Program-made: the position numbers and the translations under genes
From: Oculina patagonica
Taxonomy: Eukaryota
Assembly: GCF_052425735.1 (NCBI RefSeq)
Contig: NC_135761.1
Location: forward strand, 12,152,001-12,216,000
Direction: 5' to 3'
DNA: 64,000 nt
Notes under the pieces: generated by a model
What the model was told of the DNA's origin: nothing
Databases searched by the model: none
Seen by the model: only the letters and a program-made list of their open reading frames with translations
Shown: positions 1 through 64,000 of the stretch, one piece after another
How positions within the stretch are numbered: the stretch's first letter is position 1
How the letters are laid out: each line of letters starts with the position of its first letter

Positions 1-335
1 AACGAGGGCTTGTTAAGCACGGACTTGTAGAACGCGGACACTAAACGGAAACTAAACGGTTTAGCGAGCGAAACAATTTGTGTTTGAAGCTCTTGTGTGT
101 TTCTTCGACGGCATATTTCTAGCTTTTTTGAGCACTCTATGGTCTGTTTTAGCGTGGAGATGTTTTTGCAGTATAGCACATGTTCGTTCTGCAAACCCCT
201 ACTAAAACAACGGGATTGATGCTATGAGTTGTGTGCATATGTTTCTTTCTTTCCACTACTTGACTTCTGTTGAGTGCAGTCGTTTGTATTGCTCGCGCGA
301 GGTAGAACGGGGCCCGTCCAGGAATCAACAGTCAA

Positions 336-603
336 TGGTAAATAAAGGTGACGGGCTTACACGACTCCTACGTTCGTGACATTAGAATATTTGCCGTTAA
401 ATGTTTAAATTCGGTCTTTCGACCTTATTTGCTTCTGACTTCTTTCTGAGGGTACTGTTTTAATTTGGGGGCAGTATGTGGTAAATAAAGGTGACGGGCC
501 TACACGACTCCTACGTTCGTGACATTAGAACATTTGCCGTTATATGTTCAAATTCGGTCTTTCGACCTTATTTGCTTCTGACTTCTTTCTGAGGTTACTG
601 TTT
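336..603. repeat. Tandem direct duplication, ~125-bp unit with 143-bp period
   Basis: tggtaaataaaggtgacggg...ttctgag(g/t)tactgtttt at 336-460 and 479-603, few mismatches. Confidence 0.9.
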
Positions 604-3600
604 TTTTGAGACATTATGTATTGAAGAGAGCCGTAAGATGATTGTGGCCAAGGAATTCGAAGTGTCTAGAGGCGTTTTACAAGTCCGCGTTTTACTAGTC
701 CAGTCCAGTCTACAAGTTAAAGACACATCAAGACCACCCCACTGTGAATTGCCATAGCACAGACAAAATTATAGTCAATATCTTATGTGTTTTTAAGAGA
801 ATTACATAAGAACCAAGGCATGTCTTGTCTTGCCTTACATTGACATGCAATAATTTGGAAATACTAAGCTCGTAACAGTTTAAGACAGAATCCATCAGGA
901 ATTTGAGTAACATTAATTTTAGTTACGCAAAAATTGAGCACCAGAATAATTTAAATCCTTGTGTTCTTTCATACCTTGTTAAAGGCTTGACATGATAACA
1001 CCAACATAACACCAACAACAGTTCTTTATCAGTGGGGATTGAAGAAAAAAATGGAAACATCATCACACAGTTGACCCCCATGCAAAAACACTCCAGGATG
1101 TCACGGGACTGTTTGGTGTCCGTCTGCCAATTTCTAACTTCAAATTCCAATGTTAAATTCACATTAAATTTTCAATATTTCTTAGTTGTCTAAATTTTAC
1201 TAATTCTTTTAAAAAAACTATCACCTGCCAAACATCCCCAAAAATCACTCAAAAAATTACAAAATACCGCAATACATAGATACATGGGATGAGTGAAGTT
1301 TCCTTGTATTCCTTGAAACACCAACAAGATATTTCCGTTTAAGGTGGCTGATAATGGGTTTCAGTATTTCCCAGTCCTTATACTTTGGTTCAGTACTAAA
1401 AGCCTTCATCAATTGCTATTACAGTAATGGTATGAAACAAATGTTCAATCATTCATCAACAAGTTGTGATCATTTTCTTGACAATAGTAGTTCCCCGGTA
1501 AACAGTTGTAGTACTGTCCCATCAAAGTGCAATGCCTGGAAAATACCGAAAAGCACACGACCGTCAGGTGAAACCGCACCTTACAGTATTACCAATACAC
1601 TGCACTTTGCTAAGTCAAACTTTACATTGTCTAGTCGTCTACTTCAATCGTTTATTTGTATTGTGTGAGATACATTTATAAATTGAAACCATCATGTCAT
1701 TAAGTAATAATGCAATCTCGACAACGTTCTAGATATTATATTATGCACACTAATACAGCTCATGCAAGCCCTGTGACTTACACAAACACAGTCGGACTGA
1801 GTGCTACTTAAGTAACTGCTTCGTGGTTTCTGCTGTACTGAACCCTGCCTTTCAAGGCAAAGCGCCCGATTTTAAGCTTCTCAAGCTTCTCAATGTTCTT
1901 GTTGCCTTCGAATTTCGGATTAAAATTTGACGAAAAACTGGAGTTTTCGTTACTCGTTCTTGACATGCGGAAAAGTAATGCATGTTGTTATCGGAGATAA
2001 AAATGTCGTTTTGGGTACGAAAAAGGCCAGCTACGATTTTCGAGAAGGCAGCAGCGGCTCGTGAATTCGGGTTTTATACATTTCATTTCCTAAAATTTTC
2101 TGAAGTTTGAAAGTTCAGCTAGTGTATCCGAAAAGGTTTTTCTTAGCATTTAAATAAAAGCCTTTAAATCGCACAGAAAGGAAAAACGGTGTTTCCACTC
2201 CTATAGTAAAAGTTTCTCGTTGGGTGCCCCTGAAACTAGGCAAAATAAGAAAAGATAAACAAGAACTGATAACATAAACAGAGAAGGACTCCCATAGACA
2301 TAACACTTAATTAAAACTGAAATCGAACATCAAATAAAAAACATTGGAGAGCACTAATCCATCGATAAACGAAATTAATACTACTTTTTTTATAATTCTT
2401 TTAATGCTACAATTTTCTATGAAGGGTTTCTGTATTTTTTCACGGAGGAGGTTTCAGATGGGTATTTTACATTGTAAACTCATGATCTTGTTCTGATTCT
2501 TAAGCCACGAACGACAAAACACTTTAAAAGACAAAACCAGAGAATTTATTATTACTCAACAGTTTCTAATTAAAACAAGAGGGTCGAATTGGCAATAATT
2601 TCATGTTTTCAAAATTATACTTACGAACATTATATAACGGAACAAGTACAAATCACTTTCATTAAAAAACAATGTTGCAAAAACACTATTCTACAATGTT
2701 ACCAAAACACTGGCGAAAAACCGAAAATCATCATGCTTACATTCAATTGCAAGCCGGAAATGTCGGCATGTGTTTCTTTCTTACAAATTAATTTGTTATG
2801 AGCATGTGACTTTCAGGGGTTTGTCAGATGAAAATCACGGATCGCTTTAGAAAACACAAATGAAGACCGTCACAACACGAAGCGAAGATAAAGTTAAGGT
2901 AGGTGGAAAGACTTCACAGATCTCAGTTTTAAGGACAAATACAATGTAGAATTCTAAAGGTTCATAGGCAATATTTTTTACTTTCATTTCCTGGCGAACT
3001 TAGCACAATTTCGCTAGAAGACCGAATGACGTTTTGTGTGCAAGGTGCAATGCTTTTCAATAGCCAGCTTTTTTCACTGTATTGAAAAGCGTAGTGAATG
3101 GCGGGGCGCCGGCAGTACTGCTCCATACGCGTTTTTGAATGTCTGTCAGAGAATAGCTGCTTTCATTTTCTGGGTTGCTTTCTTTTTTTTTTTTGGCGTG
3201 TTCTTCGCATTTTGTGCTCATAGGTAGAAAAACCGAAAACCGTGCTTTCATTTGTTGTTCTTCAACAGCGCAATGCACGCGCGTCAAGAATTATGGCAAA
3301 CAAAATTTTAAAAAGGCGACGTTATCTTTGAATACGAAAGTGTTCGGTCCTCTGGCGCAAAATAAAAATCAATCGAGAAGGGATCTCGATATTGGCCGTT
3401 TTGATGCTAGAGACGTGTTACCCGTCTGGACGAGCTTCGGCAAAAAATTTGTTGTTCGTCTGTTCGTGCGTCGCTAGTATAAAGACGGCCATCGAATCTC
3501 GATATTATAACTTTCATTCCGATTTCATGTTTAGTCTGTTTGCATGGTAAAACATTCTCGAGTTTTACCCCATTAATTATCCACGACCTGCCCCCGTCTG

Positions 3601-4489
3601 CCTCCTAGCTCGGTCGGTATAGCAAAGATTTCTTTGTCTCCGGTGTTGTCTCCGATTTTCTTTATATCGGACTATAACCGGTAGAAGGAAATTTTGGTTC
3701 GTCTGCAACGCAGGCTAGATTACCTTAGAAGAGTTAATTACCTGCTTTCCAGTTTTTATTTTTAACACTTCGGTATGGTCACGTGGTTCACCAGTATTGT
3801 ACTAGATTACTAAACAGTTCCAAGTGAAAATGTACAGGAAGGCACGCGACCTTAAAGACCCGGCTTTGTGAAACGTCATCGCTTCTGCATGCATTGCGTG
3901 CCGTGTATATGAATTTCGATTCGCTTGTAACTTTTAGCGAGGTTTTGTTGATGGGCCGTCTGTAAATAACAAGAATATCAATGAGCCTATAAATGAAATG
4001 TAAATTTTCGGTTTGAAGTAAATTGCCTGTATGTTGTCGTCATTTTTTCATAGTTACCATAGTAACTGGATAGACGCAAGATCTATTCATTGTTTGAATG
4101 GTGTTTTCAGTTGATTTTATAATTTCGTAGTTACCTTTTTGCCTTTGTTGGAAAACTTCTGTACGTGACGAAATCCGCCACTTGGATTGGCTACGGAACT
4201 CATGAATGAAATTAACTTAAACAAGGTGTTGCTGCTTAAAATTATTTCTAAAAGATAAAAATACTGAAGAGTATAATTATCATGAATAAATATTTGGTTA
4301 AGATAGAAATTAAACCTGAAGATAAACAGAACTTGTTAAAAAGGGAACTGTTATAGAAGTCTCCAATTTGTTTATGAACCGCGGAGGAAATATCCACACT
4401 TTTAAAACCAGCTGTACTGTACAGAGGCGAAATAAATAACTGGCAAACTGATTAAATGTGTCATTTATATGCAAACAGCTGGCAATATG

Positions 4490-6050
4490 CTGCCAAATAG
4501 AAATTCCTATCTTTTGAGATATAAAAGCCTATTCAGGTCCAGAGACCTTTCACTGCCACGGAGAACCAATAGCACCTTTCTTTATTAAATTCAATAGCGA
4601 GGCGCGCGAGGTCTAAAAATAGAATGCAAATGATTATAACCGCTTCAAGGCTCATAAAACATAAGCGTGTTCTGAGAAAAAATAGAAGGAATCTAAGCGA
4701 AGTTTTCGTTTTATAAAAGTGTTTTAGGAATGCCGGCTGCTTTAGAAAGTGTTTTAGGAAAATCATCCGCCGTTTCGGTTTTTTTTGTCTGAGTCGTGAC
4801 GTCACTCGCACGCTTTGCTATTGGACATGTCCGTCAATAACATGCCAGGACGGAGACCTGTTCATCGAAATAACCAGCTTGAAAAATTGTGCCTGTATTT
4901 CAAAATGTTCAAGGAGTCGGTTATCACACCAACTGAAACTTATAGCAGGGAAATATATAACTAGCGAATTAAATGTTCCATTTGCATGCAAGCAGCTGCA
5001 TGGTGATTTATGGTCCAAATAGAAATGCCTATTCTTTGAGACTCCTATTCAAGTCCAGCGACCTTTCGCAATTGCCACGAAGAACCAATTGTATATTTTT
5101 TTGTTATATTAATTTGGACATTTCCCTTAATATTCCCACAGCTGACATGCAAGAACAGAGACCAGTTATTCATCAAAATAACTAACTTGAAAAATTGTGC
5201 CTGTATTTCAAAATGTTCAAGGTGGCGGAAATTACACTATCTGAAACTTACAGCTAGCGAATTAATTGTGCCATTTGCATGCAAGTGGATGGTGATATGG
5301 TCCAAATAGAAATTCCTATTCTTTGAGACTCCTATTCAAGTCCAGAGACCTTTCGCAATTACCACTAAGAACCAATAGCATCTTTCCTAATTTAAATTCA
5401 ATTGGGCATGTACGTCAATTGCATGCAAGGACGGAGACCTGTTCATCAAAATAACCAGCTTGAAAAATTGAGCCTGTATTTCAAAATGTTCAGGGTGTCA
5501 GATATTACACCAACTGAAACTTACAGCAGGGAAATATATAACTTTAGTATATACTCAAACAGTAGATAGCGTTTTTGGCGCGCTCTGATTGGCTACTCAA
5601 ACTCCGAATATCCTTTGCTATTCACCTTTGAGGAACTTGCGCGCGAAAACTGTACTCGTTAACGTAATCAACTAGTCAAACATCATCCTTTAGCGCTATA
5701 ATATCTCACAGTTTGAGTATATATACTAAAACAACTATTCACCTCAGTGTCGGTGAAGCGGCTCGATAAATATCCACCACTAGCTAGCCACCTCCACTTC
5801 GGCGAATAATTGTTAAATGGCGAATTAAATGTGCCATTGGCATGCAAACATCTTGTGATATGGTGTCAAATGGAAATTCACGTTCTTCGAGAACAAACGA
5901 GTCAAACCCGTAATGAAGTCAAAACGCCTTTCAATACTACGAATAACCAATAACATCTCATTGCATACTAAATTTGGATATATGTTATTTATATCTACAG
6001 CCACGCGAGGACGGAGACCTTTTCATCAACATAGCTACCTCAGTGACAAA
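4490..6050. repeat. Degenerate tandem repeat, ~290-300 bp period
   Basis: ggacggagacctgttcatc...cttgaaaaattg(t/a)gcctgtatttcaaaatgttca recurs near 4848, 5150 and 5428, with its first part again at 6008; aaatagaaattcctat block near 4495, 5017, 5303. Confidence 0.85.
5544..5818. mobile_element. Non-autonomous dispersed element inserted in a tandem-repeat unit
   Basis: Splits gaaatatataact|(a/g)gcgaattaaatgt, which is contiguous in the unit at ~4950-4980; related copies at 54405-55670. Confidence 0.75.
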
Positions 6051-6069
6051 TTGTGATCTGTAACTAAAC

Positions 6070-6423
6070 ATGTTCAGGCCTTCGGTTAGGAGACGTTGGC
6101 AGACGACTGCCTCAAAAGCAGTGCAAAACGACAGGGAAGCCGGGAACAGTGGCAAAGACAAAAAACATGACTCCAAAAAACACGACTCCAAGCAACGGGC
6201 ACATTCGTCACCGGCATCAGTTCAATGGGCGATCGATCTTCACCGAAGCGTCAGGCTCAATACTTCCCAGAGAAAGCACTACTCCGAAGGCCGCATAGAG
6301 TTCGACAAAGTGCTGAGAAAGTTGACCGAAATTTCAAGCATCTTAGAAAGATCGGCATTGCTGGAGAGAGATTATGAGAGCGATTTGAGGACCATCCAAG
6401 TTAAGCTCCAGGCAGGGTATTGA
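6070..6423 (+). CDS. Candidate 117-aa orphan protein (basic N-terminus, helical/coiled-coil-like C-terminus)
   Basis: ATG in aaacATG context, GC-richer than flanks; no recognisable domain. Confidence 0.35.
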   Translation: MFRPSVRRRWQTTASKAVQNDREAGNSGKDKKHDSKKHDSKQRAHSSPASVQWAIDLHRSVRLNTSQRKHYSEGRIEFDKVLRKLTEISSILERSALLERDYESDLRTIQVKLQAGY

Positions 6424-7782
6424 TTTGCAAAACGCTGAGGAAAACAACGCAACGGTTAGTCGACTTCTGTAGGACCCGGCTGTAGGAGCAACATTTGGAG
6501 GAAAACTCAAACCTAGTGACAGTCCAAAAACATTTCTTTTATTAGAGGCTGGTTAACTCTTCCAGTTGGTGATGTCTAAATATTTACAAGTCTTTGCTCG
6601 GCGTTTTCTGTAGTGCAGAGCACTTCTAAGGTCTTTAAACTTTTGCATCACCGCATTTTTGCTCCGAGGCTTCACGACACAGCTTCAGTCTTTATAGTGT
6701 AGTTAGTGTAGTTAAAAAAGATCCAAGACTTAAGATTTGCGGACAGGAGACAGACAAGATGAAGGTCATCAGAATATAATTTATGGCACCATAATTTTTG
6801 ACTCGATTTAATTTCCTCCCTTTAATGTAAATTATTTGATACACTGGATCTCAACAAAAGGGTAAAATTAACGTCCTTTCAGTTTGCAGGACCGTGTAAA
6901 TGAAACATAGTTTTAAAGAATCCCAGTTGGAAGCTGGAGAGTTAAACTAGTTTGCTTTTCGAGGGGATAACCTTGGTACCGAACTGAGAACAACTTCAGC
7001 TAAGTGCATGGCACAGTGTAAAACCTGAGCCGGGAACCTACGCGTACGGTGCCTCCTGTTGTATTTAAGGAGGTTGAAAAGAGTTTTCAGTACTTCCCAG
7101 CCCTTATACTTTGATGGTTCAGTGCTACAAACATTTATCAGAACAAATTTCGGTTATTTTCTTGACGTTATTGGTAACCATAGCAACGGTATAGCCTGTT
7201 AAAACACCCTTAATTTTAGCTTTAAGTGCTGATAACTCAAAAACGAGTGCGGCATCATCAGGGATCCCGTTGATCGGCGAAAGCTAGGTTTCTTTAGTAT
7301 ACGATTTTTACAGAAGTGTTAGGCCACATTTGTACTTTTATAGTTTTAAAGTATCATTTTTTAATTTTTATTTTCTTTTTTTTCGAAGAAATATTAATTT
7401 TTTCCTTTTTTTCCAGACGTCCTTTTAGAATCTTTTTTTGGGATTTTTTTAGGATTTTTTTTTCCATTTATATTTTTTGAAATTTTCCAAAAGGGGACCC
7501 AAAAAAAAAAAAAAAAAAAAAAAAAAACATTTATTATACCATGTAATTTAATTCAGTTGACATCTGCCGATCTCTGTTTAATGGTTTGTAGTGGTTGTTT
7601 TGACTCTGGCTTTACAATCATCCATTTGTCTCAAATTAGAAGGCAAAAATGAAACGTAAAATACGAATAAAGCTGGAAAAGCTATTAAAAGCATTAACAC
7701 TGCCCAACTGGCCAACATACACATAAGGAGCTTATCCCGGTTTTTCGTAGCCTTTTTTTTTTCGTAGCCTTAAGCGACTAGG

Positions 7783-7985
7783 AGCCCATTTACATGGAAA
7801 GTGGATTATCGTAGCACAAGGATGATCCTAGCATATAGGGCCAAATGCAACTCTTCGCATGTAAGCTAAACGCTGGAAACATAGCGCGCTCGGATGATCT
7901 TAGCAGTAGGATCATTCCATTTTCCATGAAATAGGGATGATCCTAGTGCCAGGATCATCCTCTTTCCATGTACGTAAATGGAGCC
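7783..7985. mobile_element. Palindromic MITE
   Basis: cccatttacatggaaag...ctttccatgtacgtaaatgg inverted termini; internal ggatgatcctag repeats. Confidence 0.7.
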
Positions 7986-8088
7986 ATTTCGAGTATTTCT
8001 ACTTCTCTTGAATGGGATGCCAGTCTATCACAGGTTACTGCCCAGTATTTTTGTTTGGTTTCCTCAACAGATCAAAGGTACCTAATTA

Positions 8089-8263
8089 CAGTCAACTCTC
8101 ACCTTGCAGACACCCCGCTAATGCGGACACCCGCTATTACGGACAAAATCCAGATCCCCGACGAAAGAGGTTTGACTGGAAATGACTCCCGCTATTACGG
8201 GCTCTCGCTATAACGTACACTTAATGACTCCCTAAGCGTGTCCGCTATAACGAGAGTTGACTG
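8089..8263. mobile_element. Tc1/pogo-type MITE
   Basis: TA-CAGTCAACTCTC...GAGAGTTGACTG-TA; TA target duplication. Confidence 0.9.
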
Positions 8264-9103
8264 TATACGCCTGGGTTGAGACAGACAATGTGGGAGCAAA
8301 GTTTCCTTTTTTTTTTTTTTTTTTTCTTTTTTTTGGGGGGGGACTTCCCCAAGAACACAACACAATGGTCCCAGCCAAAGCTGTATCCCAGGCTGCATGT
8401 GCCGGGTCCAACTCAGTTCAAGTTGTCAGACTGGTTTGGTAATTGACAACTTAACACTTCCTTGCTGGATCAATCACTAAAGCCAAATTGTGTCAAGCTA
8501 CCGTGGTGTAATTTGAAGAGGAATCATTGCACTCTCATAAAGGAACCAAATCTCCATTTATTCTCTAAGTATTCTTAACTGTTTGATTAGTATAATCACA
8601 AAGTTAATTCATGCATTTAAAGTTCTGAATTTAAATATGAAAATGGTAATATTTGTCTACATCATGGGAAAACGTGTAATAAATTAACAATAAATTATGT
8701 ATTACGTATTTGAACATTAGACGAGCTCTCAAACACATATTCCATTGGCTTAGTAAAGAACTGCAACCGATTAACGAAGCAAAATTATTTTTAATCAGTC
8801 ATCTAGTTAAACCTAACAATTTTTTTATTGGCCTGTACAACCATGAGATTCAATACCATGCTACTGAACTTTTCAGAACAAACAGTTGCTTTGTGAAATA
8901 AGGTTTTAGTGTAATCTGCAAAACTAGAAACAGTTTCAATTTTTCACGTTCGCCGGGATAGCTTGTAACTGTGTTTTTGTTTGTTTTGATTTATTTACGA
9001 TTTTGCAAAACCGCGAGTTAAGATCGTATTAAATATGAGTGCATAATCACAACATGGGACAATGAAAATTTGCCCACCGTCACGATACAGTTTATGACCT
9101 TAC

Positions 9104-12100
9104 TTAAGATTTTATCTGCATTTGGTCTAGTTTCAGTTGATTTTCTTTAAGTTTCTCTTCCAGCAGTTTAGCTTTCCTTTGTTTCTCCTCTTTAGTCACT
9201 TGAAATTCAAGGTATTTAATGATGCGCTGCCTTTCCATTGACCGTGCGAACTCCAAAGCCGTTTTCCCTTCCCTGTTTTTCAGGAACACATCAGCTCCCT
9301 TGTCAACGAGCAAACGCACCAAATTAAAATGGCCATTCATGGAGGCTGCCATTAAAACAGTCTTACCAGATTTGTCAATCTTGTTGATGTCAGCGCCTTT
9401 GGCAATGAGCACTTCCGCTACTTCGTCATTTCCGCTTAGGCACGCAACGCGCATTAAGGGCGTCCATCCGTTGACACTGTCTTCTATGTCGACTGGAGCT
9501 CCATTCCGCATAACCCATAACATGAGATCATCGTGGCCTCCGTCTGCAGTCCAGTGTACAGCGGTTAAACCATTTTTGTCACGCTTTTCCCAAGTGGCGC
9601 CGTGTTGACGCAGTAGTTGAGCTGCTTCTTCTTGACCAGCGTAACAGGCAATCATCAAGGCAGTCTTGCCATTTGAGTTCGCATATTCAGGCTCGGCGTT
9701 GAATTCGAGAAGTATTTCCATTACATCTAAATAGAAATAACAAAAGATCCTGTTAGAAAACATAATTTTACACTTCATAAAAATAATAAGACTGAAAAAA
9801 AGTTAAATTAGCACAACGATTTCCGATCAATAACGCCGTATGAAACACGTATGTCAAACAAACATCAACACAATGTTCTTTCAGTGACATGGCGTACAGC
9901 TAAACAAAAGTATTGTTGATGCGCTAAAAAAATTCTCGGGAGTTTCGAGACTTTGGTGTCTTCAGTTAGCGTAAAAAATGCCGTTAACAGACAGCACGCG
10001 CAAGACTCTGAGAAACAGGATGAACATTGACTTTGCTTTCTTGTGCAAGCGCGCACTTATGGCGAAGACGCATTTCAATTGATACATGTACGCATTGCGG
10101 ACCTATTTTTTACTTTCCACGCTTGCGTGTGTTTTGCTTTCTATTTCACGGGCTCCACGGCAAGAGCCCGCGCGTGAGAACGAAAGTAAGAATCAGCGTG
10201 AAGCGTGAAGCGTGAAGGGAGAAGTGAGAACGGGTTAGAGTTGTTGACAGGCCTCACCCTTCCCACTATTCATCGCGCCCTTCGCATGATTGCATTCCGC
10301 GAGAGACTGGGGACGGGGAAATTCACTGCTTCTGTTTTTGCACTTGCATTGCGTTTGTTTCAAAACTTTTAACTGGAGTGCTGGGATACAATTTAAACAC
10401 AGAAATGTCTGACTGAACACTTTTATATATGTCTAAACAATGTCTGCAATTGTAACACTGTTTCGCCCCGCGAACATATCAACTGTATTTGTACTTTAGT
10501 TTGTTTGCTACCAGTGCCTATTTTGTTAAAAAAATATATATATATATATATATGACTTTTTTATAATATAGAGAAATAGAGTTAATTGAGTTGTGAGGAA
10601 TTTTGGTCTTTGCCATGTTTGCGGCCATGTCATTTATTGTATGAAAAGCAGGAGCCCATGGGCTCCTGATGAAAAGTCCATGGTAACAAACAGGGCGTCC
10701 TAATAATGTGACATTGCATTTAGCACAGCAAACCTTGGGATTAAGTGCCACGTTTATGTTTGTTTGGCTTTACCTCTCGCTGTCAGAAATCATAATGATA
10801 AAGCTTAAAAAATTCCTTGGTAATCCTAACTTGTAAACAGTTTGTTGGCGGGTTCAATTTCACGCAATATAACTGAATCGTTCATCGACTTAGCTTCAGT
10901 CCTGTTTTGTGCGCACTCCGGTTGATTAAGCGTAACAATGTAACTCTAGGCTATTCCTTAAATACGATAATTTTGTGAACATACCTGGCATACTAAGATT
11001 ATTCAAAGCACGTAAGACCCCGACATTTGCATAAATAAGCGTTTGCATTGTGCATTAGTGTCTGCTTTGCGAAGGCCGCAGTTAAATAAAACTCGACAGA
11101 CTTGACTTAGCAAAGTAAAATTGATCAATAACATGTCGGATCGAATTAAACTTAGTCCACTAAGCTGACATCCGAGATAAACAAATCGCATTTAAGCAAA
11201 AAAGATTTTCGACAATTGACGACCTATCTTCCATGAAATGTACCACGGAGCACAATTTTATCGGCTCGATGCTGGTTATCTTCGTATTAAATGAAATGAA
11301 TTTAGTTTGGAAAGGAGGCGACGAATCAAATTTATATTCAAGGAAAAGCAGGGAAATGATTATGAGCTTATTTTAGGGTCGCGAAAAATAAAATCGTATT
11401 ACGGTATTCAGTTTCGCGATCAGGATGTTATAAATAGAAACGCCAAGAATAAGTTTCATTTATTTATGGGTTTGAGGCTTTCGGAACCATTTCGCTATGC
11501 AAATTTAAAATAGTTTTTTTAATCTGACAAAGAAATGGTTTCCAATAGCAAACAATAGGTTTCTTTTATGAGCTAACAATTTATCTTTGCTGTCCCACTT
11601 TCAAAAAAAGAAATAACACAGGATGGGGCAGGTGGTCCTGTTATTATTCTAATGAGGGCTTCGCCGTATTTAGCTTTGTCTCAGAAAAAATATCAATCAA
11701 CGTTATACTGAAAAACTTATATAAACTTATTACTTCGTCGGAAAAATGAAGCTGAGTTAAAGTTGGCAGATAGAAACCCTTTGAAAGACATTTTAAATGT
11801 ATTCGCTAGGGTTTGAAAAAAAAAATACGTTAATAAACTTTCGCTACAATAACAATGCAAGGTAAATTCATTTATTATTCTTATGAAAGAACAGACAAAG
11901 CAGCGGAAATCATGACAAATCTATGTTTTGAACAAAGGCATCTAAAATATTTTAGGCTTCAAGCCGCTTTGTGCCAAAAGTTTCGCTCCGAGAAACATTT
12001 TTCCTCATTGCAGTGAAATTCACTAATTAACTAGGCTCTTTAAGATTCAAGGATCCGATTTATCAATAAAAACTTCTATAACCTTTTTTTGTTTTGTTTA

Positions 12101-12883
12101 AACATGGTATAATACAGAGTACTACCTCATTGTTATGTTGCAAACATTTTTAAAAACTGTGAGTATTAAAGTAAGGTAGAGCAAAAACTGCAAAAATATC
12201 TAACTTCAAAGATGACCTTATATTTTGCTTCATGAATCAGCAGAAATTTTTGTCGGCCACATTCAAGTGCAAATGGAATTTTCGCCATTGACTTTACACA
12301 CTTTAAGTGGAAATGAAACGCAGTAAAATTTGCATACATGCTCAAAACATGATTACAAAAATTGACCCAAATCTTGCGTTTATTATCAGGAAAACAATGC
12401 ATCCAACTTACCTATGAAGCCCTTTTGAGCAGCCACCATTAGCGGCGTCAATCCAAACTTGTCCATCACCTCAACGACCGTGTTATTTTCTTGCAGAATT
12501 TTCCGAACTTTCTCCAAATCTTGCCTGGATACAGCCTTGTGAAGTTCTGCCCCAGACGGCGGTTCGTTTGCTGTACAGACAGTGATCGGGTCGCTCCAGC
12601 CGCCTCCCTGTCGATCGGTGTCGCTTTCCATCACCCGCAGCCGGCATAAGTACTGAGTCATAGGCTCCAACCCTTTGAACACGTATTGTTGACTGTAGCC
12701 TTGATAGTTTGTTAGTGGATCGAGCGTCGGGCCGCCGGGACATGGGCTGCGCGCACGAGCTCTGTTCAACTGCACGTGAAACAGTTTTCGCTTCTTGTTG
12801 TTGTTATCGTTTTCCGAATCTTCCCATTTCAGTTCGATGCTGTTATAGTTTACTTCGCCCACCGTTAGCTCGGGCACAGACAT
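9104..12883 (-). CDS. FANK1: Fibronectin type III and ankyrin repeat domain protein 1, ~364 aa, 2 exons
   Basis: Exon 1 12883-12412 ([40 protein letters not shown]3 domain, then first ankyrin repeat; ATAG|gtaagt); exon 2 9726-9104 (tag|AT, phase-compatible; [27 protein letters not shown] repeats); 1095 nt in frame. Confidence 0.9.
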
Positions 12884-15106
12884 CTTGTTGTACTTGTAAA
12901 CTCTGCGACGATTCTGCCGATCTCTAACGCCCTGTGATTGCACCAGTGATTAAGGTAGCTATTGAATCAAATAACTGTTAACTTGACAACGTTGACACGT
13001 AGAAATTTGTGTCTAAGCCACTGAAATAAATGCTAATAGGCAAACCTTTCCGTCACGCGTGCGATCAAAACTTGTAAGCTCCTTTCGGTTCCCGGTTCAC
13101 TGATCATAAATTAACACGGGGTAAAAATGTTAAATTTATGTTGACATAAAAAATCGTCATCTAGACATGGGGTATTGGTTGTCCGATCCGTTATTAAGTA
13201 AAACAAGTTCCCTAAACTTTTCAGTCTTCAGCAAACTTCTGCTCCGTATTAAACGCCCTGAGGGATTTAGAGCTCAATTACAAATTCAAGATCCCGTCCT
13301 GAGAATAAACTCGATGCACGAAACAAACGAATGCAAATAAATGTACGAATAATTTATTTGAATTAAATAACATCCCGTTGATTCGCCAAGACCCAAGGTT
13401 AAAATATACTCAAAATATACCTAACTTGTTAATTATTAACTTGTTTCGGACAGAAATGACGCTAGAGCACTGTTCTTCAAGCTTATTATCGTGATGAAGA
13501 CAGTAAGGGGCTTCATAAAACGCTTTTATTGTTATGGCTGTAACCAACGAACCATAGTTATCATAAACGGAAACACGAAATCGTTTTTTTTGCGTCATAA
13601 ATATTTGGTATGTGTAGGGTTCTAGAAGCCGAAGAAGTTTCTATGCATGTACGACTTTATTCAATTTCTCGTTATAAAGGTCCATTAATGCTGCCTAGCA
13701 TGTTCGTATGGATTTTTTCTTTCCAGCTTAGCACGGAGACTTACAAAGAGGATGTAATTGCAGTAATAGCAGTCCACATTCACATCCAGAGTCAATTGAA
13801 GTAGGCAAATATTAAATCTTTTAAGTCTATGGATTTATGGATGAGTTCCCGGTGAGACCATTCAAATGAAAGCTATTGAGCTTGACTTTCATGTGGTGCT
13901 GTTTGTTCCTTGATATTATGCGAAAAGAAATTGAAGAATATTTTATCATTGTGAACTTAAACACTCTTGGAAGTGAATTAAAGGATTTTAACTTTCGTAC
14001 CGTGCGAGGGCAGACAGATTTCCTTCTCTTGTTTGTTGAGCCAAAAATCCGTCTGCTTTTCGTGGCTATAAGGTCATTTCTTTTAAAAAATAAATAAATA
14101 ACAGCTTCTCTTTTCCTTAGCGTATGGATCACTTCATTCCCACCATTCTAAAGAAAAAATAGCTGAAAAAATAAGCTCAGAAGGCAAGCAGCACTTTTAC
14201 CCAGCAATCAGCGCGGCGAGCTCGTTCCATTGTCTTTTCTGTCTTTAAAATCCAACATGGCGGCTACCCCGAACTGGTACCCTCTGGAGAATGTACGTCA
14301 AAACGCCACCACTGAAGACAAAACGCCTCTGGCGGGATTTTTACGTGAAATAAGCTTTCTTGTATACTTAAACCTTCGGCGCGGCACGTCTTAAGGACGA
14401 GGAATATACAGTCAGTTCATATGTTTTCCTTTGGGGAAGCTGTTTTCTTACGTGAATCAATTATTTTGTCCATACTGTGGAAAGTGCGTTTAATCGTTTC
14501 CGGGGAGCATTTTGAGCGGTTCAGGGGATGACGATTGTGCGAGCCCTCAAGTTTGGTCATGTGCTTTGAGTGCGCATGTAAAAAGTAGAGTGGGCCGAGA
14601 CCCATTCTTGTCAATTCAAAACAGATGAACTACCTCAGGTTAAAAGACGACTGAATGACTAGCTCTGTAAAAGACGGATTTTCGCACCTGGCGGTAATCC
14701 GTCTGCTTTAGCAAATGATGAAATGATGCTTTAGCAAATGATGAAGAAACTGTTTTCATTAAGAGGACTTAATGTATTAAAACGTCTTAAGCGCATAGCG
14801 GATGGTCTGTCTGAATGATCGGTTTATTATTATTATTAATCTAGAAACGAGATTAACTATGATTATCCTATGATCATGATTTACTGCTACTGAAATTTTG
14901 GCGGCTAAATTGTTCAATGTTAGCTTAGCGTAATTTTAACTGTTCAAATTATGGAAGTGGTCTGAGTATCGAGTACCTTGAAATCTTCTCTATATAATAA
15001 GCGTCTATACAGAAAACAGTTAAATTCAATCGCGAAGTTACGCGTCGTCTTCGCTAGCACGTTTTCAAACCGTATATAAAGTGTTCCGTCTACACGACTA
15101 TCTTCC

Positions 15107-15757
15107 AATCTCGTCCCCAGACGTCCCTGCCTTTCTTTTGATAAGCACCAAGAACGCGGACGCTGGTCAAGTAAGATCCCGCGAATATGCTCAAATCTGA
15201 TTTGCTGACAATCAAAATGAGCACTCTGCACCTACTCAAAAATTGGACTTGGTCAGATCGGATACTTAGGCCCGGTTCAGACGCCGATCTTTTCATGAGC
15301 CGAACCTAATTGAATTAAGTACATGAAAAGTTCGGCGTCTGAATCAAATGAGAACTAAAGCTATTTCAATTTGGAACGGCTCAGCACGTTCTTCCCGCCT
15401 GGCTTGGCCGAGAATTTCGCCTGTGGAACGCCTTTGGAACGGCTTTGATTCAGACGCCGTACTTTTCATGTGCCGATCCTAATTCATTATACATTATACG
15501 TTATAATAATGTATTTTGCCGGAGTTTGACTTGTTTTATCGGAACTGTATTAGGAACGGCCTCGGAACGGCCAAAAAGTACGGCGTCTGAATCAAGAGGC
15601 GTACTTTTGTCAATTTGGGTCGGTCCAAATTCGAATTGAGTTCGGCTCATGAAAAGTACGGCGTCTGAACTGGGCCTTAGTCTACTAACTATGGCCAGAG
15701 TCAGCAGAGTCCGCGTTCTTGGTGCTGACCAAAACAAAAGCGGCTTTTGGTGAAGAG
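15107..15757. mobile_element. TIR element hosting a nested MITE
   Basis: agcaccaagaacgcggac near 15144 is inverted at ~15708-15726; caatctcgtcccca start shared with other MITEs here. Confidence 0.6.
15269..15676. mobile_element. PIF/Harbinger-type MITE
   Basis: TTA-GGCCCGGTTCAGACGCCG...CGGCGTCTGAACTGGGCC-TTA; 3-bp TTA duplication; internal inverted repeats. Confidence 0.9.
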
Positions 15758-16665
15758 TCTCGACAGTCTATGTGTTCTTTTTACTCAGTCGTCTATGAAT
15801 GCGGCATGTGCATGCAGCATCTAGTCATTCAAGGCATGGGTGGACTAAACTTGATAGTGTTACGTCACCGTTTCGGTCAACTTCGCCTTTTCCGCTCACA
15901 CGGTGTTGGCAAATCTCTGACATTTTTCAAGAATCTCATCTGATTTTGGTCCCTTCCCTGCCGCTTTTGAGTCATTTCACTGTAACTAAAATCCCTGTAA
16001 GACGGAAACTTGGAGCCGGTCCCTACGGTGTCCGTAGTATGTAGGTAGAGTTAACCGTAGTATGTATTTTTAGTTAAAATGGCCATCTGACAAACAGTAT
16101 TTTTATCAGTATGCATCCAGGCACAGATGAAAAAAATGACCATATGGAAAAAAGCCTTGTGCACTTTCTTGTGAATTAATGCTGTAACCACAATTTGGCC
16201 AACTGTGGTGCAGGTTGATGAGTATAGCATGCTGGTTCAGCGGATTGGCAGGTGGAAAGCTCATCCCTAGCCTCCGTTTAAGAGTGCGCGATCGCGAGAA
16301 GGCCGCGCGAGGAAAATTCCACTACTCGTCCTTTTTTCTTGTAGCCGACGAAAGCCTCATTTCTTTGTCAGTCAAGTCACAAACCGCAAAGTTATACTGG
16401 ATAAAACTCAAAATTGAGAGAAACAATCAATCACTTTCCCACAAAACCAGCGGACAACCACAACAGATATGGTATTCAGTTCAGAGTGAGGACTGGGCTT
16501 CACGTACCAAAATGTGTCATTACCAATGCGACTGCTAATTAAAATTCTACAATGTAAAGAATTAAATGACTGCTTATCAGCAACGAAAAGCAGTTTAATA
16601 AGTGCTGTATAATTTTTTAGGTATTTAGTTTTCTTTTCCAAAAAACTTACAAATTCCTCCAAACG

Positions 16666-17220
16666 TCATTCTTTTCCCTTAAAACGAGCCGGTAACTGCG
16701 CCATTTTCTCCACCAGTAATGCGATCATATCTTCGTCGCGTTTCTCTATCGCGATATGAAAAGGAATATACTTCTCGATCGTTTCAGCGTATAAGTCAGC
16801 TCCGTTGCAAATCAACAGGCGAGCGAGTTCCACATGACCGCCAAGAACAGCCGCGTGAAGAGCAGTCCAATCTTCGCTATCCACAGTGTTAATTTTCGCG
16901 CCACAATCTAACAGTGCCTTTACACATTCCAGCCTCCCTTCGAACGCTGCTTCGTGAATCAGTGGAACGCCACTTTTGCTCATTTCGTTGACCTTAATTC
17001 CTTCCTCTTTGACAATTCGAGGGATCTCGTCGGGTTTGTTGTTCATTACCGCCTCCCGGAGGTTACTACTGTAGCTCCTACGGCGCTCCGATTTGTACTT
17101 CAATTTAAAACTATTCACGCACAATTTATCCGCAGTTTTCTTGACATCTCCGTTGCCAGAATTTCCTTCATCCTCCCATAAATCGATTTTTATTTTGGGT
17201 GTTTGCCGCTTTGTCGCCAT
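16666..17220 (-). CDS. Small ankyrin-repeat protein, PPP1R27-like, no canonical RVxF (184 aa)
   Basis: Single ORF with SGVPLIHEAAFEGRLECVKALL and DWTALHAAVLGGH repeats resembling PPP1R27/MYPT ankyrins; paralogous to 20500-21156. Confidence 0.8.
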   Translation of the reverse strand: MATKRQTPKIKIDLWEDEGNSGNGDVKKTADKLCVNSFKLKYKSERRRSYSSNLREAVMNNKPDEIPRIVKEEGIKVNEMSKSGVPLIHEAAFEGRLECVKALLDCGAKINTVDSEDWTALHAAVLGGHVELARLLICNGADLYAETIEKYIPFHIAIEKRDEDMIALLVEKMAQLPARFKGKE

Positions 17221-18202
17221 TTGAACTATCGCAGGTTCACACTTTTGCTGTAATTAAATGAAACTGAAGGCGAATCTGGCTTGTTCAAATGCCATTAAAG
17301 ACGTACTTTCTTGCAAAGATCGCGCGTGGGGTCAGTCTTCGTGCGCTCGCGGAGAAGAAAACACCATTTGTTTACCATCAAATTGCACTCCCTTTGCTTC
17401 TTGTCTCGGACGGAGTTAGCTCACCAAGTTTTAATAACAACTGCACTTTTGACGTGCGTCAGACAATGACAAGTTCTCATGGGAGAGATTAGCGGGTTGT
17501 TGGGAAGAACGCTAATTTTATGCGACTTAAAAGGCAAACAAAGTGACTGCTCTTTGAAATGCGAACAAACGTCCAAAACTAGCGATTATATTTGGCCACA
17601 AGTCACGAAAAGCTCAATTCCGACTTCTTTCGTGCTTAATAACTAGAAATCAATATGGCGTGCAGGATATTTTAGAAACCTAATGAAATAACGGGCAAAA
17701 ACTAAGTCAGCTAATACTTCTTTTGTTTCGGCGTCGCGGCGTTAATTATGTCGACATGAAAGAAAAATCTGCAAATTACAGCCTTTTAGTCATTTAAACA
17801 AACAAAACCCTTCTAACGACGAATTTGCGAAAATGAAAATATCGCTTCCGGATACAGACTGCCTGGGAAATTTGACAAGGTAATTATCATAATTATCCCG
17901 ATCAAAGGTGGATAAAAATATTGTTTTATAAACCTATAATTTATCTTACCCACAGCGCAAACCTAATCCTAAATCCTTAATTAAATAAAAAGGCAAGTTA
18001 GAATGAGTCACAACTGAATTGTTTTGTACAGTTCTTTTGAAAGATGTGTTACATCTTTATGGTTTCCTGTGCTATGTAGAATGCGTAGGATGTAATTTAC
18101 TGGAAAAGAAAAGAACGGGAACAAAGATAAAGTTCCCGCCTTATTTTACATCAAAGACTCCGGTAGTGTTGTCATCAATAAAAATATTTAACATTGCTTC
18201 TA

Positions 18203-18381
18203 CTCTCTCTTCCGCGGAGGCCTCTTATTTTTTCGTACGGGCTGGGAAATGGGGAGATGTGAAAATTAAGCGTGCGGAGCCTGGAGAGAATTGAAACGAA
18301 AGCGCGCGGGGGTCTCTGGGAAGGGAAAAGGCATGCGTTTTTCGCCTTCCTCCACTGAAGGAGCTTCTGCGGAGGAGAGAG
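18203..18381. mobile_element. MITE with 9-bp TSD
   Basis: CTCTCTCTTCCGCGGAGGC...GCTTCTGCGGAGGAGAGAG flanked by ttgcttcta / ttgcgtcta. Confidence 0.75.
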
Positions 18382-18671
18382 TTGCGTCTATAACTTCCAA
18401 TGAGAGCTACGTTGTTTTCATGCCCTCGCCAGCCGTTTTTTTGCCCCGTACAAGCATCGAGCTTTAGTAATTTCAGAACAAGGAGTCAACTACAAACCGG
18501 CTTCATCATTAAATCATGCTCGGAGAAAACGTGATTAATCATCTACGAAAGATTTGAAAACATTTTCACTCTACTTTACAAGTATGTCAAGCCAGTGCAA
18601 AGCATAACATGCCAGCCGTATATACGCATGGTTTCGTTTAGTTGCGGCTGTTAACATTGTTGCAATTGTTC

Positions 18672-18910
18672 TAGACTACTGGTAGTCTGTCTTTTCTTTT
18701 AGGGTCTAAGTAGCGCGCGCATATACTAATCTGTAGAGACGCGAGCCGCAAACTTACGGATGAACGAGAAAGGGATTTTCCTCGATCGCGCGGGGTGAGA
18801 GCGCGCGCTCTCTTGTCCTTCCCCAATCTCTCCTCGCGCGTACTGAACCTTCTCCTAAGCCTTATACTGCCTTACAAATTTCGAGAGAAAAACAGACTGC
18901 AAGCAGTCTA
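18672..18910. mobile_element. MITE with perfect 9-bp TSD
   Basis: TAGACTAC...GCAGTCTA flanked by caattgttc on both sides. Confidence 0.85.
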
Positions 18911-18921
18911 CAATTGTTCTC

Positions 18922-19512
18922 TCTGACATGTAGCAGTGACAAGATTATGTGTTGTTCACAGAGATGGGACGTAGAGCGGGGACATGTAGCAGCAACAAAA
19001 ATCTCAATGTGTACTGGGGTGGGGGAGGGTAGAGGTATTTTCTGAAGGAGCATGTCGCAGCGACGTCCTCTCGTGTGTGCTGATTATTTTTTGGCAAGCA
19101 TAATACGAACTTTGAAGCCGTTTTGTCCCTGCGACATGTTGCACGGAATTCAACTCGTTCAAGTTCGTGCAACATGTCGCAAGGACAAAATGTTGCACGT
19201 GCCAAAAATTATCATAACACACGCGAGGGGATGTGTCGCTGCTACATGTCCCTGGGGCATGTCCCCACTACAGTTACTTGTGTGTGTACACATCTTGATT
19301 TTGTTGCTGCTACATGTCCCCGCGACACGTCCCTGCTGCATGTCCCTTCTCGACCCTTCAGTGTGAACAATACATGATTTTGTCGTTGCTACATGTCGCT
19401 GCGCCGGCCTCAAGAGTCCTCATGGGCCCGATGAGGATAAGTAAGTAAGTAAGTAAGTACATGTCGCTGCGACGTGTTCCTGCGTCTTGTCCCCACGTGT
19501 GCGGGGACCTTT
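18922..19512. mobile_element. MITE-like element of internal inverted acatgt/gcgac repeats
   Basis: ggggacatgtagcagcaacaaaa vs ttttgttgctgctacatgtcccc; many acatgtcgc units. Confidence 0.7.
19404..19457 (+). mobile_element. Extremely 5'-truncated non-LTR retrotransposon tail (RTE-like) ending (TAAG)5
   Basis: Flanked by exact 14-bp duplication tacatgtcgctgcg at 19390-19403 and 19458-19471. Confidence 0.75.
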
Positions 19513-19861
19513 AAAGCAAAAGTATTACTTTTTCTTACCTGCTTGACACGAATCGAGTTGAATTAGCAATAAAGTTTACGCTACTTAAATCACCGGAAAT
19601 CCGGTCGTCAAGTGCCACCATACTATACTGGTTTTAAAATAATCTTTTAAAAACAATTACGTGACAAAATATGAAAACCGCGAGAGTTTGACACGCATAT
19701 CACTCCCAATTCAAATTAATGACAACCACATCCCGTCTGGTATTGTAGCTAAGAAGCGTACAGTAACAAAAAACCCAATTTTGAAAGCTTTTTGTTTCAC
19801 TTCGTGCTTAGGAAAAAAGGGCATACATACTTGCTGGGACTTGTTTCTTTTCGCAATGTCT

Positions 19862-20016
19862 CGTGACGTCACGCTAGTGGGATCACGTCACGAGACGAAG
19901 CCAACACGCACACGCAATTTCACAGGCCGAAAAAGAAAAATACGTCACATATCGTTGAGGTCAAGTCTTCGATTATTCTCTTTATTATTTTTGAAAAAAC
20001 GAGTCGGAACACGTCA
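19862..20016 (+). promoter_or_regulatory. CRE cluster upstream of the RVxF ankyrin gene
   Basis: TGACGTCA at 19864-19871 within palindrome CGTGACGTCACG; CGTCA half-sites at 19886, 19943, 20012. Confidence 0.6.
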
Positions 20017-20499
20017 TTTATCAGTTTTTCCAAGTAGTCAAAAACAAAGCATCCTATGAATGGAGGAGTTAACAGTTTATTTTTGGAGGTAATGTTATTG
20101 TTGATTATGAAAACATTAATGTTGTTTTTAGTCCCTATCTTAGATTAGTTAAGCGGTTCTACAAACAATCGGCGTGACCCCTTAGACTGAAAAACAGCAC
20201 TGTAGCATATATTACCCAAGATTAAGACGCATTGTACACGCTCCCGTGATTTCTCGTTATTTTACAGCGGGTTGCCAGCGGAATATTTTACGGTGTGATT
20301 ACAAAGCTCGCACAAGCAAATCATTTCAACATCCCATTTACCGATTTCAACTGGAGTGAAACAACGTCAATACAAAACTCATCGACTTGTTAAAATCACA
20401 TCGTGACTTGAGTTTTATTGATGCGTGGAGGGCATGTTGGAGTAGCAGTAAATCTCTTTGATCAGATAAATGTCCGCTGCTTTCATCTAAAGAACGCAT

Positions 20500-21156
20500 A
20501 TGCTTTTGGCTCACAGTATGATGGCTGAGCGCAACAAAAGACGAGCCCTTCTTTCCGAGACTGATGCAGCTAATTTAGCATCTGGAACTTTCTTGTATCC
20601 GAAAACTGTTTTACCGAGAGCGGCTTCGACACCGGAAATACCACTGGAAATCCGTAGCTCGTCTAAAGATTATTCCGTAGAGGAAAACAACGTATGTAAA
20701 AGGAAATACAGTCGTCCTCGGAGTGTCAGCTTCCACCCAGACATACGGCTATATTACGCCGCCACAACCAACGATTTAGAGGAGGTTAAGATGTTGGTAG
20801 AGTCGGGAATGGCTGACGTGAACGCCACCAACCCGGCCGAGGGCGCTACCGCGTTACACGGTGCCGCCTACGAAGGACACGTTGATTGTCTTCGGTATCT
20901 TCTTGAAAACGGCGCAGACGTGAACATTCATGACGATGATGGCTGGACGTCGCTACACGCCGCCGTGATTGGGAAGAAAAGGAAATGTGTTGAACTTTTA
21001 TTGAAAGCAAACTGTGACCCTTTTGCCGAGACCATCGATGGCTTGACGCCATTTCAAATGGCCATAGAAATAGGGAATGATAAAATTCTAAGACAGTTCG
21101 TAAAGAGGTTTAGTTCGATGATGGATGACGACTCTGTCCCAGAGACATCAGTATGA
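20500..21156 (+). CDS. Ankyrin-repeat PP1 regulatory subunit, PPP1R27-like (218 aa)
   Basis: RSVSFHPD (RVxF) directly before ankyrin repeats (GATALHGAAYEGHVDCLRYLL, GWTSLHAAV); ends ETSV. Confidence 0.85.
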   Translation: MLLAHSMMAERNKRRALLSETDAANLASGTFLYPKTVLPRAASTPEIPLEIRSSSKDYSVEENNVCKRKYSRPRSVSFHPDIRLYYAATTNDLEEVKMLVESGMADVNATNPAEGATALHGAAYEGHVDCLRYLLENGADVNIHDDDGWTSLHAAVIGKKRKCVELLLKANCDPFAETIDGLTPFQMAIEIGNDKILRQFVKRFSSMMDDDSVPETSV

Positions 21157-23386
21157 ATTCTGTGAATTCAGGTTGTTAGCAGTGATCGGAAAATTGACAG
21201 ATCTTTTAAGAAAAGTGTGGACATGGACTAGTGTTAATTGAGTTGACGCCGGCCTCTTCTATGCAATACTCAGCCAAACAGGAAAGAGGCGAAGTATAAA
21301 GTGTATATAGATTTTTCTTTACTTCAAATTCAATCTTCAAAAAAAAAAAAAAAAACTGATCTAACCGTACGTTTCACCTTAGCACCCTTCACCGTCGAGG
21401 CTTAAACCTATTGATCACAATTTTAGGGAATAAAGTTGAGCCTCTACAAATCAAAGTTTTGTTAACTATTTTGAATGTTGACTCATTACTATGGCGTATT
21501 GTCTTTCTCAAGAGGAGCACGCTTTGGCATGGCTTCTAACCCATTCAAAATGCTTGATGCGTTACAAATTTGCTATATAATAGTTCAGGGCTGTTAGTCC
21601 AAATATAACGACCCTTGTTATTACTCACCCTGTGGGAGTCATTACCGTTGGAGTGGAACTGAATGATATACGACCCCCCCCCCCCCCCCAATACATCAGA
21701 CATGCTTCATGTCACGCGCGCGCGTTTTCGCGAACTGGAGGATCACGCGAGGACGATTAGCAGCCTCCTCAAGAAATCAAACTTGTCGCCAAATGCAAAT
21801 TAGGTGAAAAGCTACTAAGACTTCTTAAATACATCTCTAGTACCTTTGCAGAGAACTGCATAAAGACGTTGACGCTAGTTTATTCTCCAAAATCGCATGA
21901 CGTGACAAAAAGGGCACATGACAGTCCAATTTATAGGACTATGAGTTTCCGAATGGAGAGGAGAAGTCTGTCTACTTACTGAAAATCCGATTACGCCTTC
22001 AAATTATTGGGGTTATATTTACCACTGACCCCAATTTTCCACGTCACAAGCTTGCACGGGACCGAAATAAACTATACTGTTTCAGTGATAAAGTAATGAT
22101 TTTCTAAGTCAGTTGCTTAAGATCATCTGTTGAAGTGTGCAGAAACACTGAAAACACTCTCAGCATATTTGGTCCATCTTCAGCACTATAATGAACCGAC
22201 GTTATAGAAGATTCCTGCAAATGCAGTTATAATCACTTCACCACACAGGTCTTCATTTAATTCACTTTAATTTGTCTTAAGTAGTGACGCACGAGGTCTT
22301 TGACAACCGTTACAAAATCTTTCTAGTAAAATTAACTTAGCGAAAGAAGTACGTGTTGTCTGTGAAAATACAGGATGCAAATGCAAGATTTTTAGAAAAC
22401 AGCAGAGTTCCGGGTCCTCTTTAGCAAAACAGTTTGTTATAAGTTTGAACAGTGGTCAAAAGTGGTCAGGATGAGTAGTTACAGGTTTGAGGCCTGGGTC
22501 AGAGTTCAGTCGTTGATCCTCTCCTGTAGCTAATTGCTGTATCGTTTGACGCGACAATCTACAATTATGTCTCAAAAGAAGATTATTTTTTACTAATTGT
22601 TAATATTATATTACGGCAAATTCTTAGCCAGACTTAGGACTTGGCAATTTGTTTAATGAAGACAAACTGCTACCCCGGCTGATCAGTGCTGTGTAATGTT
22701 ACGGGAGAAATTTCCCTGTTTCAGTCATTTCTGTGTTTATCCTTATTAAGCATTTAAAATCTTTCAAAAAGCCAACAGTAGTTTTAAAGTAAAAAACAAA
22801 CGCTTGTTAAGTTCAATCTTATATTTTTATTCAACTACTTGTATATTTGTCAGCTGTTCTTAGTTAATTTCTTTGTAAGATATTCGTTTGTACTGAACTG
22901 TGTACTTTTCGCTTAGTCATGTTGAACTTTGTACTTGTACATCTACGGACTTAAGATAATTTCTTTGTTTGATATTCATATTGCATCAGCTTCTTTCGAA
23001 AGGATATGATGCAATACACATCACAGTAAAGATTCCTATGGACAGGACCCACTGTAGTAGAAAGAAAAACAATTAAAGTTTAGAAAGTCTTTACTCTAAG
23101 AATCCTGTCGTGATTCGGGTCTATCGGCATTCCCTCAATTCAAATGTTTAAAAAACGTGTTTAATCACAAATGTGATTAAAATCAATGATTTCAAGTCAT
23201 TAACGGTCTCATATTATTAATCTCATTATTTTTGCGCGTTTTGAGCCAAGAAGGCCAAACTCAGAAATCCTGGCGATTCCATTTTCGTACCCAGAGCCCT
23301 TCGATCCACTTGGCCGGTAGTCCTGGGCACAAGAGGCTCCGATCAAATTTTATAACTTCCGCCGGTCTCTTGCCATGACTGTAACT

Positions 23387-23508
23387 CAACCTCGTCTCCA
23401 GGGTCTTCTCCGTTTTCAAAATGGCGGCTGGTCGGCGGCTCGTCGTCTTCTCAAGACGAGCCACCATTTTGAAAACTCGTCGCCGGAAGGACCCTGGGGA
23501 CGAGGTTG
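23387..23508. mobile_element. 122-bp MITE
   Basis: CAACCTCGT...ACGAGGTTG flanked by gactgtaact / gactgtaacg. Confidence 0.8.
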
Positions 23509-25254
23509 GACTGTAACGGTGGTAATCTAGAATGGGGTGAAGATGACTCAAAAACTTCCAGTTCTCTGTAGATGTTTTTGTAGCCTTTTATATATTTTAA
23601 GAAATTTGAAACTTGCGAAAACATTTAATCGTGAACTTCTGCTACTGCGTGTTTTGTCCTCGATTTGTCTGGCCTGCTAAGCGGTGAAATATGAGCATGA
23701 AGGCATTTAATTATAACTTACAATGGTGCCAAAGTTATAAATTCGTAACAGGTCAAAATTAAAGTCTTCCAAACATTGAAAAATAAACATTTTCCTTGGG
23801 GGTTGGAGTCTAACCGAGGTCTACATTTTGGTCATTTTCCATCAAGATAGCCGGTATGGTGGTATTCATATTATTATGCAAATGCTCTCTGCCAGAAGGC
23901 AAACATTGGAAAGAAGACAATTCTTGGAAAATAGTCACAGTCGAGAGCCAAGTTATGAAATATTGATGGTGTTACCTTGACTTGCTAACGACACGACACA
24001 TCTTTTTATCTTTTTAACAAAGTGTAAAAATTCTAGAAAACTTCGCAGAATATCCTCTATTACAATTCGAAAAGAAAAACTACGAAAACCCTTATTATAA
24101 GCACTAAGAACCCGATTGAAATTCCCGATACTTACTTGCTTGCCTCATCAGAAACCAGTTGCACAATTTGCATTACAATATAAAACAAACTTGGCTATCG
24201 TGAATGGGTCCTGTCGATTCCAAAGATACAGCTTCTAATTCATGCAAGTGCAAAATTGAGGCCCCTTGAATTTGCCTCTTATAGATAGCACGCATCACTG
24301 AAACATCTGCATATATACCTGTCTGATCCGCTTCAAAATCGAAACGGAGATAATACGCAAGCGAAATGCCTCGAGGGACTTAATTTCATGTCGAAATTGC
24401 CCTCGATAAAAAAATAAAAAGTTAACATCAATTTAAAGAAAGAAGAAAATCGGACTTTTTTTTAAATTATTTTCACATACAGCTAAATGTTTAACACTTC
24501 GCAAAGAAGAAATTTGGAATGTAAATTGCGTCTGAGCGAAATACTCCAAGGGACTTTCATGTCGAAGTTCTCCCCAACACAAACTGACTAAAATCCGTTT
24601 AAATGGGTCAAATTTATTTTAAAAATAATTGTCTTTCCATATGCATTAAAGAGTTTACTTGCTGAAGATAAAATCAGGAATGTAAATTAATGTATTTTAT
24701 TTTTACCTTAGGCTAATCCGTAAAATAAGCTACACTTTCAAAATCATTGTTGTATTAAGTGACTTTAAAAAATAAAATATTCTTCAATTCTATGGTAAAA
24801 GTCCATTTTTTCGGAAAAAATTCATTTCACTTAAAGATTTGTCCAGCTGTTTCCTAGAATGTCTAAAATAGCATGTTTTATAGTACAGGTTTACTTAATA
24901 ATACTTTCTTTTGACAAAATATTGCCAATTGATTTCTTTTAAAAAATAAGACATTTGTCTTTGTCATGGAAATTGTAAGTTGAAGCCACCCCTTACAAAT
25001 GTTAATTTGCCGTCTCCTGAAGAAAGTCATGAAATCCTCTTTAAACATCTTTAAAACCCTGTACTAAAAACAGAAAATCCTTGTTAATTCTTCGCAACCT
25101 TCGGTCATCTTTGCTCGGCTTTTGCTTCTTAAAATTAGCACCTTTTAAAACCATCCTTTACAAGAACAATTTATTTTGCATGTGAAATTATCTAAATGTC
25201 CTAAGGTGGGGATTAAGTATTGTTGTGATAAGTAATGGACACAAAGTTAAAAGC

Positions 25255-25338
25255 AGCCAATGAAATCGTTGTTTGCAACATCACCTGCGTAAGAACGGAA
25301 ACGAATTCGCCTCGGTTGTAAAGTGTAGCTATATATGA
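25255..25338 (+). promoter_or_regulatory. CCAAT box plus TATA-like core promoter
   Basis: agccaatg at ~25255 and ctatatatg at ~25329, about 80 bp upstream of the ATG at 25411. Confidence 0.5.
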
Positions 25339-25410
25339 ATCAGGTGCGAGACGCAATTCAAGTTAAACAAACCCACAGGAAGTTCTTCTGAATCTCTTCC
25401 TTCTCAAAGA

Positions 25411-26328
25411 ATGGTGGAAAACGACGAAAAGCCATGGCCCGAGCCAGCTCCAGACTGGCCAGAAGCGAAAGAAGTTTGGAAATGGGGTTGGCCGTTTCAC
25501 GTTTATTTCTTTGCAGTGTTGTATTGCTTTGTCGTCATTCGAGGCCTTTACGTCTTGATCAGGCACGGGAAAGTGCATTCTTGGAGGAAGAACCATCGCT
25601 TCTTACTGAACTTGCTTCTTTTGGCGTTTGGCACAACTCGGGCGCTATTTCTGATTTGGGATCCGTATGGCTCGAACCCAAACCATACCAAAACAGAGCT
25701 CATCATTTGTATCATAACTTTTGGCGTCGGAACAGCGTGCATAACTTCAGCGTTCAGTTTTTTATTGCTAATCGTGCTCGAGAGCACCCGCATCTCGCTT
25801 GCGCCGAGCAAGTTTCAAAACCGAACGTTCCTGCTCGGAGTTTTGACAGTCAACGTGGGTTACGTGGTAATATCCGACTTAATTGTTGCTCATTTTCATG
25901 AAGCTATGGTAATGATCTTAATTTGCCAAATAACGTTCGCTCTCTGGGGATTTCTCATCGCACTGGGTTATGCATTCGCTGCGGTGCGACTATGGCGCAA
26001 CCTGACGGCCTCGCGCCAGACCGCTCAGTACGACCCGGGTCTCGCTGCTGAAGGCAAAAAGATAACACGGCTGGTCAGCTTGCTGTATTCGGCGGCGATC
26101 TGTGGAGTGGTTCTGTTTTCCACAATTGTTTACACGGCTCTTGGCGAGACAGGAGTGTACAATGAGTCAGGTGAAGTGAGTAATTGGCCGTGGTTTGCGG
26201 TGCAGACATTGCTAAGGACGTGTGAGGTGTTCATGTGCTTGGTTATATTTTTGATTGCGCTGAAGACAAGCACTGCCAACTCTACGAACAACAATCGAGT
26301 CGACAGTGTCTCGAAAGTAACGACCTAA
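25411..26328 (+). CDS. PRRT3/PRRT4-like multi-pass (about 7 TM) membrane protein, 305 aa, intronless CDS
   Basis: PEPAPDW..W.W.FHVYFFAVLY, RALFLIWDPYGS and WPWFAVQTLLRTCE motifs; ~7 hydrophobic segments. Confidence 0.8.
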   Translation: MVENDEKPWPEPAPDWPEAKEVWKWGWPFHVYFFAVLYCFVVIRGLYVLIRHGKVHSWRKNHRFLLNLLLLAFGTTRALFLIWDPYGSNPNHTKTELIICIITFGVGTACITSAFSFLLLIVLESTRISLAPSKFQNRTFLLGVLTVNVGYVVISDLIVAHFHEAMVMILICQITFALWGFLIALGYAFAAVRLWRNLTASRQTAQYDPGLAAEGKKITRLVSLLYSAAICGVVLFSTIVYTALGETGVYNESGEVSNWPWFAVQTLLRTCEVFMCLVIFLIALKTSTANSTNNNRVDSVSKVTT

Positions 26329-27756
26329 TGTTGCCCGAGTAAATGAACTGCTTGTTCAGCTTTTCGAGCCCGAAGTCCTCAATGAGCCTTCGAGAAAAAC
26401 TAGACTAATCATGTAAACTGCATTAAAAATCCCAGCAACGTGAGAAGCTTCGAGAAAATTAGACTAATAAACTGCATTAAAAAAAAAGGAAGCTTTCAAT
26501 AAAATTTTCGTCACCATGCAAATGTTTTAAATTAACTCAGGCGGGATAAATAAATAACAATTTTCTTTCTTAAATAGACAATATATTGACAAGCTGCTTT
26601 TTCTTTAAAGATTAATATCGAGATAAAAATGTTAATTTTGTCCCCGTTTAATTTGCTCAAACAACTGGTTTTGTAGTTAAAAACCAGTTTTGAATCTAAC
26701 CTTCGAATTAATTGTTATTTATCTCAGTGAAAGCACACATATCTCACAAATTAAAATCAGTTATTTCAAAGTAGATTTATAATTTCGCGTGTCTTAACCA
26801 CGATGCAGCAACTACAATTAAGGTAGGGTCAATATAATAGAGTTGTTCCGCACAAGAACCTTAGAGATGTAAATTTCCATTTCGTAACCTTAGGGCCTGT
26901 TTATATGGAGGAGAGTTGTCCCTGGTAGGAGGGCTACCCTCTCCCCCGAGCTATCTTTTGCCGAGAACGCCGGTTTAATTTGCATGCCTAAGGTTACAAA
27001 GCAGAAATTTGCATCTGTAAGGTTTTTGTGCGGAACAGCTCCAATGAGTCGTAAAAAATGAAAGTTACAATGCTGACAGAGAACTCCGGTCCCTTTTATC
27101 AAATATTTCATTTCTGAAAATAATTGGCCATCAAATATGTTCGCTTTAGGCACTTGGTGACGTTACATATCCCTTGCGTTGTTTTCTTCTACATTTATTC
27201 CAAGACCGCCATTGGATTATTAATCAACAGCTAAATATAACCCAATTTTTTGAAAAAAAAATTGGATCGACTGGACCGAACCAAAGAGAAGGTCCGCAAA
27301 CCTGCCGAAAGGCATCATCCCATGAAATATCACATCAATACGTAATGAACAAGCAAGTTTGATAAAGTTTCTTACAGCTTTGCTCAGCAAAAATAAACAT
27401 CAATCTCGAGAAAAAGATTCTTCAAGCCACTTTTGATATTGTCAAGTAGGACAAATAAAAAAACGGAAAAATTTTTCCTTTTCGTGTCCAATGTTCAGTA
27501 AGAAACAGATGCGCGCGAAAATAATTTATAAGCCGTCTGGATCCGTGGTCAATTTTGCAAAATTCTGACCGCTCAGCGAACCAATCAAAACGTTTATTTT
27601 CATCGTGGGCCAACTTTTAAAGGAACCAATAGGATTTTAATGTCTGTTACGCTACGCAACGAGCGGGTTTGGCTGGGAATGCAAAGGGGCGAGGCATCAG
27701 CGATCTAGCCCCCGAAGTGAAGGCGGGGACCCGACTGAGAGGTAGGTGCTTGGACG

Positions 27757-27770
27757 GTTGCTATGGAAAC
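27757..27770. promoter_or_regulatory. RFX X-box motif
   Basis: GTTGCTATGGAAAC inside a GC-rich island. Confidence 0.4.
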
Positions 27771-30190
27771 CAACTCCACAGCGAGACCCTTTGCACGAGT
27801 CACACTGGCCAAAGCCAGTGGAGAAAAGGAAAGAAAAAGGGGGTATATAGAGGAGTGTGGGAGACGAAAAACAAACTACTTGCAGCTAGCGAGCAAACTG
27901 CGAATGTACGCGTCAGCATGACGACAGCGCGCGAAAGACGTGGTGCGCGAGGGCGAGGCTGAGCCAAGACGAGCAAGGTTGTCTAGCCCGTCCCAATTTC
28001 TGAGCATGCACAGAATCTGTATTTCCAGCCAATCAGATTTGTCAGAATTGACAATGAGTCCTTGTATCGCGTGACAGATATGACTTTTTGCTGACCTTTT
28101 TAATGGTAAGAAGATCGTTTTTTTCCATACTTCAGCCTGATTTATCCACGGAAATCTTTCGTTTCCATTCTCGTCCCCAGAGCCCTAATTGGTTTTTTTT
28201 TTAGATCATCGTGTCATTGAAACGAGGTGTTCTGGGGACAAGATTAATAAACGAAGTGACAAAAATTATTCGAACTCCTTGGTGATGGCCAGCTGCCATT
28301 TTGAATAAAAAGGACGCAGATTATATGCAAATATTATTGTGCACTTTTTATCGTCAATGGTTGTGTTTCCATCTCAGTTCGTATAAAAGACAACAATCGC
28401 GACAAAAAAGTTTTCGTTTTACTAACAGTTTATCTTCCGTCGTGAATTACAACAGGAAAAACATGAAAAATTACCAAAAACATTTTTTAAGCTGCTATCT
28501 TAATCAACAAAACAAGAATCATTGAAATTATATTGTACGTGTTTATTTCTTTTTTAATGGCTCGGTTGCTATCTTAAATTAAACGAACAGGAATCATGAA
28601 AAAGATTTTTTTCTTGTTAATAGTCCAGCTGCCATCTTGAATGAAAAGAACAAAAATCGTGGAAACGGTCTATAAAATCTTCTAGGCTCAACTAGTAAAA
28701 ATTGAACAGAATTCTTTTTTCGCTAGCTAACATTGTCCTGAAGATCAGAGATTTTAGGAATTGCAGAGACACTTTAATCGTTTTTCTTTTCGCCTGTTTT
28801 AGAGCTTCGAACATTTAAGATCTGTGAAACGTTCGGTTCCTTTCTGGAAAAGCGAATTCCAAGCTTTACGTTTCCTTAAACTGCTTAAAGTTTAAGGAAT
28901 GGACGCGCTAAGCCACCGCCAAAAAAAACGATGTCGATTTTTTAATATTGCCACCAACCGAACAGCAGACAAATGAGATCTTAAAACGATTTAGTTTGTT
29001 TAATACTAAACGCTACTGTTGGTCCTTGTAATGTTGAGTGTGTTTACGATAATATTGAGCTGTCTGAGGGAACACAATACTTCATCTGCGTCAACAACTC
29101 TGAGAGGCAGTGTCGGCCTTTCAAATCACACAGACGGAATCAATTTCTCTCACTTTGTACGATGCTTTATTTGTCTCAGTTGTCAAGCACTGAATAATGA
29201 CGATTTTCAATTAATCATCCGCAAAGGAAAACAATATACCAAACCACAGAGCATGTGAGCAACAAAGAAAAGTGATCGACGCTGCAATATTCTGCCTCTT
29301 GTTTAAGACAGCATCGTTTGAAATTAGGGATTAAGCGAATAATAAGCCAGGGCTGGACCGCGCTGTTTTTGAAAAGAACGTTTAGAAAATTGACTATTTT
29401 AAAACAGCTTACTTAGGAGGAATTTATTACTTGTACTGAATAAAGGAATAGCAGATTAAGTGTCGGATAATTACTACTCTTAAAATTACTATAATTGGAC
29501 GCGGAGCAAGGGTAGTGAGAGCTTTCATTAACGCGATTGATGGGTGTTCGGCCTTTCATATTGAAATTTGTCCTAAAATAATATTTGCCAATGCAAACAA
29601 ATTTACAATTGAGCGGAATTAATATACCAGGCGTTCGCTTTTGAAGTTTTGTGAATTTTAATTACGGTTTTCATGTTGATGACTTCTGCGTCACGAGTAA
29701 TACGGAAAATTTTCTGATTTAACAAGAAATCGATTGCGGGTACAAAGCTGAATTCAGGTGAAAAGTATCTGATGCTTCCAAGAATCGCTTCTGCTGAAAT
29801 CTGCGTCAAGAAAACGAGAAACAGCGCTTGCAACGGGTTCAAAACATCCGGTTTGAAAACATTTTGTTGAAAAAAAAAAACGGGTGCTGTTTTCTTCGCG
29901 ATTAAAGTGTACTTACATACGGCGTAAAGTACACTCGAGCCCGTTAAACAAGTTGTCAAGACTCCGTTCGCTGATATAACCAGGCAAGAAAAACTGGCCT
30001 TTCCAGTTTCTAAGACAACGAAAATAGCATCCGATATGATGCTATAATATGGAAGCCAGTGCAAATCTCGACACACGGAAAACGACATTTCCAAAGTACT
30101 GAAACCCAGCACCGAGGCGACAAACGCAACTGTGAAAACTCGAAACATTCATGTAAAAATCTTACAACTGTGGATTAATTCCTTGGTGAA

Positions 30191-30388
30191 ATGGAAGCGT
30201 CTGCCGCAGAAGAAAGTACAGACAGCGCAAAAGCGTTTAAAAGTTGTGGGAGGACAGGCCGGCGCGGAGCCTGCATTGACACGGATATTACGCGTGATAA
30301 GCTACAAGATATTATTCACAAGGTTGAAAAAGTCTGTTTGGATGAAACAGAAAACTCACAATCGAATCAAGGCGAAAAGGGGACGTAG
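30191..30388 (+). CDS. cAMP-dependent protein kinase inhibitor (PKI family), 65 aa
   Basis: F-K-S-C-G-R-T-G-R-R-G-A aligns with PKI F-x-x-S-G-R-T-G-R-R-N-A; downstream NES-like IIHKVEKVCL; polar tail; gaaATGg start. Confidence 0.85.
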   Translation: MEASAAEESTDSAKAFKSCGRTGRRGACIDTDITRDKLQDIIHKVEKVCLDETENSQSNQGEKGT

Positions 30389-31784
30389 CACAAACATTAA
30401 AGGATTTATACTCGTATTTATCGTTTTTTAGACCAAGCGCTTGGAAACTGGAAAGACACTGCGCTGAAATCCCGCCTTCTAAACCTGGCGCGCGGAGTTT
30501 TGCGTCACTTGAAGTTTTAATACTAGTACGTCGATATTGTAATTGGATGTTTGTCTGATCATGAAAATGCTTTTTTTTTGCTTCATGGATAACAGCATTC
30601 CGGTAAAAAAAAAATATCAACGTATGAAACATCTGACATGAAGTGGCAGGTTCTTTGACAGTTTCATCGCATAATGCTGTTAGTAAACAAACCTCGATTC
30701 TTGTTTGCATTAAAACTTGGCGATTATATTATTCGACTTTCAAGAAATGATATTGAACGTCGGAGAGAAGGCGATTTAGTGTCTTCTTTGGTAATTGTAT
30801 ATTTACATTTTTTTACAAAAGGATGCATTCAACTTAAAAAAAAATTGAGAAAAAAAGATCTTTTTTTGGTTAGTAGTTGTTGTTTTTAATACGTCTTATA
30901 TTTGCCAAAGCGCTCGCTTTCCTGTTGATTTCCAATTTCACGGTCGATGCGATTCGTGAGTTTGAATAAATATTTACTTTTTCGTTTTAGAAAGCTTGTG
31001 ATATTATAACAAACATGGTCACGCTGAATGCAAAGCGAGAACAATGTTTATCTTTTAATTTTTTCTAAAAATAATGTCGAGAGCAGCAGGTGGACAGAGG
31101 GGATTGTGAATTTTACAGTTGAATTGCGTCAAGTTATTTATATTATACTTTACGCGAATTTCACTGATTTGTTAAAACTCAAGTGCTGCAATATTTCAAA
31201 ATATCGCAATTTTTTCAACAATTTTTAAACTAAGTATTTGTGGATGCAAAAATTTCGTTTTGCTTTTGAATAAAAATGTGCAACGCGTTCTGGCGAACTC
31301 TTTTTTTTTTTTTCAATCAATCAAGAGCCAAACTTATTTGGCCAAGTGATTAAACCAATCAGGTGCCAAACTTATTCGGCCACGTGATTTGGCGAAACGC
31401 AAATTTACCCGCGCTTGGCACGGGTACTTTATTTACTAACAGTGGACTGGATTGATGGATAGGTGGATCGGTGGGAAAATCGATCAAGGTGACATGACTG
31501 CGTGTGTACTTGTCCAGTGTAGACAATTTTAGAATTCAATGTTTTTAAGTGTTTTTATTCATAGCAAAATACAAGTGTTGCCAGCAACTTTTTCGGCATT
31601 TGTTCGTCTACTGAAAATAAAATACTTAGAAACCCAACGCTGTACAGAACACGAGAAAAAAGTTTGAACATTTATCCAAATTTACATGTTAGCGATTGAC
31701 AATCTTGAACAATAAGATCCTTAACCAACCATGATTTGGCCCAAGAAACTTTCCCTCCATTGACACTGGTTAGATGTTTTTTGT

Positions 31785-32238
31785 TAGCCTGTTCCAGGCT
31801 TTTGGTTAGTTGGGGAGTAGTGCGATAGAGCAGTTTTCACTTGAGTGTCGAAAGTAAATTGCGTTTGCTTTGGTTTTGCATTACTACGCTTAGTGATTGG
31901 CTTAAAAATCTCGCGCCACTTTCTCAGCCAATCAGAACTAAAACCAAAACCAATCGTGACTCGCTCGCGCACGTTTTCCCGCGCTTCGTGCCAGCTACAT
32001 GTATTTGCTTCGAGTTTTGATTGGTTCACTGGATTGTCTGTGTCCTTTGTGATTGGCCAGAGTAATTACTTTGGTTTTGGTTTTACGACACTCAATTGAA
32101 AACTGCTCTAACTGGGGGAGGGTGGAGTGGGAGGGGAAAGGGAGAGGAAAGTGGTGTGGAGAAGTCCCTCGCAATTTTTTCCACTCGCCGTTTTTCGCGC
32201 TGCCGGTTTTCAACTAACTGAACGCCTGGAGCAGGCTA
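31785..32238. mobile_element. TIR element hosting a nested MITE
   Basis: TAGCCTGTTCCAGGC...GCCTGGAGCAGGCTA. Confidence 0.7.
31828..32108. mobile_element. TA-flanked MITE, copy 1
   Basis: TA-GAGCAGTTTTCA...TGAAAACTGCTC-TA; near-identical to 48488-48792. Confidence 0.9.
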
Positions 32239-32899
32239 TTTTTTTTTTTTTGCTTCGAGTTATTTGCCGCGGTAGTGATTCGGCAGATGTTGTGACGACT
32301 TGGTTTTCGTTTCTCGAAAGTCATTGTAAAGGTAACCCGTTTATGGTTATAATAAAGAGCGTAATACAATTGGATCTCATTCTGTGTGAACAGTTTCAAG
32401 ATAAATACGGTGCGACTGGAATACAGTAAAAACCTGGGAGTAAGAACCCTATTTTTTCAAATTAGCCTACACAGGTTCTTACATAAATCGTAGTCATATT
32501 CGGCTAAATTCTTGTAATAATTTGAATACCACATAAGTGTTTATGTAAAAATGAAGCATTGATCATTCAGACATAACATTATATACATGTAGTAGTACAG
32601 TAATGCCTGGTAAAACATTTTTTCCTAAAAGTTAACATTTTTAATCAATTTTAGAAACGAAAATATTAGGCTAAATAGGTTCTTATAAAAAGGGGGTCTA
32701 ATTTGCAAATTTTAGTCCAACAGGTTTGTAAATGGTTCTTACTCGCGGGTTTTTACTTTGCAACTACAAGACCACAGGAAAGCGGAAACAATTTGATGAC
32801 ACTTGCAGAACAATCACGAATCACAGCAACGATTAAAATCCGCTCTGAAGTCATATTAGATATGTCCGCCTCGCACCGTATTCTACATTTTCGTGCTTA

Positions 32900-35800
32900 T
32901 TATCGAGAAGCTGGATAGCTGCCATCATCATTGTTGAGATTCTCTCTATCTTCAAACTGCTTATCCACCGTCCATGACAGCGCGCTTAGAAAGCCTGGCA
33001 GCGTGATTGTCGGAGCCTGAGGAAAAGAAGCAAGAGAGACCAACATCAAACTTCTCCTCACGATATCAATACTTCATCAAGAGAAAAGGTTATGAGAAGT
33101 AATAAAGTGATCACCAAAAGGAACGTGCTTTGATCTTTTAACAAATTTTCCTAACTCATACTATAAGAAAATGTATGGAGATCAGTCAGGAGAATTTGTA
33201 TGTGGATATTGGGGCTGAACTTACCTGAATATGCCGAGCGTGGGCTAAAAACGGGATCTTTCTGAGGGTCCTGCCGCTCAATCCGTGACTTTTTCTGCAC
33301 AAAACGAGGCAAGCATACCAATATTATTACAAGAATATAAACGATTGAAATTAAGATTGAAATTGACATCAACATTAACAAAGGGACAGAAACTTACCTG
33401 GCTATCTCAAGAAGCTCCAGGCTTAGATTTGTGGCGTCATTATTGACAAAACTGAAATGAAATGGATATAGAAACGGCTTGACCGAAATCTTTCTCGTTT
33501 TGACAACGTATTGCTGTTCGTGGATTAACGAGGAAAAGAAGAATGGTGATTAAAGTTAAAGCGGGTTGGCACCAAACTCAGTAGAGTGCAATACGAAAAG
33601 ACACGTAAACTGTTCAATACAAGGAAAGCGAGTTGTGAGTCGCTGCAAAATTTTCGACATTTTGTTGTCATTTCAGTGGTCTTTATTTTGAGGAAATAAA
33701 ATTTGCTTGAACTGTTCTTTACCGGCAAAATAGAGAGAACATTCAGTGCAAAATCATAGGCACATAAACACAGCGAAGGTCAGAAATTTCTCCCTAAATG
33801 TCCCTGGTGACGTTTTGCAGCTCTCCGATATCCACTGATTAGAAAACTTACTATAATTTCTCACCATTTTTTCTGACCATTTCTCTCGATTAATGGGTTC
33901 GCCAGTTATTGTAAAATGCGTATAAATCGATCAGAGCGCTCGGCATCTTCAGTTATTAGTTCACCAAATATCATACAGCAGTTGGCAGGAAAGTTAAATG
34001 TAAAATACTGGCATTAAGGCTAAAAGACACAATAAATCGTCACTTACCGTAACACTTCCAGGTCTCTGTTAGGGTGATTCCATTCAGAAGAAAGGAAAAA
34101 AGAAAACAGTGTCAATAATTTAAAACATCAATCACTTTGTTAGTTGTAACTTCTCCTTTCAAATTGCAATGAAGATAGTACAGAAATCAAGCAACAAAAG
34201 AAAAGAATACAAGAGATTCTGAAAACCTTATGCCGAGAATCTGCTGTACAGGTGAAATTATTCCAGCCTGCAGGAAATACAATGGAAAAGCATGACATTA
34301 AATCGGTGACATCTCGATTACTGATTAGATTTTTTTTCTAAGAAGCCAGTGGATGTGAAAATTATTACCCTCATAAGCTCAGTTATGCAGGAGTGATAAA
34401 TGGAGAATATCGCATTAACAGATGGAGGTCCAATGTACTGTTTGATGTCTGCCCTGTCAATTAAAAAAGAATTATTTTTATTAATGATTCGATTTACATG
34501 CACAGGGCTGCATATAATTTTTTTCACTTGAAAGGGCATATGTCATACTAAGACACCATCTCGGACATCACCAAAAACAAAAGGTTGAATTTTATTCATT
34601 GTTGGCATAAAATGATTTACGATCAAAAAATTGTCTGGACATCATGTCCGACCACGCTTGGGATTTTGTCGGACATGAGCAAATTTTTAGTTGGCCAGTG
34701 TCCGATGACCGACTGTTGTTTGCAGCCCTGCATGCAGCGCTCGGGGCAGGATGCTAATTTACTTTAGGTAGCTCAAAGAGGGTGCTTATCAGAGAGGGGT
34801 GCTTATTAGGCCTTTAGGGACGGGTTGCTTTATCGGAACAACAATAGATACTGTTACTCAAGAACTGTAACAATAGCGGTTTACATGGTCAAAACCATTT
34901 GCTCATTCAGTATCACTGAATCCACTCAGATGACAACTTTTAAAAGTCATGGCCATCTTCGTTGCTAAAGGACCAACCAACCCTCCAAGTTTATTTTTTT
35001 CCTTAGTGGCCATTTGGCCACCAACTACTCAAGTTTAGTCACCAAATTAAGCTGATGCTTTCAATCTTTTCTCCTAATTTTAGTCGCCAGGCTGGCGACC
35101 TTGGCTCAAATTTAGTCGCCAGCTCCAAAATTTTAGTCGCCATGGCGACTAACATGGTCTAAACTTGGAGGGTTGCCAACACCCATGTTTTATGTTGCTT
35201 TAGGATAAGAAAGCAGACCACATAGTTTACTCCTCTAATCAGTCTATTACTTTTGCAATGAAGGCGCTTATTGGAATAGTGGCGCTTGAAACTTGAGGGT
35301 AATCTCGTTCCCAGATCTCTTCGGCTTTGTCCACAAAGATCTGGGAACAAGATTAACTCGAGGGGAGGGGGGCACTTATTAGAAAGGAGGCACTTATTGG
35401 AAGGATGTCACTTAATCGAATCATTACGATAAGTAATCTATTAGTGGTGACAGCTTATTGGTGCATGGAATGCTTCTTAAATACCACTTGACTAGCTGGT
35501 GCAACCATTAACTGCAAAGCTTCCCATCCTTGTAAGTTTATTAGCTGTAGCATTTTATTTTCCAAGTAACATACCTGTCTACAAATGCTAAGTCTATAGC
35601 TCCAGTAACATTAGAGGTGGTGAGAATAATTACATTGGGAAATCTGAAATATCAATACAGAGAGTTACATATCACATCTGTTGTGAAAGAATAAAGTAAA
35701 TGGAGAAGTGTTGTTACTCCCCCATCCCCTCCCTGATGGGATGCTAGTTCATTAAAGGTTTCCCCCTTGAACTTTGTCACATTGCCCAACAACTCATCAG

Positions 35801-36445
35801 TGCCTAGAGTTACAGAAACTTTGTAAGAAAATCTGACAACATTAGGCACCTGAGCTGGTGATGCCTATATCTATTAACATCTTGGAACGTCTTACTGGTA
35901 GCTTGTCTTAAGAGTTTATCTGGAATACTGGGTACCAATTCATTCACCTGGATCAAGAAAGAGTGATGTGCCAGACATGCACATTTCCTTGGAGAACTTT
36001 TACAGTCAATCACAAATTTATTCCCCACGAACAGATGAACAACAATAATAAGAATACAATAAGTAGTACCTTTTAATGTGATCAATTTGAGTAAGCAGAG
36101 CATTAACCACTCTTATTGCATCTGATGGTTCCTGGCCCTGCATTGCTGATTTACGAGCTGCAGTCAAACTCTCAACCTAAAAAAAAAGAATTGGATGTAA
36201 TATATCAAACACGTGAGGCAGTGTTTCATCGGGATATCCAAACACCAAGAAGAGAGTTGAAAATACGACGCGCAGCGGAGTATTTTTGACGAAATTTGAG
36301 GTGTTTGGATAGCTGATGAAACACTGTCTCGAGTGTTTGATATATCTTCTCAATCGAAACAAAAACTACAGAGTAAATGGAGAAATAAAATCGTAAAAAT
36401 CTATGCTAATTAAGATCGGGTTTCCAAACCACCGTCACGGTTATA

Positions 36446-36480
<35 letters not shown>

Positions 36481-39400
36481 GTTTGAGAAGTCTTAATTAA
36501 TATCTAGATCTGAGTGGACAAAAGTCAGACAATATTCCACAAGGTTGAGTTTATTATCGAACAAATTGTCAACAAAATGCATTTTATAGCTAGAAATATT
36601 CTGGTTGTGTAGCACTTTGCAAGACTTCGGACGAACCTTGGGCAACCAATGTTTAGTGAAGGATATCTATAATGTAGAGTTGACAGCTAACAATAGTTTT
36701 CTGACCATATGGGCATTGTGCCAAGTTGTTAAAATTAGGCAATATCAGTATTCAGCTTAATAACAACTGTAAGTACTACAAAATTAATTAACTTCAAAAT
36801 ACCTCATCAATCAAAACACAAACAAGAGCATCTTTGTCGTCAATTAACTCCTGGATTTTCTGGAACATTTTCATTACCAATTTACCACTCTGTCAAAGTG
36901 AAAAAGAAATAAAGTTAAGAAAAGAAAAAAAATAAACAAATCTTAATTTATTCAATTAATTTAAATTCTGCAACATTAAAATTCAAATACTTCAGAAGAA
37001 CAAAATTATTAATATATTATTTCTAAAGATTATTTATCAAAACTTGCCTCAGAAAACCACTTTGAAAACAAACTGTGGCTATTTATTTCAATCAGCTGAC
37101 CATATGAATATCTAGGATAAAAACAATATTCATCTTTTTATAAGAAAACCAGATTACAGCAAATAAAATTATGTCGACTCAGAAAGTATTTGATAAGTTA
37201 TCTGATCCAATAAAGTATACATTTAACAGTATTTACCGATCGGACAATCTGATGCTCAGCTTTTGTGCCAGTGCTTTACAAAGAGATGTTTTGCCAGTTC
37301 CTGGTGGACCTAGGGGAATTGTTGTAAAAATATTCCCAAATCATGTTTACTTAATACTTCCATGTCAGTAAGCAGTCCTTATTTGCATTTTTTTTTTCTG
37401 TTAAGTCTCCATTCTGTCAATCCAAAGTCAAGTGGTAGGTCATGGAGGGGGCAGGTGGCTCTTGTAAAAGTTTTCACTTATACTATAAGTGAAAACTTTT
37501 ACAAGATAGTACAGTAATTTGAGTGTGAGATAGGCTTGGGATTTTCCACAAGTGATCAGAGTGGTAGTAACTACAATTTTAATAATTTGTGTTGTGCTCT
37601 CTCTAATAAAACAGATTCAGGGCTTGGCCACGCTCTGTCATTCAACGCTGACTATGCTCTTGCCCTGATAGTGTAGTGTTGTGTGATGGAGAAAGGATGA
37701 GAACTGAACTTCATCTTGCTGGAAATCACAGCAGATCCTGATTTGAGATCTTTTTTTATTGAAGGGTCAATGGTATTAGGTATTCTCTAATAAAATGATA
37801 TTATTTTTAAATACAGTATTATCTAATATAATTTACAAAGAGCATGTCAACAGTACAGGCATACTTGTACATATTTGTAATTCTTACCATGAAGAAGTAT
37901 CACTCGATTCCATGATATTACATTACTGTTCACACCCCTAAATAAAAAAGGGACAATGCAATGTACCTTAATGTAAATGAGGCTTTCTAAAGAACTGTTT
38001 TTAATATTATAAAAATGTGCACAAAACCAGGGTACCAAAAGTTCATGTCTGATGGCCTGAGGGCTTCTAAATAGTAAAGAATTCAAACTTCACTACCCCA
38101 CTACACAGATGGTAACTAGTAGTTTTCACAAGCCCAGACAGTGGTTCCCAACTGCCAACCATTAACTCTGTTTTCTGTAGCAGGAACAGACAACGAGTAT
38201 TGCTGCTAATCTACCTTACACCATTTTTGTCAAGTTTCCCCAAAATCAATTCACTGGTACCCATTTATATAATATACTAAATAGAAAGAAGTACTGACAG
38301 TGATTCAGAAGTAGTGTCTAAGTTCCTAACAACACAACATGAGGGGCAGAGACCAAGGCTCAACCCATCACTTTTTACAATGATACCTAACTTCTGCTAG
38401 ACCACTCCACATTGAGAGTATACTAGATAACATCTACATGCATGTATACAGGGCTGTGCTTTAGCAGAGCCCGGGTGCCACAGGCGACTTACTTTTGTCT
38501 TTGGGCAACTTGTATAACTTTGCTATCATGAAAGCTTTCAAGAGCTGGGCACCCAAGATTTCTTACAGAAGAACCTTTGGGCACCCTGTAATTATTCTAA
38601 GAGCACAGCTTTGGTATAAATACATTTACATAAAAGGATGATTACAAACCTGTCTGAGAACAGTAATGTTGTCATTGCATAGTTAATCAGCTGTGAAAGA
38701 ACAAAAACAATGTTGTTTTGCAATGTTATTTGTTTGTTAATATTGGCTTGATAAATAAACAACAACTTACTCCACAATAATGATGAATGACAATAATAAA
38801 GGACACAGCTGAGCAAATGGCACTCCAGCAATAGTGAGGAAAATAAATTTATTTAATCTTACCTGGGCTTTTACATCTGAATCAAATATTAAACTTTCCC
38901 AGATTCCATGAAAATCCTCTGAGGACAAAACAAAACAGAAGGTAAATGCAGGTCTCTTAAGCTTCAAAATAAAACTGACATTTGAACTAACAGGGAGACC
39001 AAAATAAATGAATGCCGGTCACCTCGCCACCAAGCAATCTCGCCACCAACCAACTCGCCACCTAGCGAAGTCACCTTGGCTCATGGATTAAAGAACGAGG
39101 AATACACCAGTTTTGGTGGCAAGTTGGTTGGTGGCGAGATTCCCTGGTGGCGAGGTGACCAGATACCACATAAATTAGACCTGGACAGACTGTGGCACAT
39201 ACCAGATGGAAGAAGCCAGTGATTGGCAGCTGCAATGTCTTCTTCCAACTCTTCTGTAGCTGGTCCATCGTCATGCAACTGGAAAACATGGATTGCTAGC
39301 TTGCAATTCTTGAGATTGCTCTGAAAAATAACAAAATTGGCATCTTATTACGGTAATTATACACTGTACAGTGGTTTGAGGGTGATGTACCAGTAGTCTC

Positions 39401-40454
39401 CAAATAAATAGCAACCTGGCGAATGCAGGGACCTGCAAATTTCGGCCAGCATCCCATGGAGGGGGGTGGGGAGGGGTGTAATACTGTTTTACTACTTGAT
39501 GCAAACCGAGTTTAAGTATTAAAACATGGGCATGTCGCTGACCAAGGAGCCTTTGACAGAATAGGTACCCCTTTCATATACCTTCGACAGAAAATGGTAT
39601 CTCCTAAGGGGGCCTTAACAAACCTACAGAAGGTTTACTACATCTTTTTTCTTAATTTTTCACTCAACCAAAACCAAAAAGTGAATAATCTCAAAATGCT
39701 TTTAAAAATAAACCATTTGTTCAGTGGGTCTGTTAGAGATATCTTGAAAGGCCCATTCAATACCTAAAGATATTTTTCCCTTCCCTATTGTAAACTATTA
39801 CTTATGAAATCCCTACCCTTTTATATACCTAGAGCCTAAAAAAGGTACCCCTTTCAGGCAGAGCCTCATGACCCATATAGTACACTACAGGGAGGAATTC
39901 CTCCCCCCCCCCCCAGAATAATCTACTCCACTGACTTACCTGTCTGTCCTTGGACACTAGTTCAGTGTCACAGACACACACAGATTTAACATGCTCTGTT
40001 AAAAATCCATCTGTGAATTCTGTGAAGGTTGTGTCACCGTAAACTGCTGCCTCGTACATCAAAAACTTCCTCACATTCTCTTTTATAACACCTGGGCGAG
40101 CCGTGCTATAAACAGAAAGAAAGCTACTTCACAAACATGATCATTTATCATTTGTTTTCATATAAGCTTACTGTAGGCTTTATAAACGACAAAGGGGTAT
40201 AAGATATATACACTGTCGTAAAACAGGGATACAGAGAGGATATTTAAAATTAAGTAAGCAAAAGCTGTAAGAAAAAAATAATACAAACTAAGATAAGGCT
40301 TATGATTAAATAACCAATAAACTTGTTCTACACAAAATGAAAGGACGTGGAATTGAATTTCTACTCACCTACAAGGATCTTGGAGAACTTCAACATGGTA
40401 AGTTAGAGGAGCTTGCAAAGGAAGAGCCTCTGAGAGATCGTGGACTTGCTCCAT
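32900..40454 (-). CDS. TRIP13: Pachytene checkpoint protein 2 homolog (AAA+ ATPase), ~433 aa, 17 exons
   Basis: Exons 40454-40369, 40105-39940, 39320-39203, 38918-38863, 38690-38650, 37937-37888, 37309-37237, 37111-37048, 36889-36803, 36176-36070, 35643-35575, 34453-34369, 34267-34227, 34065-34048, 33451-33398, 33294-33225, 33016-32900 sum to 1302 nt in frame; [77 protein letters not shown]. Confidence 0.95.
34503..34730. mobile_element. hAT-like MITE with 6-bp TSD in TRIP13 intron 11
   Basis: catgca-CAGGGCTGCA...TGCAGCCCTG-catgca. Confidence 0.8.
34978..35175. mobile_element. hAT-like MITE with 5-bp TSD, copy 1
   Basis: ccaac-CAACCCTCCAAGTTT...AAACTTGGAGGGTTG-ccaac; same family at 43980-44198. 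Confidence 0.85.
35300..35355. mobile_element. 56-bp minimal palindromic MITE
   Basis: TAATCTCGTTCCCAGATCT...AGATCTGGGAACAAGATTA flanked by acttgaggg / actcgaggg. Confidence 0.75.
36200..36345. repeat. Long palindrome (MITE-like) beside a TRIP13 acceptor
   Basis: atatatcaaacac..gag.cagtgtttcatc..atccaaacacc and its reverse complement around a ~50-bp spacer. Confidence 0.8.
39016..39162. repeat. Palindromic MITE with ctcgccacc subrepeats
   Basis: ggtcacctcgccacca...tggtggcgaggtgacc. Confidence 0.75.
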
Positions 40455-40748
40455 AACGTTAATTAGATCTTGTGAGTTTTTCTATTGTTCTTAACACAAT
40501 GTACATCTTCAAATTTCAAACATATACAGCGAAAATTGTTCTTCGAGCGTTCAAATTTTTGCGCCAAGAGGAAATGAGCCCATGATAAAAACCAGCGGCT
40601 ACTGTCAAAACTTACAGGCGTAAATCTGAAAAGCATTCCGTTTGGCCAGCGGTTAAACAAAATGGAATAAGCGCTAACGATTACTGCGCAGTTTCCGTTT
40701 CCGGAAGTTCCGCGCCATATTTTGAACGGAATAGTTTGCAGTGAAAAC
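40455..40748. promoter_or_regulatory. Bidirectional promoter TRIP13/CEP76
   Basis: 294 bp between divergent ATGs; CCGGAAGT 40701-40708, GCCATATT ~40714, TTTGAA 40721-40726 (+) and 40550-40555 (-). Confidence 0.8.
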
Positions 40749-43700
40749 ATGACTCTTCCTTCGGAAAAAGTACAGGAACTCAAGCAAATCATTCACAGCC
40801 ATCTGTCGCAAATGAACGTGCATTCTAGAATTAAGGAATACGTAGACGAATCGTTTAGAGGCGAAGATCCAGAGAGCTCGGGAATTGACGAAGCGGGGTT
40901 GCTCAATGCATTGAAAGAACGAGGGATCGTTGATGATGTGATGAATACGCTAAAATTCGAAGGTCTTGAGAGAGAACCAAGGCGATCAAAAGATAGAAGG
41001 AGGACGGACGCTGTCGAAGAAATACCCACAAGAGGTAATGCAATGTTAAAATTTACGCACATAACCGACGACATAATCTTAAACCGGCTTGTACCGCTTG
41101 TTGCTTTGTATAAACAAACAACCCGTTCCCTTCGCAAATTTTACAGTACATGAAATAGCTTTGTTAATTTTCCTTTCTGACACCACTTTTAACGGCTAAT
41201 CCATGTCCTTTCATGTTACCGCCGACACAAAAATGTACTTAGTAAATAATAATGATCATGTTTATTTAAATACAAATTGTGTTTTTGTTTGCACATCATT
41301 TTAATTTTTTTTGTTAAGGATTTAGTTTTATCTTATGAAGAAGGCTGAAGTTCTTGGTGCTTTGGGTAGAATATGCAATCGGTCAGATGAAGGAAAGTGG
41401 TGGGGATTGCATTAAAAAAGCATTTTGAAGAATAGGACAAACAGAAATATGCAACTCCGTTTTCACTCCTCGAATTCTCCCAATCCTCTTACTTAATCTT
41501 TTTTACTACCCCCCCCCCCCTCCTACTTTTTATACCTGCTTATACCCAGTTTTATAGTGGCATTGTTCATTCATGTCATTCATTTTATGAAATTGAAAGT
41601 ATTATTTTTTGGTATGTTGCAGTTGGAGTGGATCCTACCAAGCGTTACCTATATCTACAGGTGCTTGGAGGAAAAGCATTTTTGGAGCATCTACAGGATC
41701 CTGAACCCTTGCCAGGAAAAGTTACATCCACATTTACTTTATATGTTCACTTTAAAGGACAACGATTTAGGTCCAGGCCTGTTCCTTGTGCCTGTGAACC
41801 AGACATAAATGAAGGTAAATCTAATATTGATTTTTAGCCAAAATGTCACATCTTCATCACTGGTTGCTTACAGTGCTATTGACTTAAATCCATTTTGTGT
41901 ACCATGATGATAAGAAGCATTTCCACTCCCCCCTGAAGGAGTAAAAGTCTGCTTTTGAACATTTTTTGGCCCATCTGACTGGAGCTTTCGCAGTTTCGGT
42001 AGGTGTGTCCTGCCCAAGAACGCAACATAATGACCACAGCCAGGGCTCAAATGTGGAACACTTGATCCGGAGTCCAGTGCACTAACCATTAGGCCACCGC
42101 ATTTAAAGAAAATTGAGGAACAGAGTAAGCCAAAAAAAAAAATCAGAAAGACAAGCATGTTCTCACAGGGGGCTCTCCTGTGAGATCTTTCTACCCAGAC
42201 CGCAATCGGTTTACTCTGCTCCCTGATTTTTTCTCTCCATATCCCACATTGGAGCCTTTTGACAGGTTGTGAATTGTCTTGCCCAAGAACACATTACAAA
42301 AATAACTGATTCAGAAGTGAATCAAGCTCTTACTTTGGATCTTTGAATGGGCAGCCTTTACCCTTAAAAAAGCCTGCTGTTGAGCCAAGTGGCTCATCAA
42401 GACAAAGCTCATCTGGTTCCTGAAGCATGAAACGACTAGGAGTATTTTACTCACCCCATGGCCTAGTAGATGGGATGCTTGTCGACTGCTAGGGTTACCA
42501 CCAGCAGTAAATTCGCTGGTACCCATTTATACACCTCTAGGGGTGGAGAGAGGCACTATGAGTGTAAAGTGTCTTGCCTGAGAACACAAGGCAGTGCCTT
42601 GACCTGAGCTTAAACCCAGACCAGTTGATCCGGAGTCTGGTGCACTAAACATTAGGCCACCGTGCCACCCATAACCATTACCTTTAGGCTACTTGGACAT
42701 CATCTCCTGCAAGCACTGACATTCATCTTCTTCCATAGGGTTTTTATTGGAGCTGCAGAAAGATGGTGGCAAAATGGCTGACTCAGCGACTCTCTTATCG
42801 TTATCAGATCACATTCATCTAGTTCTTATTAAGACAGATCCTGCAGGTGACACAACATTGATTGGTTCACATTTTCTCACATGGCGAGATATCCTGTCTT
42901 CAACAACTGGACGACTGGCATGTCCTGTTGAAATTAATGGTGTAGGAGCTGAGGCTAAAGTACCCATGGGAATATTAGAAATAAAATTAGAAATAATTCC
43001 GAGATTGAGTCAGGTAAATGAACACTGTATCTTACATCGCCGTGTCTATTTGTGTTATTTATTTATATGGATTTTACTTTGAATTCCTGGTAGTTTCATG
43101 CTAGACTCAGGAGTCCTTGATGGACAGTCCCAACAGGTTTTTTAGGATATATGGCATATGTCATCATTATCGTTATCATCATCATCATCTTTTTTTCCCT
43201 TTCACTACCTGGCCTGGGAGATAGGCCAAACCTTGACCAAAAGACTACAAATAGACTCAAAGAAATACATACCGGTATTCAAATTTAATACACCTGCAAA
43301 CTGACAACCTAGATACAGGATTCTATTCCTTGAAGCTTGGTGGGAAATAAATTTAAGTAAAAAAGTCATGTTCTCTTCTACAAAAGTGGAGGTTTGGGGT
43401 AAAATAATGTATGCGTAGGAAGTAATTTGATGGAAAAAGAATTATACAGATCTTTCTTCAAAATTCCATTCCAACATGTAATTTACATTTAACATGTACA
43501 GTCAATCTCTTCAAAATGGACGCCAAAGGGCCAGAGCTGAGTGTCCTTACAGTGTTCTCCCTAGGTATTTAAGGCCAGGCGGGCCGCCTAGCTTGATTCA
43601 CAGTAAAATTGTTGCCGCCTGGCTTAAAATTGAAGATAAAATGCAACGTAACCTTAATTTGAAATGTGGATCTGGGAATTCCTATCCATGAGCAAAATTA

Positions 43701-46700
43701 ATAAGAAATCACTTAATATTATAATGAAGTCGACGAAACTGACTGGTGTTTTTTTTACTGAATTTTCTCACCATTAATACGATTATAAAAGTGATTTATC
43801 CTCGCATTAATATGTTCAGAACTGTGATGCATTTGTTTTGTTGGATAGCAGCTATCTTTATCAAATTGTCATAGGAACACAACAGCAGTTTAAGCATGTT
43901 AAGGTGTTGTACGCAGGAAACTGAACGAAATTCCAGCGTTCCTGGAAAGTATGGTGAACTCAGTCGACTTGGGTTGCTCCAACCCTCCAAGTTTATTTTT
44001 TTCCTTAGTGGCCATTTGGCCACCAACTACTCAAGTTTTGGTCGCCAGTGAAACACTTTAGTCGCCAAATTAAGCTGATGCTTTCAATCATTCCTCTCAA
44101 TTTTAGTCGCCAGGCTGGCGACCTTGGTTCAAATGTAGTTGCCAGCTCCAAAATTTTAGTCGCCATGGCGACTGAAATGGTCTTTACTTGGTGGGTTGTG
44201 CTCGGAACAGTAACAAAAAGCTTCTTAAAGCCTGACGCAAAGTAAATAAGTTCATTTCTTACTCTGGAAAAGAGACAAAAGAGCGATAGTAACGTGGGGG
44301 AACAAGTTCCATGAATCAGGTTTTGATAGTTGAAAATCACACTCAGAATACCCCCTGGCCTTCCCAAAATCCTAGGGAGAACACTGCCTTATTATGGAGA
44401 TGTTTATAAGAAGAGTTTTGACTGTATAACATGTACAAGCCTGCATGCAGACATTTCCTATTTCATTCCTGCTGCCAAAAGGAAATGAGAAGTGTGCATG
44501 TAGGCTATCCTATTGCAAGACATGATACATCATGTTTGTAAGAAATATATGCTCCAGTCTACTATAAAACAAGCATGTGTTTAAAATTTCAGATCTTAAC
44601 CAAAGATGTAATAGCAGCACAAGTCAACTTGGAACACTCCAGAATAGCTGAAAGAGAAAGACTTTTCTTGGTGTATGCAAAACAGTGGTGGAGAGAATTT
44701 CTACAGATTCGTTCATCTCATAGTAACAGACTCGTTAAGATATTTGCTCAAGATGAATGTGGTACAAATCGTCCAGTGTGCTCATTTGTTTGTCCTCTTC
44801 GTGCGGGACGATTGCTTGATAGTCCTAGACAAGCTGCGAGGTTTGTTAGCTTGCTGGGTTATGAACATGCACCGTCAGTTGGTGGTGGAAAGGCAGAGAT
44901 GTGGAGCAGTTTGCATGCATTTCTGTGCAAAGGAAAAGGGGTAAGTATAATGTTTGAGGAAAAAAAGTGAATGTGATGGAAGTCTAAAATAGGAATTCCC
45001 CTACCAGAAGCCAGGCATTACAGAATTATCCAGGGATGAAGCTACTTGTAACAGCTGGCTGCCAGCTTATTTCACTGGCTGTACATTAGCAGATCTTTTT
45101 ACCCTTTTAAATTTCACTAGAAAATGAAAATAGGAAAATTTTGCTGGTATAAAGAACAGAACAGGCGGCTGGGCTTGTTAATGAGCCGGCTTGGTTTTTT
45201 CTTAGCTACATCCCACGATTTGTGGCTGTGAATTCCACTGTCTTATCATTCTTTACCACAGCTGCTGAGAGACAGCTCATTGTAGTCTTGAAAACAAAAT
45301 AATATATCTGACAAGTACATTGCACTTATTCTGCACTGTATACTGCGATACACTGTACTATTTTACATAGCTATTTTTGACCATTTAGTTCTAAACCCCA
45401 TCCTTGAGAAAAGTATCAAGCTAAAAGTGGGGGGGGGAGGGTACAACACATGTTGCTTCGTTCTTAATAGCTTAACGCTTTAACGTCTTCATTGTCCTGA
45501 GAATGTTATCAAGTCGACCTCACTGTCAACCAAAAACCTTTCTAACTTACTCCTTCCACAATGTGGTAATCTTAAACTGGACTTTTTTGACAAAAGACAA
45601 ATTTTTTGACATTATTACTTCAAGGACTGTGAAGACCATGCAGTTCTGCTGTGTAGTCTGTTGCTGGGCTTTGGTCTCAATGCGTATGTCTGTGTGGGCA
45701 CCAAGGCTAAAGGTGCGGCCCACACTTGGGTCATGACAATCAGCCCCGAGGGAGAAGTCGCATTTTGGGAGAGTTTAACGGCACACAGGTATTGTACACG
45801 TTTCTTTATTTGTTGAGGGTATTATAGCTGTTTCTGCCTTTCACAGAAGTTCTAAAGATTCAATTTGTAGAGCTACTGTAATAAGCAAACGCATGTAACG
45901 CAATGAACCACTGGGGAGTTGAGGTAACTCATGTAGCCCACACGAAGCACACTAAAACACGGAAGCCACATAACGATTGTTTTTTTGCTCTGCTCCGGAT
46001 TGATTGAAAACTTAGGTTTGCTCTAATTGGTTTAAGCACATTGCATATGCTTAACACGTGCATCCTTTTGACCAATTACATAGCTTAGCAAATACAAGGC
46101 CAAAGTGTTCATTGAAAACCGTTCTTTCGAACTTAACTCAGCGAAACCAATGATGTAAGTAGCGAAATAAAAGGAATATATTGATTAGCATTTGATTTGA
46201 CAGGTATGCGCATCGTCCAATAAACCCAGATGACCCTCCTGCCCTGAAGCAGTCACGCCCTGAACACCCTTACAGAACAGTAGGATGTGTATTCAATCAT
46301 CGCTCATTCTACGCCAACAGTCAGGTCAGAATGAAAGCTATCCGAAACTCATAAGGGTATTCTGGGGTAATGCTCGATTCCTTTTGGGTGGAAGAACAAA
46401 AACTAATACGATGTAGTAGGAAAGTTTGAAAACTGATGTCTGTGGCTACCACGGTTATGGAACAAGTATTATTTCCGAGCAATTTAGGCGGAGGGGTTAA
46501 GTACACACGATTGGAAAATCTTGCGCGTAATCTTTCCGCGCACCCTCCAAACTATGCGCTTGTATTTGCCTGTACATGTCCTTGTATCCGACATTTGTCA
46601 AGACTGAGCACCGTGATATTAATTGGATGTTTATTGTTTTTAGCCAACAGATTCCGTTGAGGTTTGTCAATTTGAGCTTCAGAATGAGACGCGGTGGAAG

Positions 46701-49301
46701 AGTATGAGTGAAGAAGCTATACGATCAGTGTGTGGACCTAAACTACTGGTAAGAGTTTTACACTTGCTTTTCCACTCCTTTAGGACAGAGTTTCAACATG
46801 GTTTATACGGGTACCATATCTTCTCGATTAAACGCCGGGTACCGAATAAACGTCGTGTCTTCAAGCTAGAGTTGAAAATAGGCCTCTCAGGTATTAGTTT
46901 AAGGCATAATAAGCTGTAGGTATACTAGAAAGATATATGTTTGTCAAAAATAATGAATAAAAACCATTGCTAAATGAAAACCGGGCTCGAATAAACTGCA
47001 AGAGTCAAATAAACGCCGGGTCAACCAGGCTAAGTTTAAAATAAACGCCGGGGGCGTTTAATCGAGAAAATACGGTATGTGCCGCTGGATTTCAATTTAA
47101 GTCTTTAGTGTGAGTTGGGGTAGCAATTTGAGGGGTTTTTTGTCTGAGGCAGGGTAGGGGTTCCTTGTTCCCAACGGAGCATCGCTACCCAATCTTTTTC
47201 CCCCGCCCGGGACCGGAGATCAGCACACCAAACATTAGGTCGTTTATTCTCTAATCTTTGTTGCTTGTTCCCAGATAAAATTAGGCTTTTTTTAATTCAT
47301 TTTCGTTCGTTGCATGTTCGTGACGTTTGCCTGTCGTTTCCAGTGGGAGCTATTTTGCCAAAACAAAGAATCTGAATTTTCAGAGTACGTGTCATTTTAA
47401 CGTCGTTAACGCAATGCATCTGTCTTTTCACTGCAGCCAAGTGGTCCAGTTTTCCCTCCTCTATATCCGCCCAGTGTGGACTCGGCCCTAGTTAGTAATG
47501 ACATGGAGCATGAGCTGAGAAGCCTGGTGACGGATCATAGAAGGGTAAAGTAATCAACAGTTTATGCTATGTGTGGACTAAACATTGCCGATTGTTTGCG
47601 TAAAATTCCATACACGTGAAATGATTCAGAGATAAGAAAAATATACCCCTTTGGCGTTTTTCAACTTCCTTGACAGAGCGGACTAAGCTATAGGGAATGC
47701 AGGGATGGCGCAGTAGTGAGAGTGCTCGCCTCCCACCAATATGGCCTGGGTTCGATTCCCGGACCCGGCGTCAAATGAGGGCTGAGTTTGTTGTTGATTC
47801 TCATGATTGCCCCTCCGGCTTCTCCGGTTTTCCTCCTTCCACAAAACCAACACTTCTAAATTCCAGATCGATCTGGAACAGTGGACAAAGATCCACTCTG
47901 TGGAAGTGCCGCTGCAAATTCCCATCATTTATTTTAATTCATTTATTTTGATTTACTATAGAGTTTTCATTTGATTTTATTCCTAGGATCTTGGCTTAAA
48001 CACTACTTGGGATGACGAGTTAAGTTATATTCTAACCCCAGCGCTTGCTGCGTATGAATTAGAGCACAGTACAGGAGTTTCCGCCGGAAATGAAGAGTTC
48101 CAACAAGCCATCAGAAGAGCAATCCCTGACGGGCATACCTTCAAAGGGTTTCCTATCCAATTTGTACATCGCAATGCAAGACGGGCTTTTGCCACATGTC
48201 TTAGGTAAGTAGTGTTTGATTGACAGCTTAAATGCAGGAATAACGAAGCCCGTGCAAAGTTTGATGGAAACCGAGCAAAAGTTAAAAACTCGAGCCTGAC
48301 ATTTTAAAATTTGCCCGTATTATAATCCATTTCCGTCTTTGTCATCGTTAGTCATCCTTGCTTCCTAAAGACTGCTTTTCACTCACTCGAAACGAAGTCG
48401 GAGTCGAGACGTAATCAGAAGCGCAGAGTGTTACGATCTAGTGAAAATCAAACCGATGAAGTAATAACGAGTTTGCGATTCCGCTTAGAGCGGTTTTCAC
48501 TTGAGTGTCGAAAGTTAATTGCGTTTGCTTTGGTTTTGCATTGCTACGCTTAGTGATTGGTTTAAAAATCTCGCTCCACTTTCTCAGCCAATCAGAAGTA
48601 AAACCAAAACCAATCGTGACTCGCGCGCGCACGTTTTCCCGCGCTTCGTGCCGGCTACATGTATTTGCTTTGAGTTTTGATTGGTTCACTGAATTGTCTG
48701 TGTTTTTTGTGATTGGCTAAAGTAATTACTTTGGTTTTGGTTTTGGTTTTGGTTTTGGTTTTGGTTTTTCGACACTCAATTGAAAACTGCTCTATGACTC
48801 CATCGCTTATGATCCAATGAAAACTAGAATGGTCGGCCTGAGAACTAGCATTATAATTGGTTTGTTCTTCCGCTTCTGCTTGCAACTCCGACAGACAATC
48901 TAGTTTTTACTGGATCATAAACGACGAAGACATAAGCGGAATCGGCAGAAAATGAAACGTTCTGATTCTTCCGACTCCGATTCCGTCACACTGTTCTACC
49001 ATAATTGAATCATTATTTTTGGGTTTCCTTTGACCTCAGTGTGTTCCTGGTTCGAATATTTAAGAGTACTGTGACAGAGTAATTTTTTATTCGTGCACTC
49101 TCCCTGTATGAATTGCGCGCTCTTTGAGAGCTGACTCTTATTTTTATGTTTGTCATTTCCAGGTCTCCAGTGTGTGAAGAGATCATTTGCTGCCGAGGAG
49201 ATCACGTGAGGTTGGCAGTTCGGGTCCGAGTATTCACCTACCCTGAGAGCGCGTGCGCAGTATGGATCATGTTTGCTGTCAGATATCGGTCAATTTTGTA
49301 A
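40749..49301 (+). CDS. CEP76: Centrosomal protein of 76 kDa, ~651 aa, 10 exons
   Basis: Exons 40749-41034, 41623-41814, 42739-43013, 44593-44940, 45625-45788, 46204-46324, 46644-46748, 47437-47544, 47987-48204, 49163-49301 sum to 1956 nt in frame; MTLPSEKVQELKQIIH, DPTKRYLYLQVLGGKAFLEHL, ERERLFLVYAKQWWREFLQIR, GDCEDHAVLLCSLLLGFGL, GHTFKGFPIQF, YPESACAVWIMFA. Confidence 0.95.
42372..42670 (-). mobile_element. tRNA-derived SINE in CEP76 intron 2 (5' fragment also at 42003-42101)
   Basis: Reverse strand begins ggcacggtggcctaatgtttagtgcaccagactccggatc...tctgggtttaagc (A/B-box-like). Confidence 0.75.
43499..44424. mobile_element. Three-level nested MITE complex in CEP76 intron 3
   Basis: TA-CAGTCAA...TTGACTG-TA contains cctta-CAGTGTTCTCCCTAG...CTAGGGAGAACACTG-cctta (43550-44386), which contains tgctc-CAACCCTCCAAG...CTTGGTGGGTTG-tgctc (43980-44198). 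Confidence 0.85.
46814..47075. mobile_element. pogo/Tc1-type MITE
   Basis: TA-CCATATCTTCTCGATTAAACGCC...GGCGTTTAATCGAGAAAATACGG-TA. Confidence 0.85.
47699..47950 (+). mobile_element. tRNA-derived SINE in CEP76 intron 8
   Basis: A box TGGCGCAGTAG, B box GGTTCGATTCC, ctccggttttcctcc core, AT-rich tail. Confidence 0.85.
48488..48792. mobile_element. TA-flanked MITE, copy 2, with (TTTTGG)n expansion, nested in an older repeat
   Basis: Near-identical to 31828-32108; host repeat spans ~48367-48990. Confidence 0.9.
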
Positions 49302-49733
49302 ACAATAATTATTTGTTTTTTCTATTATATCTTGTACTATAGTCTTTATCACAGAATTCAAGACCCTAAGAGCCCTGAATGGGGAACAAGGCTACTATTA
49401 ATTAAGTTTAGGGATTCTTGTTCTCTTCTTTTTTCCATAAGGTTCATTTAAGTCTATTTCAGTCGAGGAAGGTGGATGGCTTAACGGCGGTTTTTGTAAC
49501 TTTTAGCGGCAAGAAATATTACTACTTTTCTGGATGATAAAAAAAAAATAAAAATAAAAAATTTTTTTTTTTTTTTTTTTTGTGTTGGGGAGAACCCCCC
49601 ATAACCCCCACCCCCCCCTGCCAGTCCATCGCTGTTAACCATTTGCTCAGTATTTTGCCAGGTTTTCCCCAAAGTTTCCCCGTACGGTACGGTACTACTT
49701 TCTCGCGTTGGGAGCTGCGGTGGCCTAATGGTC

Positions 49734-50340
49734 ATAGGCCTGATCAAAGGTTTGCTTAAAGGCCCGGCAAAACGAGAAAACATGTTTCCATAATTGTTTC
49801 CTCTTTTTGCCACGATTCCATGCTGCGCGGAAACACGGAACGTTTCTGTCGTGTTGCAGACTGCAGACTGTAAGCAAAATAGCACCATCTTATTCGCCCC
49901 AAACGTAAACCATAAGGCGCTGTCTAAGCTGTGCAACAAAGAAGGTGGATTTCTGAGTATTTCCCACCAAATTATGCTACAAATTCTATCATTATCTTTG
50001 CTTGGCTGCGATCAGACTAATTTTTTTTCCGCGCTCTTGTGTACTCTACGCGGGTTAGACAAAAAATAAGGCTAAACATAATTAAGTGTCTACATTTTTT
50101 CGCGCGGCCGACGTTAAGGGAAAACAAGGACTCGAAAAAAATTTCTGACCAAAGTGTCTGCGTAAGTTTTGGTGCGACCCACGTGAAACGTAAACAAGTA
50201 CACGGAAAAATAGGCCTGATCGAAGGTTTGCTTAAAGGCTCGCCGGCAAAACGAGAAAACATGTTTCCATAATTGTTTCCTCGTTTTGCCACGGTTCCAT
50301 GCTGCACGGAAACACGGAATGTTTCTGCCGTGTTGCAGAA
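49734..50340. repeat. Local duplication of a ~125-bp repeat segment
   Basis: ataggcctgatc..aggtttgcttaaagg...gtgttgcaga at 49733-49860 and 50210-50339. Confidence 0.8.
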
Positions 50341-52185
50341 ACAAATGTTGCTTCTTGGAGACAAAAATTGACGCTGGAAACAATGCTCTCCGTATGGCAA
50401 AACTGGATAACATGCGCCCGCTACGAGCGTTTCTGGAAACACATTTCCTCGTTTTGCTAGACCTTAAGTTATGACGTTTGCAATCCGTTTTCCGTCTTCC
50501 CCGAAGGCTTTCTTGGTTTTCTGCTATTTTTTCTTATCATTTAAAGCCATTCTTTTGAGATTTTGTTCCATTTGAAGAAAATTGTGTAAGTATCACAAAA
50601 TCGACAAAATTAACGTGACTTATAAAATCCCTCGAAGTGGTGTAATTTCTATTTTCATGTTATTGTAAATAGTTAATACAAATAAAAAACGAAATTTCAG
50701 TAAACATGTGGACGTGTGCTATTTACGAACGTCCAAATATTGATAGCGCAATGAAACGTGATCTTTTCAATTAGAAATTAGAAAGCATTGTCGCTCTTAT
50801 CTATTTAACAAGATTTTGACATCAGTTGGCTTTCCAACATTTTTAGCCAATCACAATGCAAATTACTGCAAGTGGATTTTCTTGTCTGACGTCTGCGGAA
50901 AAAGCTAAAGCACGTTCAACTTTTACCCCAGAAGCAATTTATTTTACGCGCGTAAATCATTTTGCCAGTTATACTTCACCTTTAAAAGTAAAAAACGTTT
51001 GGAATTTATCCACCAACTGTAAGTTTTATAAAACGATTTTCTTGGGATATTTCCATTCACATTTCAATTTAATGATATGCATATATATCTGCAGGTAATA
51101 AGTATGTCATTCTTCACGTCATGTGTCAAATTGAACATTATCGAAGAAGTGCAGAGGAACTAGACTTACAACAATTCCGTTAATTATTACGGTCGGTCAC
51201 ATTTCGGTCAATTTTTTACCCATAAACGCTCGTTATTTCCCACGATCGACTACCTTTTGGAGTTTTCAAACTTGATTTTCTTTATTTAAATAAAAATTCT
51301 AGAGCACAACCACTTGAAATGTCTAACAAAAGCAAGAACAAACTTGTATATTTTGTATATATTTTTTACAATGAAAAGCGTTGTTTTGTTCACAGTACTG
51401 CGAGTAAGAGTCGAATGGAATTTAACCCTTTCCCCTCAAGAACCCCCGAAAATAAGCACCCCCAAAAACTGATCTCAAACGGAAAAATGCTTCCAATCAA
51501 CCCTCGTCTACCGAATAAAAGCCCATAACATTATATTCAGATTCAGATCAGTATGTCTTCTTCCAGGCGTTTATATAGTTCCCCCGAATACAAGCCTCCT
51601 TTGTACTGCTTGGGTTTGTGTTTTATTTTTTTTCGGAGTATAATCAGAGACTTGTAATGTTCACTTAGCGCAATGTGAATTTTGGAGTGTGGATTGAAAC
51701 TTGTTACGATGTATCAAACGTTAACCGTTTTTTCTTTCTTTTTGCCTTTGCCTTTGCCGTTTGATGGTCTGACTAATTAGAATTTGCTATTTTACCATTT
51801 GACAAAAGTAAACATGCTAAATTTGGTATGGAAATGAAAACTTAGCTGAAGTCAAAACATCCTCGTTCAACATTTGAATATTTATGTTACATGGGTTCCT
51901 TTTGTGCTGAATGTTTTCTTAAAGGCAGGTGTCAGCGATACAGCTTGGAAACGGGCGACATCGTGAAATAAAAATTTGTCTCGAATTCGGCAGTCAGTAA
52001 ATAATTTAAAATTGGAGTTATATGCCGAAAGCAGTTACTCGTAGAAAAAAAGGCAAGTTCATTTCACACCAAATAAAAATTAATGTCCTTCAATATAATT
52101 CGGGTATAGACTGTAATATTTAGTCCTCGTTAAAGGTCTGTCGGTAAATGAAGTAATTTTTCATTAACTCGAAATGCTGTTTTTA

Positions 52186-52230
52186 TGACGTATCACGTGA
52201 TAAAATAGTATTTTTGTTTACTATATATAT
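52186..52230 (+). promoter_or_regulatory. Half-CRE, E-box and TATA-like core promoter of the GPCR
   Basis: TGACG 52186-52190, CACGTG 52194-52199, TATATATAT 52222-52230. Confidence 0.45.
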
Positions 52231-52358
52231 GAGGAAGTTCAGCGGGTGGTCTTTTATCATGCCTTTTCATTAATTCCTTAACTTCACTTTAACTTGAAAA
52301 TATCAGACGTCTGATACGAAAAAATTCGAACACATCACCGAACTGTAAACAACACGAA

Positions 52359-53348
52359 ATGCTGCTATCGAGTGAAGAAGCGCTTGCTTTCGCCGGGGTT
52401 CTCTTGTTCATTTTCTGTTTTGGCCTGGTGGGAAATGTTTTAGTTTGTTTAGCTATTTACTGCGACAGAGATCTCCGTCGACAGCATTCGAACTATTTTC
52501 TTTTTAACCTCGCGGTAACAGATCTATTAACCGTCATATTTGTAATACCGTTCTGCGCCGCTGCGCTGATACAAGAGAACTGGCGTTTTGGCGACGCCTG
52601 GTGTCAAGCCACGGCTTTTGTGTACTACAGCTTGGCGATCGTTGGCCTTGAAAGCCTAGCGTTTATAAGCTGGGATCGTTTTTATGCCATCATCCATCCG
52701 CTCAAGTACAGGGCGAACGTAACTTCGAAAAGGATTTGCACCGCCATCGCTATAAGTTGGGTCTGGGCGATTATTTTTACAATCCCTTGCGCTGTATTAG
52801 GTTGGTTCAGATACGGACAGTACGAGTCAATGTGTACGTATAACTTCACCGGGACGGGAGATAAGTGGAAAACGCGGGTGATAATTTACAGTATTCTTAC
52901 GATTGTGCTGTGTATCACGATACCGTCGGGGGTGATTCTGTTCTGCTATCTTCGAATTATTTCTGTTGTGAGACGTCAAGGAAGGCGAGTTGACACCATC
53001 ACTTCAAGAGAAACACCGAATGTTAATTCCAGGCGTCATGCATGGAGAAACTACTACAGATTTAAAGGTCTCCGGACAATAACTTTAGTAATAGTTTTAT
53101 TCATTCTTTCGTGGATTCCCTTCAGTGTAACACGACTTATAAAAACGATAACATGGAATCATGAAATCATTCCAGCCGTAGTGGACACATTCGCTACTGT
53201 GCTATCATTGTTCAGCACTGCCGCTAATCCTGTAGCGTACAGCTTGTTCAGAAAAGACTTCCGAAGAGCATTCAAAAGACTTCTTCAGCAAGCGTGTTGT
53301 TGTTGCAAACTAGGAACAGACCAAAATGAAATAGGTAGGGTGGAGTAG
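52359..53348 (+). CDS. Class A (rhodopsin-like) GPCR, 329 aa, intronless CDS
   Basis: GN in TM1, LAVTD in TM2, WRFGDAWC, DRF, SWIP in TM6, NPVAY in TM7, helix 8 DFRRAF, CCCC tail. Confidence 0.95.
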   Translation: MLLSSEEALAFAGVLLFIFCFGLVGNVLVCLAIYCDRDLRRQHSNYFLFNLAVTDLLTVIFVIPFCAAALIQENWRFGDAWCQATAFVYYSLAIVGLESLAFISWDRFYAIIHPLKYRANVTSKRICTAIAISWVWAIIFTIPCAVLGWFRYGQYESMCTYNFTGTGDKWKTRVIIYSILTIVLCITIPSGVILFCYLRIISVVRRQGRRVDTITSRETPNVNSRRHAWRNYYRFKGLRTITLVIVLFILSWIPFSVTRLIKTITWNHEIIPAVVDTFATVLSLFSTAANPVAYSLFRKDFRRAFKRLLQQACCCCKLGTDQNEIGRVE

Positions 53349-54404
53349 AAAATTATCTCTAATGCAGTGACATTTATCATGTTTGTTGACTTTTGATAAA
53401 TTATAGCAAATTGTAAATCAGCAACTGAAAATGAGCTTTTCGTAGACGAAATAAAAAAAAAGACATTTTTTCCTGTTACGCACGCGAGTTAAATTGAACA
53501 GCTGGTTGAACCGTAGTTTTCTAAGCTCGTCAAACAAACCGACGTTCAAGCCAGTGTAAGGCTAAATAAAGGGTTTGCCCTCAAGCATACAAAACCGTTT
53601 TTAATTTTTACGGTGATAAGAACAGACACGTTTAATTATAACTGCTGCTATAAAACTTCAATTCTCTTTTGAAGTTTGTGTAGAAGCGAGAACTTCATAG
53701 GTTTTTAACGCCTTTTTTGTCGTAACGTACAACAATCGTCCTTCGTCAAAAACAGATCATTCTTTGCCTTCGCTCCGATTAAAAGCTGGTGTCGATGGAA
53801 CGTTTGGAAATTTAGTACAGTTTATTTTGCTTTTTCCAGTGCTTGCGGAAATATTGTGCAATTTGTGCTCATCTCAAAATTTCACACGGTTAAGTCAAGA
53901 TAAAATAGTGTTTGATGAGGAGACAAAGAACTTGTCGATATTAGTCTGTGTAGTTTGTTTTTCTTTTCAAATATCAAAATGTGCAATTATAACGTGAAAT
54001 TAAACTGGCCCAGCAAGGTGTCCTTGAAGCTTTTACAATGGTTTGTTTTCAGTTTTTATTAATTTAAAATCTACTAGTATGAGATATACATCTCGGAAAA
54101 GAGCACATTACTTATTCAAATTACTTGAACAAAGTTTACTATTTGTCTGTGGCGATCAGTAGACTTAATAACATTTTACTCTGATGAAGGTGGACAGAGG
54201 CCACAGAAAATTTAGTGACTTAAAAGTAAGATCAGATGAATCATTCTAGTTATATGAACGAAGTTTGTTTCGTTCTTGTAAATTACAAGCTGTATTTTTA
54301 ATTAACATTAAAATTGACGAAAGGCTGAAGATGCGATCCCTCATTTTCTGGGCATATTCACGGTTTTTACCGAAGAACATTAAAAATTTCGCTGTGCCTT
54401 AATA

Positions 54405-55670
54405 GAGCGCTGATTGGCTACTCAGACTCGGAATATCCTTTGCTATTCACCTCCGAGCAACGCGCGGGAGAAAATTGGTAATCTTTTTAGGGAAAACTAG
54501 TCAAAAATAATTCTTTCGAGCTATATTATCTCACTAAACAACTATTCACCTCAGTGTCGGTGGCTAGTGGTGATCAATAGTTGTTAACTTTTCATCTCCG
54601 AGCAACGCGCGCACGAAACTTGTAATCGTTTCAGGAATAAATTAGACAAAAATCATCCTTTCGGGTTATTTTATCTCACTTTTCGGTGGCTTGTGGTGAA
54701 TATTTACCTCGCCGGGTAAATATCCACCACTTCCACTTCGGTGAATAGTTGTTAATTTATCTTTAATACCCACCGACACTGACCTCGATGTTAATAGTTG
54801 TTTTAGTATATTCTAAAACAGTGAGATAAAATAGCCCGAAAGAATGACTTTTGACTAGTTCTTCTCCTTTAAAGATTACCTTTCCTTTAAAACGGAACAA
54901 AACAAACACTATGAGAAAGAAAGATGTCCGTTACCTTTGTATGATTGTTGATGACTTCTAAGCGAATGTGGGAATCCTCTCGAAAATGAGAAGCTCCGGT
55001 GAGAAGAGAACTAAATAATGTTTGCTCAATCGATCTGACTGAGTTTCTCATCGATCGCCAAAACCGCCGTGTTTACGATCATTTCTAATGCCTTGAGAAC
55101 CATCTCTTGAAAATATTTTCGGTCCAAAAGCCTTGGTAGTTAATTTGAAAAATTCCCAGTGTTTAAAATATCTAGGACTTGAACGAGTTTCTTTCAAATC
55201 AAAGAAATTTTCATTCAGCAAAAGCGGCCATGTTTACTTGCCTGGATGTCAAAGGTGGCATGGCTAAGTAACCAAGCCTTCAAAGCTATAATCACCTCGC
55301 GCGGGGTGAATATAGCCTCATAAGCCGAGCTTCTCGACCAATCAGAATGCTTCAATTCTTATAATCACCTCTGAAATTATACTAATAGGCCTTATGCGCG
55401 ATAACGCCATATGCTCAAAATTCACCACCAAGCCTCGTTTGTGCGAATTATTCCTAACCTTCACGTAGTTTTCACGTGGGCATTCTTTTAATCTGTGCTG
55501 CTTTGGGAATTCGTACATGATAGAATTTACAAGTTTGCACTTCAGAAGCGAGGCTTGGTGGTGAAACTAGCCAGTCTGACGTGAACATGCATAACAAAGG
55601 ATATTCCGAGTTTGAGTAGCCAAACAGCGCGCGCCAAAAACGCTATCCACTGTTTTAGTATATTCTAATA
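54405..55670. mobile_element. Cluster of fragments of the 5544-5818 element family in both orientations
   Basis: ctgattggctactca.actc.gaatatcctttgctattcacct and actattcacctcagtgtcggtg shared with 5586-5755; reversed at ~54770 and ~55596. Confidence 0.7.
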
Positions 55671-56874
55671 GACCATAATAGACCGCATGCAAAGTTCAGA
55701 ACGTTTTTTAAAAAGAAATTAAAATAAGAAGAAACTTAGCAAGCAGCAAAAAAACCGTGGACGAAGATCCTGCTATTCCTGTCGGGAGATTGGATCTTTA
55801 AGTTAAGGGTCCACAATAAATCTAATCAACACAAAGGGAAACAAGGGTCTAGAAACCCGCCAATGTTGCGAACACATCTTGATAAACATGCCAAAAATAT
55901 TCTCTCTTTTAAAAGGTAAGATGTTTAAGCTGTCTAAGAACAGCAAAAGTATTTTCAAAAACCCACTCGATTTCTTAGATTAACAGAGATTGGAACAGGC
56001 TACGACGAATCACTTCAAAACGAAGGTTTTCTATCATACGAAACCTCGAGTCGAGGCGCGCAATGCATTCCGGTCGACAGAGAGTCTCTAAATGAAAGTT
56101 CATATGATGAAATAACTGAAAATACCAATAATTTGCTTTGACATTGAATTTTGTTGCTATATTTAGGACAACAAAATGGTCATTTTGCTGCCGCGAGCGG
56201 CCATTTTTGTTTCCATCATGCAAGCAAGGCTATGACATTGCATTAGACAAGGAGTGGAAGATGAGTCAATATACATGTAAACAGCGATAAAAAAAAGTGA
56301 AAGCGAGTCGTCTCTCGTGCTAGAAACCGAGTCAGATGGAAAACCTCAAGACTACTGCATAGCTGATAAAACGAGTATAACATTTGTTTACATTATTTTC
56401 TTATGCCGCTTCTAAGGCTGTCGTCAACTCTAATAATTGGCATTTGACAAGTACCATGAATTTGGGATTGCAGGAGAAGCATGTACCCCCATATATAGAG
56501 GGTTTCAAATTGAAAATTAAAAATAAATATCAAATAAAAAATACGTTTCCACAAAAAAGAATGATTTAATAACATTTTATAAATGACAGAAATTTTTCTG
56601 CTCAAATTAATTAATTACTTGCTTGTGTAATTATGTTTGTATTCCTAATTGTAACTGTAAAACTACTGTACTAGCTAGTACAACTGCGAATAAGTATTGT
56701 TGATTAAATATCAAGTCAATAACAACAAAGTTTCTGTAATTTTTTAAAAAAATATTACCTTATAATTAACTAATAACTAGCATTGTCGGTTAGTTACTAA
56801 TAACGGCAATTACGCGGCTGTTTTAGCTACTTTTTTTTCTTTTTTTTTTTGCAATTTTGAATTTATAATGAATA

Positions 56875-57063
56875 CAGTCAACTCTCTCATAAACGGACAC
56901 CATCGGGACCGGCTCCAACTGTCCGCCTTAGAGAGGTGTCCGTCTTATAGGGAGTTTTGTTACAGTACAATGACTGAAAAACGGCAGGGACGGGACTAAC
57001 ACAAGGTGGCGGTCTTAAGAGGTGTCCGTCTTATAGAGGTGTCCGTTAAAAGAGAGTTGACTG
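56875..57063. mobile_element. Tc1/pogo-type MITE
   Basis: CAGTCAACTCTC...GAGAGTTGACTG, same TIR as 8089-8263. Confidence 0.85.
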
Positions 57064-57540
57064 TTGTACACAGGCTGAGAAATGTAATTATGAGGGTCCT
57101 CCAGAAAACACTGAGTATACTTCTGATTTTTTAATTATATGCAATGTCCCATTTTTTTCAATCACAATGCCTTGATACATCCCTGGTATAATTTTTGTCT
57201 CCAGTTCCCAGGCAATTTTGTTTGATTCCAGGCAAAAAAATGCCCTGTCCTCTTTAAACAGTTTTTAATGGAGATTTTACTGGTTTACCCCTTCAACATT
57301 CAGACTAGTAACATTTGTTGAGTTAGGATCAGTTGTGAATAAAATAAACTAAAACTGACCATGCATGCAAAAGATGTAGAATAGCCTAGGATTCTTGGGT
57401 ATGGCATTGGTGTCTCAGGGTCTGTTTAAACTAGAGTGTTTCCTGGGAAGAACCTGTTTCATGGCACAACTAGTTCTCAGTTCATTTACAGCCTGTAAAC
57501 TGCGCCACTGTTCCCTAAGGTGGAGGTTTTCAGTCACTAG

Positions 57541-59259
57541 TTAGTGGACAAACTCTTTTAGTAGCTTTAGCTGGGATGCTTGGAAGTATGAAACCTGCAT
57601 ATTTGGTGGCAGAAATGAGGCTGTTCTATGCCATTTATTATTTCTAATATCAAAACACTCCACAGCACCCTGGTATGAGGTTTCATTTTCTCCTCCAAAC
57701 ACATAAATCATGTCATTTATACTCACAGCCCTACCAGCAGCTCTAGGACAACCAGTACTAGACACCAGGCTCCACTCATTTGTACTTGGCTCAAATATCT
57801 CACAGGAAGGTTCAATAATTGTATCCGTCATGTCACCAAATCCTCCAACAACAACAATTTTCTCACCAGCTGTGGCAGCAGCAGCAAACCGTCGAACTTT
57901 GGACATATTTGAAACCTTGGCCCACTGGCCAGTTAATGGATTGTAGCGCTCCACACTGTTTTGACAAACTTCACCATTATGACCAGCAATGACATAAATA
58001 TGATCTTGCAGTACAACTGCACTGTGACTAGCACGGCCAGTTTCCATTGATGCTACTTGCCTCCATTTATCAAAGATAGGACTGTATATTTGAACATCAT
58101 GCCAAGAACCCTCTCCACCGATCACATAAAGCTCTTCATTAAAAGCTGTGACTGAACAGTCTTTTACATTTAGTTTTTTATCATAGGAGCTCCATTTATT
58201 TAGTTTTGGGTTAAAACAGTACATTTTTGCAGAGTTTTTCCCACCCAGTACGTACAAGAGTCCACCACACACTGCGGCTCCATGATGACTACGAGGGTGA
58301 GGCATCATGGGTAGGGACAACCATGTCATGGTAGAGGGTACAAAACAGTTCATATCCATTTTTAAACGTTCCTCACTTTCTCCACCTGTGAGCACCACCA
58401 CATGCTCATATTTATCTAAAGACAAACGGGGTTTCAGTGGCATGTCTTGGAAGCGGTCTGGGAACAGACAGAAATCCAGTGCATTAATTACTACCCTCAT
58501 GCAAGTGGGGTCCTTACTGACCAACTCTTCATCGATAATTTTTCGTAGTCTGAACTTTGTCATTGAGAACAGTCTTACACATTTCAGTAGTTCAGGAAGT
58601 AAACACTCCCTTGATGGCAGATCATGTTTAACCCAAGCAATCACTGAATTATATACTTCCTCTTCTTCAGACACATTTATCTCGTCCATGGAAATCAGTT
58701 CTTTGACTTTCTCTGAATCAAGCCCTCTGAAATCTTCAGATTTCGTGACTGCAACGAAGTTTTCCAATTTATAAGTAGCTGCAGCTTGCTTTAGTGACTC
58801 ACAGTTATACTGAGAAGCAAACGATTCTAAAGCCAAGCAATTTGAAGCATTAATTGAGCCCTTCAGGAAAAGTGACGCTCTCGTTTTCAAACTTGGAATG
58901 ATCAAGTAGTCTGCGATCATTACCAAGTCTTGTGCGTTAGCAGAATCGATGCTTACTTTACCAGTGTAAATAAATTCAAGGACATCGCTAATCGTCGTCG
59001 ATTTTGCTTCCTGTAATTCCACAACATTGCTTTCCGTTTCCTTCATTTGACTGGTAAACATAGCCCAGAAGTAAGGGCTTGCAGCAGATAGAACACATTT
59101 GTGGGCAGTGAAGTCTTGTCCCTGAGCTCGGATAGTTGTATCGCAGAGAATGTTCGTTTCTTTAAGTTCGTTTAGTTTATGAAGCAACTCGTCTCTGAAA
59201 TCATCGTAAATCGTCTCATTCTCTTGCTTGTCGTCCTCACTATGCACGCAGTTGTCCAT
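57541..59259 (-). CDS. Kelch-like protein (BTB-BACK-Kelch), 572 aa, intronless CDS
   Basis: LCD..AHKCVLSAASPYF BTB; EEEVYNSVIAWVKHD BACK; six GG/Y/W Kelch repeats. Confidence 0.95.
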   Translation of the reverse strand: MDNCVHSEDDKQENETIYDDFRDELLHKLNELKETNILCDTTIRAQGQDFTAHKCVLSAASPYFWAMFTSQMKETESNVVELQEAKSTTISDVLEFIYTGKVSIDSANAQDLVMIADYLIIPSLKTRASLFLKGSINASNCLALESFASQYNCESLKQAAATYKLENFVAVTKSEDFRGLDSEKVKELISMDEINVSEEEEVYNSVIAWVKHDLPSRECLLPELLKCVRLFSMTKFRLRKIIDEELVSKDPTCMRVVINALDFCLFPDRFQDMPLKPRLSLDKYEHVVVLTGGESEERLKMDMNCFVPSTMTWLSLPMMPHPRSHHGAAVCGGLLYVLGGKNSAKMYCFNPKLNKWSSYDKKLNVKDCSVTAFNEELYVIGGEGSWHDVQIYSPIFDKWRQVASMETGRASHSAVVLQDHIYVIAGHNGEVCQNSVERYNPLTGQWAKVSNMSKVRRFAAAATAGEKIVVVGGFGDMTDTIIEPSCEIFEPSTNEWSLVSSTGCPRAAGRAVSINDMIYVFGGENETSYQGAVECFDIRNNKWHRTASFLPPNMQVSYFQASQLKLLKEFVH

Positions 59260-59986
59260 CTTTCCTTCTCTTCGATCTGATCAACACGCTTCTGGGAGAG
59301 TAGGTGCTTCATGTATGAGGACGCATTTTATACCTATGCGAGGTAATGTCACGCAATCTAGTAGTCGGTAACGTATCAGTCAGAAGATCGAAATGTCCCG
59401 GAAAATGTCCCGGAAAAAGGAGTTGCATAGTGTAAGATGTTATGCACCTAACAATGTTAAGGCGCAGATGGGGAGGGGAGGGGAAGGCCGGGTATAGGTG
59501 AAGGGGATTTTCTGTTTAAATGCTCCACCCCAGCACAAGGATGGCCAAAAGAATAAAATCCAAAAAACTCCACTACGGACAAATATTGCTGTCAAATCCC
59601 TCGTCTGCGCCTGTCCTCCACCGTTGAGGTCAAACATTGACGGGTGCGGTAAGGCGATGAAATTTTAAGAGGTCTTAAGAAGGGATAAAAAAAAGTTTTG
59701 GATCACCACCATTCGTGTAATGAACATAAAGCTTTTGAATTACTTAAAACGCGATCGGAATATTTGCATTTAACCTTCTAAGTTAATCGGTGGATAAACG
59801 GCGTTCAGGTATTCAAGAAATCCAAGATGTAACCGGCATCGAGCTATAAATAGATATCAAGAAATCCATCAGTTCAATAGGCCATTTTCAAAAATACCAT
59901 AATACTCTTTGTTGTCCCTCCAAAATTTTGCATAATCATTGTTTTCAAGGGGTGTCGAATGGTAAACACGAGACTTTGCGAGACGG

Positions 59987-61030
59987 CCATCCTCAGAGAC
60001 CCAGGGGCAGTTAGTCGGGACGACGGGATTTTCGGGCGAAAGTTTAAAACAAGCTTGGGAGAGCCCCTGGGCACTTTCTTTTTCCGAACCAGTTCCAGAA
60101 GCGTTTGACTCCTTCCTTCTGATTGGGCAGAAAAACAGTTTTTCTGGCCAATCAGCAAGGATGACCAGCTGAGCGGCTCTGACGCCTTCTTACACGAAGT
60201 TCTGGCAAAAATTTTTTACTCTTACAGAAGCCTCTTTACAACACTTAAAAGTACAATTATATTTAGTGACCCCCCCTTACAGACCATTTTTTTTTGGCTT
60301 GCCCCCCCTTTAAAGCCAAATTTTTTTGGATGGCCCCCCCTCAATTCCCACCAGCCCCCCCCCCCCCATCTCATAAAAAATGAACCGTCCCTTACACGAA
60401 GTTGTTTTCCTCATAGACTCGTCGTGGTTGCGTCCGTGCATCGGATGATTTTACGTGGAGAGTGTCAGAAAAGAATAAGCCTTACACGACTTCCAGTTTT
60501 ATACTGTTAGTTGCGAGTAAACAACAATTCTTATTATTTTTCCTTGATTGTTAAACGACTTCTGAAACTTTCCACGGTGTGGGTGTCTTCGTTGCACGGG
60601 CCACGCAATAGCGAACATATCGCTGACGACACCTATTGTTATTTTGTTGCCAGCTTGACTATTAAAACAAAGGGTTTTTTGTTTGATTTGTTGGATATTT
60701 AAATAACCAAAACAAAACTTATAAACAGTGTAGAAAGTGGTGCATCGCTTATATAGCTATAAAAACTCATTTGTTTGCTTGCGCTATGCCACAGTTTGCA
60801 AATTCCCAGGCCTCATTGTTTTGTTGTTGTTGTTTTTTTTTTATCTGAGGCTCTCCACGTAAAATTATCCGATGGACGGGCTAATTCTAAACAACCACGA
60901 CGATTCTATGAGGAAAACAACTTCGTGTAAGAAGGCGTCAGAGCCGCTCAGCTGGTCATCCTCGCTGATTGGCCAGAAAAACTGTTTTTCTGGCCAATCA
61001 GAAGGAAGGAGTTCAAACACTTCTGGAACT
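59987..61030. mobile_element. Long inverted-repeat pair, left arm interrupted by a second insertion
   Basis: 60091-60201 plus 60404-60461 are the reverse complement of 60853-61030; insert 60202-60390 bounded by duplicated cttacacgaagtt. Confidence 0.75.
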
Positions 61031-61281
61031 ACAACACCTATGTAAAATGGTTGACACACTGGTCAGAACAAGCTATTAAAAATCAAATTATAGCAACTCC
61101 TAAAACATCGACTAAATTATCTAATCCCTACTCCCTCCATCTGGTTTAATGTTGCTACAAAACACAGATTTTAGGTGAGCTTCAAAACATTCTCGTCCAT
61201 GCTGAAGTATGCTTATGATAAACATCTACTGTGAAAAGACTTACTTCAACACTTCAACGCATATCAGTCGAGTTTCAAGCT

Positions 61282-61590
61282 CATTCTTGTTCCCCAGATT
61301 CACTTGTCTCTCTTAGCCAGTGAAAGCTATGCATGGAAAACAAGTGATATGTTCATGATTTGATTGGCTACATTTTAACAATTAAGGGAGTTTCAAATCA
61401 AGCCAATCAAATCAACCATTTCAAACTCTAGTATAACAAAGGGAATTTAAAATGGCTCAATTGACTGGCTGTTCCTTTTGTAAAATCCAGCCAATCAAAT
61501 CATGTGTCTCCAGAGCCTCTTGCTTCTCGTTAATTCTTGTGCACAGGCTTTACCAGCTAAGAGGGGCAAGTGGCTCTGGGAATGAGAATG
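61282..61590. mobile_element. MITE with ~11-bp degenerate TSD
   Basis: CATTCTTGTTCCCCAGA...TCTGGGAATGAGAATG flanked by agtttcaagct / agcttcaaact. Confidence 0.65.
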
Positions 61591-62346
61591 AGCTTCAAAC
61601 TGGAATATATATATGAGTAACTGCAAAGTAATAAGTGTTGAAATAAGTCTTTTGGCAGTAGATGTAAATCAAAAGCATATAATTTTCAGTATTTTGCCAT
61701 CATCCTTAATTTAATTCTTATAAGGCCAGAAACCCATGCGCGCGCACAGCGTTTGAATATCCATTTTGCTTAGTACCATCTTTGGAAACAAGAATTTGTA
61801 CGTGAATGCTTTACACACGCAACATAATTTTTGGTTTTGCGGTAAGTTGCTTGAATTTCGACCTAAACGCCGTAAATTTCTTACAGAAACTAAAGAAATA
61901 TATTAAGTGTATCGAAGCGAAGTTCTCCAGATTACTTCAAGAAGATGAAACAGTAGAATTTAACCAAATTTAACTTTATTCAACCAAGCTTGGTTTAAAA
62001 CAAGATTACGCCATCGAGCGCGAGCTTTTCCAAATATGGTACTTAGTGTAAACGAATGTGCAAACGCTTTGTACAATGCCAATCATAGGGAATTACACGT
62101 TTCAACCCTTACGGGTTTCTGATAAGGCGCAAAATTGTTGTGAATATGCTCTAATCATCCATGTAACTTAACCACACAACTACTGTAGAACAGTGTTCTT
62201 TTAGTTTGTAAATTAAATCATAGAGTTTTAAAATCCGTGTGGAATTTGCAGCACGAATGATTAGTTCCCAGTTCTTTCTAAGCCTACCCAATACAGTGGC
62301 TAGCAAACGTGAGTAAATATCCCACCCCTCCCAGGGAGAGGTTTTT

Positions 62347-64000
62347 TCAGTAACTAGCTAAAGCGATATACTTTTTTGGTAATTTCAACAAAGATGCTTG
62401 TAGTGATGAACAATGATTTGGCATATTGGCCATTTCATGCCATTTATTGCTCCTTATATCAAAACACTCCACTGTAGCCAAGCATTCTTCTTCATCTTCT
62501 CCTCCAAATAAGTAAATCATGTCGTTTATACTCACAGCACTACCACAAGCACGGGGGACACCAGGAATAGACACCAGGCTCCACTGATTTGTATTCAATT
62601 CAAAGACTTCACAGGACGGTTCTATGGTTAAACGTGACATGTCACCAAATCCTCCAACAGCAACAATTCTCTCACCAGCTGTGGCAGCAGCAGCAGACCT
62701 TCGGACTTTAGAGATACTTGAAACCTTATTCCATTGACCAGATAATGGATTATAACACTCCACACTGTTTAGACAAACTTCACCATTATGACCAGCAATT
62801 ACATAAATATGATCTTGCAGCACAACTGCACTATGATCAGCGCGACGAGATTCCATCGGTGCTGCTTGCCTCCATTCATCACGAACAGGGTTGAATATTT
62901 GAACATCATGCCAAGAACCTTCTCCACCAATCACATACAGTTCTTCATTAAAACATGTAACTGAAAAGTCTCTTAGATTTAATGTAATGTCATGAGAGCT
63001 CCATTTATTTTGATTTGGGTTAAAGATACACATTGAATGTGAGTTATTCCCATCAAATTTCTCACCCAATACGTACAAGAGTCCGCCACACACTGCTGCC
63101 GCACCACATTCAGTGGCATAGGAAGGCATCATGGGTAGGAATCCCCATGTCATGGTGGAGGGTACGAAACACATGGTGTCCTTTAAGATATCCTCAGAGT
63201 TTGATCCACCAGTAATCACCACCACACGCTCATATTTATCTAAAGACAAACGAGGTTTAAGTGGCATTTCTCTGAAGCGATCTGGAAACAGACAGCAATC
63301 CAGTGCATTAATTACCACCTTTGTGCAAGTAAGGTCCTTACTGACTAACTCTTCATTGAGAATTTTTCGCAGAGTGTACTTCGACATTGAGAATAGTCGT
63401 ACACATTTCAGTAGTTCAGGAAGTAGACACTCCCTTGATGGCAGATCATGTTTAACCCAAGCAATCACTGCCTGGTATACTTCCTCTTCTTCAGACACAT
63501 CTATCTCGTCCATGCAAATCAGTTCTTTGAGCTTCTCGAAATCAAGCATTCTGAAAACTTCGGATTTCGTGAATGCAACGAAGTTTTTAAATTTGTAAGT
63601 GACTGCAGCTTGCTTTAGTGACTCACAGTTATACTGAGAAGCGAACGATTCTAAAGCCAAGCAATTGGAAGCATTGATTGAGCCCTGCAGGAAAAGTGAC
63701 GCTTTCGTTTTCAAACTTGGAATGATCAAGTAGTCCGCGATCATTATCAAGTCTTGTGCGTTGGAGGAATCGATGCTTGCTTTACCAGTGTAAATAAATT
63801 CAAGGACATCGCTAATCGTCGATGATTTTGCCTCCTGTAACTCCACAACATTGCTTTCCGTTTCCTTCATTTGACTGGTAAACATAGCTCGGAAGTACGC
63901 GCTTGCAGCAGATAGAACACATTTGTGGGCAGTGAAGTCCTGTCCCTGAGCTCGGATAGTCGTATCACAGAGAATGTTCGTTTCTCTAAGATCGTTTAGT
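62347..64000 (-). CDS. Kelch-like protein, tandem paralog of 57541-59259; start lies beyond the window
   Basis: Frame stays open to the edge (LNDLRETNILCDTTIRAQGQDFTAHKCVLSAASAYFRAMF); high identity to the neighbour. Confidence 0.95.
   Translation of the reverse strand, partial: LNDLRETNILCDTTIRAQGQDFTAHKCVLSAASAYFRAMFTSQMKETESNVVELQEAKSSTISDVLEFIYTGKASIDSSNAQDLIMIADYLIIPSLKTKASLFLQGSINASNCLALESFASQYNCESLKQAAVTYKFKNFVAFTKSEVFRMLDFEKLKELICMDEIDVSEEEEVYQAVIAWVKHDLPSRECLLPELLKCVRLFSMSKYTLRKILNEELVSKDLTCTKVVINALDCCLFPDRFREMPLKPRLSLDKYERVVVITGGSNSEDILKDTMCFVPSTMTWGFLPMMPSYATECGAAAVCGGLLYVLGEKFDGNNSHSMCIFNPNQNKWSSHDITLNLRDFSVTCFNEELYVIGGEGSWHDVQIFNPVRDEWRQAAPMESRRADHSAVVLQDHIYVIAGHNGEVCLNSVECYNPLSGQWNKVSSISKVRRSAAAATAGERIVAVGGFGDMSRLTIEPSCEVFELNTNQWSLVSIPGVPRACGSAVSINDMIYLFGGEDEEECLATVECFDIRSNKWHEMANMPNHCSSLQASLLKLPKKYIALASY

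What the first reader, a model, noticed from the sequence alone, without database searches (positions are those of the whole stretch)
16666..30388. Candidate cAMP/PKA/PP1 feedback micro-cluster of small single-exon genes
Seen: four adjacent genes with intronless CDSs in 14 kb: two PPP1R27-like ankyrin proteins, a PRRT3/4-like membrane protein and a PKI-like peptide. A full CRE plus three half-sites precede the RVxF gene, TGACG/CGTCA sits at 17450-17461 before its paralog, and CGTCA occurs at 29089, 29689 and 29804 before PKI. Established: PKI blocks and exports the PKA catalytic subunit, PP1 reverses PKA phosphorylation including on CREB, and CREB binds TGACGTCA. Inference: this may be a co-regulated, cAMP-inducible signal-termination module. 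I know of no such cluster, but cannot exclude chance adjacency.
Basis: partly seen in the sequence, partly recalled or inferred. Interest (0 to 1): 0.75.

Follow-up and report, generated by a model that had tools for sequence, protein, structure and literature searches.

The report
Conserved coral gene neighbourhood, not cAMP module
Four small intronless coral genes (two ankyrin proteins, a GPCR-like membrane protein and a PKA-inhibitor peptide) really sit side by side and stay linked across stony corals, but only the two ankyrin genes carry conserved CRE-type promoter sites, so a four-gene cAMP feedback module is not supported.

Summary

**Gene identities**
- ANK2 (20500-21156) is a PPP1R27/MYPT-like protein. 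Its RPRSVSF (RVxF) motif is invariant in all but one of 35 hexacoral orthologues (RPGSVSF in Porites keeps the RVxF core).
- ANK1 (16666-17220) is a 30%-identical paralogue with no RVxF.
- The 305-aa protein belongs to the PRRT family and has a GPCR-like seven-helix fold. It is one of at least 27 intronless copies in this genome.
- The 65-aa ORF is a single-copy PKI orthologue with an intact pseudosubstrate.

**Linkage**
The order ANK2–PRRT–PKI is kept in four other stony-coral assemblies. ANK1 is confirmed beside it in one of them, and PKI is inverted in another. Three things argue against selection on the cluster:
- TRIP13, an unrelated gene, stays next to PKI too.
- Coral gene order is known to be unusually stable.
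- Two non-scleractinian contigs show no PRRT or PKI within 10 kb of ANK2.

**CRE sites**
CRE-like sites are conserved and lie 30-60 bp upstream of the apparent transcript 5' ends of ANK2 and ANK1 only. PRRT has none. The PKI sites are at background density and unconserved. PKI instead has a 230-bp conserved non-coding element.

**Verdict**
The genes are real and ordinary, and the microsynteny is real. A four-gene cAMP-inducible module is not supported. A CREB/ATF-type promoter on the PP1-regulator gene is plausible but untested. Other first-reader notes on this window cover parts of this stretch.

The parts
16666..17220 (-). ANK1: intronless CDS, 184 aa, three ankyrin repeats, no RVxF. The aligned position reads ERRRS here and varies among orthologues.
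   Evidence: 19 orthologues at 53-97% identity; motif alignment.
16662..17403 (-). Apparent ANK1 transcript: low-depth contigs in putative RNA runs X1 and X7 only.
   Evidence: table 8. The RNA status of the runs is the tool's guess.
17429..17461 (-). ANK1 core promoter: TGACGCACGTCA (17461-17450) followed by a TATA-like TATTAAAA (17436-17429), about 26-58 bp upstream of the 5'-most contig base.
   Evidence: CACGTCAAA is conserved at the same distance (-230 from the ATG) in L009.
19864..20016 (+). ANK2 CRE cluster: full TGACGTCA at 19864 and ACGTCA half-sites at 19886, 19943 and 20012. The first two lie about 55 and 33 bp upstream of the apparent transcript 5' end. The last two lie inside the 5' leader.
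   Evidence: Conservation and turnover across eight species.
19919..21970 (+). Apparent ANK2 transcript, unspliced, with a 5' leader of about 580 nt holding 8 uATGs and a conserved uORF (MLLLIMK..., starting at 20092).
   Evidence: Contigs span 19919-21330 (X7) and 19978-21864 (X1) with no joints. uORF.
20500..21156 (+). ANK2: intronless CDS, 218 aa, with RVxF (RSVSF, residues 74-78, nt 20719-20733) immediately before three ankyrin repeats.
   Evidence: NCBI names the orthologues 'protein phosphatase 1 regulatory subunit 27(-like)'.
25411..26328 (+). PRRT-family GPCR-like seven-helix protein, intronless, 305 aa, without the proline-rich extension.
   Evidence: PF25987 on orthologues. AF2 pLDDT 86.6. 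The 50 best PDB matches listed are all class A GPCRs. At least 27 paralogues in the genome.
29467..29695 (.). Conserved non-coding element 500-720 bp upstream of the PKI ATG, rich in ATAATTA/TAATTA and CCAAT motifs.
   Evidence: 73-75% identity to L004, L009 and L012. Single copy in the genome. No Rfam hit and no convincing fold.
30191..30388 (+). PKI orthologue, 65 aa. Pseudosubstrate segment F16...R21-T-G-R-R-G-A-C28 (nt 30236-30274). NES-like segment L38..I41...V45..V48.L50.
   Evidence: Single copy in the genome.
32903..33323 (-). Last exons of TRIP13, convergent with PKI. This unrelated flanking gene is also kept next to PKI in a distant coral.
   Evidence: Pfam AAA_lid_TRIP13_C. Match to L004 2094-2207.

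Best explanation
This is an ordinary, conserved stretch of a stony-coral chromosome carrying four independently transcribed, intronless genes.

Shown:
- The genes are an ancient divergent pair of small ankyrin proteins, a PRRT-family GPCR-like receptor from a large expanded family, and the genome's single PKI gene.
- Of the ankyrin pair, ANK2 has the RVxF-plus-ankyrin layout of PPP1R27/MYPT-type PP1 regulators. ANK1 has lost or never had the docking motif.
- Gene order is retained across Scleractinia.
- Only the two ankyrin genes have conserved promoter-proximal CRE-like bZIP sites.

Inferred:
- The retained order reflects the slow rearrangement rate of coral genomes, not selection for a cAMP feedback cassette.
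- ANK2 docks PP1 through RSVSF.
- PKI inhibits the PKA catalytic subunit through F-x4-R-x2-RR-G-A-C and may export it through a class-1a NES-like segment.
- ANK1 and ANK2 transcription is driven by a CREB/ATF-family bZIP factor.
- PKI is controlled through its own 230-bp conserved element.
For: Gene identities.

Synteny:
- ERZ25067872: ANK2(+), two PRRT copies, PKI(+).
- ERZ25071792: ANK1(-), ANK2(+), PRRT(+), PKI(+), exactly as in the window, at 53-68% amino-acid identity.
- ERZ26692694: ANK2, PRRT, PKI.
- ERZ25067868: same order with PKI inverted and the last TRIP13 exon still beside it.
- L013: ANK2 and PRRT.

[quoted passage not shown] PRRT-like genes number at least 27 in this genome.

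CRE sites: at ANK2 they are conserved or turned over in place in eight species. The ANK1 site is conserved in L009. PRRT has none. The PKI sites are not conserved.

Transcripts: contigs cover only 16662-17403 and 19919-21970 apart from repeats.
Against: - The ANK2-PRRT-PKI trio is kept in four other assemblies with only small local changes (ANK1 beside it confirmed in one), and I could not measure how this compares with random neighbouring quartets.
- PKI is single copy, so its sitting about 9 kb from an RVxF PP1 regulator is a low-probability coincidence if judged a priori. My rough estimate is about 1% for a PP1 regulator among its four nearest genes.
- PRRT proteins are GPCR-like (PMC13581589), which fits a signalling theme.
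- Co-expression of all four genes was not examined. Reads were laid only on 16401-22400.
Confidence: 0.7

Rival explanations
1. One reading: the four genes form a selected, co-regulated, cAMP-inducible signal-termination cassette. CREB would induce PKI and the PP1 regulator(s), which then shut down PKA signalling.
For: Linkage is conserved in several corals. Conserved CRE-like sites lie at the ANK2 and ANK1 promoters, 30-60 bp from the apparent transcript 5' ends. PKI and the RVxF protein are functionally related to PKA/PP1 by established knowledge.
Against: PKI and PRRT lack conserved CREs. The ANK2 promoter has no TATA near its CREs. TRIP13 is part of the same conserved block. No PRRT or PKI was seen within 10 kb of ANK2 in two non-scleractinian contigs. 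Coral synteny is generally high (PMC6214176). The functional link was assembled post hoc.
Confidence: 0.1
2. The CRE-like sites serve another bZIP programme, not cAMP. Three of the five sites read TGACGTG on the opposite strand, an ATF6/XBP1/CREB3-type core. ANK2 also has a long uATG-rich leader with a conserved uORF. It could therefore be a constitutively or stress-regulated PP1 regulator under translational control, loosely like PPP1R15A/GADD34.
For: TGACGTG/CACGTCA at 17450, 19884 and 20010. An unspliced 5' leader of about 580 nt. The uORF MLLLI(M/F/I)K is conserved in seven genomes. The ANK2 promoter is TATA-less.
Against: The one full palindrome, TGACGTCA, is the canonical CREB site, and its near-copies (GACGTCA, TGACGTCG) are kept in other species. 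The factor assignment rests on motif memory alone. No expression data under stress are available.
Confidence: 0.15
3. Linkage is locked by shared long-range regulation: a genomic regulatory block in which the conserved element upstream of PKI acts on neighbouring genes, so rearrangements are selected against.
For: A 230-bp single-copy non-coding element is as conserved as the coding sequences in four distant corals.
Against: The element stays at a fixed distance from the PKI ATG and moves with PKI when PKI is inverted (L004: element 9290-9501, ATG 10001). It therefore behaves as PKI's own promoter or leader. No other deeply conserved non-coding blocks were found in 14-34 kb.
Confidence: 0.05

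Closest known systems
PKI (cAMP-dependent protein kinase inhibitor, Pfam PF02827; PKIA/B/G in vertebrates)
   Same: Small size (65 aa). Phe, then Arg, then an RR-x-Ala pseudosubstrate, aligned to PKI-alpha residues 5-20 in PDB peptides at weak E (0.7-1.4). A downstream hydrophobic NES-like pattern. The Pfam match spans profile positions 8-56 of 69.
   Different: The window protein scores below the Pfam cut-off (21.8 against 25 bits). Gly replaces Asn before the P-site Ala, and Cys replaces Ile at P+1. Both are invariant in 15 coral sequences. No binding test was possible.
PPP1R27 (DYSFIP1) and the MYPT-type PP1 regulators (PPP1R12/16)
   Same: An RVxF motif directly N-terminal to ankyrin repeats. 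NCBI names the orthologues PPP1R27(-like). The nearest non-cnidarian hits are short PPP1R12A isoforms. MYPT1 (1s70_B) matches from residue 67 onward.
   Different: Only three repeats. I saw no MyPhoNE-like motif in the N-terminus. Orthology to vertebrate PPP1R27 was not tested here. ANK1 lacks RVxF in all 20 sequences.
PRRT3/PRRT4 'superdark' GPCR-like 7TM family (PMC13581589)
   Same: PF25987 on the orthologues. A seven-helix fold whose best PDB matches are class A GPCRs.
   Different: It consists of the 7TM core alone, without a proline-rich disordered region, and belongs to a lineage-expanded intronless family. The paper found arrestin recruitment for the human proteins but no G-protein coupling, so a cAMP link is not implied.
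CREB target promoters with promoter-proximal CREs
   Same: A full or half CRE within about 60 bp of the apparent transcript start, conserved across species. ANK1 has CRE plus a TATA-like box, the layout I recall as associated with cAMP inducibility (from memory, not checked).
   Different: ANK2 has no TATA. Occupancy and inducibility are untested. Many bZIP factors share these sites.
Conserved microsynteny blocks of scleractinian corals (PMC6214176)
   Same: Collinear orthologues kept between distant corals, with small inversions and duplications. The block is lost or loosened outside Scleractinia.
   Different: None shown. Whether this block is retained more than average was not measured.

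Membership tests
PKI (PF02827) | Match to the family profile at the curated cut-off | tested here: inconclusive
   The window protein scores 21.8 bits against a cut-off of 25. 14 of 15 orthologues match, best E=7.3e-7. Two orthologues carry a precomputed PF02827 label.
PKI (PF02827) | Pseudosubstrate RR-x-A-hydrophobic, preceded by Arg at P-6 and Phe at P-11 | tested here: met
   F16, R21, R24, R25, A27 and C28 are invariant in 15 sequences. They align to PKI-alpha peptide chains 4xw5_B and 1cmk_I at weak E. P+1 is Cys, not Ile.
PKI (PF02827) | Inhibits and exports the PKA catalytic subunit | not testable with these tools
   No coral PKA-C sequence could be handed to complex prediction. The NES-like pattern was read by eye only.
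PPP1R27 / MYPT-type PP1 regulators | RVxF docking motif next to ankyrin repeats | tested here: met
   ANK2 has RSVSF at residues 74-78, invariant in 16 aligned orthologues and present in all 35 sequences that cover the region. Ankyrin repeats span residues 84-190. ANK1: not met.
PPP1R27 / MYPT-type PP1 regulators | Orthology to vertebrate PPP1R27 and binding of PP1c | not tested
   This rests only on names given by NCBI to the Montipora, Actinia and Exaiptasia orthologues.
PRRT family (PF25987) | Family profile match and GPCR-like 7TM fold | tested here: met
   PF25987 on orthologues in four genomes. The local Pfam copy gave no hit. AF2 pLDDT 86.6 with seven helices. Foldseek's 50 best listed matches are all class A GPCRs, E 4e-4 to 7e-3.
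PRRT family (PF25987) | Proline-rich extension | tested here: not met
   The 305-aa protein is the 7TM core alone.
cAMP/CREB-regulated gene set | Conserved CRE near the transcription start of every member | tested here: not met
   Met for ANK2 and ANK1. PRRT has none. The PKI half-sites are unconserved.
cAMP/CREB-regulated gene set | Induction by cAMP and CREB occupancy | not testable with these tools
   This needs an experiment.
Functional gene cluster (selected linkage) | Linkage retained beyond the background level and not shared with unrelated neighbours | tested here: inconclusive
   The trio is retained in four other corals. However, TRIP13 is retained too, and PRRT and PKI are absent within 10 kb in two non-scleractinian contigs. 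The background level is high (PMC6214176).

The most novel reading that the evidence does not exclude
ANK2, the PRRT-type GPCR-like receptor and PKI are kept together because they are expressed as one signalling cassette in a particular coral cell type. In it, an orphan 7TM receptor, a PKA inhibitor and a phospho-switchable PP1 regulator together set the gain of PKA/PP1 signalling. The RVxF Ser77 of the PP1 regulator sits in an RxRxxS-F kinase consensus.
Probability: 0.08. Interest if true: 0.65.

Novelty: new member of a known kind. Interest (0 to 1): 0.3.

Why it matters
If the cluster were a selected cAMP feedback cassette, it would be a rare animal example of functionally clustered signalling genes. 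It would also give a first functional hint for the orphan PRRT receptors. As it stands, the value is more modest:
- coral orthologues of PKI and of a PPP1R27/MYPT-like PP1 regulator, with their conserved motifs mapped;
- a conserved CRE-type promoter on the PP1 regulator;
- a deeply conserved non-coding element at PKI.

All three are ready for reporter or perturbation tests.

Tried and rejected
- **A 5' UTR intron in ANK2.** I first read the conserved GAG|GTAATG at 20086-20094 as a splice donor. Contigs run through it unspliced and no joint was reported, so I rejected this. The conserved stretch is the start of a uORF instead.
- **The PKI upstream element as an exon or structured RNA.** There is no Rfam hit. 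The consensus fold is weak, -12 kcal/mol with no net covariation. Both strands and frames give similar pseudo-protein matches.
- **PDB sequence searches.** The single PKI sequence found nothing. The profile search gave only weak hits to the PKI peptides. Searching the ANK2 N-terminal piece returned only generic ankyrins.
- **Context look-ups.** The NCBI-named orthologues P0032 and P0042 returned nothing. P0047's place came without DNA.
- **Bacterial promoter scan.** Irrelevant for this organism.
- **Literature.** Searches on PKI in cnidarians and on PPP1R27 gave nothing useful.
- **Complex prediction.** ANK2-PP1c and PKI-PKA-C were not attempted because no coral PP1c or PKA-C sequence was available in an admissible form.
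Full report
**Observation.**
- ANK1, 16666-17220(-), 184 aa
- ANK2, 20500-21156(+), 218 aa
- a 305-aa membrane protein, 25411-26328(+)
- a 65-aa ORF, 30191-30388(+)

The CRE coordinates are also right. TGACGTCA is at 19864, with CGTCA at 19886, 19943 and 20012. A TGACG/CGTCA pair is at 17450-17461. CGTCA is at 29089, 29689 and 29804.

Half-sites are common in this window: 99 against 80+/-8.6 expected, about 1.55 per kb. The four sites within 160 bp before ANK2 form the only such cluster in the window. Even so, 23 of 300 dinucleotide shuffles reach four. PKI has 4 half-sites in 1.5 kb, which is background, and the membrane-protein gene has none.

**What the genes are.**

*ANK1 and ANK2.* They are 30% identical three-repeat ankyrin proteins.

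ANK2 orthologues occur across Hexacorallia. NCBI names them 'protein phosphatase 1 regulatory subunit 27(-like)' in Montipora, Actinia and Exaiptasia. The next hits outside cnidarians are short PPP1R12A isoforms. The segment KY-x-RPRSVSFHP, which contains an RVxF motif directly before the repeats, is essentially invariant in 35 sequences. The RVxF Ser77 lies in R-x-R-x-x-S-F, and R40/S43 are also invariant. These are candidate phospho-switch sites, by inference only.

ANK1 orthologues (19 sequences, 53-97% identity) never have RVxF. The aligned position is a variable basic-x-Ser patch. Only ANK2 therefore has the defining PP1-docking layout.

*The 305-aa protein.* Its orthologues carry Pfam PF25987 (PRRT3) in four genomes. 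An AlphaFold2 model (pLDDT 86.6, pTM 0.85) has seven helices. Its 50 best listed PDB matches are all class A GPCRs. This agrees with a 2026 paper describing PRRT3/4 as GPCR-like proteins that recruit arrestin but showed no G-protein coupling (PMC13581589). The genome holds at least 27 intronless relatives, several of them in tandem arrays.

*The 65-aa ORF.* It is single copy in the genome. It has 14 orthologues at 60-97% identity, with an invariant C-x-R-x-GRRGAC (nearly invariant G20 and T22 give CGRTGRRGAC) and invariant F16. The window protein is just below the Pfam PKI cut-off, but 14 of 15 family members match, best E=7.3e-7. A profile search aligns residues 15-30 to PKI-alpha peptides from PKA crystal structures at weak E (0.7-1.4).

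**Transcripts.** Contigs from four runs were laid on 16401-22400. The tool guesses these runs are RNA. Apart from repeats, coverage is confined to gene units, which fits RNA.
- Contigs cover 19919-21970 without any joint. ANK2 therefore appears unspliced, with a leader of about 580 nt.
- At low depth, and in two runs only, contigs cover 16662-17403, which is ANK1.
- The full CRE and the next half-site therefore lie about 55 and 33 bp upstream of the ANK2 5' end.
- The ANK1 element TGACGCACGTCA lies about 47-58 bp upstream of its 5' end. A TATA-like TATTAAAA sits between the element and the 5' end.

Contigs cannot fix exact transcript starts.

**Conservation of the sites.**

*ANK2.* Across eight species the promoter keeps CRE-like sites in the same block, with turnover:
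- TGACGTCA in the window
- GACGTCA in four JGI/ENA coral contigs
- TGACGTCG and TGGCGTCG in two distant corals
- the first site lost in one relative, which keeps the neighbouring TCACGTCACGA

*ANK1.* CACGTCAAA is conserved at -230 from the ATG in the most distant coral.

*PKI.* The 29689 site is shared only with the closest relative. Distant species have no half-site at the aligned positions, and one has none within 1.1 kb. Instead a 230-bp element (29467-29695) is 73-75% identical in four distant corals, as conserved as the coding sequences. It is single copy and is not a structured RNA.

*PRRT.* It shows no positional conservation of any site.

**Synteny.**
- ERZ25067872, about 90% amino-acid identity: ANK2, two inverted PRRT copies, then PKI.
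- ERZ25071792, 53-68% identity: ANK1(-), ANK2(+), PRRT(+), PKI(+), exactly as in the window.
- ERZ26692694, which groups near Montipora in the ANK2 tree at weak support (80/57): ANK2, PRRT, PKI.
- ERZ25067868: the same order with PKI alone inverted. The last exon of TRIP13 is still on the far side of PKI, as in the window.
- A JGI contig: ANK2 and PRRT.

Two contigs from non-scleractinian clades of the ANK2 tree show no PRRT or PKI within 10 kb downstream of ANK2. One of them has an ankyrin gene 9 kb upstream in ANK1's orientation.

Published work finds gene order highly conserved among all corals, including across the roughly 415 My complex/robust split. It is not conserved between corals and sea anemones (PMC6214176).

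**Reading.** The linkage is real, but it looks like the coral background. It includes an unrelated gene, tolerates inversion and duplication, and is not seen outside stony corals in the little data I could reach. The regulatory evidence splits the cluster: CRE-type promoters at the two ankyrin genes, a different conserved element at PKI, and nothing recognisable at PRRT.

I therefore take the four-gene cAMP feedback module as unsupported, at about 10%. The narrower idea that ANK2, and also ANK1, is driven by a CREB/ATF-family factor is well founded in sequence, but cAMP dependence is untested. Three of the sites also read TGACGTG, and ANK2's leader carries a uORF conserved in seven genomes. 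A non-cAMP bZIP or translational-control reading therefore remains open.

**Limits.**
- Only one read-laying run was available, so PRRT and PKI transcripts and four-gene co-expression were not examined.
- The species behind the ENA assemblies are unnamed.
- No chromosome-level sea anemone or octocoral locus could be fetched.
- The chance estimate for PKI lying near a PP1 regulator is my own rough figure.
- My recollection that the human homologues are unlinked is from memory and was not checked.

Noticed in passing
window 29467-29695: A 230-bp single-copy non-coding element upstream of PKI. It is 73-75% identical in four distant corals, as conserved as the neighbouring coding sequences. It is rich in ATAATTA/TAATTA, CCAAT and TTTCATATTGAAAT motifs, and it moves with PKI where PKI is inverted.
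   Followed up: partly
window 19919-20499 (uORF from 20092): The ANK2 leader is about 580 nt, unspliced, and holds 8 uATGs. A uORF beginning MLLLI(M/F/I)K at -386 to -445 from the ATG is conserved in seven coral genomes, which hints at translational control.
   Followed up: partly
window 20617-20631 and 20713-20733: ANK2 has an invariant R40/S43 (RAAS-TP). It also has R72-P-R-S-V-S77-F, a basophilic-kinase consensus (RxRxxS-F) overlapping the RVxF motif. Both are possible phospho-switches of PP1 binding.
   Followed up: no
L010 2891-7376 (ERZ26692694, upstream of the ANK2 orthologue): Genes with Pox_A32, Pox_VLTF3 (weak) and YadA_stalk (weak) Pfam hits. This looks like a giant-virus-like insertion in a relative's genome.
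   Followed up: no
own genome, e.g. C4:24.60-24.63 Mb, C13:33.18-33.20 Mb, C8:29.40-29.43 Mb: At least 27 intronless PRRT-like 7TM genes, several in tandem arrays. This is a lineage expansion of an orphan GPCR-like family.
   Followed up: partly
L005 10001-14155 (ERZ25067872): The PRRT gene is duplicated as an inverted pair in this relative, each copy about 90% identical to the window protein.
   Followed up: partly
window 9104-12943(-), 52359-53348(+), 57541-59259(-), 62347-63885(-): Other genes in the window: FN3-plus-ankyrin exons (FANK1-like), an intronless rhodopsin-type GPCR, and two tandem BTB-BACK-Kelch genes.
   Followed up: partly
window 18201-19600: Repeat-rich spacer between ANK1 and ANK2, including a (GTAA)n run at about 19440. 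Putative RNA runs give very high contig depth here with many loose ends, so this coverage is not evidence of a local transcript.
   Followed up: no

Follow-up and report, generated by a model that had tools for sequence, protein, structure and literature searches.

A short single-exon gene and its surroundings

The window is a 64,000-nucleotide stretch of the Oculina patagonica genome, and the gene under study is an open reading frame (ORF) of 65 codons near its middle (Table 1). A preliminary description of this DNA had read the ORF as a small PKI with Phe at P-11, Arg at P-6, P-3 and P-2, Ala at P0 and Cys at P+1. Translation bears out the ORF and its length, and places all of these residues where they had been assigned: F16 is P-11, R21 is P-6, R24 and R25 are P-3 and P-2, G26 is P-1, A27 is P0 and C28 is P+1. 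The protein contains three cysteines, C19, C28 and C49. An in-frame TAA stop lies five codons 5' of the start codon at 30191, and the start context, with a purine at -3 and G at +4, recurs in each of the related loci checked (8/8).

Table 1. Features of the PKI-like gene (window positions) and related genes elsewhere in the same genome
Feature	Position	Strand	Basis or remark
PKI-like coding sequence, 65 residues plus TAG stop	30191..30388	+	single uninterrupted ORF; translation, homologues, dN/dS
Pseudosubstrate core F16-I29 (AFKSCGRTGRRGACI)	30236..30277	+	invariant residues in 20 sequences; aligns to canonical coral PKI core
C19 (P-8) codon	30245-30247	+	
A27 (P0) codon	30269-30271	+	
C28 (P+1) codon	30272-30274	+	
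Predicted amphipathic helix 35-50 with NES-like L38, I41, V45, V48, L50	30293..30340	+	AlphaFold2 and class-1a pattern
Approximate unspliced transcript; 5' leader ~446 nt, 3' trailer ~550 nt	29745..30945	+	RNA-like contigs; ends not mapped
Upstream ORF, 17 codons, in putative leader; starts MEASAN	30049..30102	+	conserved in four loci
Conserved non-coding block	29480..29665	.	cross-locus identity; candidate promoter/enhancer
Canonical PKI (RRNAL), 71 aa	C9:19765940-19766131 (L019:1495-1707)		50-51 bits PF02827, uninterrupted ORF
Second Cys-type PKI-like gene, 76 aa	C12:778848-778940 (L021:1423-1650)		genome profile searches
PKA-C gene, multi-exon, at least nine short exons	C14:8138324-8144735 (L107)		own genome

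The preliminary description had staked its reading on a transcript, and RNA-like contigs from four runs (three coded organisms, four studies; the runs are guessed to be RNA) do span the gene when aligned over 26800-32700. In each run, contigs are colinear with the gene (29745-30559, 29744-30611, 29649-30941 and 29988-30804), with no joints within it. Contig depth in run X1 is 83 over the gene and about 4 in the flanks, and depth is zero in the nearby unique stretches 27194-27587 and 28573-29163. The pattern is that of RNA, not of DNA. These observations support an unspliced transcript of about 1.2 kb over the ORF, its strand and ends not being readable from the contigs. Four other contigs (L108-L111), considered as 1.27-kb transcripts, were set aside because they end in simple repeats and are thus probably genomic.

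Two elements lie upstream of the coding sequence. The first is a 17-codon upstream ORF, the opening residues of which resemble those of the main ORF, MEASAA. Its place and length are kept in four scleractinian loci (L001, L005, L007 and L010), and it is absent from the two most distant ones (L004 and L009). It could be a translational control element, or else a remnant left when the start region was partly duplicated. The second is a conserved non-coding block some 80-260 bp upstream of the starts of the RNA-like contigs, which retains 64-76% identity to the most distant scleractinian loci, as compared with 17-55% for neighbouring DNA. Across seven coral loci it carries three near-invariant runs, GCAAACAAA (forkhead-like), GGAATTAAT (homeobox-like) and TTTCATATTGAAAT, and from this conservation we regard it as a candidate promoter or enhancer of the PKI-like gene. 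An Rfam search of 28500-32500 returned nothing credible, and the block matches no family there. A CRE-like half-site, CGTCA, at about 29688 is conserved in part alone and is not claimed as an element.

As to the neighbouring DNA, two single-ORF ankyrin-repeat proteins are encoded 9-13 kb upstream of the PKI-like gene, at 16666-17220 on the reverse strand and 20500-21156 on the forward strand (Ank_2, E 1e-31 and 1e-22, respectively), and a 305-aa ORF at 25411-26328 (+) has no Pfam match. Downstream, a high-copy repeat of about 285 bp at 31825-32110 reaches a summed contig depth of 5e4 to 5e5 in all four runs. Loose contig ends number in the hundreds at 31825/6 and 32110/1, joints inside the repeat are numerous, and it resembles a family of short interspersed or miniature transposable elements. 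Two antisense ORFs near the gene, 29603-30148(-) and 30312-30710(-), were rejected as genes on the grounds that neither has a Pfam match and their DNA is poorly conserved.

Conservation of the ORF

Homologues were sought in two ways. A word-indexed search of 5.8 billion proteins returned 14 close homologues, with 60-97% identity and lengths of 65-78 aa. A further nine, more distant members (29-63% identity, 60-114 aa as called) came from a full HMMER scan in which the family profile was run against 1.84 billion representatives. The latter scan recovered Cys-type relatives alone, with no vertebrate PKI at E <= 0.001; one entry from it, P0055, is a repeat protein and was discarded as a spurious match. 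None of the sources covered by the protein database searches gives a name to the 65-aa protein or to its relatives. In the 529-Mb genome from which the window comes, the ORF is the sole strong match to its own family profile.

Conservation of the ORF, on which the preliminary description had likewise relied, is evident at both the protein and the DNA level. The length of about 65 aa is kept (about 60-67 aa over the close and distant relatives), and pairwise comparisons that include seven genomic loci from other assemblies give dN/dS values of 0.03-0.22, synonymous sites being close to saturated. The ORF still shares 62-74% of its nucleotides with the two most distant scleractinian loci, while most flanking bins share 31-55%. 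The closest public copy differs by one substitution and an additional Gly (98% identity) and stands at a synonymous distance (dS) of 0.19; it occurs in an NCBI assembly and in run SRR28110921, identified in a publication as Oculina patagonica DNA (PMC12856378).

We conclude that 30191-30388 is a real gene, contained in a single exon and held under purifying selection. A chance ORF or a decaying pseudogene without function might be suspected from the very short length, the want of a name in every source and a Pfam score below the cut-off (see below). Such an origin is extremely improbable in view of the length kept in all relatives, the low dN/dS, the invariant core, the strong start context and the RNA-like contigs that span the gene.

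A diverged member of the PKI family

PKI typically has Asn at P-1 and a bulky hydrophobe at P+1, and the first question is whether a protein that has neither belongs to the family. The Pfam PKI model (PF02827) matches residues 14-60 with an E value of 2.3e-4 and 21.8 bits, which is under the curated cut-off of 25 bits; the Pfam scan of the protein returned no family other than PKI. Among the 20 family members, 13 match PF02827 at E <= 0.01, the best at 7.3e-7. When the family was aligned by hhalign with the canonical coral PKI family, all members of which have PF02827 hits, the probability was 88% and the E value 3.2e-6 over 38 columns. These columns run from the pseudosubstrate through the NES region: the core is matched to the canonical FVRTGRTGRRNAL, and the segment corresponding to helix 35-50 aligns with the canonical coral NES. 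The PKI anchors F16, R21, R24, R25 and A27 are invariant in 20 sequences. By contrast, the family's combination of Asn at P-1 with a bulky aliphatic residue at P+1 (RRNA-I/V/L) is not found, G26 and C28 being invariant in their place. A search of the PDB with the single protein found nothing, and one with the family profile found PKI peptides of 20-22 residues at E 0.7-1.4 only, values that are non-significant because such chains are too short.

Taken together, these data support the view that the 65-aa protein is a diverged PKI paralogue. The designation as a PKI therefore stands in this qualified form, backed by the Pfam match, the hhalign result, a predicted layout of disorder with two helices and a PKI-pose model (both described below), and with the reservation that the Pfam score falls short of the cut-off.

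Searches of the whole genome with PF02827 and with the family profiles place the gene among relatives. The canonical PKI gene, which scores 50.2 bits in the genome search, reads FVRTGRTGRRNALPD followed by the NES LPEVLENFSI. The second Cys-type gene reads EFQKCSRKGRRDACPDIHC (also written EFQKCSRKGRRDAC), after which comes a tail rich in Cys and His, PDIHCxCGDS...C..FH, that is invariant. Ten other assemblies conserve this gene, which shows neither an NES pattern nor an NES-like helix. Judged from this tail, the second Cys-type protein may bind metal. It differs from the 65-aa protein in having Asp at P-1 and in this tail, which replaces the NES-like helix. The two Cys-type families are nevertheless close: hhalign gives a probability of 95.8% and an E value of 6.9e-9, and the pattern F-x2-C-x-R-x-G-R-R-x-A-C is invariant in both. 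Back-translated, C-x-R-x-G-R-R-x-A-C has two hits in the 529-Mb genome, namely the two Cys-type genes, as against 0 and 1 hits for reversed-pattern controls. Each of the three genes has an orthologue set of its own (alignment A4 for the canonical gene and A3 for the second Cys-type gene). The profile and pattern searches thus indicate a set of three in the coral, the canonical PKI plus two paralogues of the Cys type.

Compared with PKI-alpha, -beta and -gamma, the coral protein shares a length of about 65-75 residues, a mostly disordered chain, a short N-terminal helix with Phe at P-11, Arg at P-6, Arg-Arg at P-3/P-2, Ala at P0 and a following helical, leucine-rich, NES-like segment. It departs from them in having Gly for Asn at P-1 and Cys for Ile/Val/Leu at P+1, and it lies below the Pfam gathering threshold alongside a canonical PKI in one genome. 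Homology searches have already revealed PKI homologues in invertebrates (PMC4674680); our literature search yielded no publication that treats cnidarian PKI or a PKI of the Cys type.

The other relevant comparison is with the PKA regulatory subunits. RRGA (RRGAI) is the inhibitor site of RI-alpha, with Ala at P0. The description of the coral motif as an RI-type RRGA is literally true, and the Gly at P-1 is invariant in the family. As in the RI inhibitor site, where Ala occupies the acceptor position (PMC12029036), the coral pseudosubstrate cannot be phosphorylated at P0 as judged by its Ala. Unlike in RI-alpha, where P+1 is Ile, P+1 of the coral protein is Cys. In the Pfam scan the RI domains (dimerisation/docking and two cyclic-nucleotide-binding) are absent from the 65-aa protein and, in the absence of the latter, release of the kinase could not be driven by cAMP in the way it is for RI-alpha.

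Two fixed cysteines

Nine residues, F16, C19, R21, G23, R24, R25, G26, A27 and C28, do not vary among the 20 aligned members, even down to 29% identity. Conservation of the P+1 Cys had been a further stake of the preliminary description; C28 is unchanged in 20/20 members, and its equivalent is invariant in 11 members of the second Cys-type family, in which the C19 equivalent is likewise kept. The three cysteines counted earlier are all present, but the third, C49, is not conserved: it is confined to the nearest relatives, with Ser or Ala elsewhere. The invariance of C19, at P-8, had escaped the first reading.

At P+1, canonical coral PKIs all have Leu (with Asn at P-1) in their own family alignment, and PKI-alpha has Ile22 (PMC6514771). 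No interchange among Ile, Val, Leu, Met and Cys, such as a mere need for a small hydrophobe would lead one to expect, is seen at this position in the Cys-type families over the divergence covered, which argues that Cys itself is selected there and not merely tolerated. P-8 has a vertebrate counterpart: C19 matches the 'unique' Cys13 in the inhibition domain of PKI-gamma, which is thought to raise affinity (PMC7723848). On these alignments, a Cys-type subfamily is defined by constant Cys residues at P-8 and P+1, a constancy that points to a thiol-dependent property.

Structure prediction and the modelled complex

AlphaFold2, run with the family alignment, predicts a chain that is mostly disordered (mean pLDDT 64) apart from two helices, 12-15 and 35-50, the second of which has block pLDDT of 76-82. 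This layout of disorder and two helices, the second with a leucine-rich, NES-like pattern, is similar to that of PKI. The I-x3-V-x2-V-x-L pattern picked out earlier corresponds to I41-x3-V45-x2-V48-x-L50, which fits a class-1a NES and has L38 at the preceding position. A strict class-1a NES is present in 13 of 20 relatives, nine in the register of the window's protein and four one turn earlier, which is the canonical PKI register; the remaining seven have none. On this pattern, helix 35-50 may be a CRM1 export signal.

The coral's own PKA-C keeps Cys199, the reactive residue near the P+1 site to which the preliminary description had drawn attention; its activation-loop exon is identical to that of animal PKA-C, and the P+1 pocket is unchanged. 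The small contig C1281 carries a near-identical PKA-C copy, which resembles an uncollapsed haplotype. Because the coral gene is split into short exons, the complex was modelled with a heterologous partner, a 352-residue PKA-C from a metagenome contig (L033), which matches the coral exons at about 80% identity and the activation-loop exon at 100%. ATP and two Mg were included, the score was taken as the median of three runs, and three controls were modelled alongside.

The complex scored 0.63, and the best of the three controls 0.30. The score mark is reached by 51 of 78 solved complexes and by 2 of 108 mismatched pairs, counts that apply only roughly here since the calibration used microbes and the present models included ligands. 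Between runs, at least 48% of contacts are shared, with partner pLDDT of at least 50. In the model (L033 numbering, which is mouse numbering + 2), F16 lies against kinase residues 236-238 and 241, i.e., the Tyr235/Phe239 pocket; R21 lies against 204-205 and 241-243; R24 against 170, 172 and 203-205; C19 against 241-243; and C28 against 200 (mouse Leu198), the interface including 199-205. These contacts reproduce the PKI pose, which is a likeness and not binding, and the high score may reflect the predictor's memory of solved PKA-PKI structures.

Proposed function

We propose, with good though not full confidence, that the locus is a single-exon coral gene for a small, mostly disordered PKI-family pseudosubstrate inhibitor of free PKA-C, belonging to a Cys-type subfamily with a probable thiol-dependent property. 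By analogy with PKI, the protein would block the active-site cleft of PKA-C. F16 would occupy the Tyr235/Phe239 pocket and the arginines would lie on acidic residues; C28 would enter the P+1 pocket beside Leu198 and Cys199; and Ala at P0 would make the site non-phosphorylatable. Helix 35-50 might, in addition, export the kinase complex via CRM1, which is a less secure part of the proposal. Since Cys would fill the P+1 pocket less well, affinity may be lower.

Is PKA-C the main target? Phe at P-11 and Arg at P-6 are the anchors that make PKI specific for PKA-C. One could argue that the canonical PKI already covers PKA-C, and that the Cys-type protein acts mainly on another basophilic AGC kinase, PRKX-like or cGMP-dependent. 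The genome does contain a PRKX-like gene with an activation loop identical to that of PKA-C and two loops of the PKG type (WTFCGTPEY), and three PKI-like paralogues invite a division of labour. Nevertheless, both PKA-C-specificity anchors are invariant in the family and are docked by the model in the pockets of PKA-C, and we regard another main target as improbable.

What, then, might the thiols do? Under the proposal of a pseudosubstrate inhibitor of PKA-C, the most likely form of the thiol-dependent property would be a reversible disulfide between C28 and Cys199, which would make the inhibitor covalent and lock the kinase in the inhibited state under oxidants until reduction. This refines the proposal above and does not replace it; a redox-sensitive PKI had been put forward as a possibility in the preliminary description. 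There are precedents for such chemistry. Cys199 of PKA-C contacts the P+1 residue of substrates, and a covalent probe/inhibitor based on PKI(14-22) binds it (PMC8146537). Furthermore, H2O2 induces a disulfide between Cys199 and RII Cys97, two residues past the phospho-acceptor, and this bond keeps PKA inactive (PMC12029036). These precedents suggest that a P+1 Cys is well placed for the same reaction. The likeness to RII is that of a Cys just after the inhibitor site and near Cys199; the differences are that the RII Cys is at P+2, that P0 there is a phosphorylatable Ser, that RII is a large cAMP receptor, and that for RII the disulfide is demonstrated. The lock also accords with the invariance of C28 across 20 plus 11 Cys-type members where canonical PKIs have Leu, with Cys199 in the coral kinase, and with the placing of C28 against residue 200 in the model. 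On the other hand, the cytosol is reducing, and the Cys could be conserved for a metal site, lipidation or packing. Weighing these points, we offer the C28-Cys199 lock tentatively, as a possibility that is on the unlikely side.

The pair of cysteines admits a different arrangement, in which C19 and C28 are joined to each other by a disulfide on oxidation, or by a metal. The pseudosubstrate, thereby cyclised, could not stay extended within the cleft, and PKA would be released. The two residues bracket a basic loop, C-G-R-T-G-R-R-G-A-C, and both are invariant at a fixed 8-residue spacing in the two Cys-type families. The Cys/His-rich tail of the second Cys-type paralogue, itself invariant, suggests metal binding. 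In addition, C19 and C28 touch different parts of the kinase in the model and are hence apart when bound, such that an internal link would be incompatible with the bound pose. Against this, PKI-gamma has the P-8 Cys without one at P+1, and there the residue is credited with an increase in affinity (PMC7723848); moreover, apart from C19 and C28, the 65-aa protein offers a metal site no conserved Cys or His. We consider an intramolecular switch of this kind quite unlikely.

Implications

PKI is the textbook example of a pseudosubstrate inhibitor and the source of a peptide in standard laboratory use; to our knowledge, PKI diversity outside vertebrates is almost unexplored. Even if the cysteines of the coral PKI paralogue serve as no thiol switch, the gene is a clean case of a short, conserved gene that is nameless in all sources searched.

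The farther-reaching reading is that cnidarians have a dedicated PKI-like class in which the invariant Cys at P+1 is joined to Cys199 of PKA-C by a reversible disulfide, so that oxidative stress locks PKA off. We hold this to be rather doubtful, a shade more so than the lock itself. If true, the protein would be a natural covalent, redox-gated kinase inhibitor and, as a thiol switch, would give the design of covalent PKA inhibitors directed at Cys199 a template from nature. The coral is a holobiont in which oxidative stress drives bleaching. Oxidative stress from the photosynthetic symbiont or from heat would then covalently lock PKA off until re-reduction and, should the Cys act as such a thiol switch, cAMP signalling in corals would be tied to redox state.
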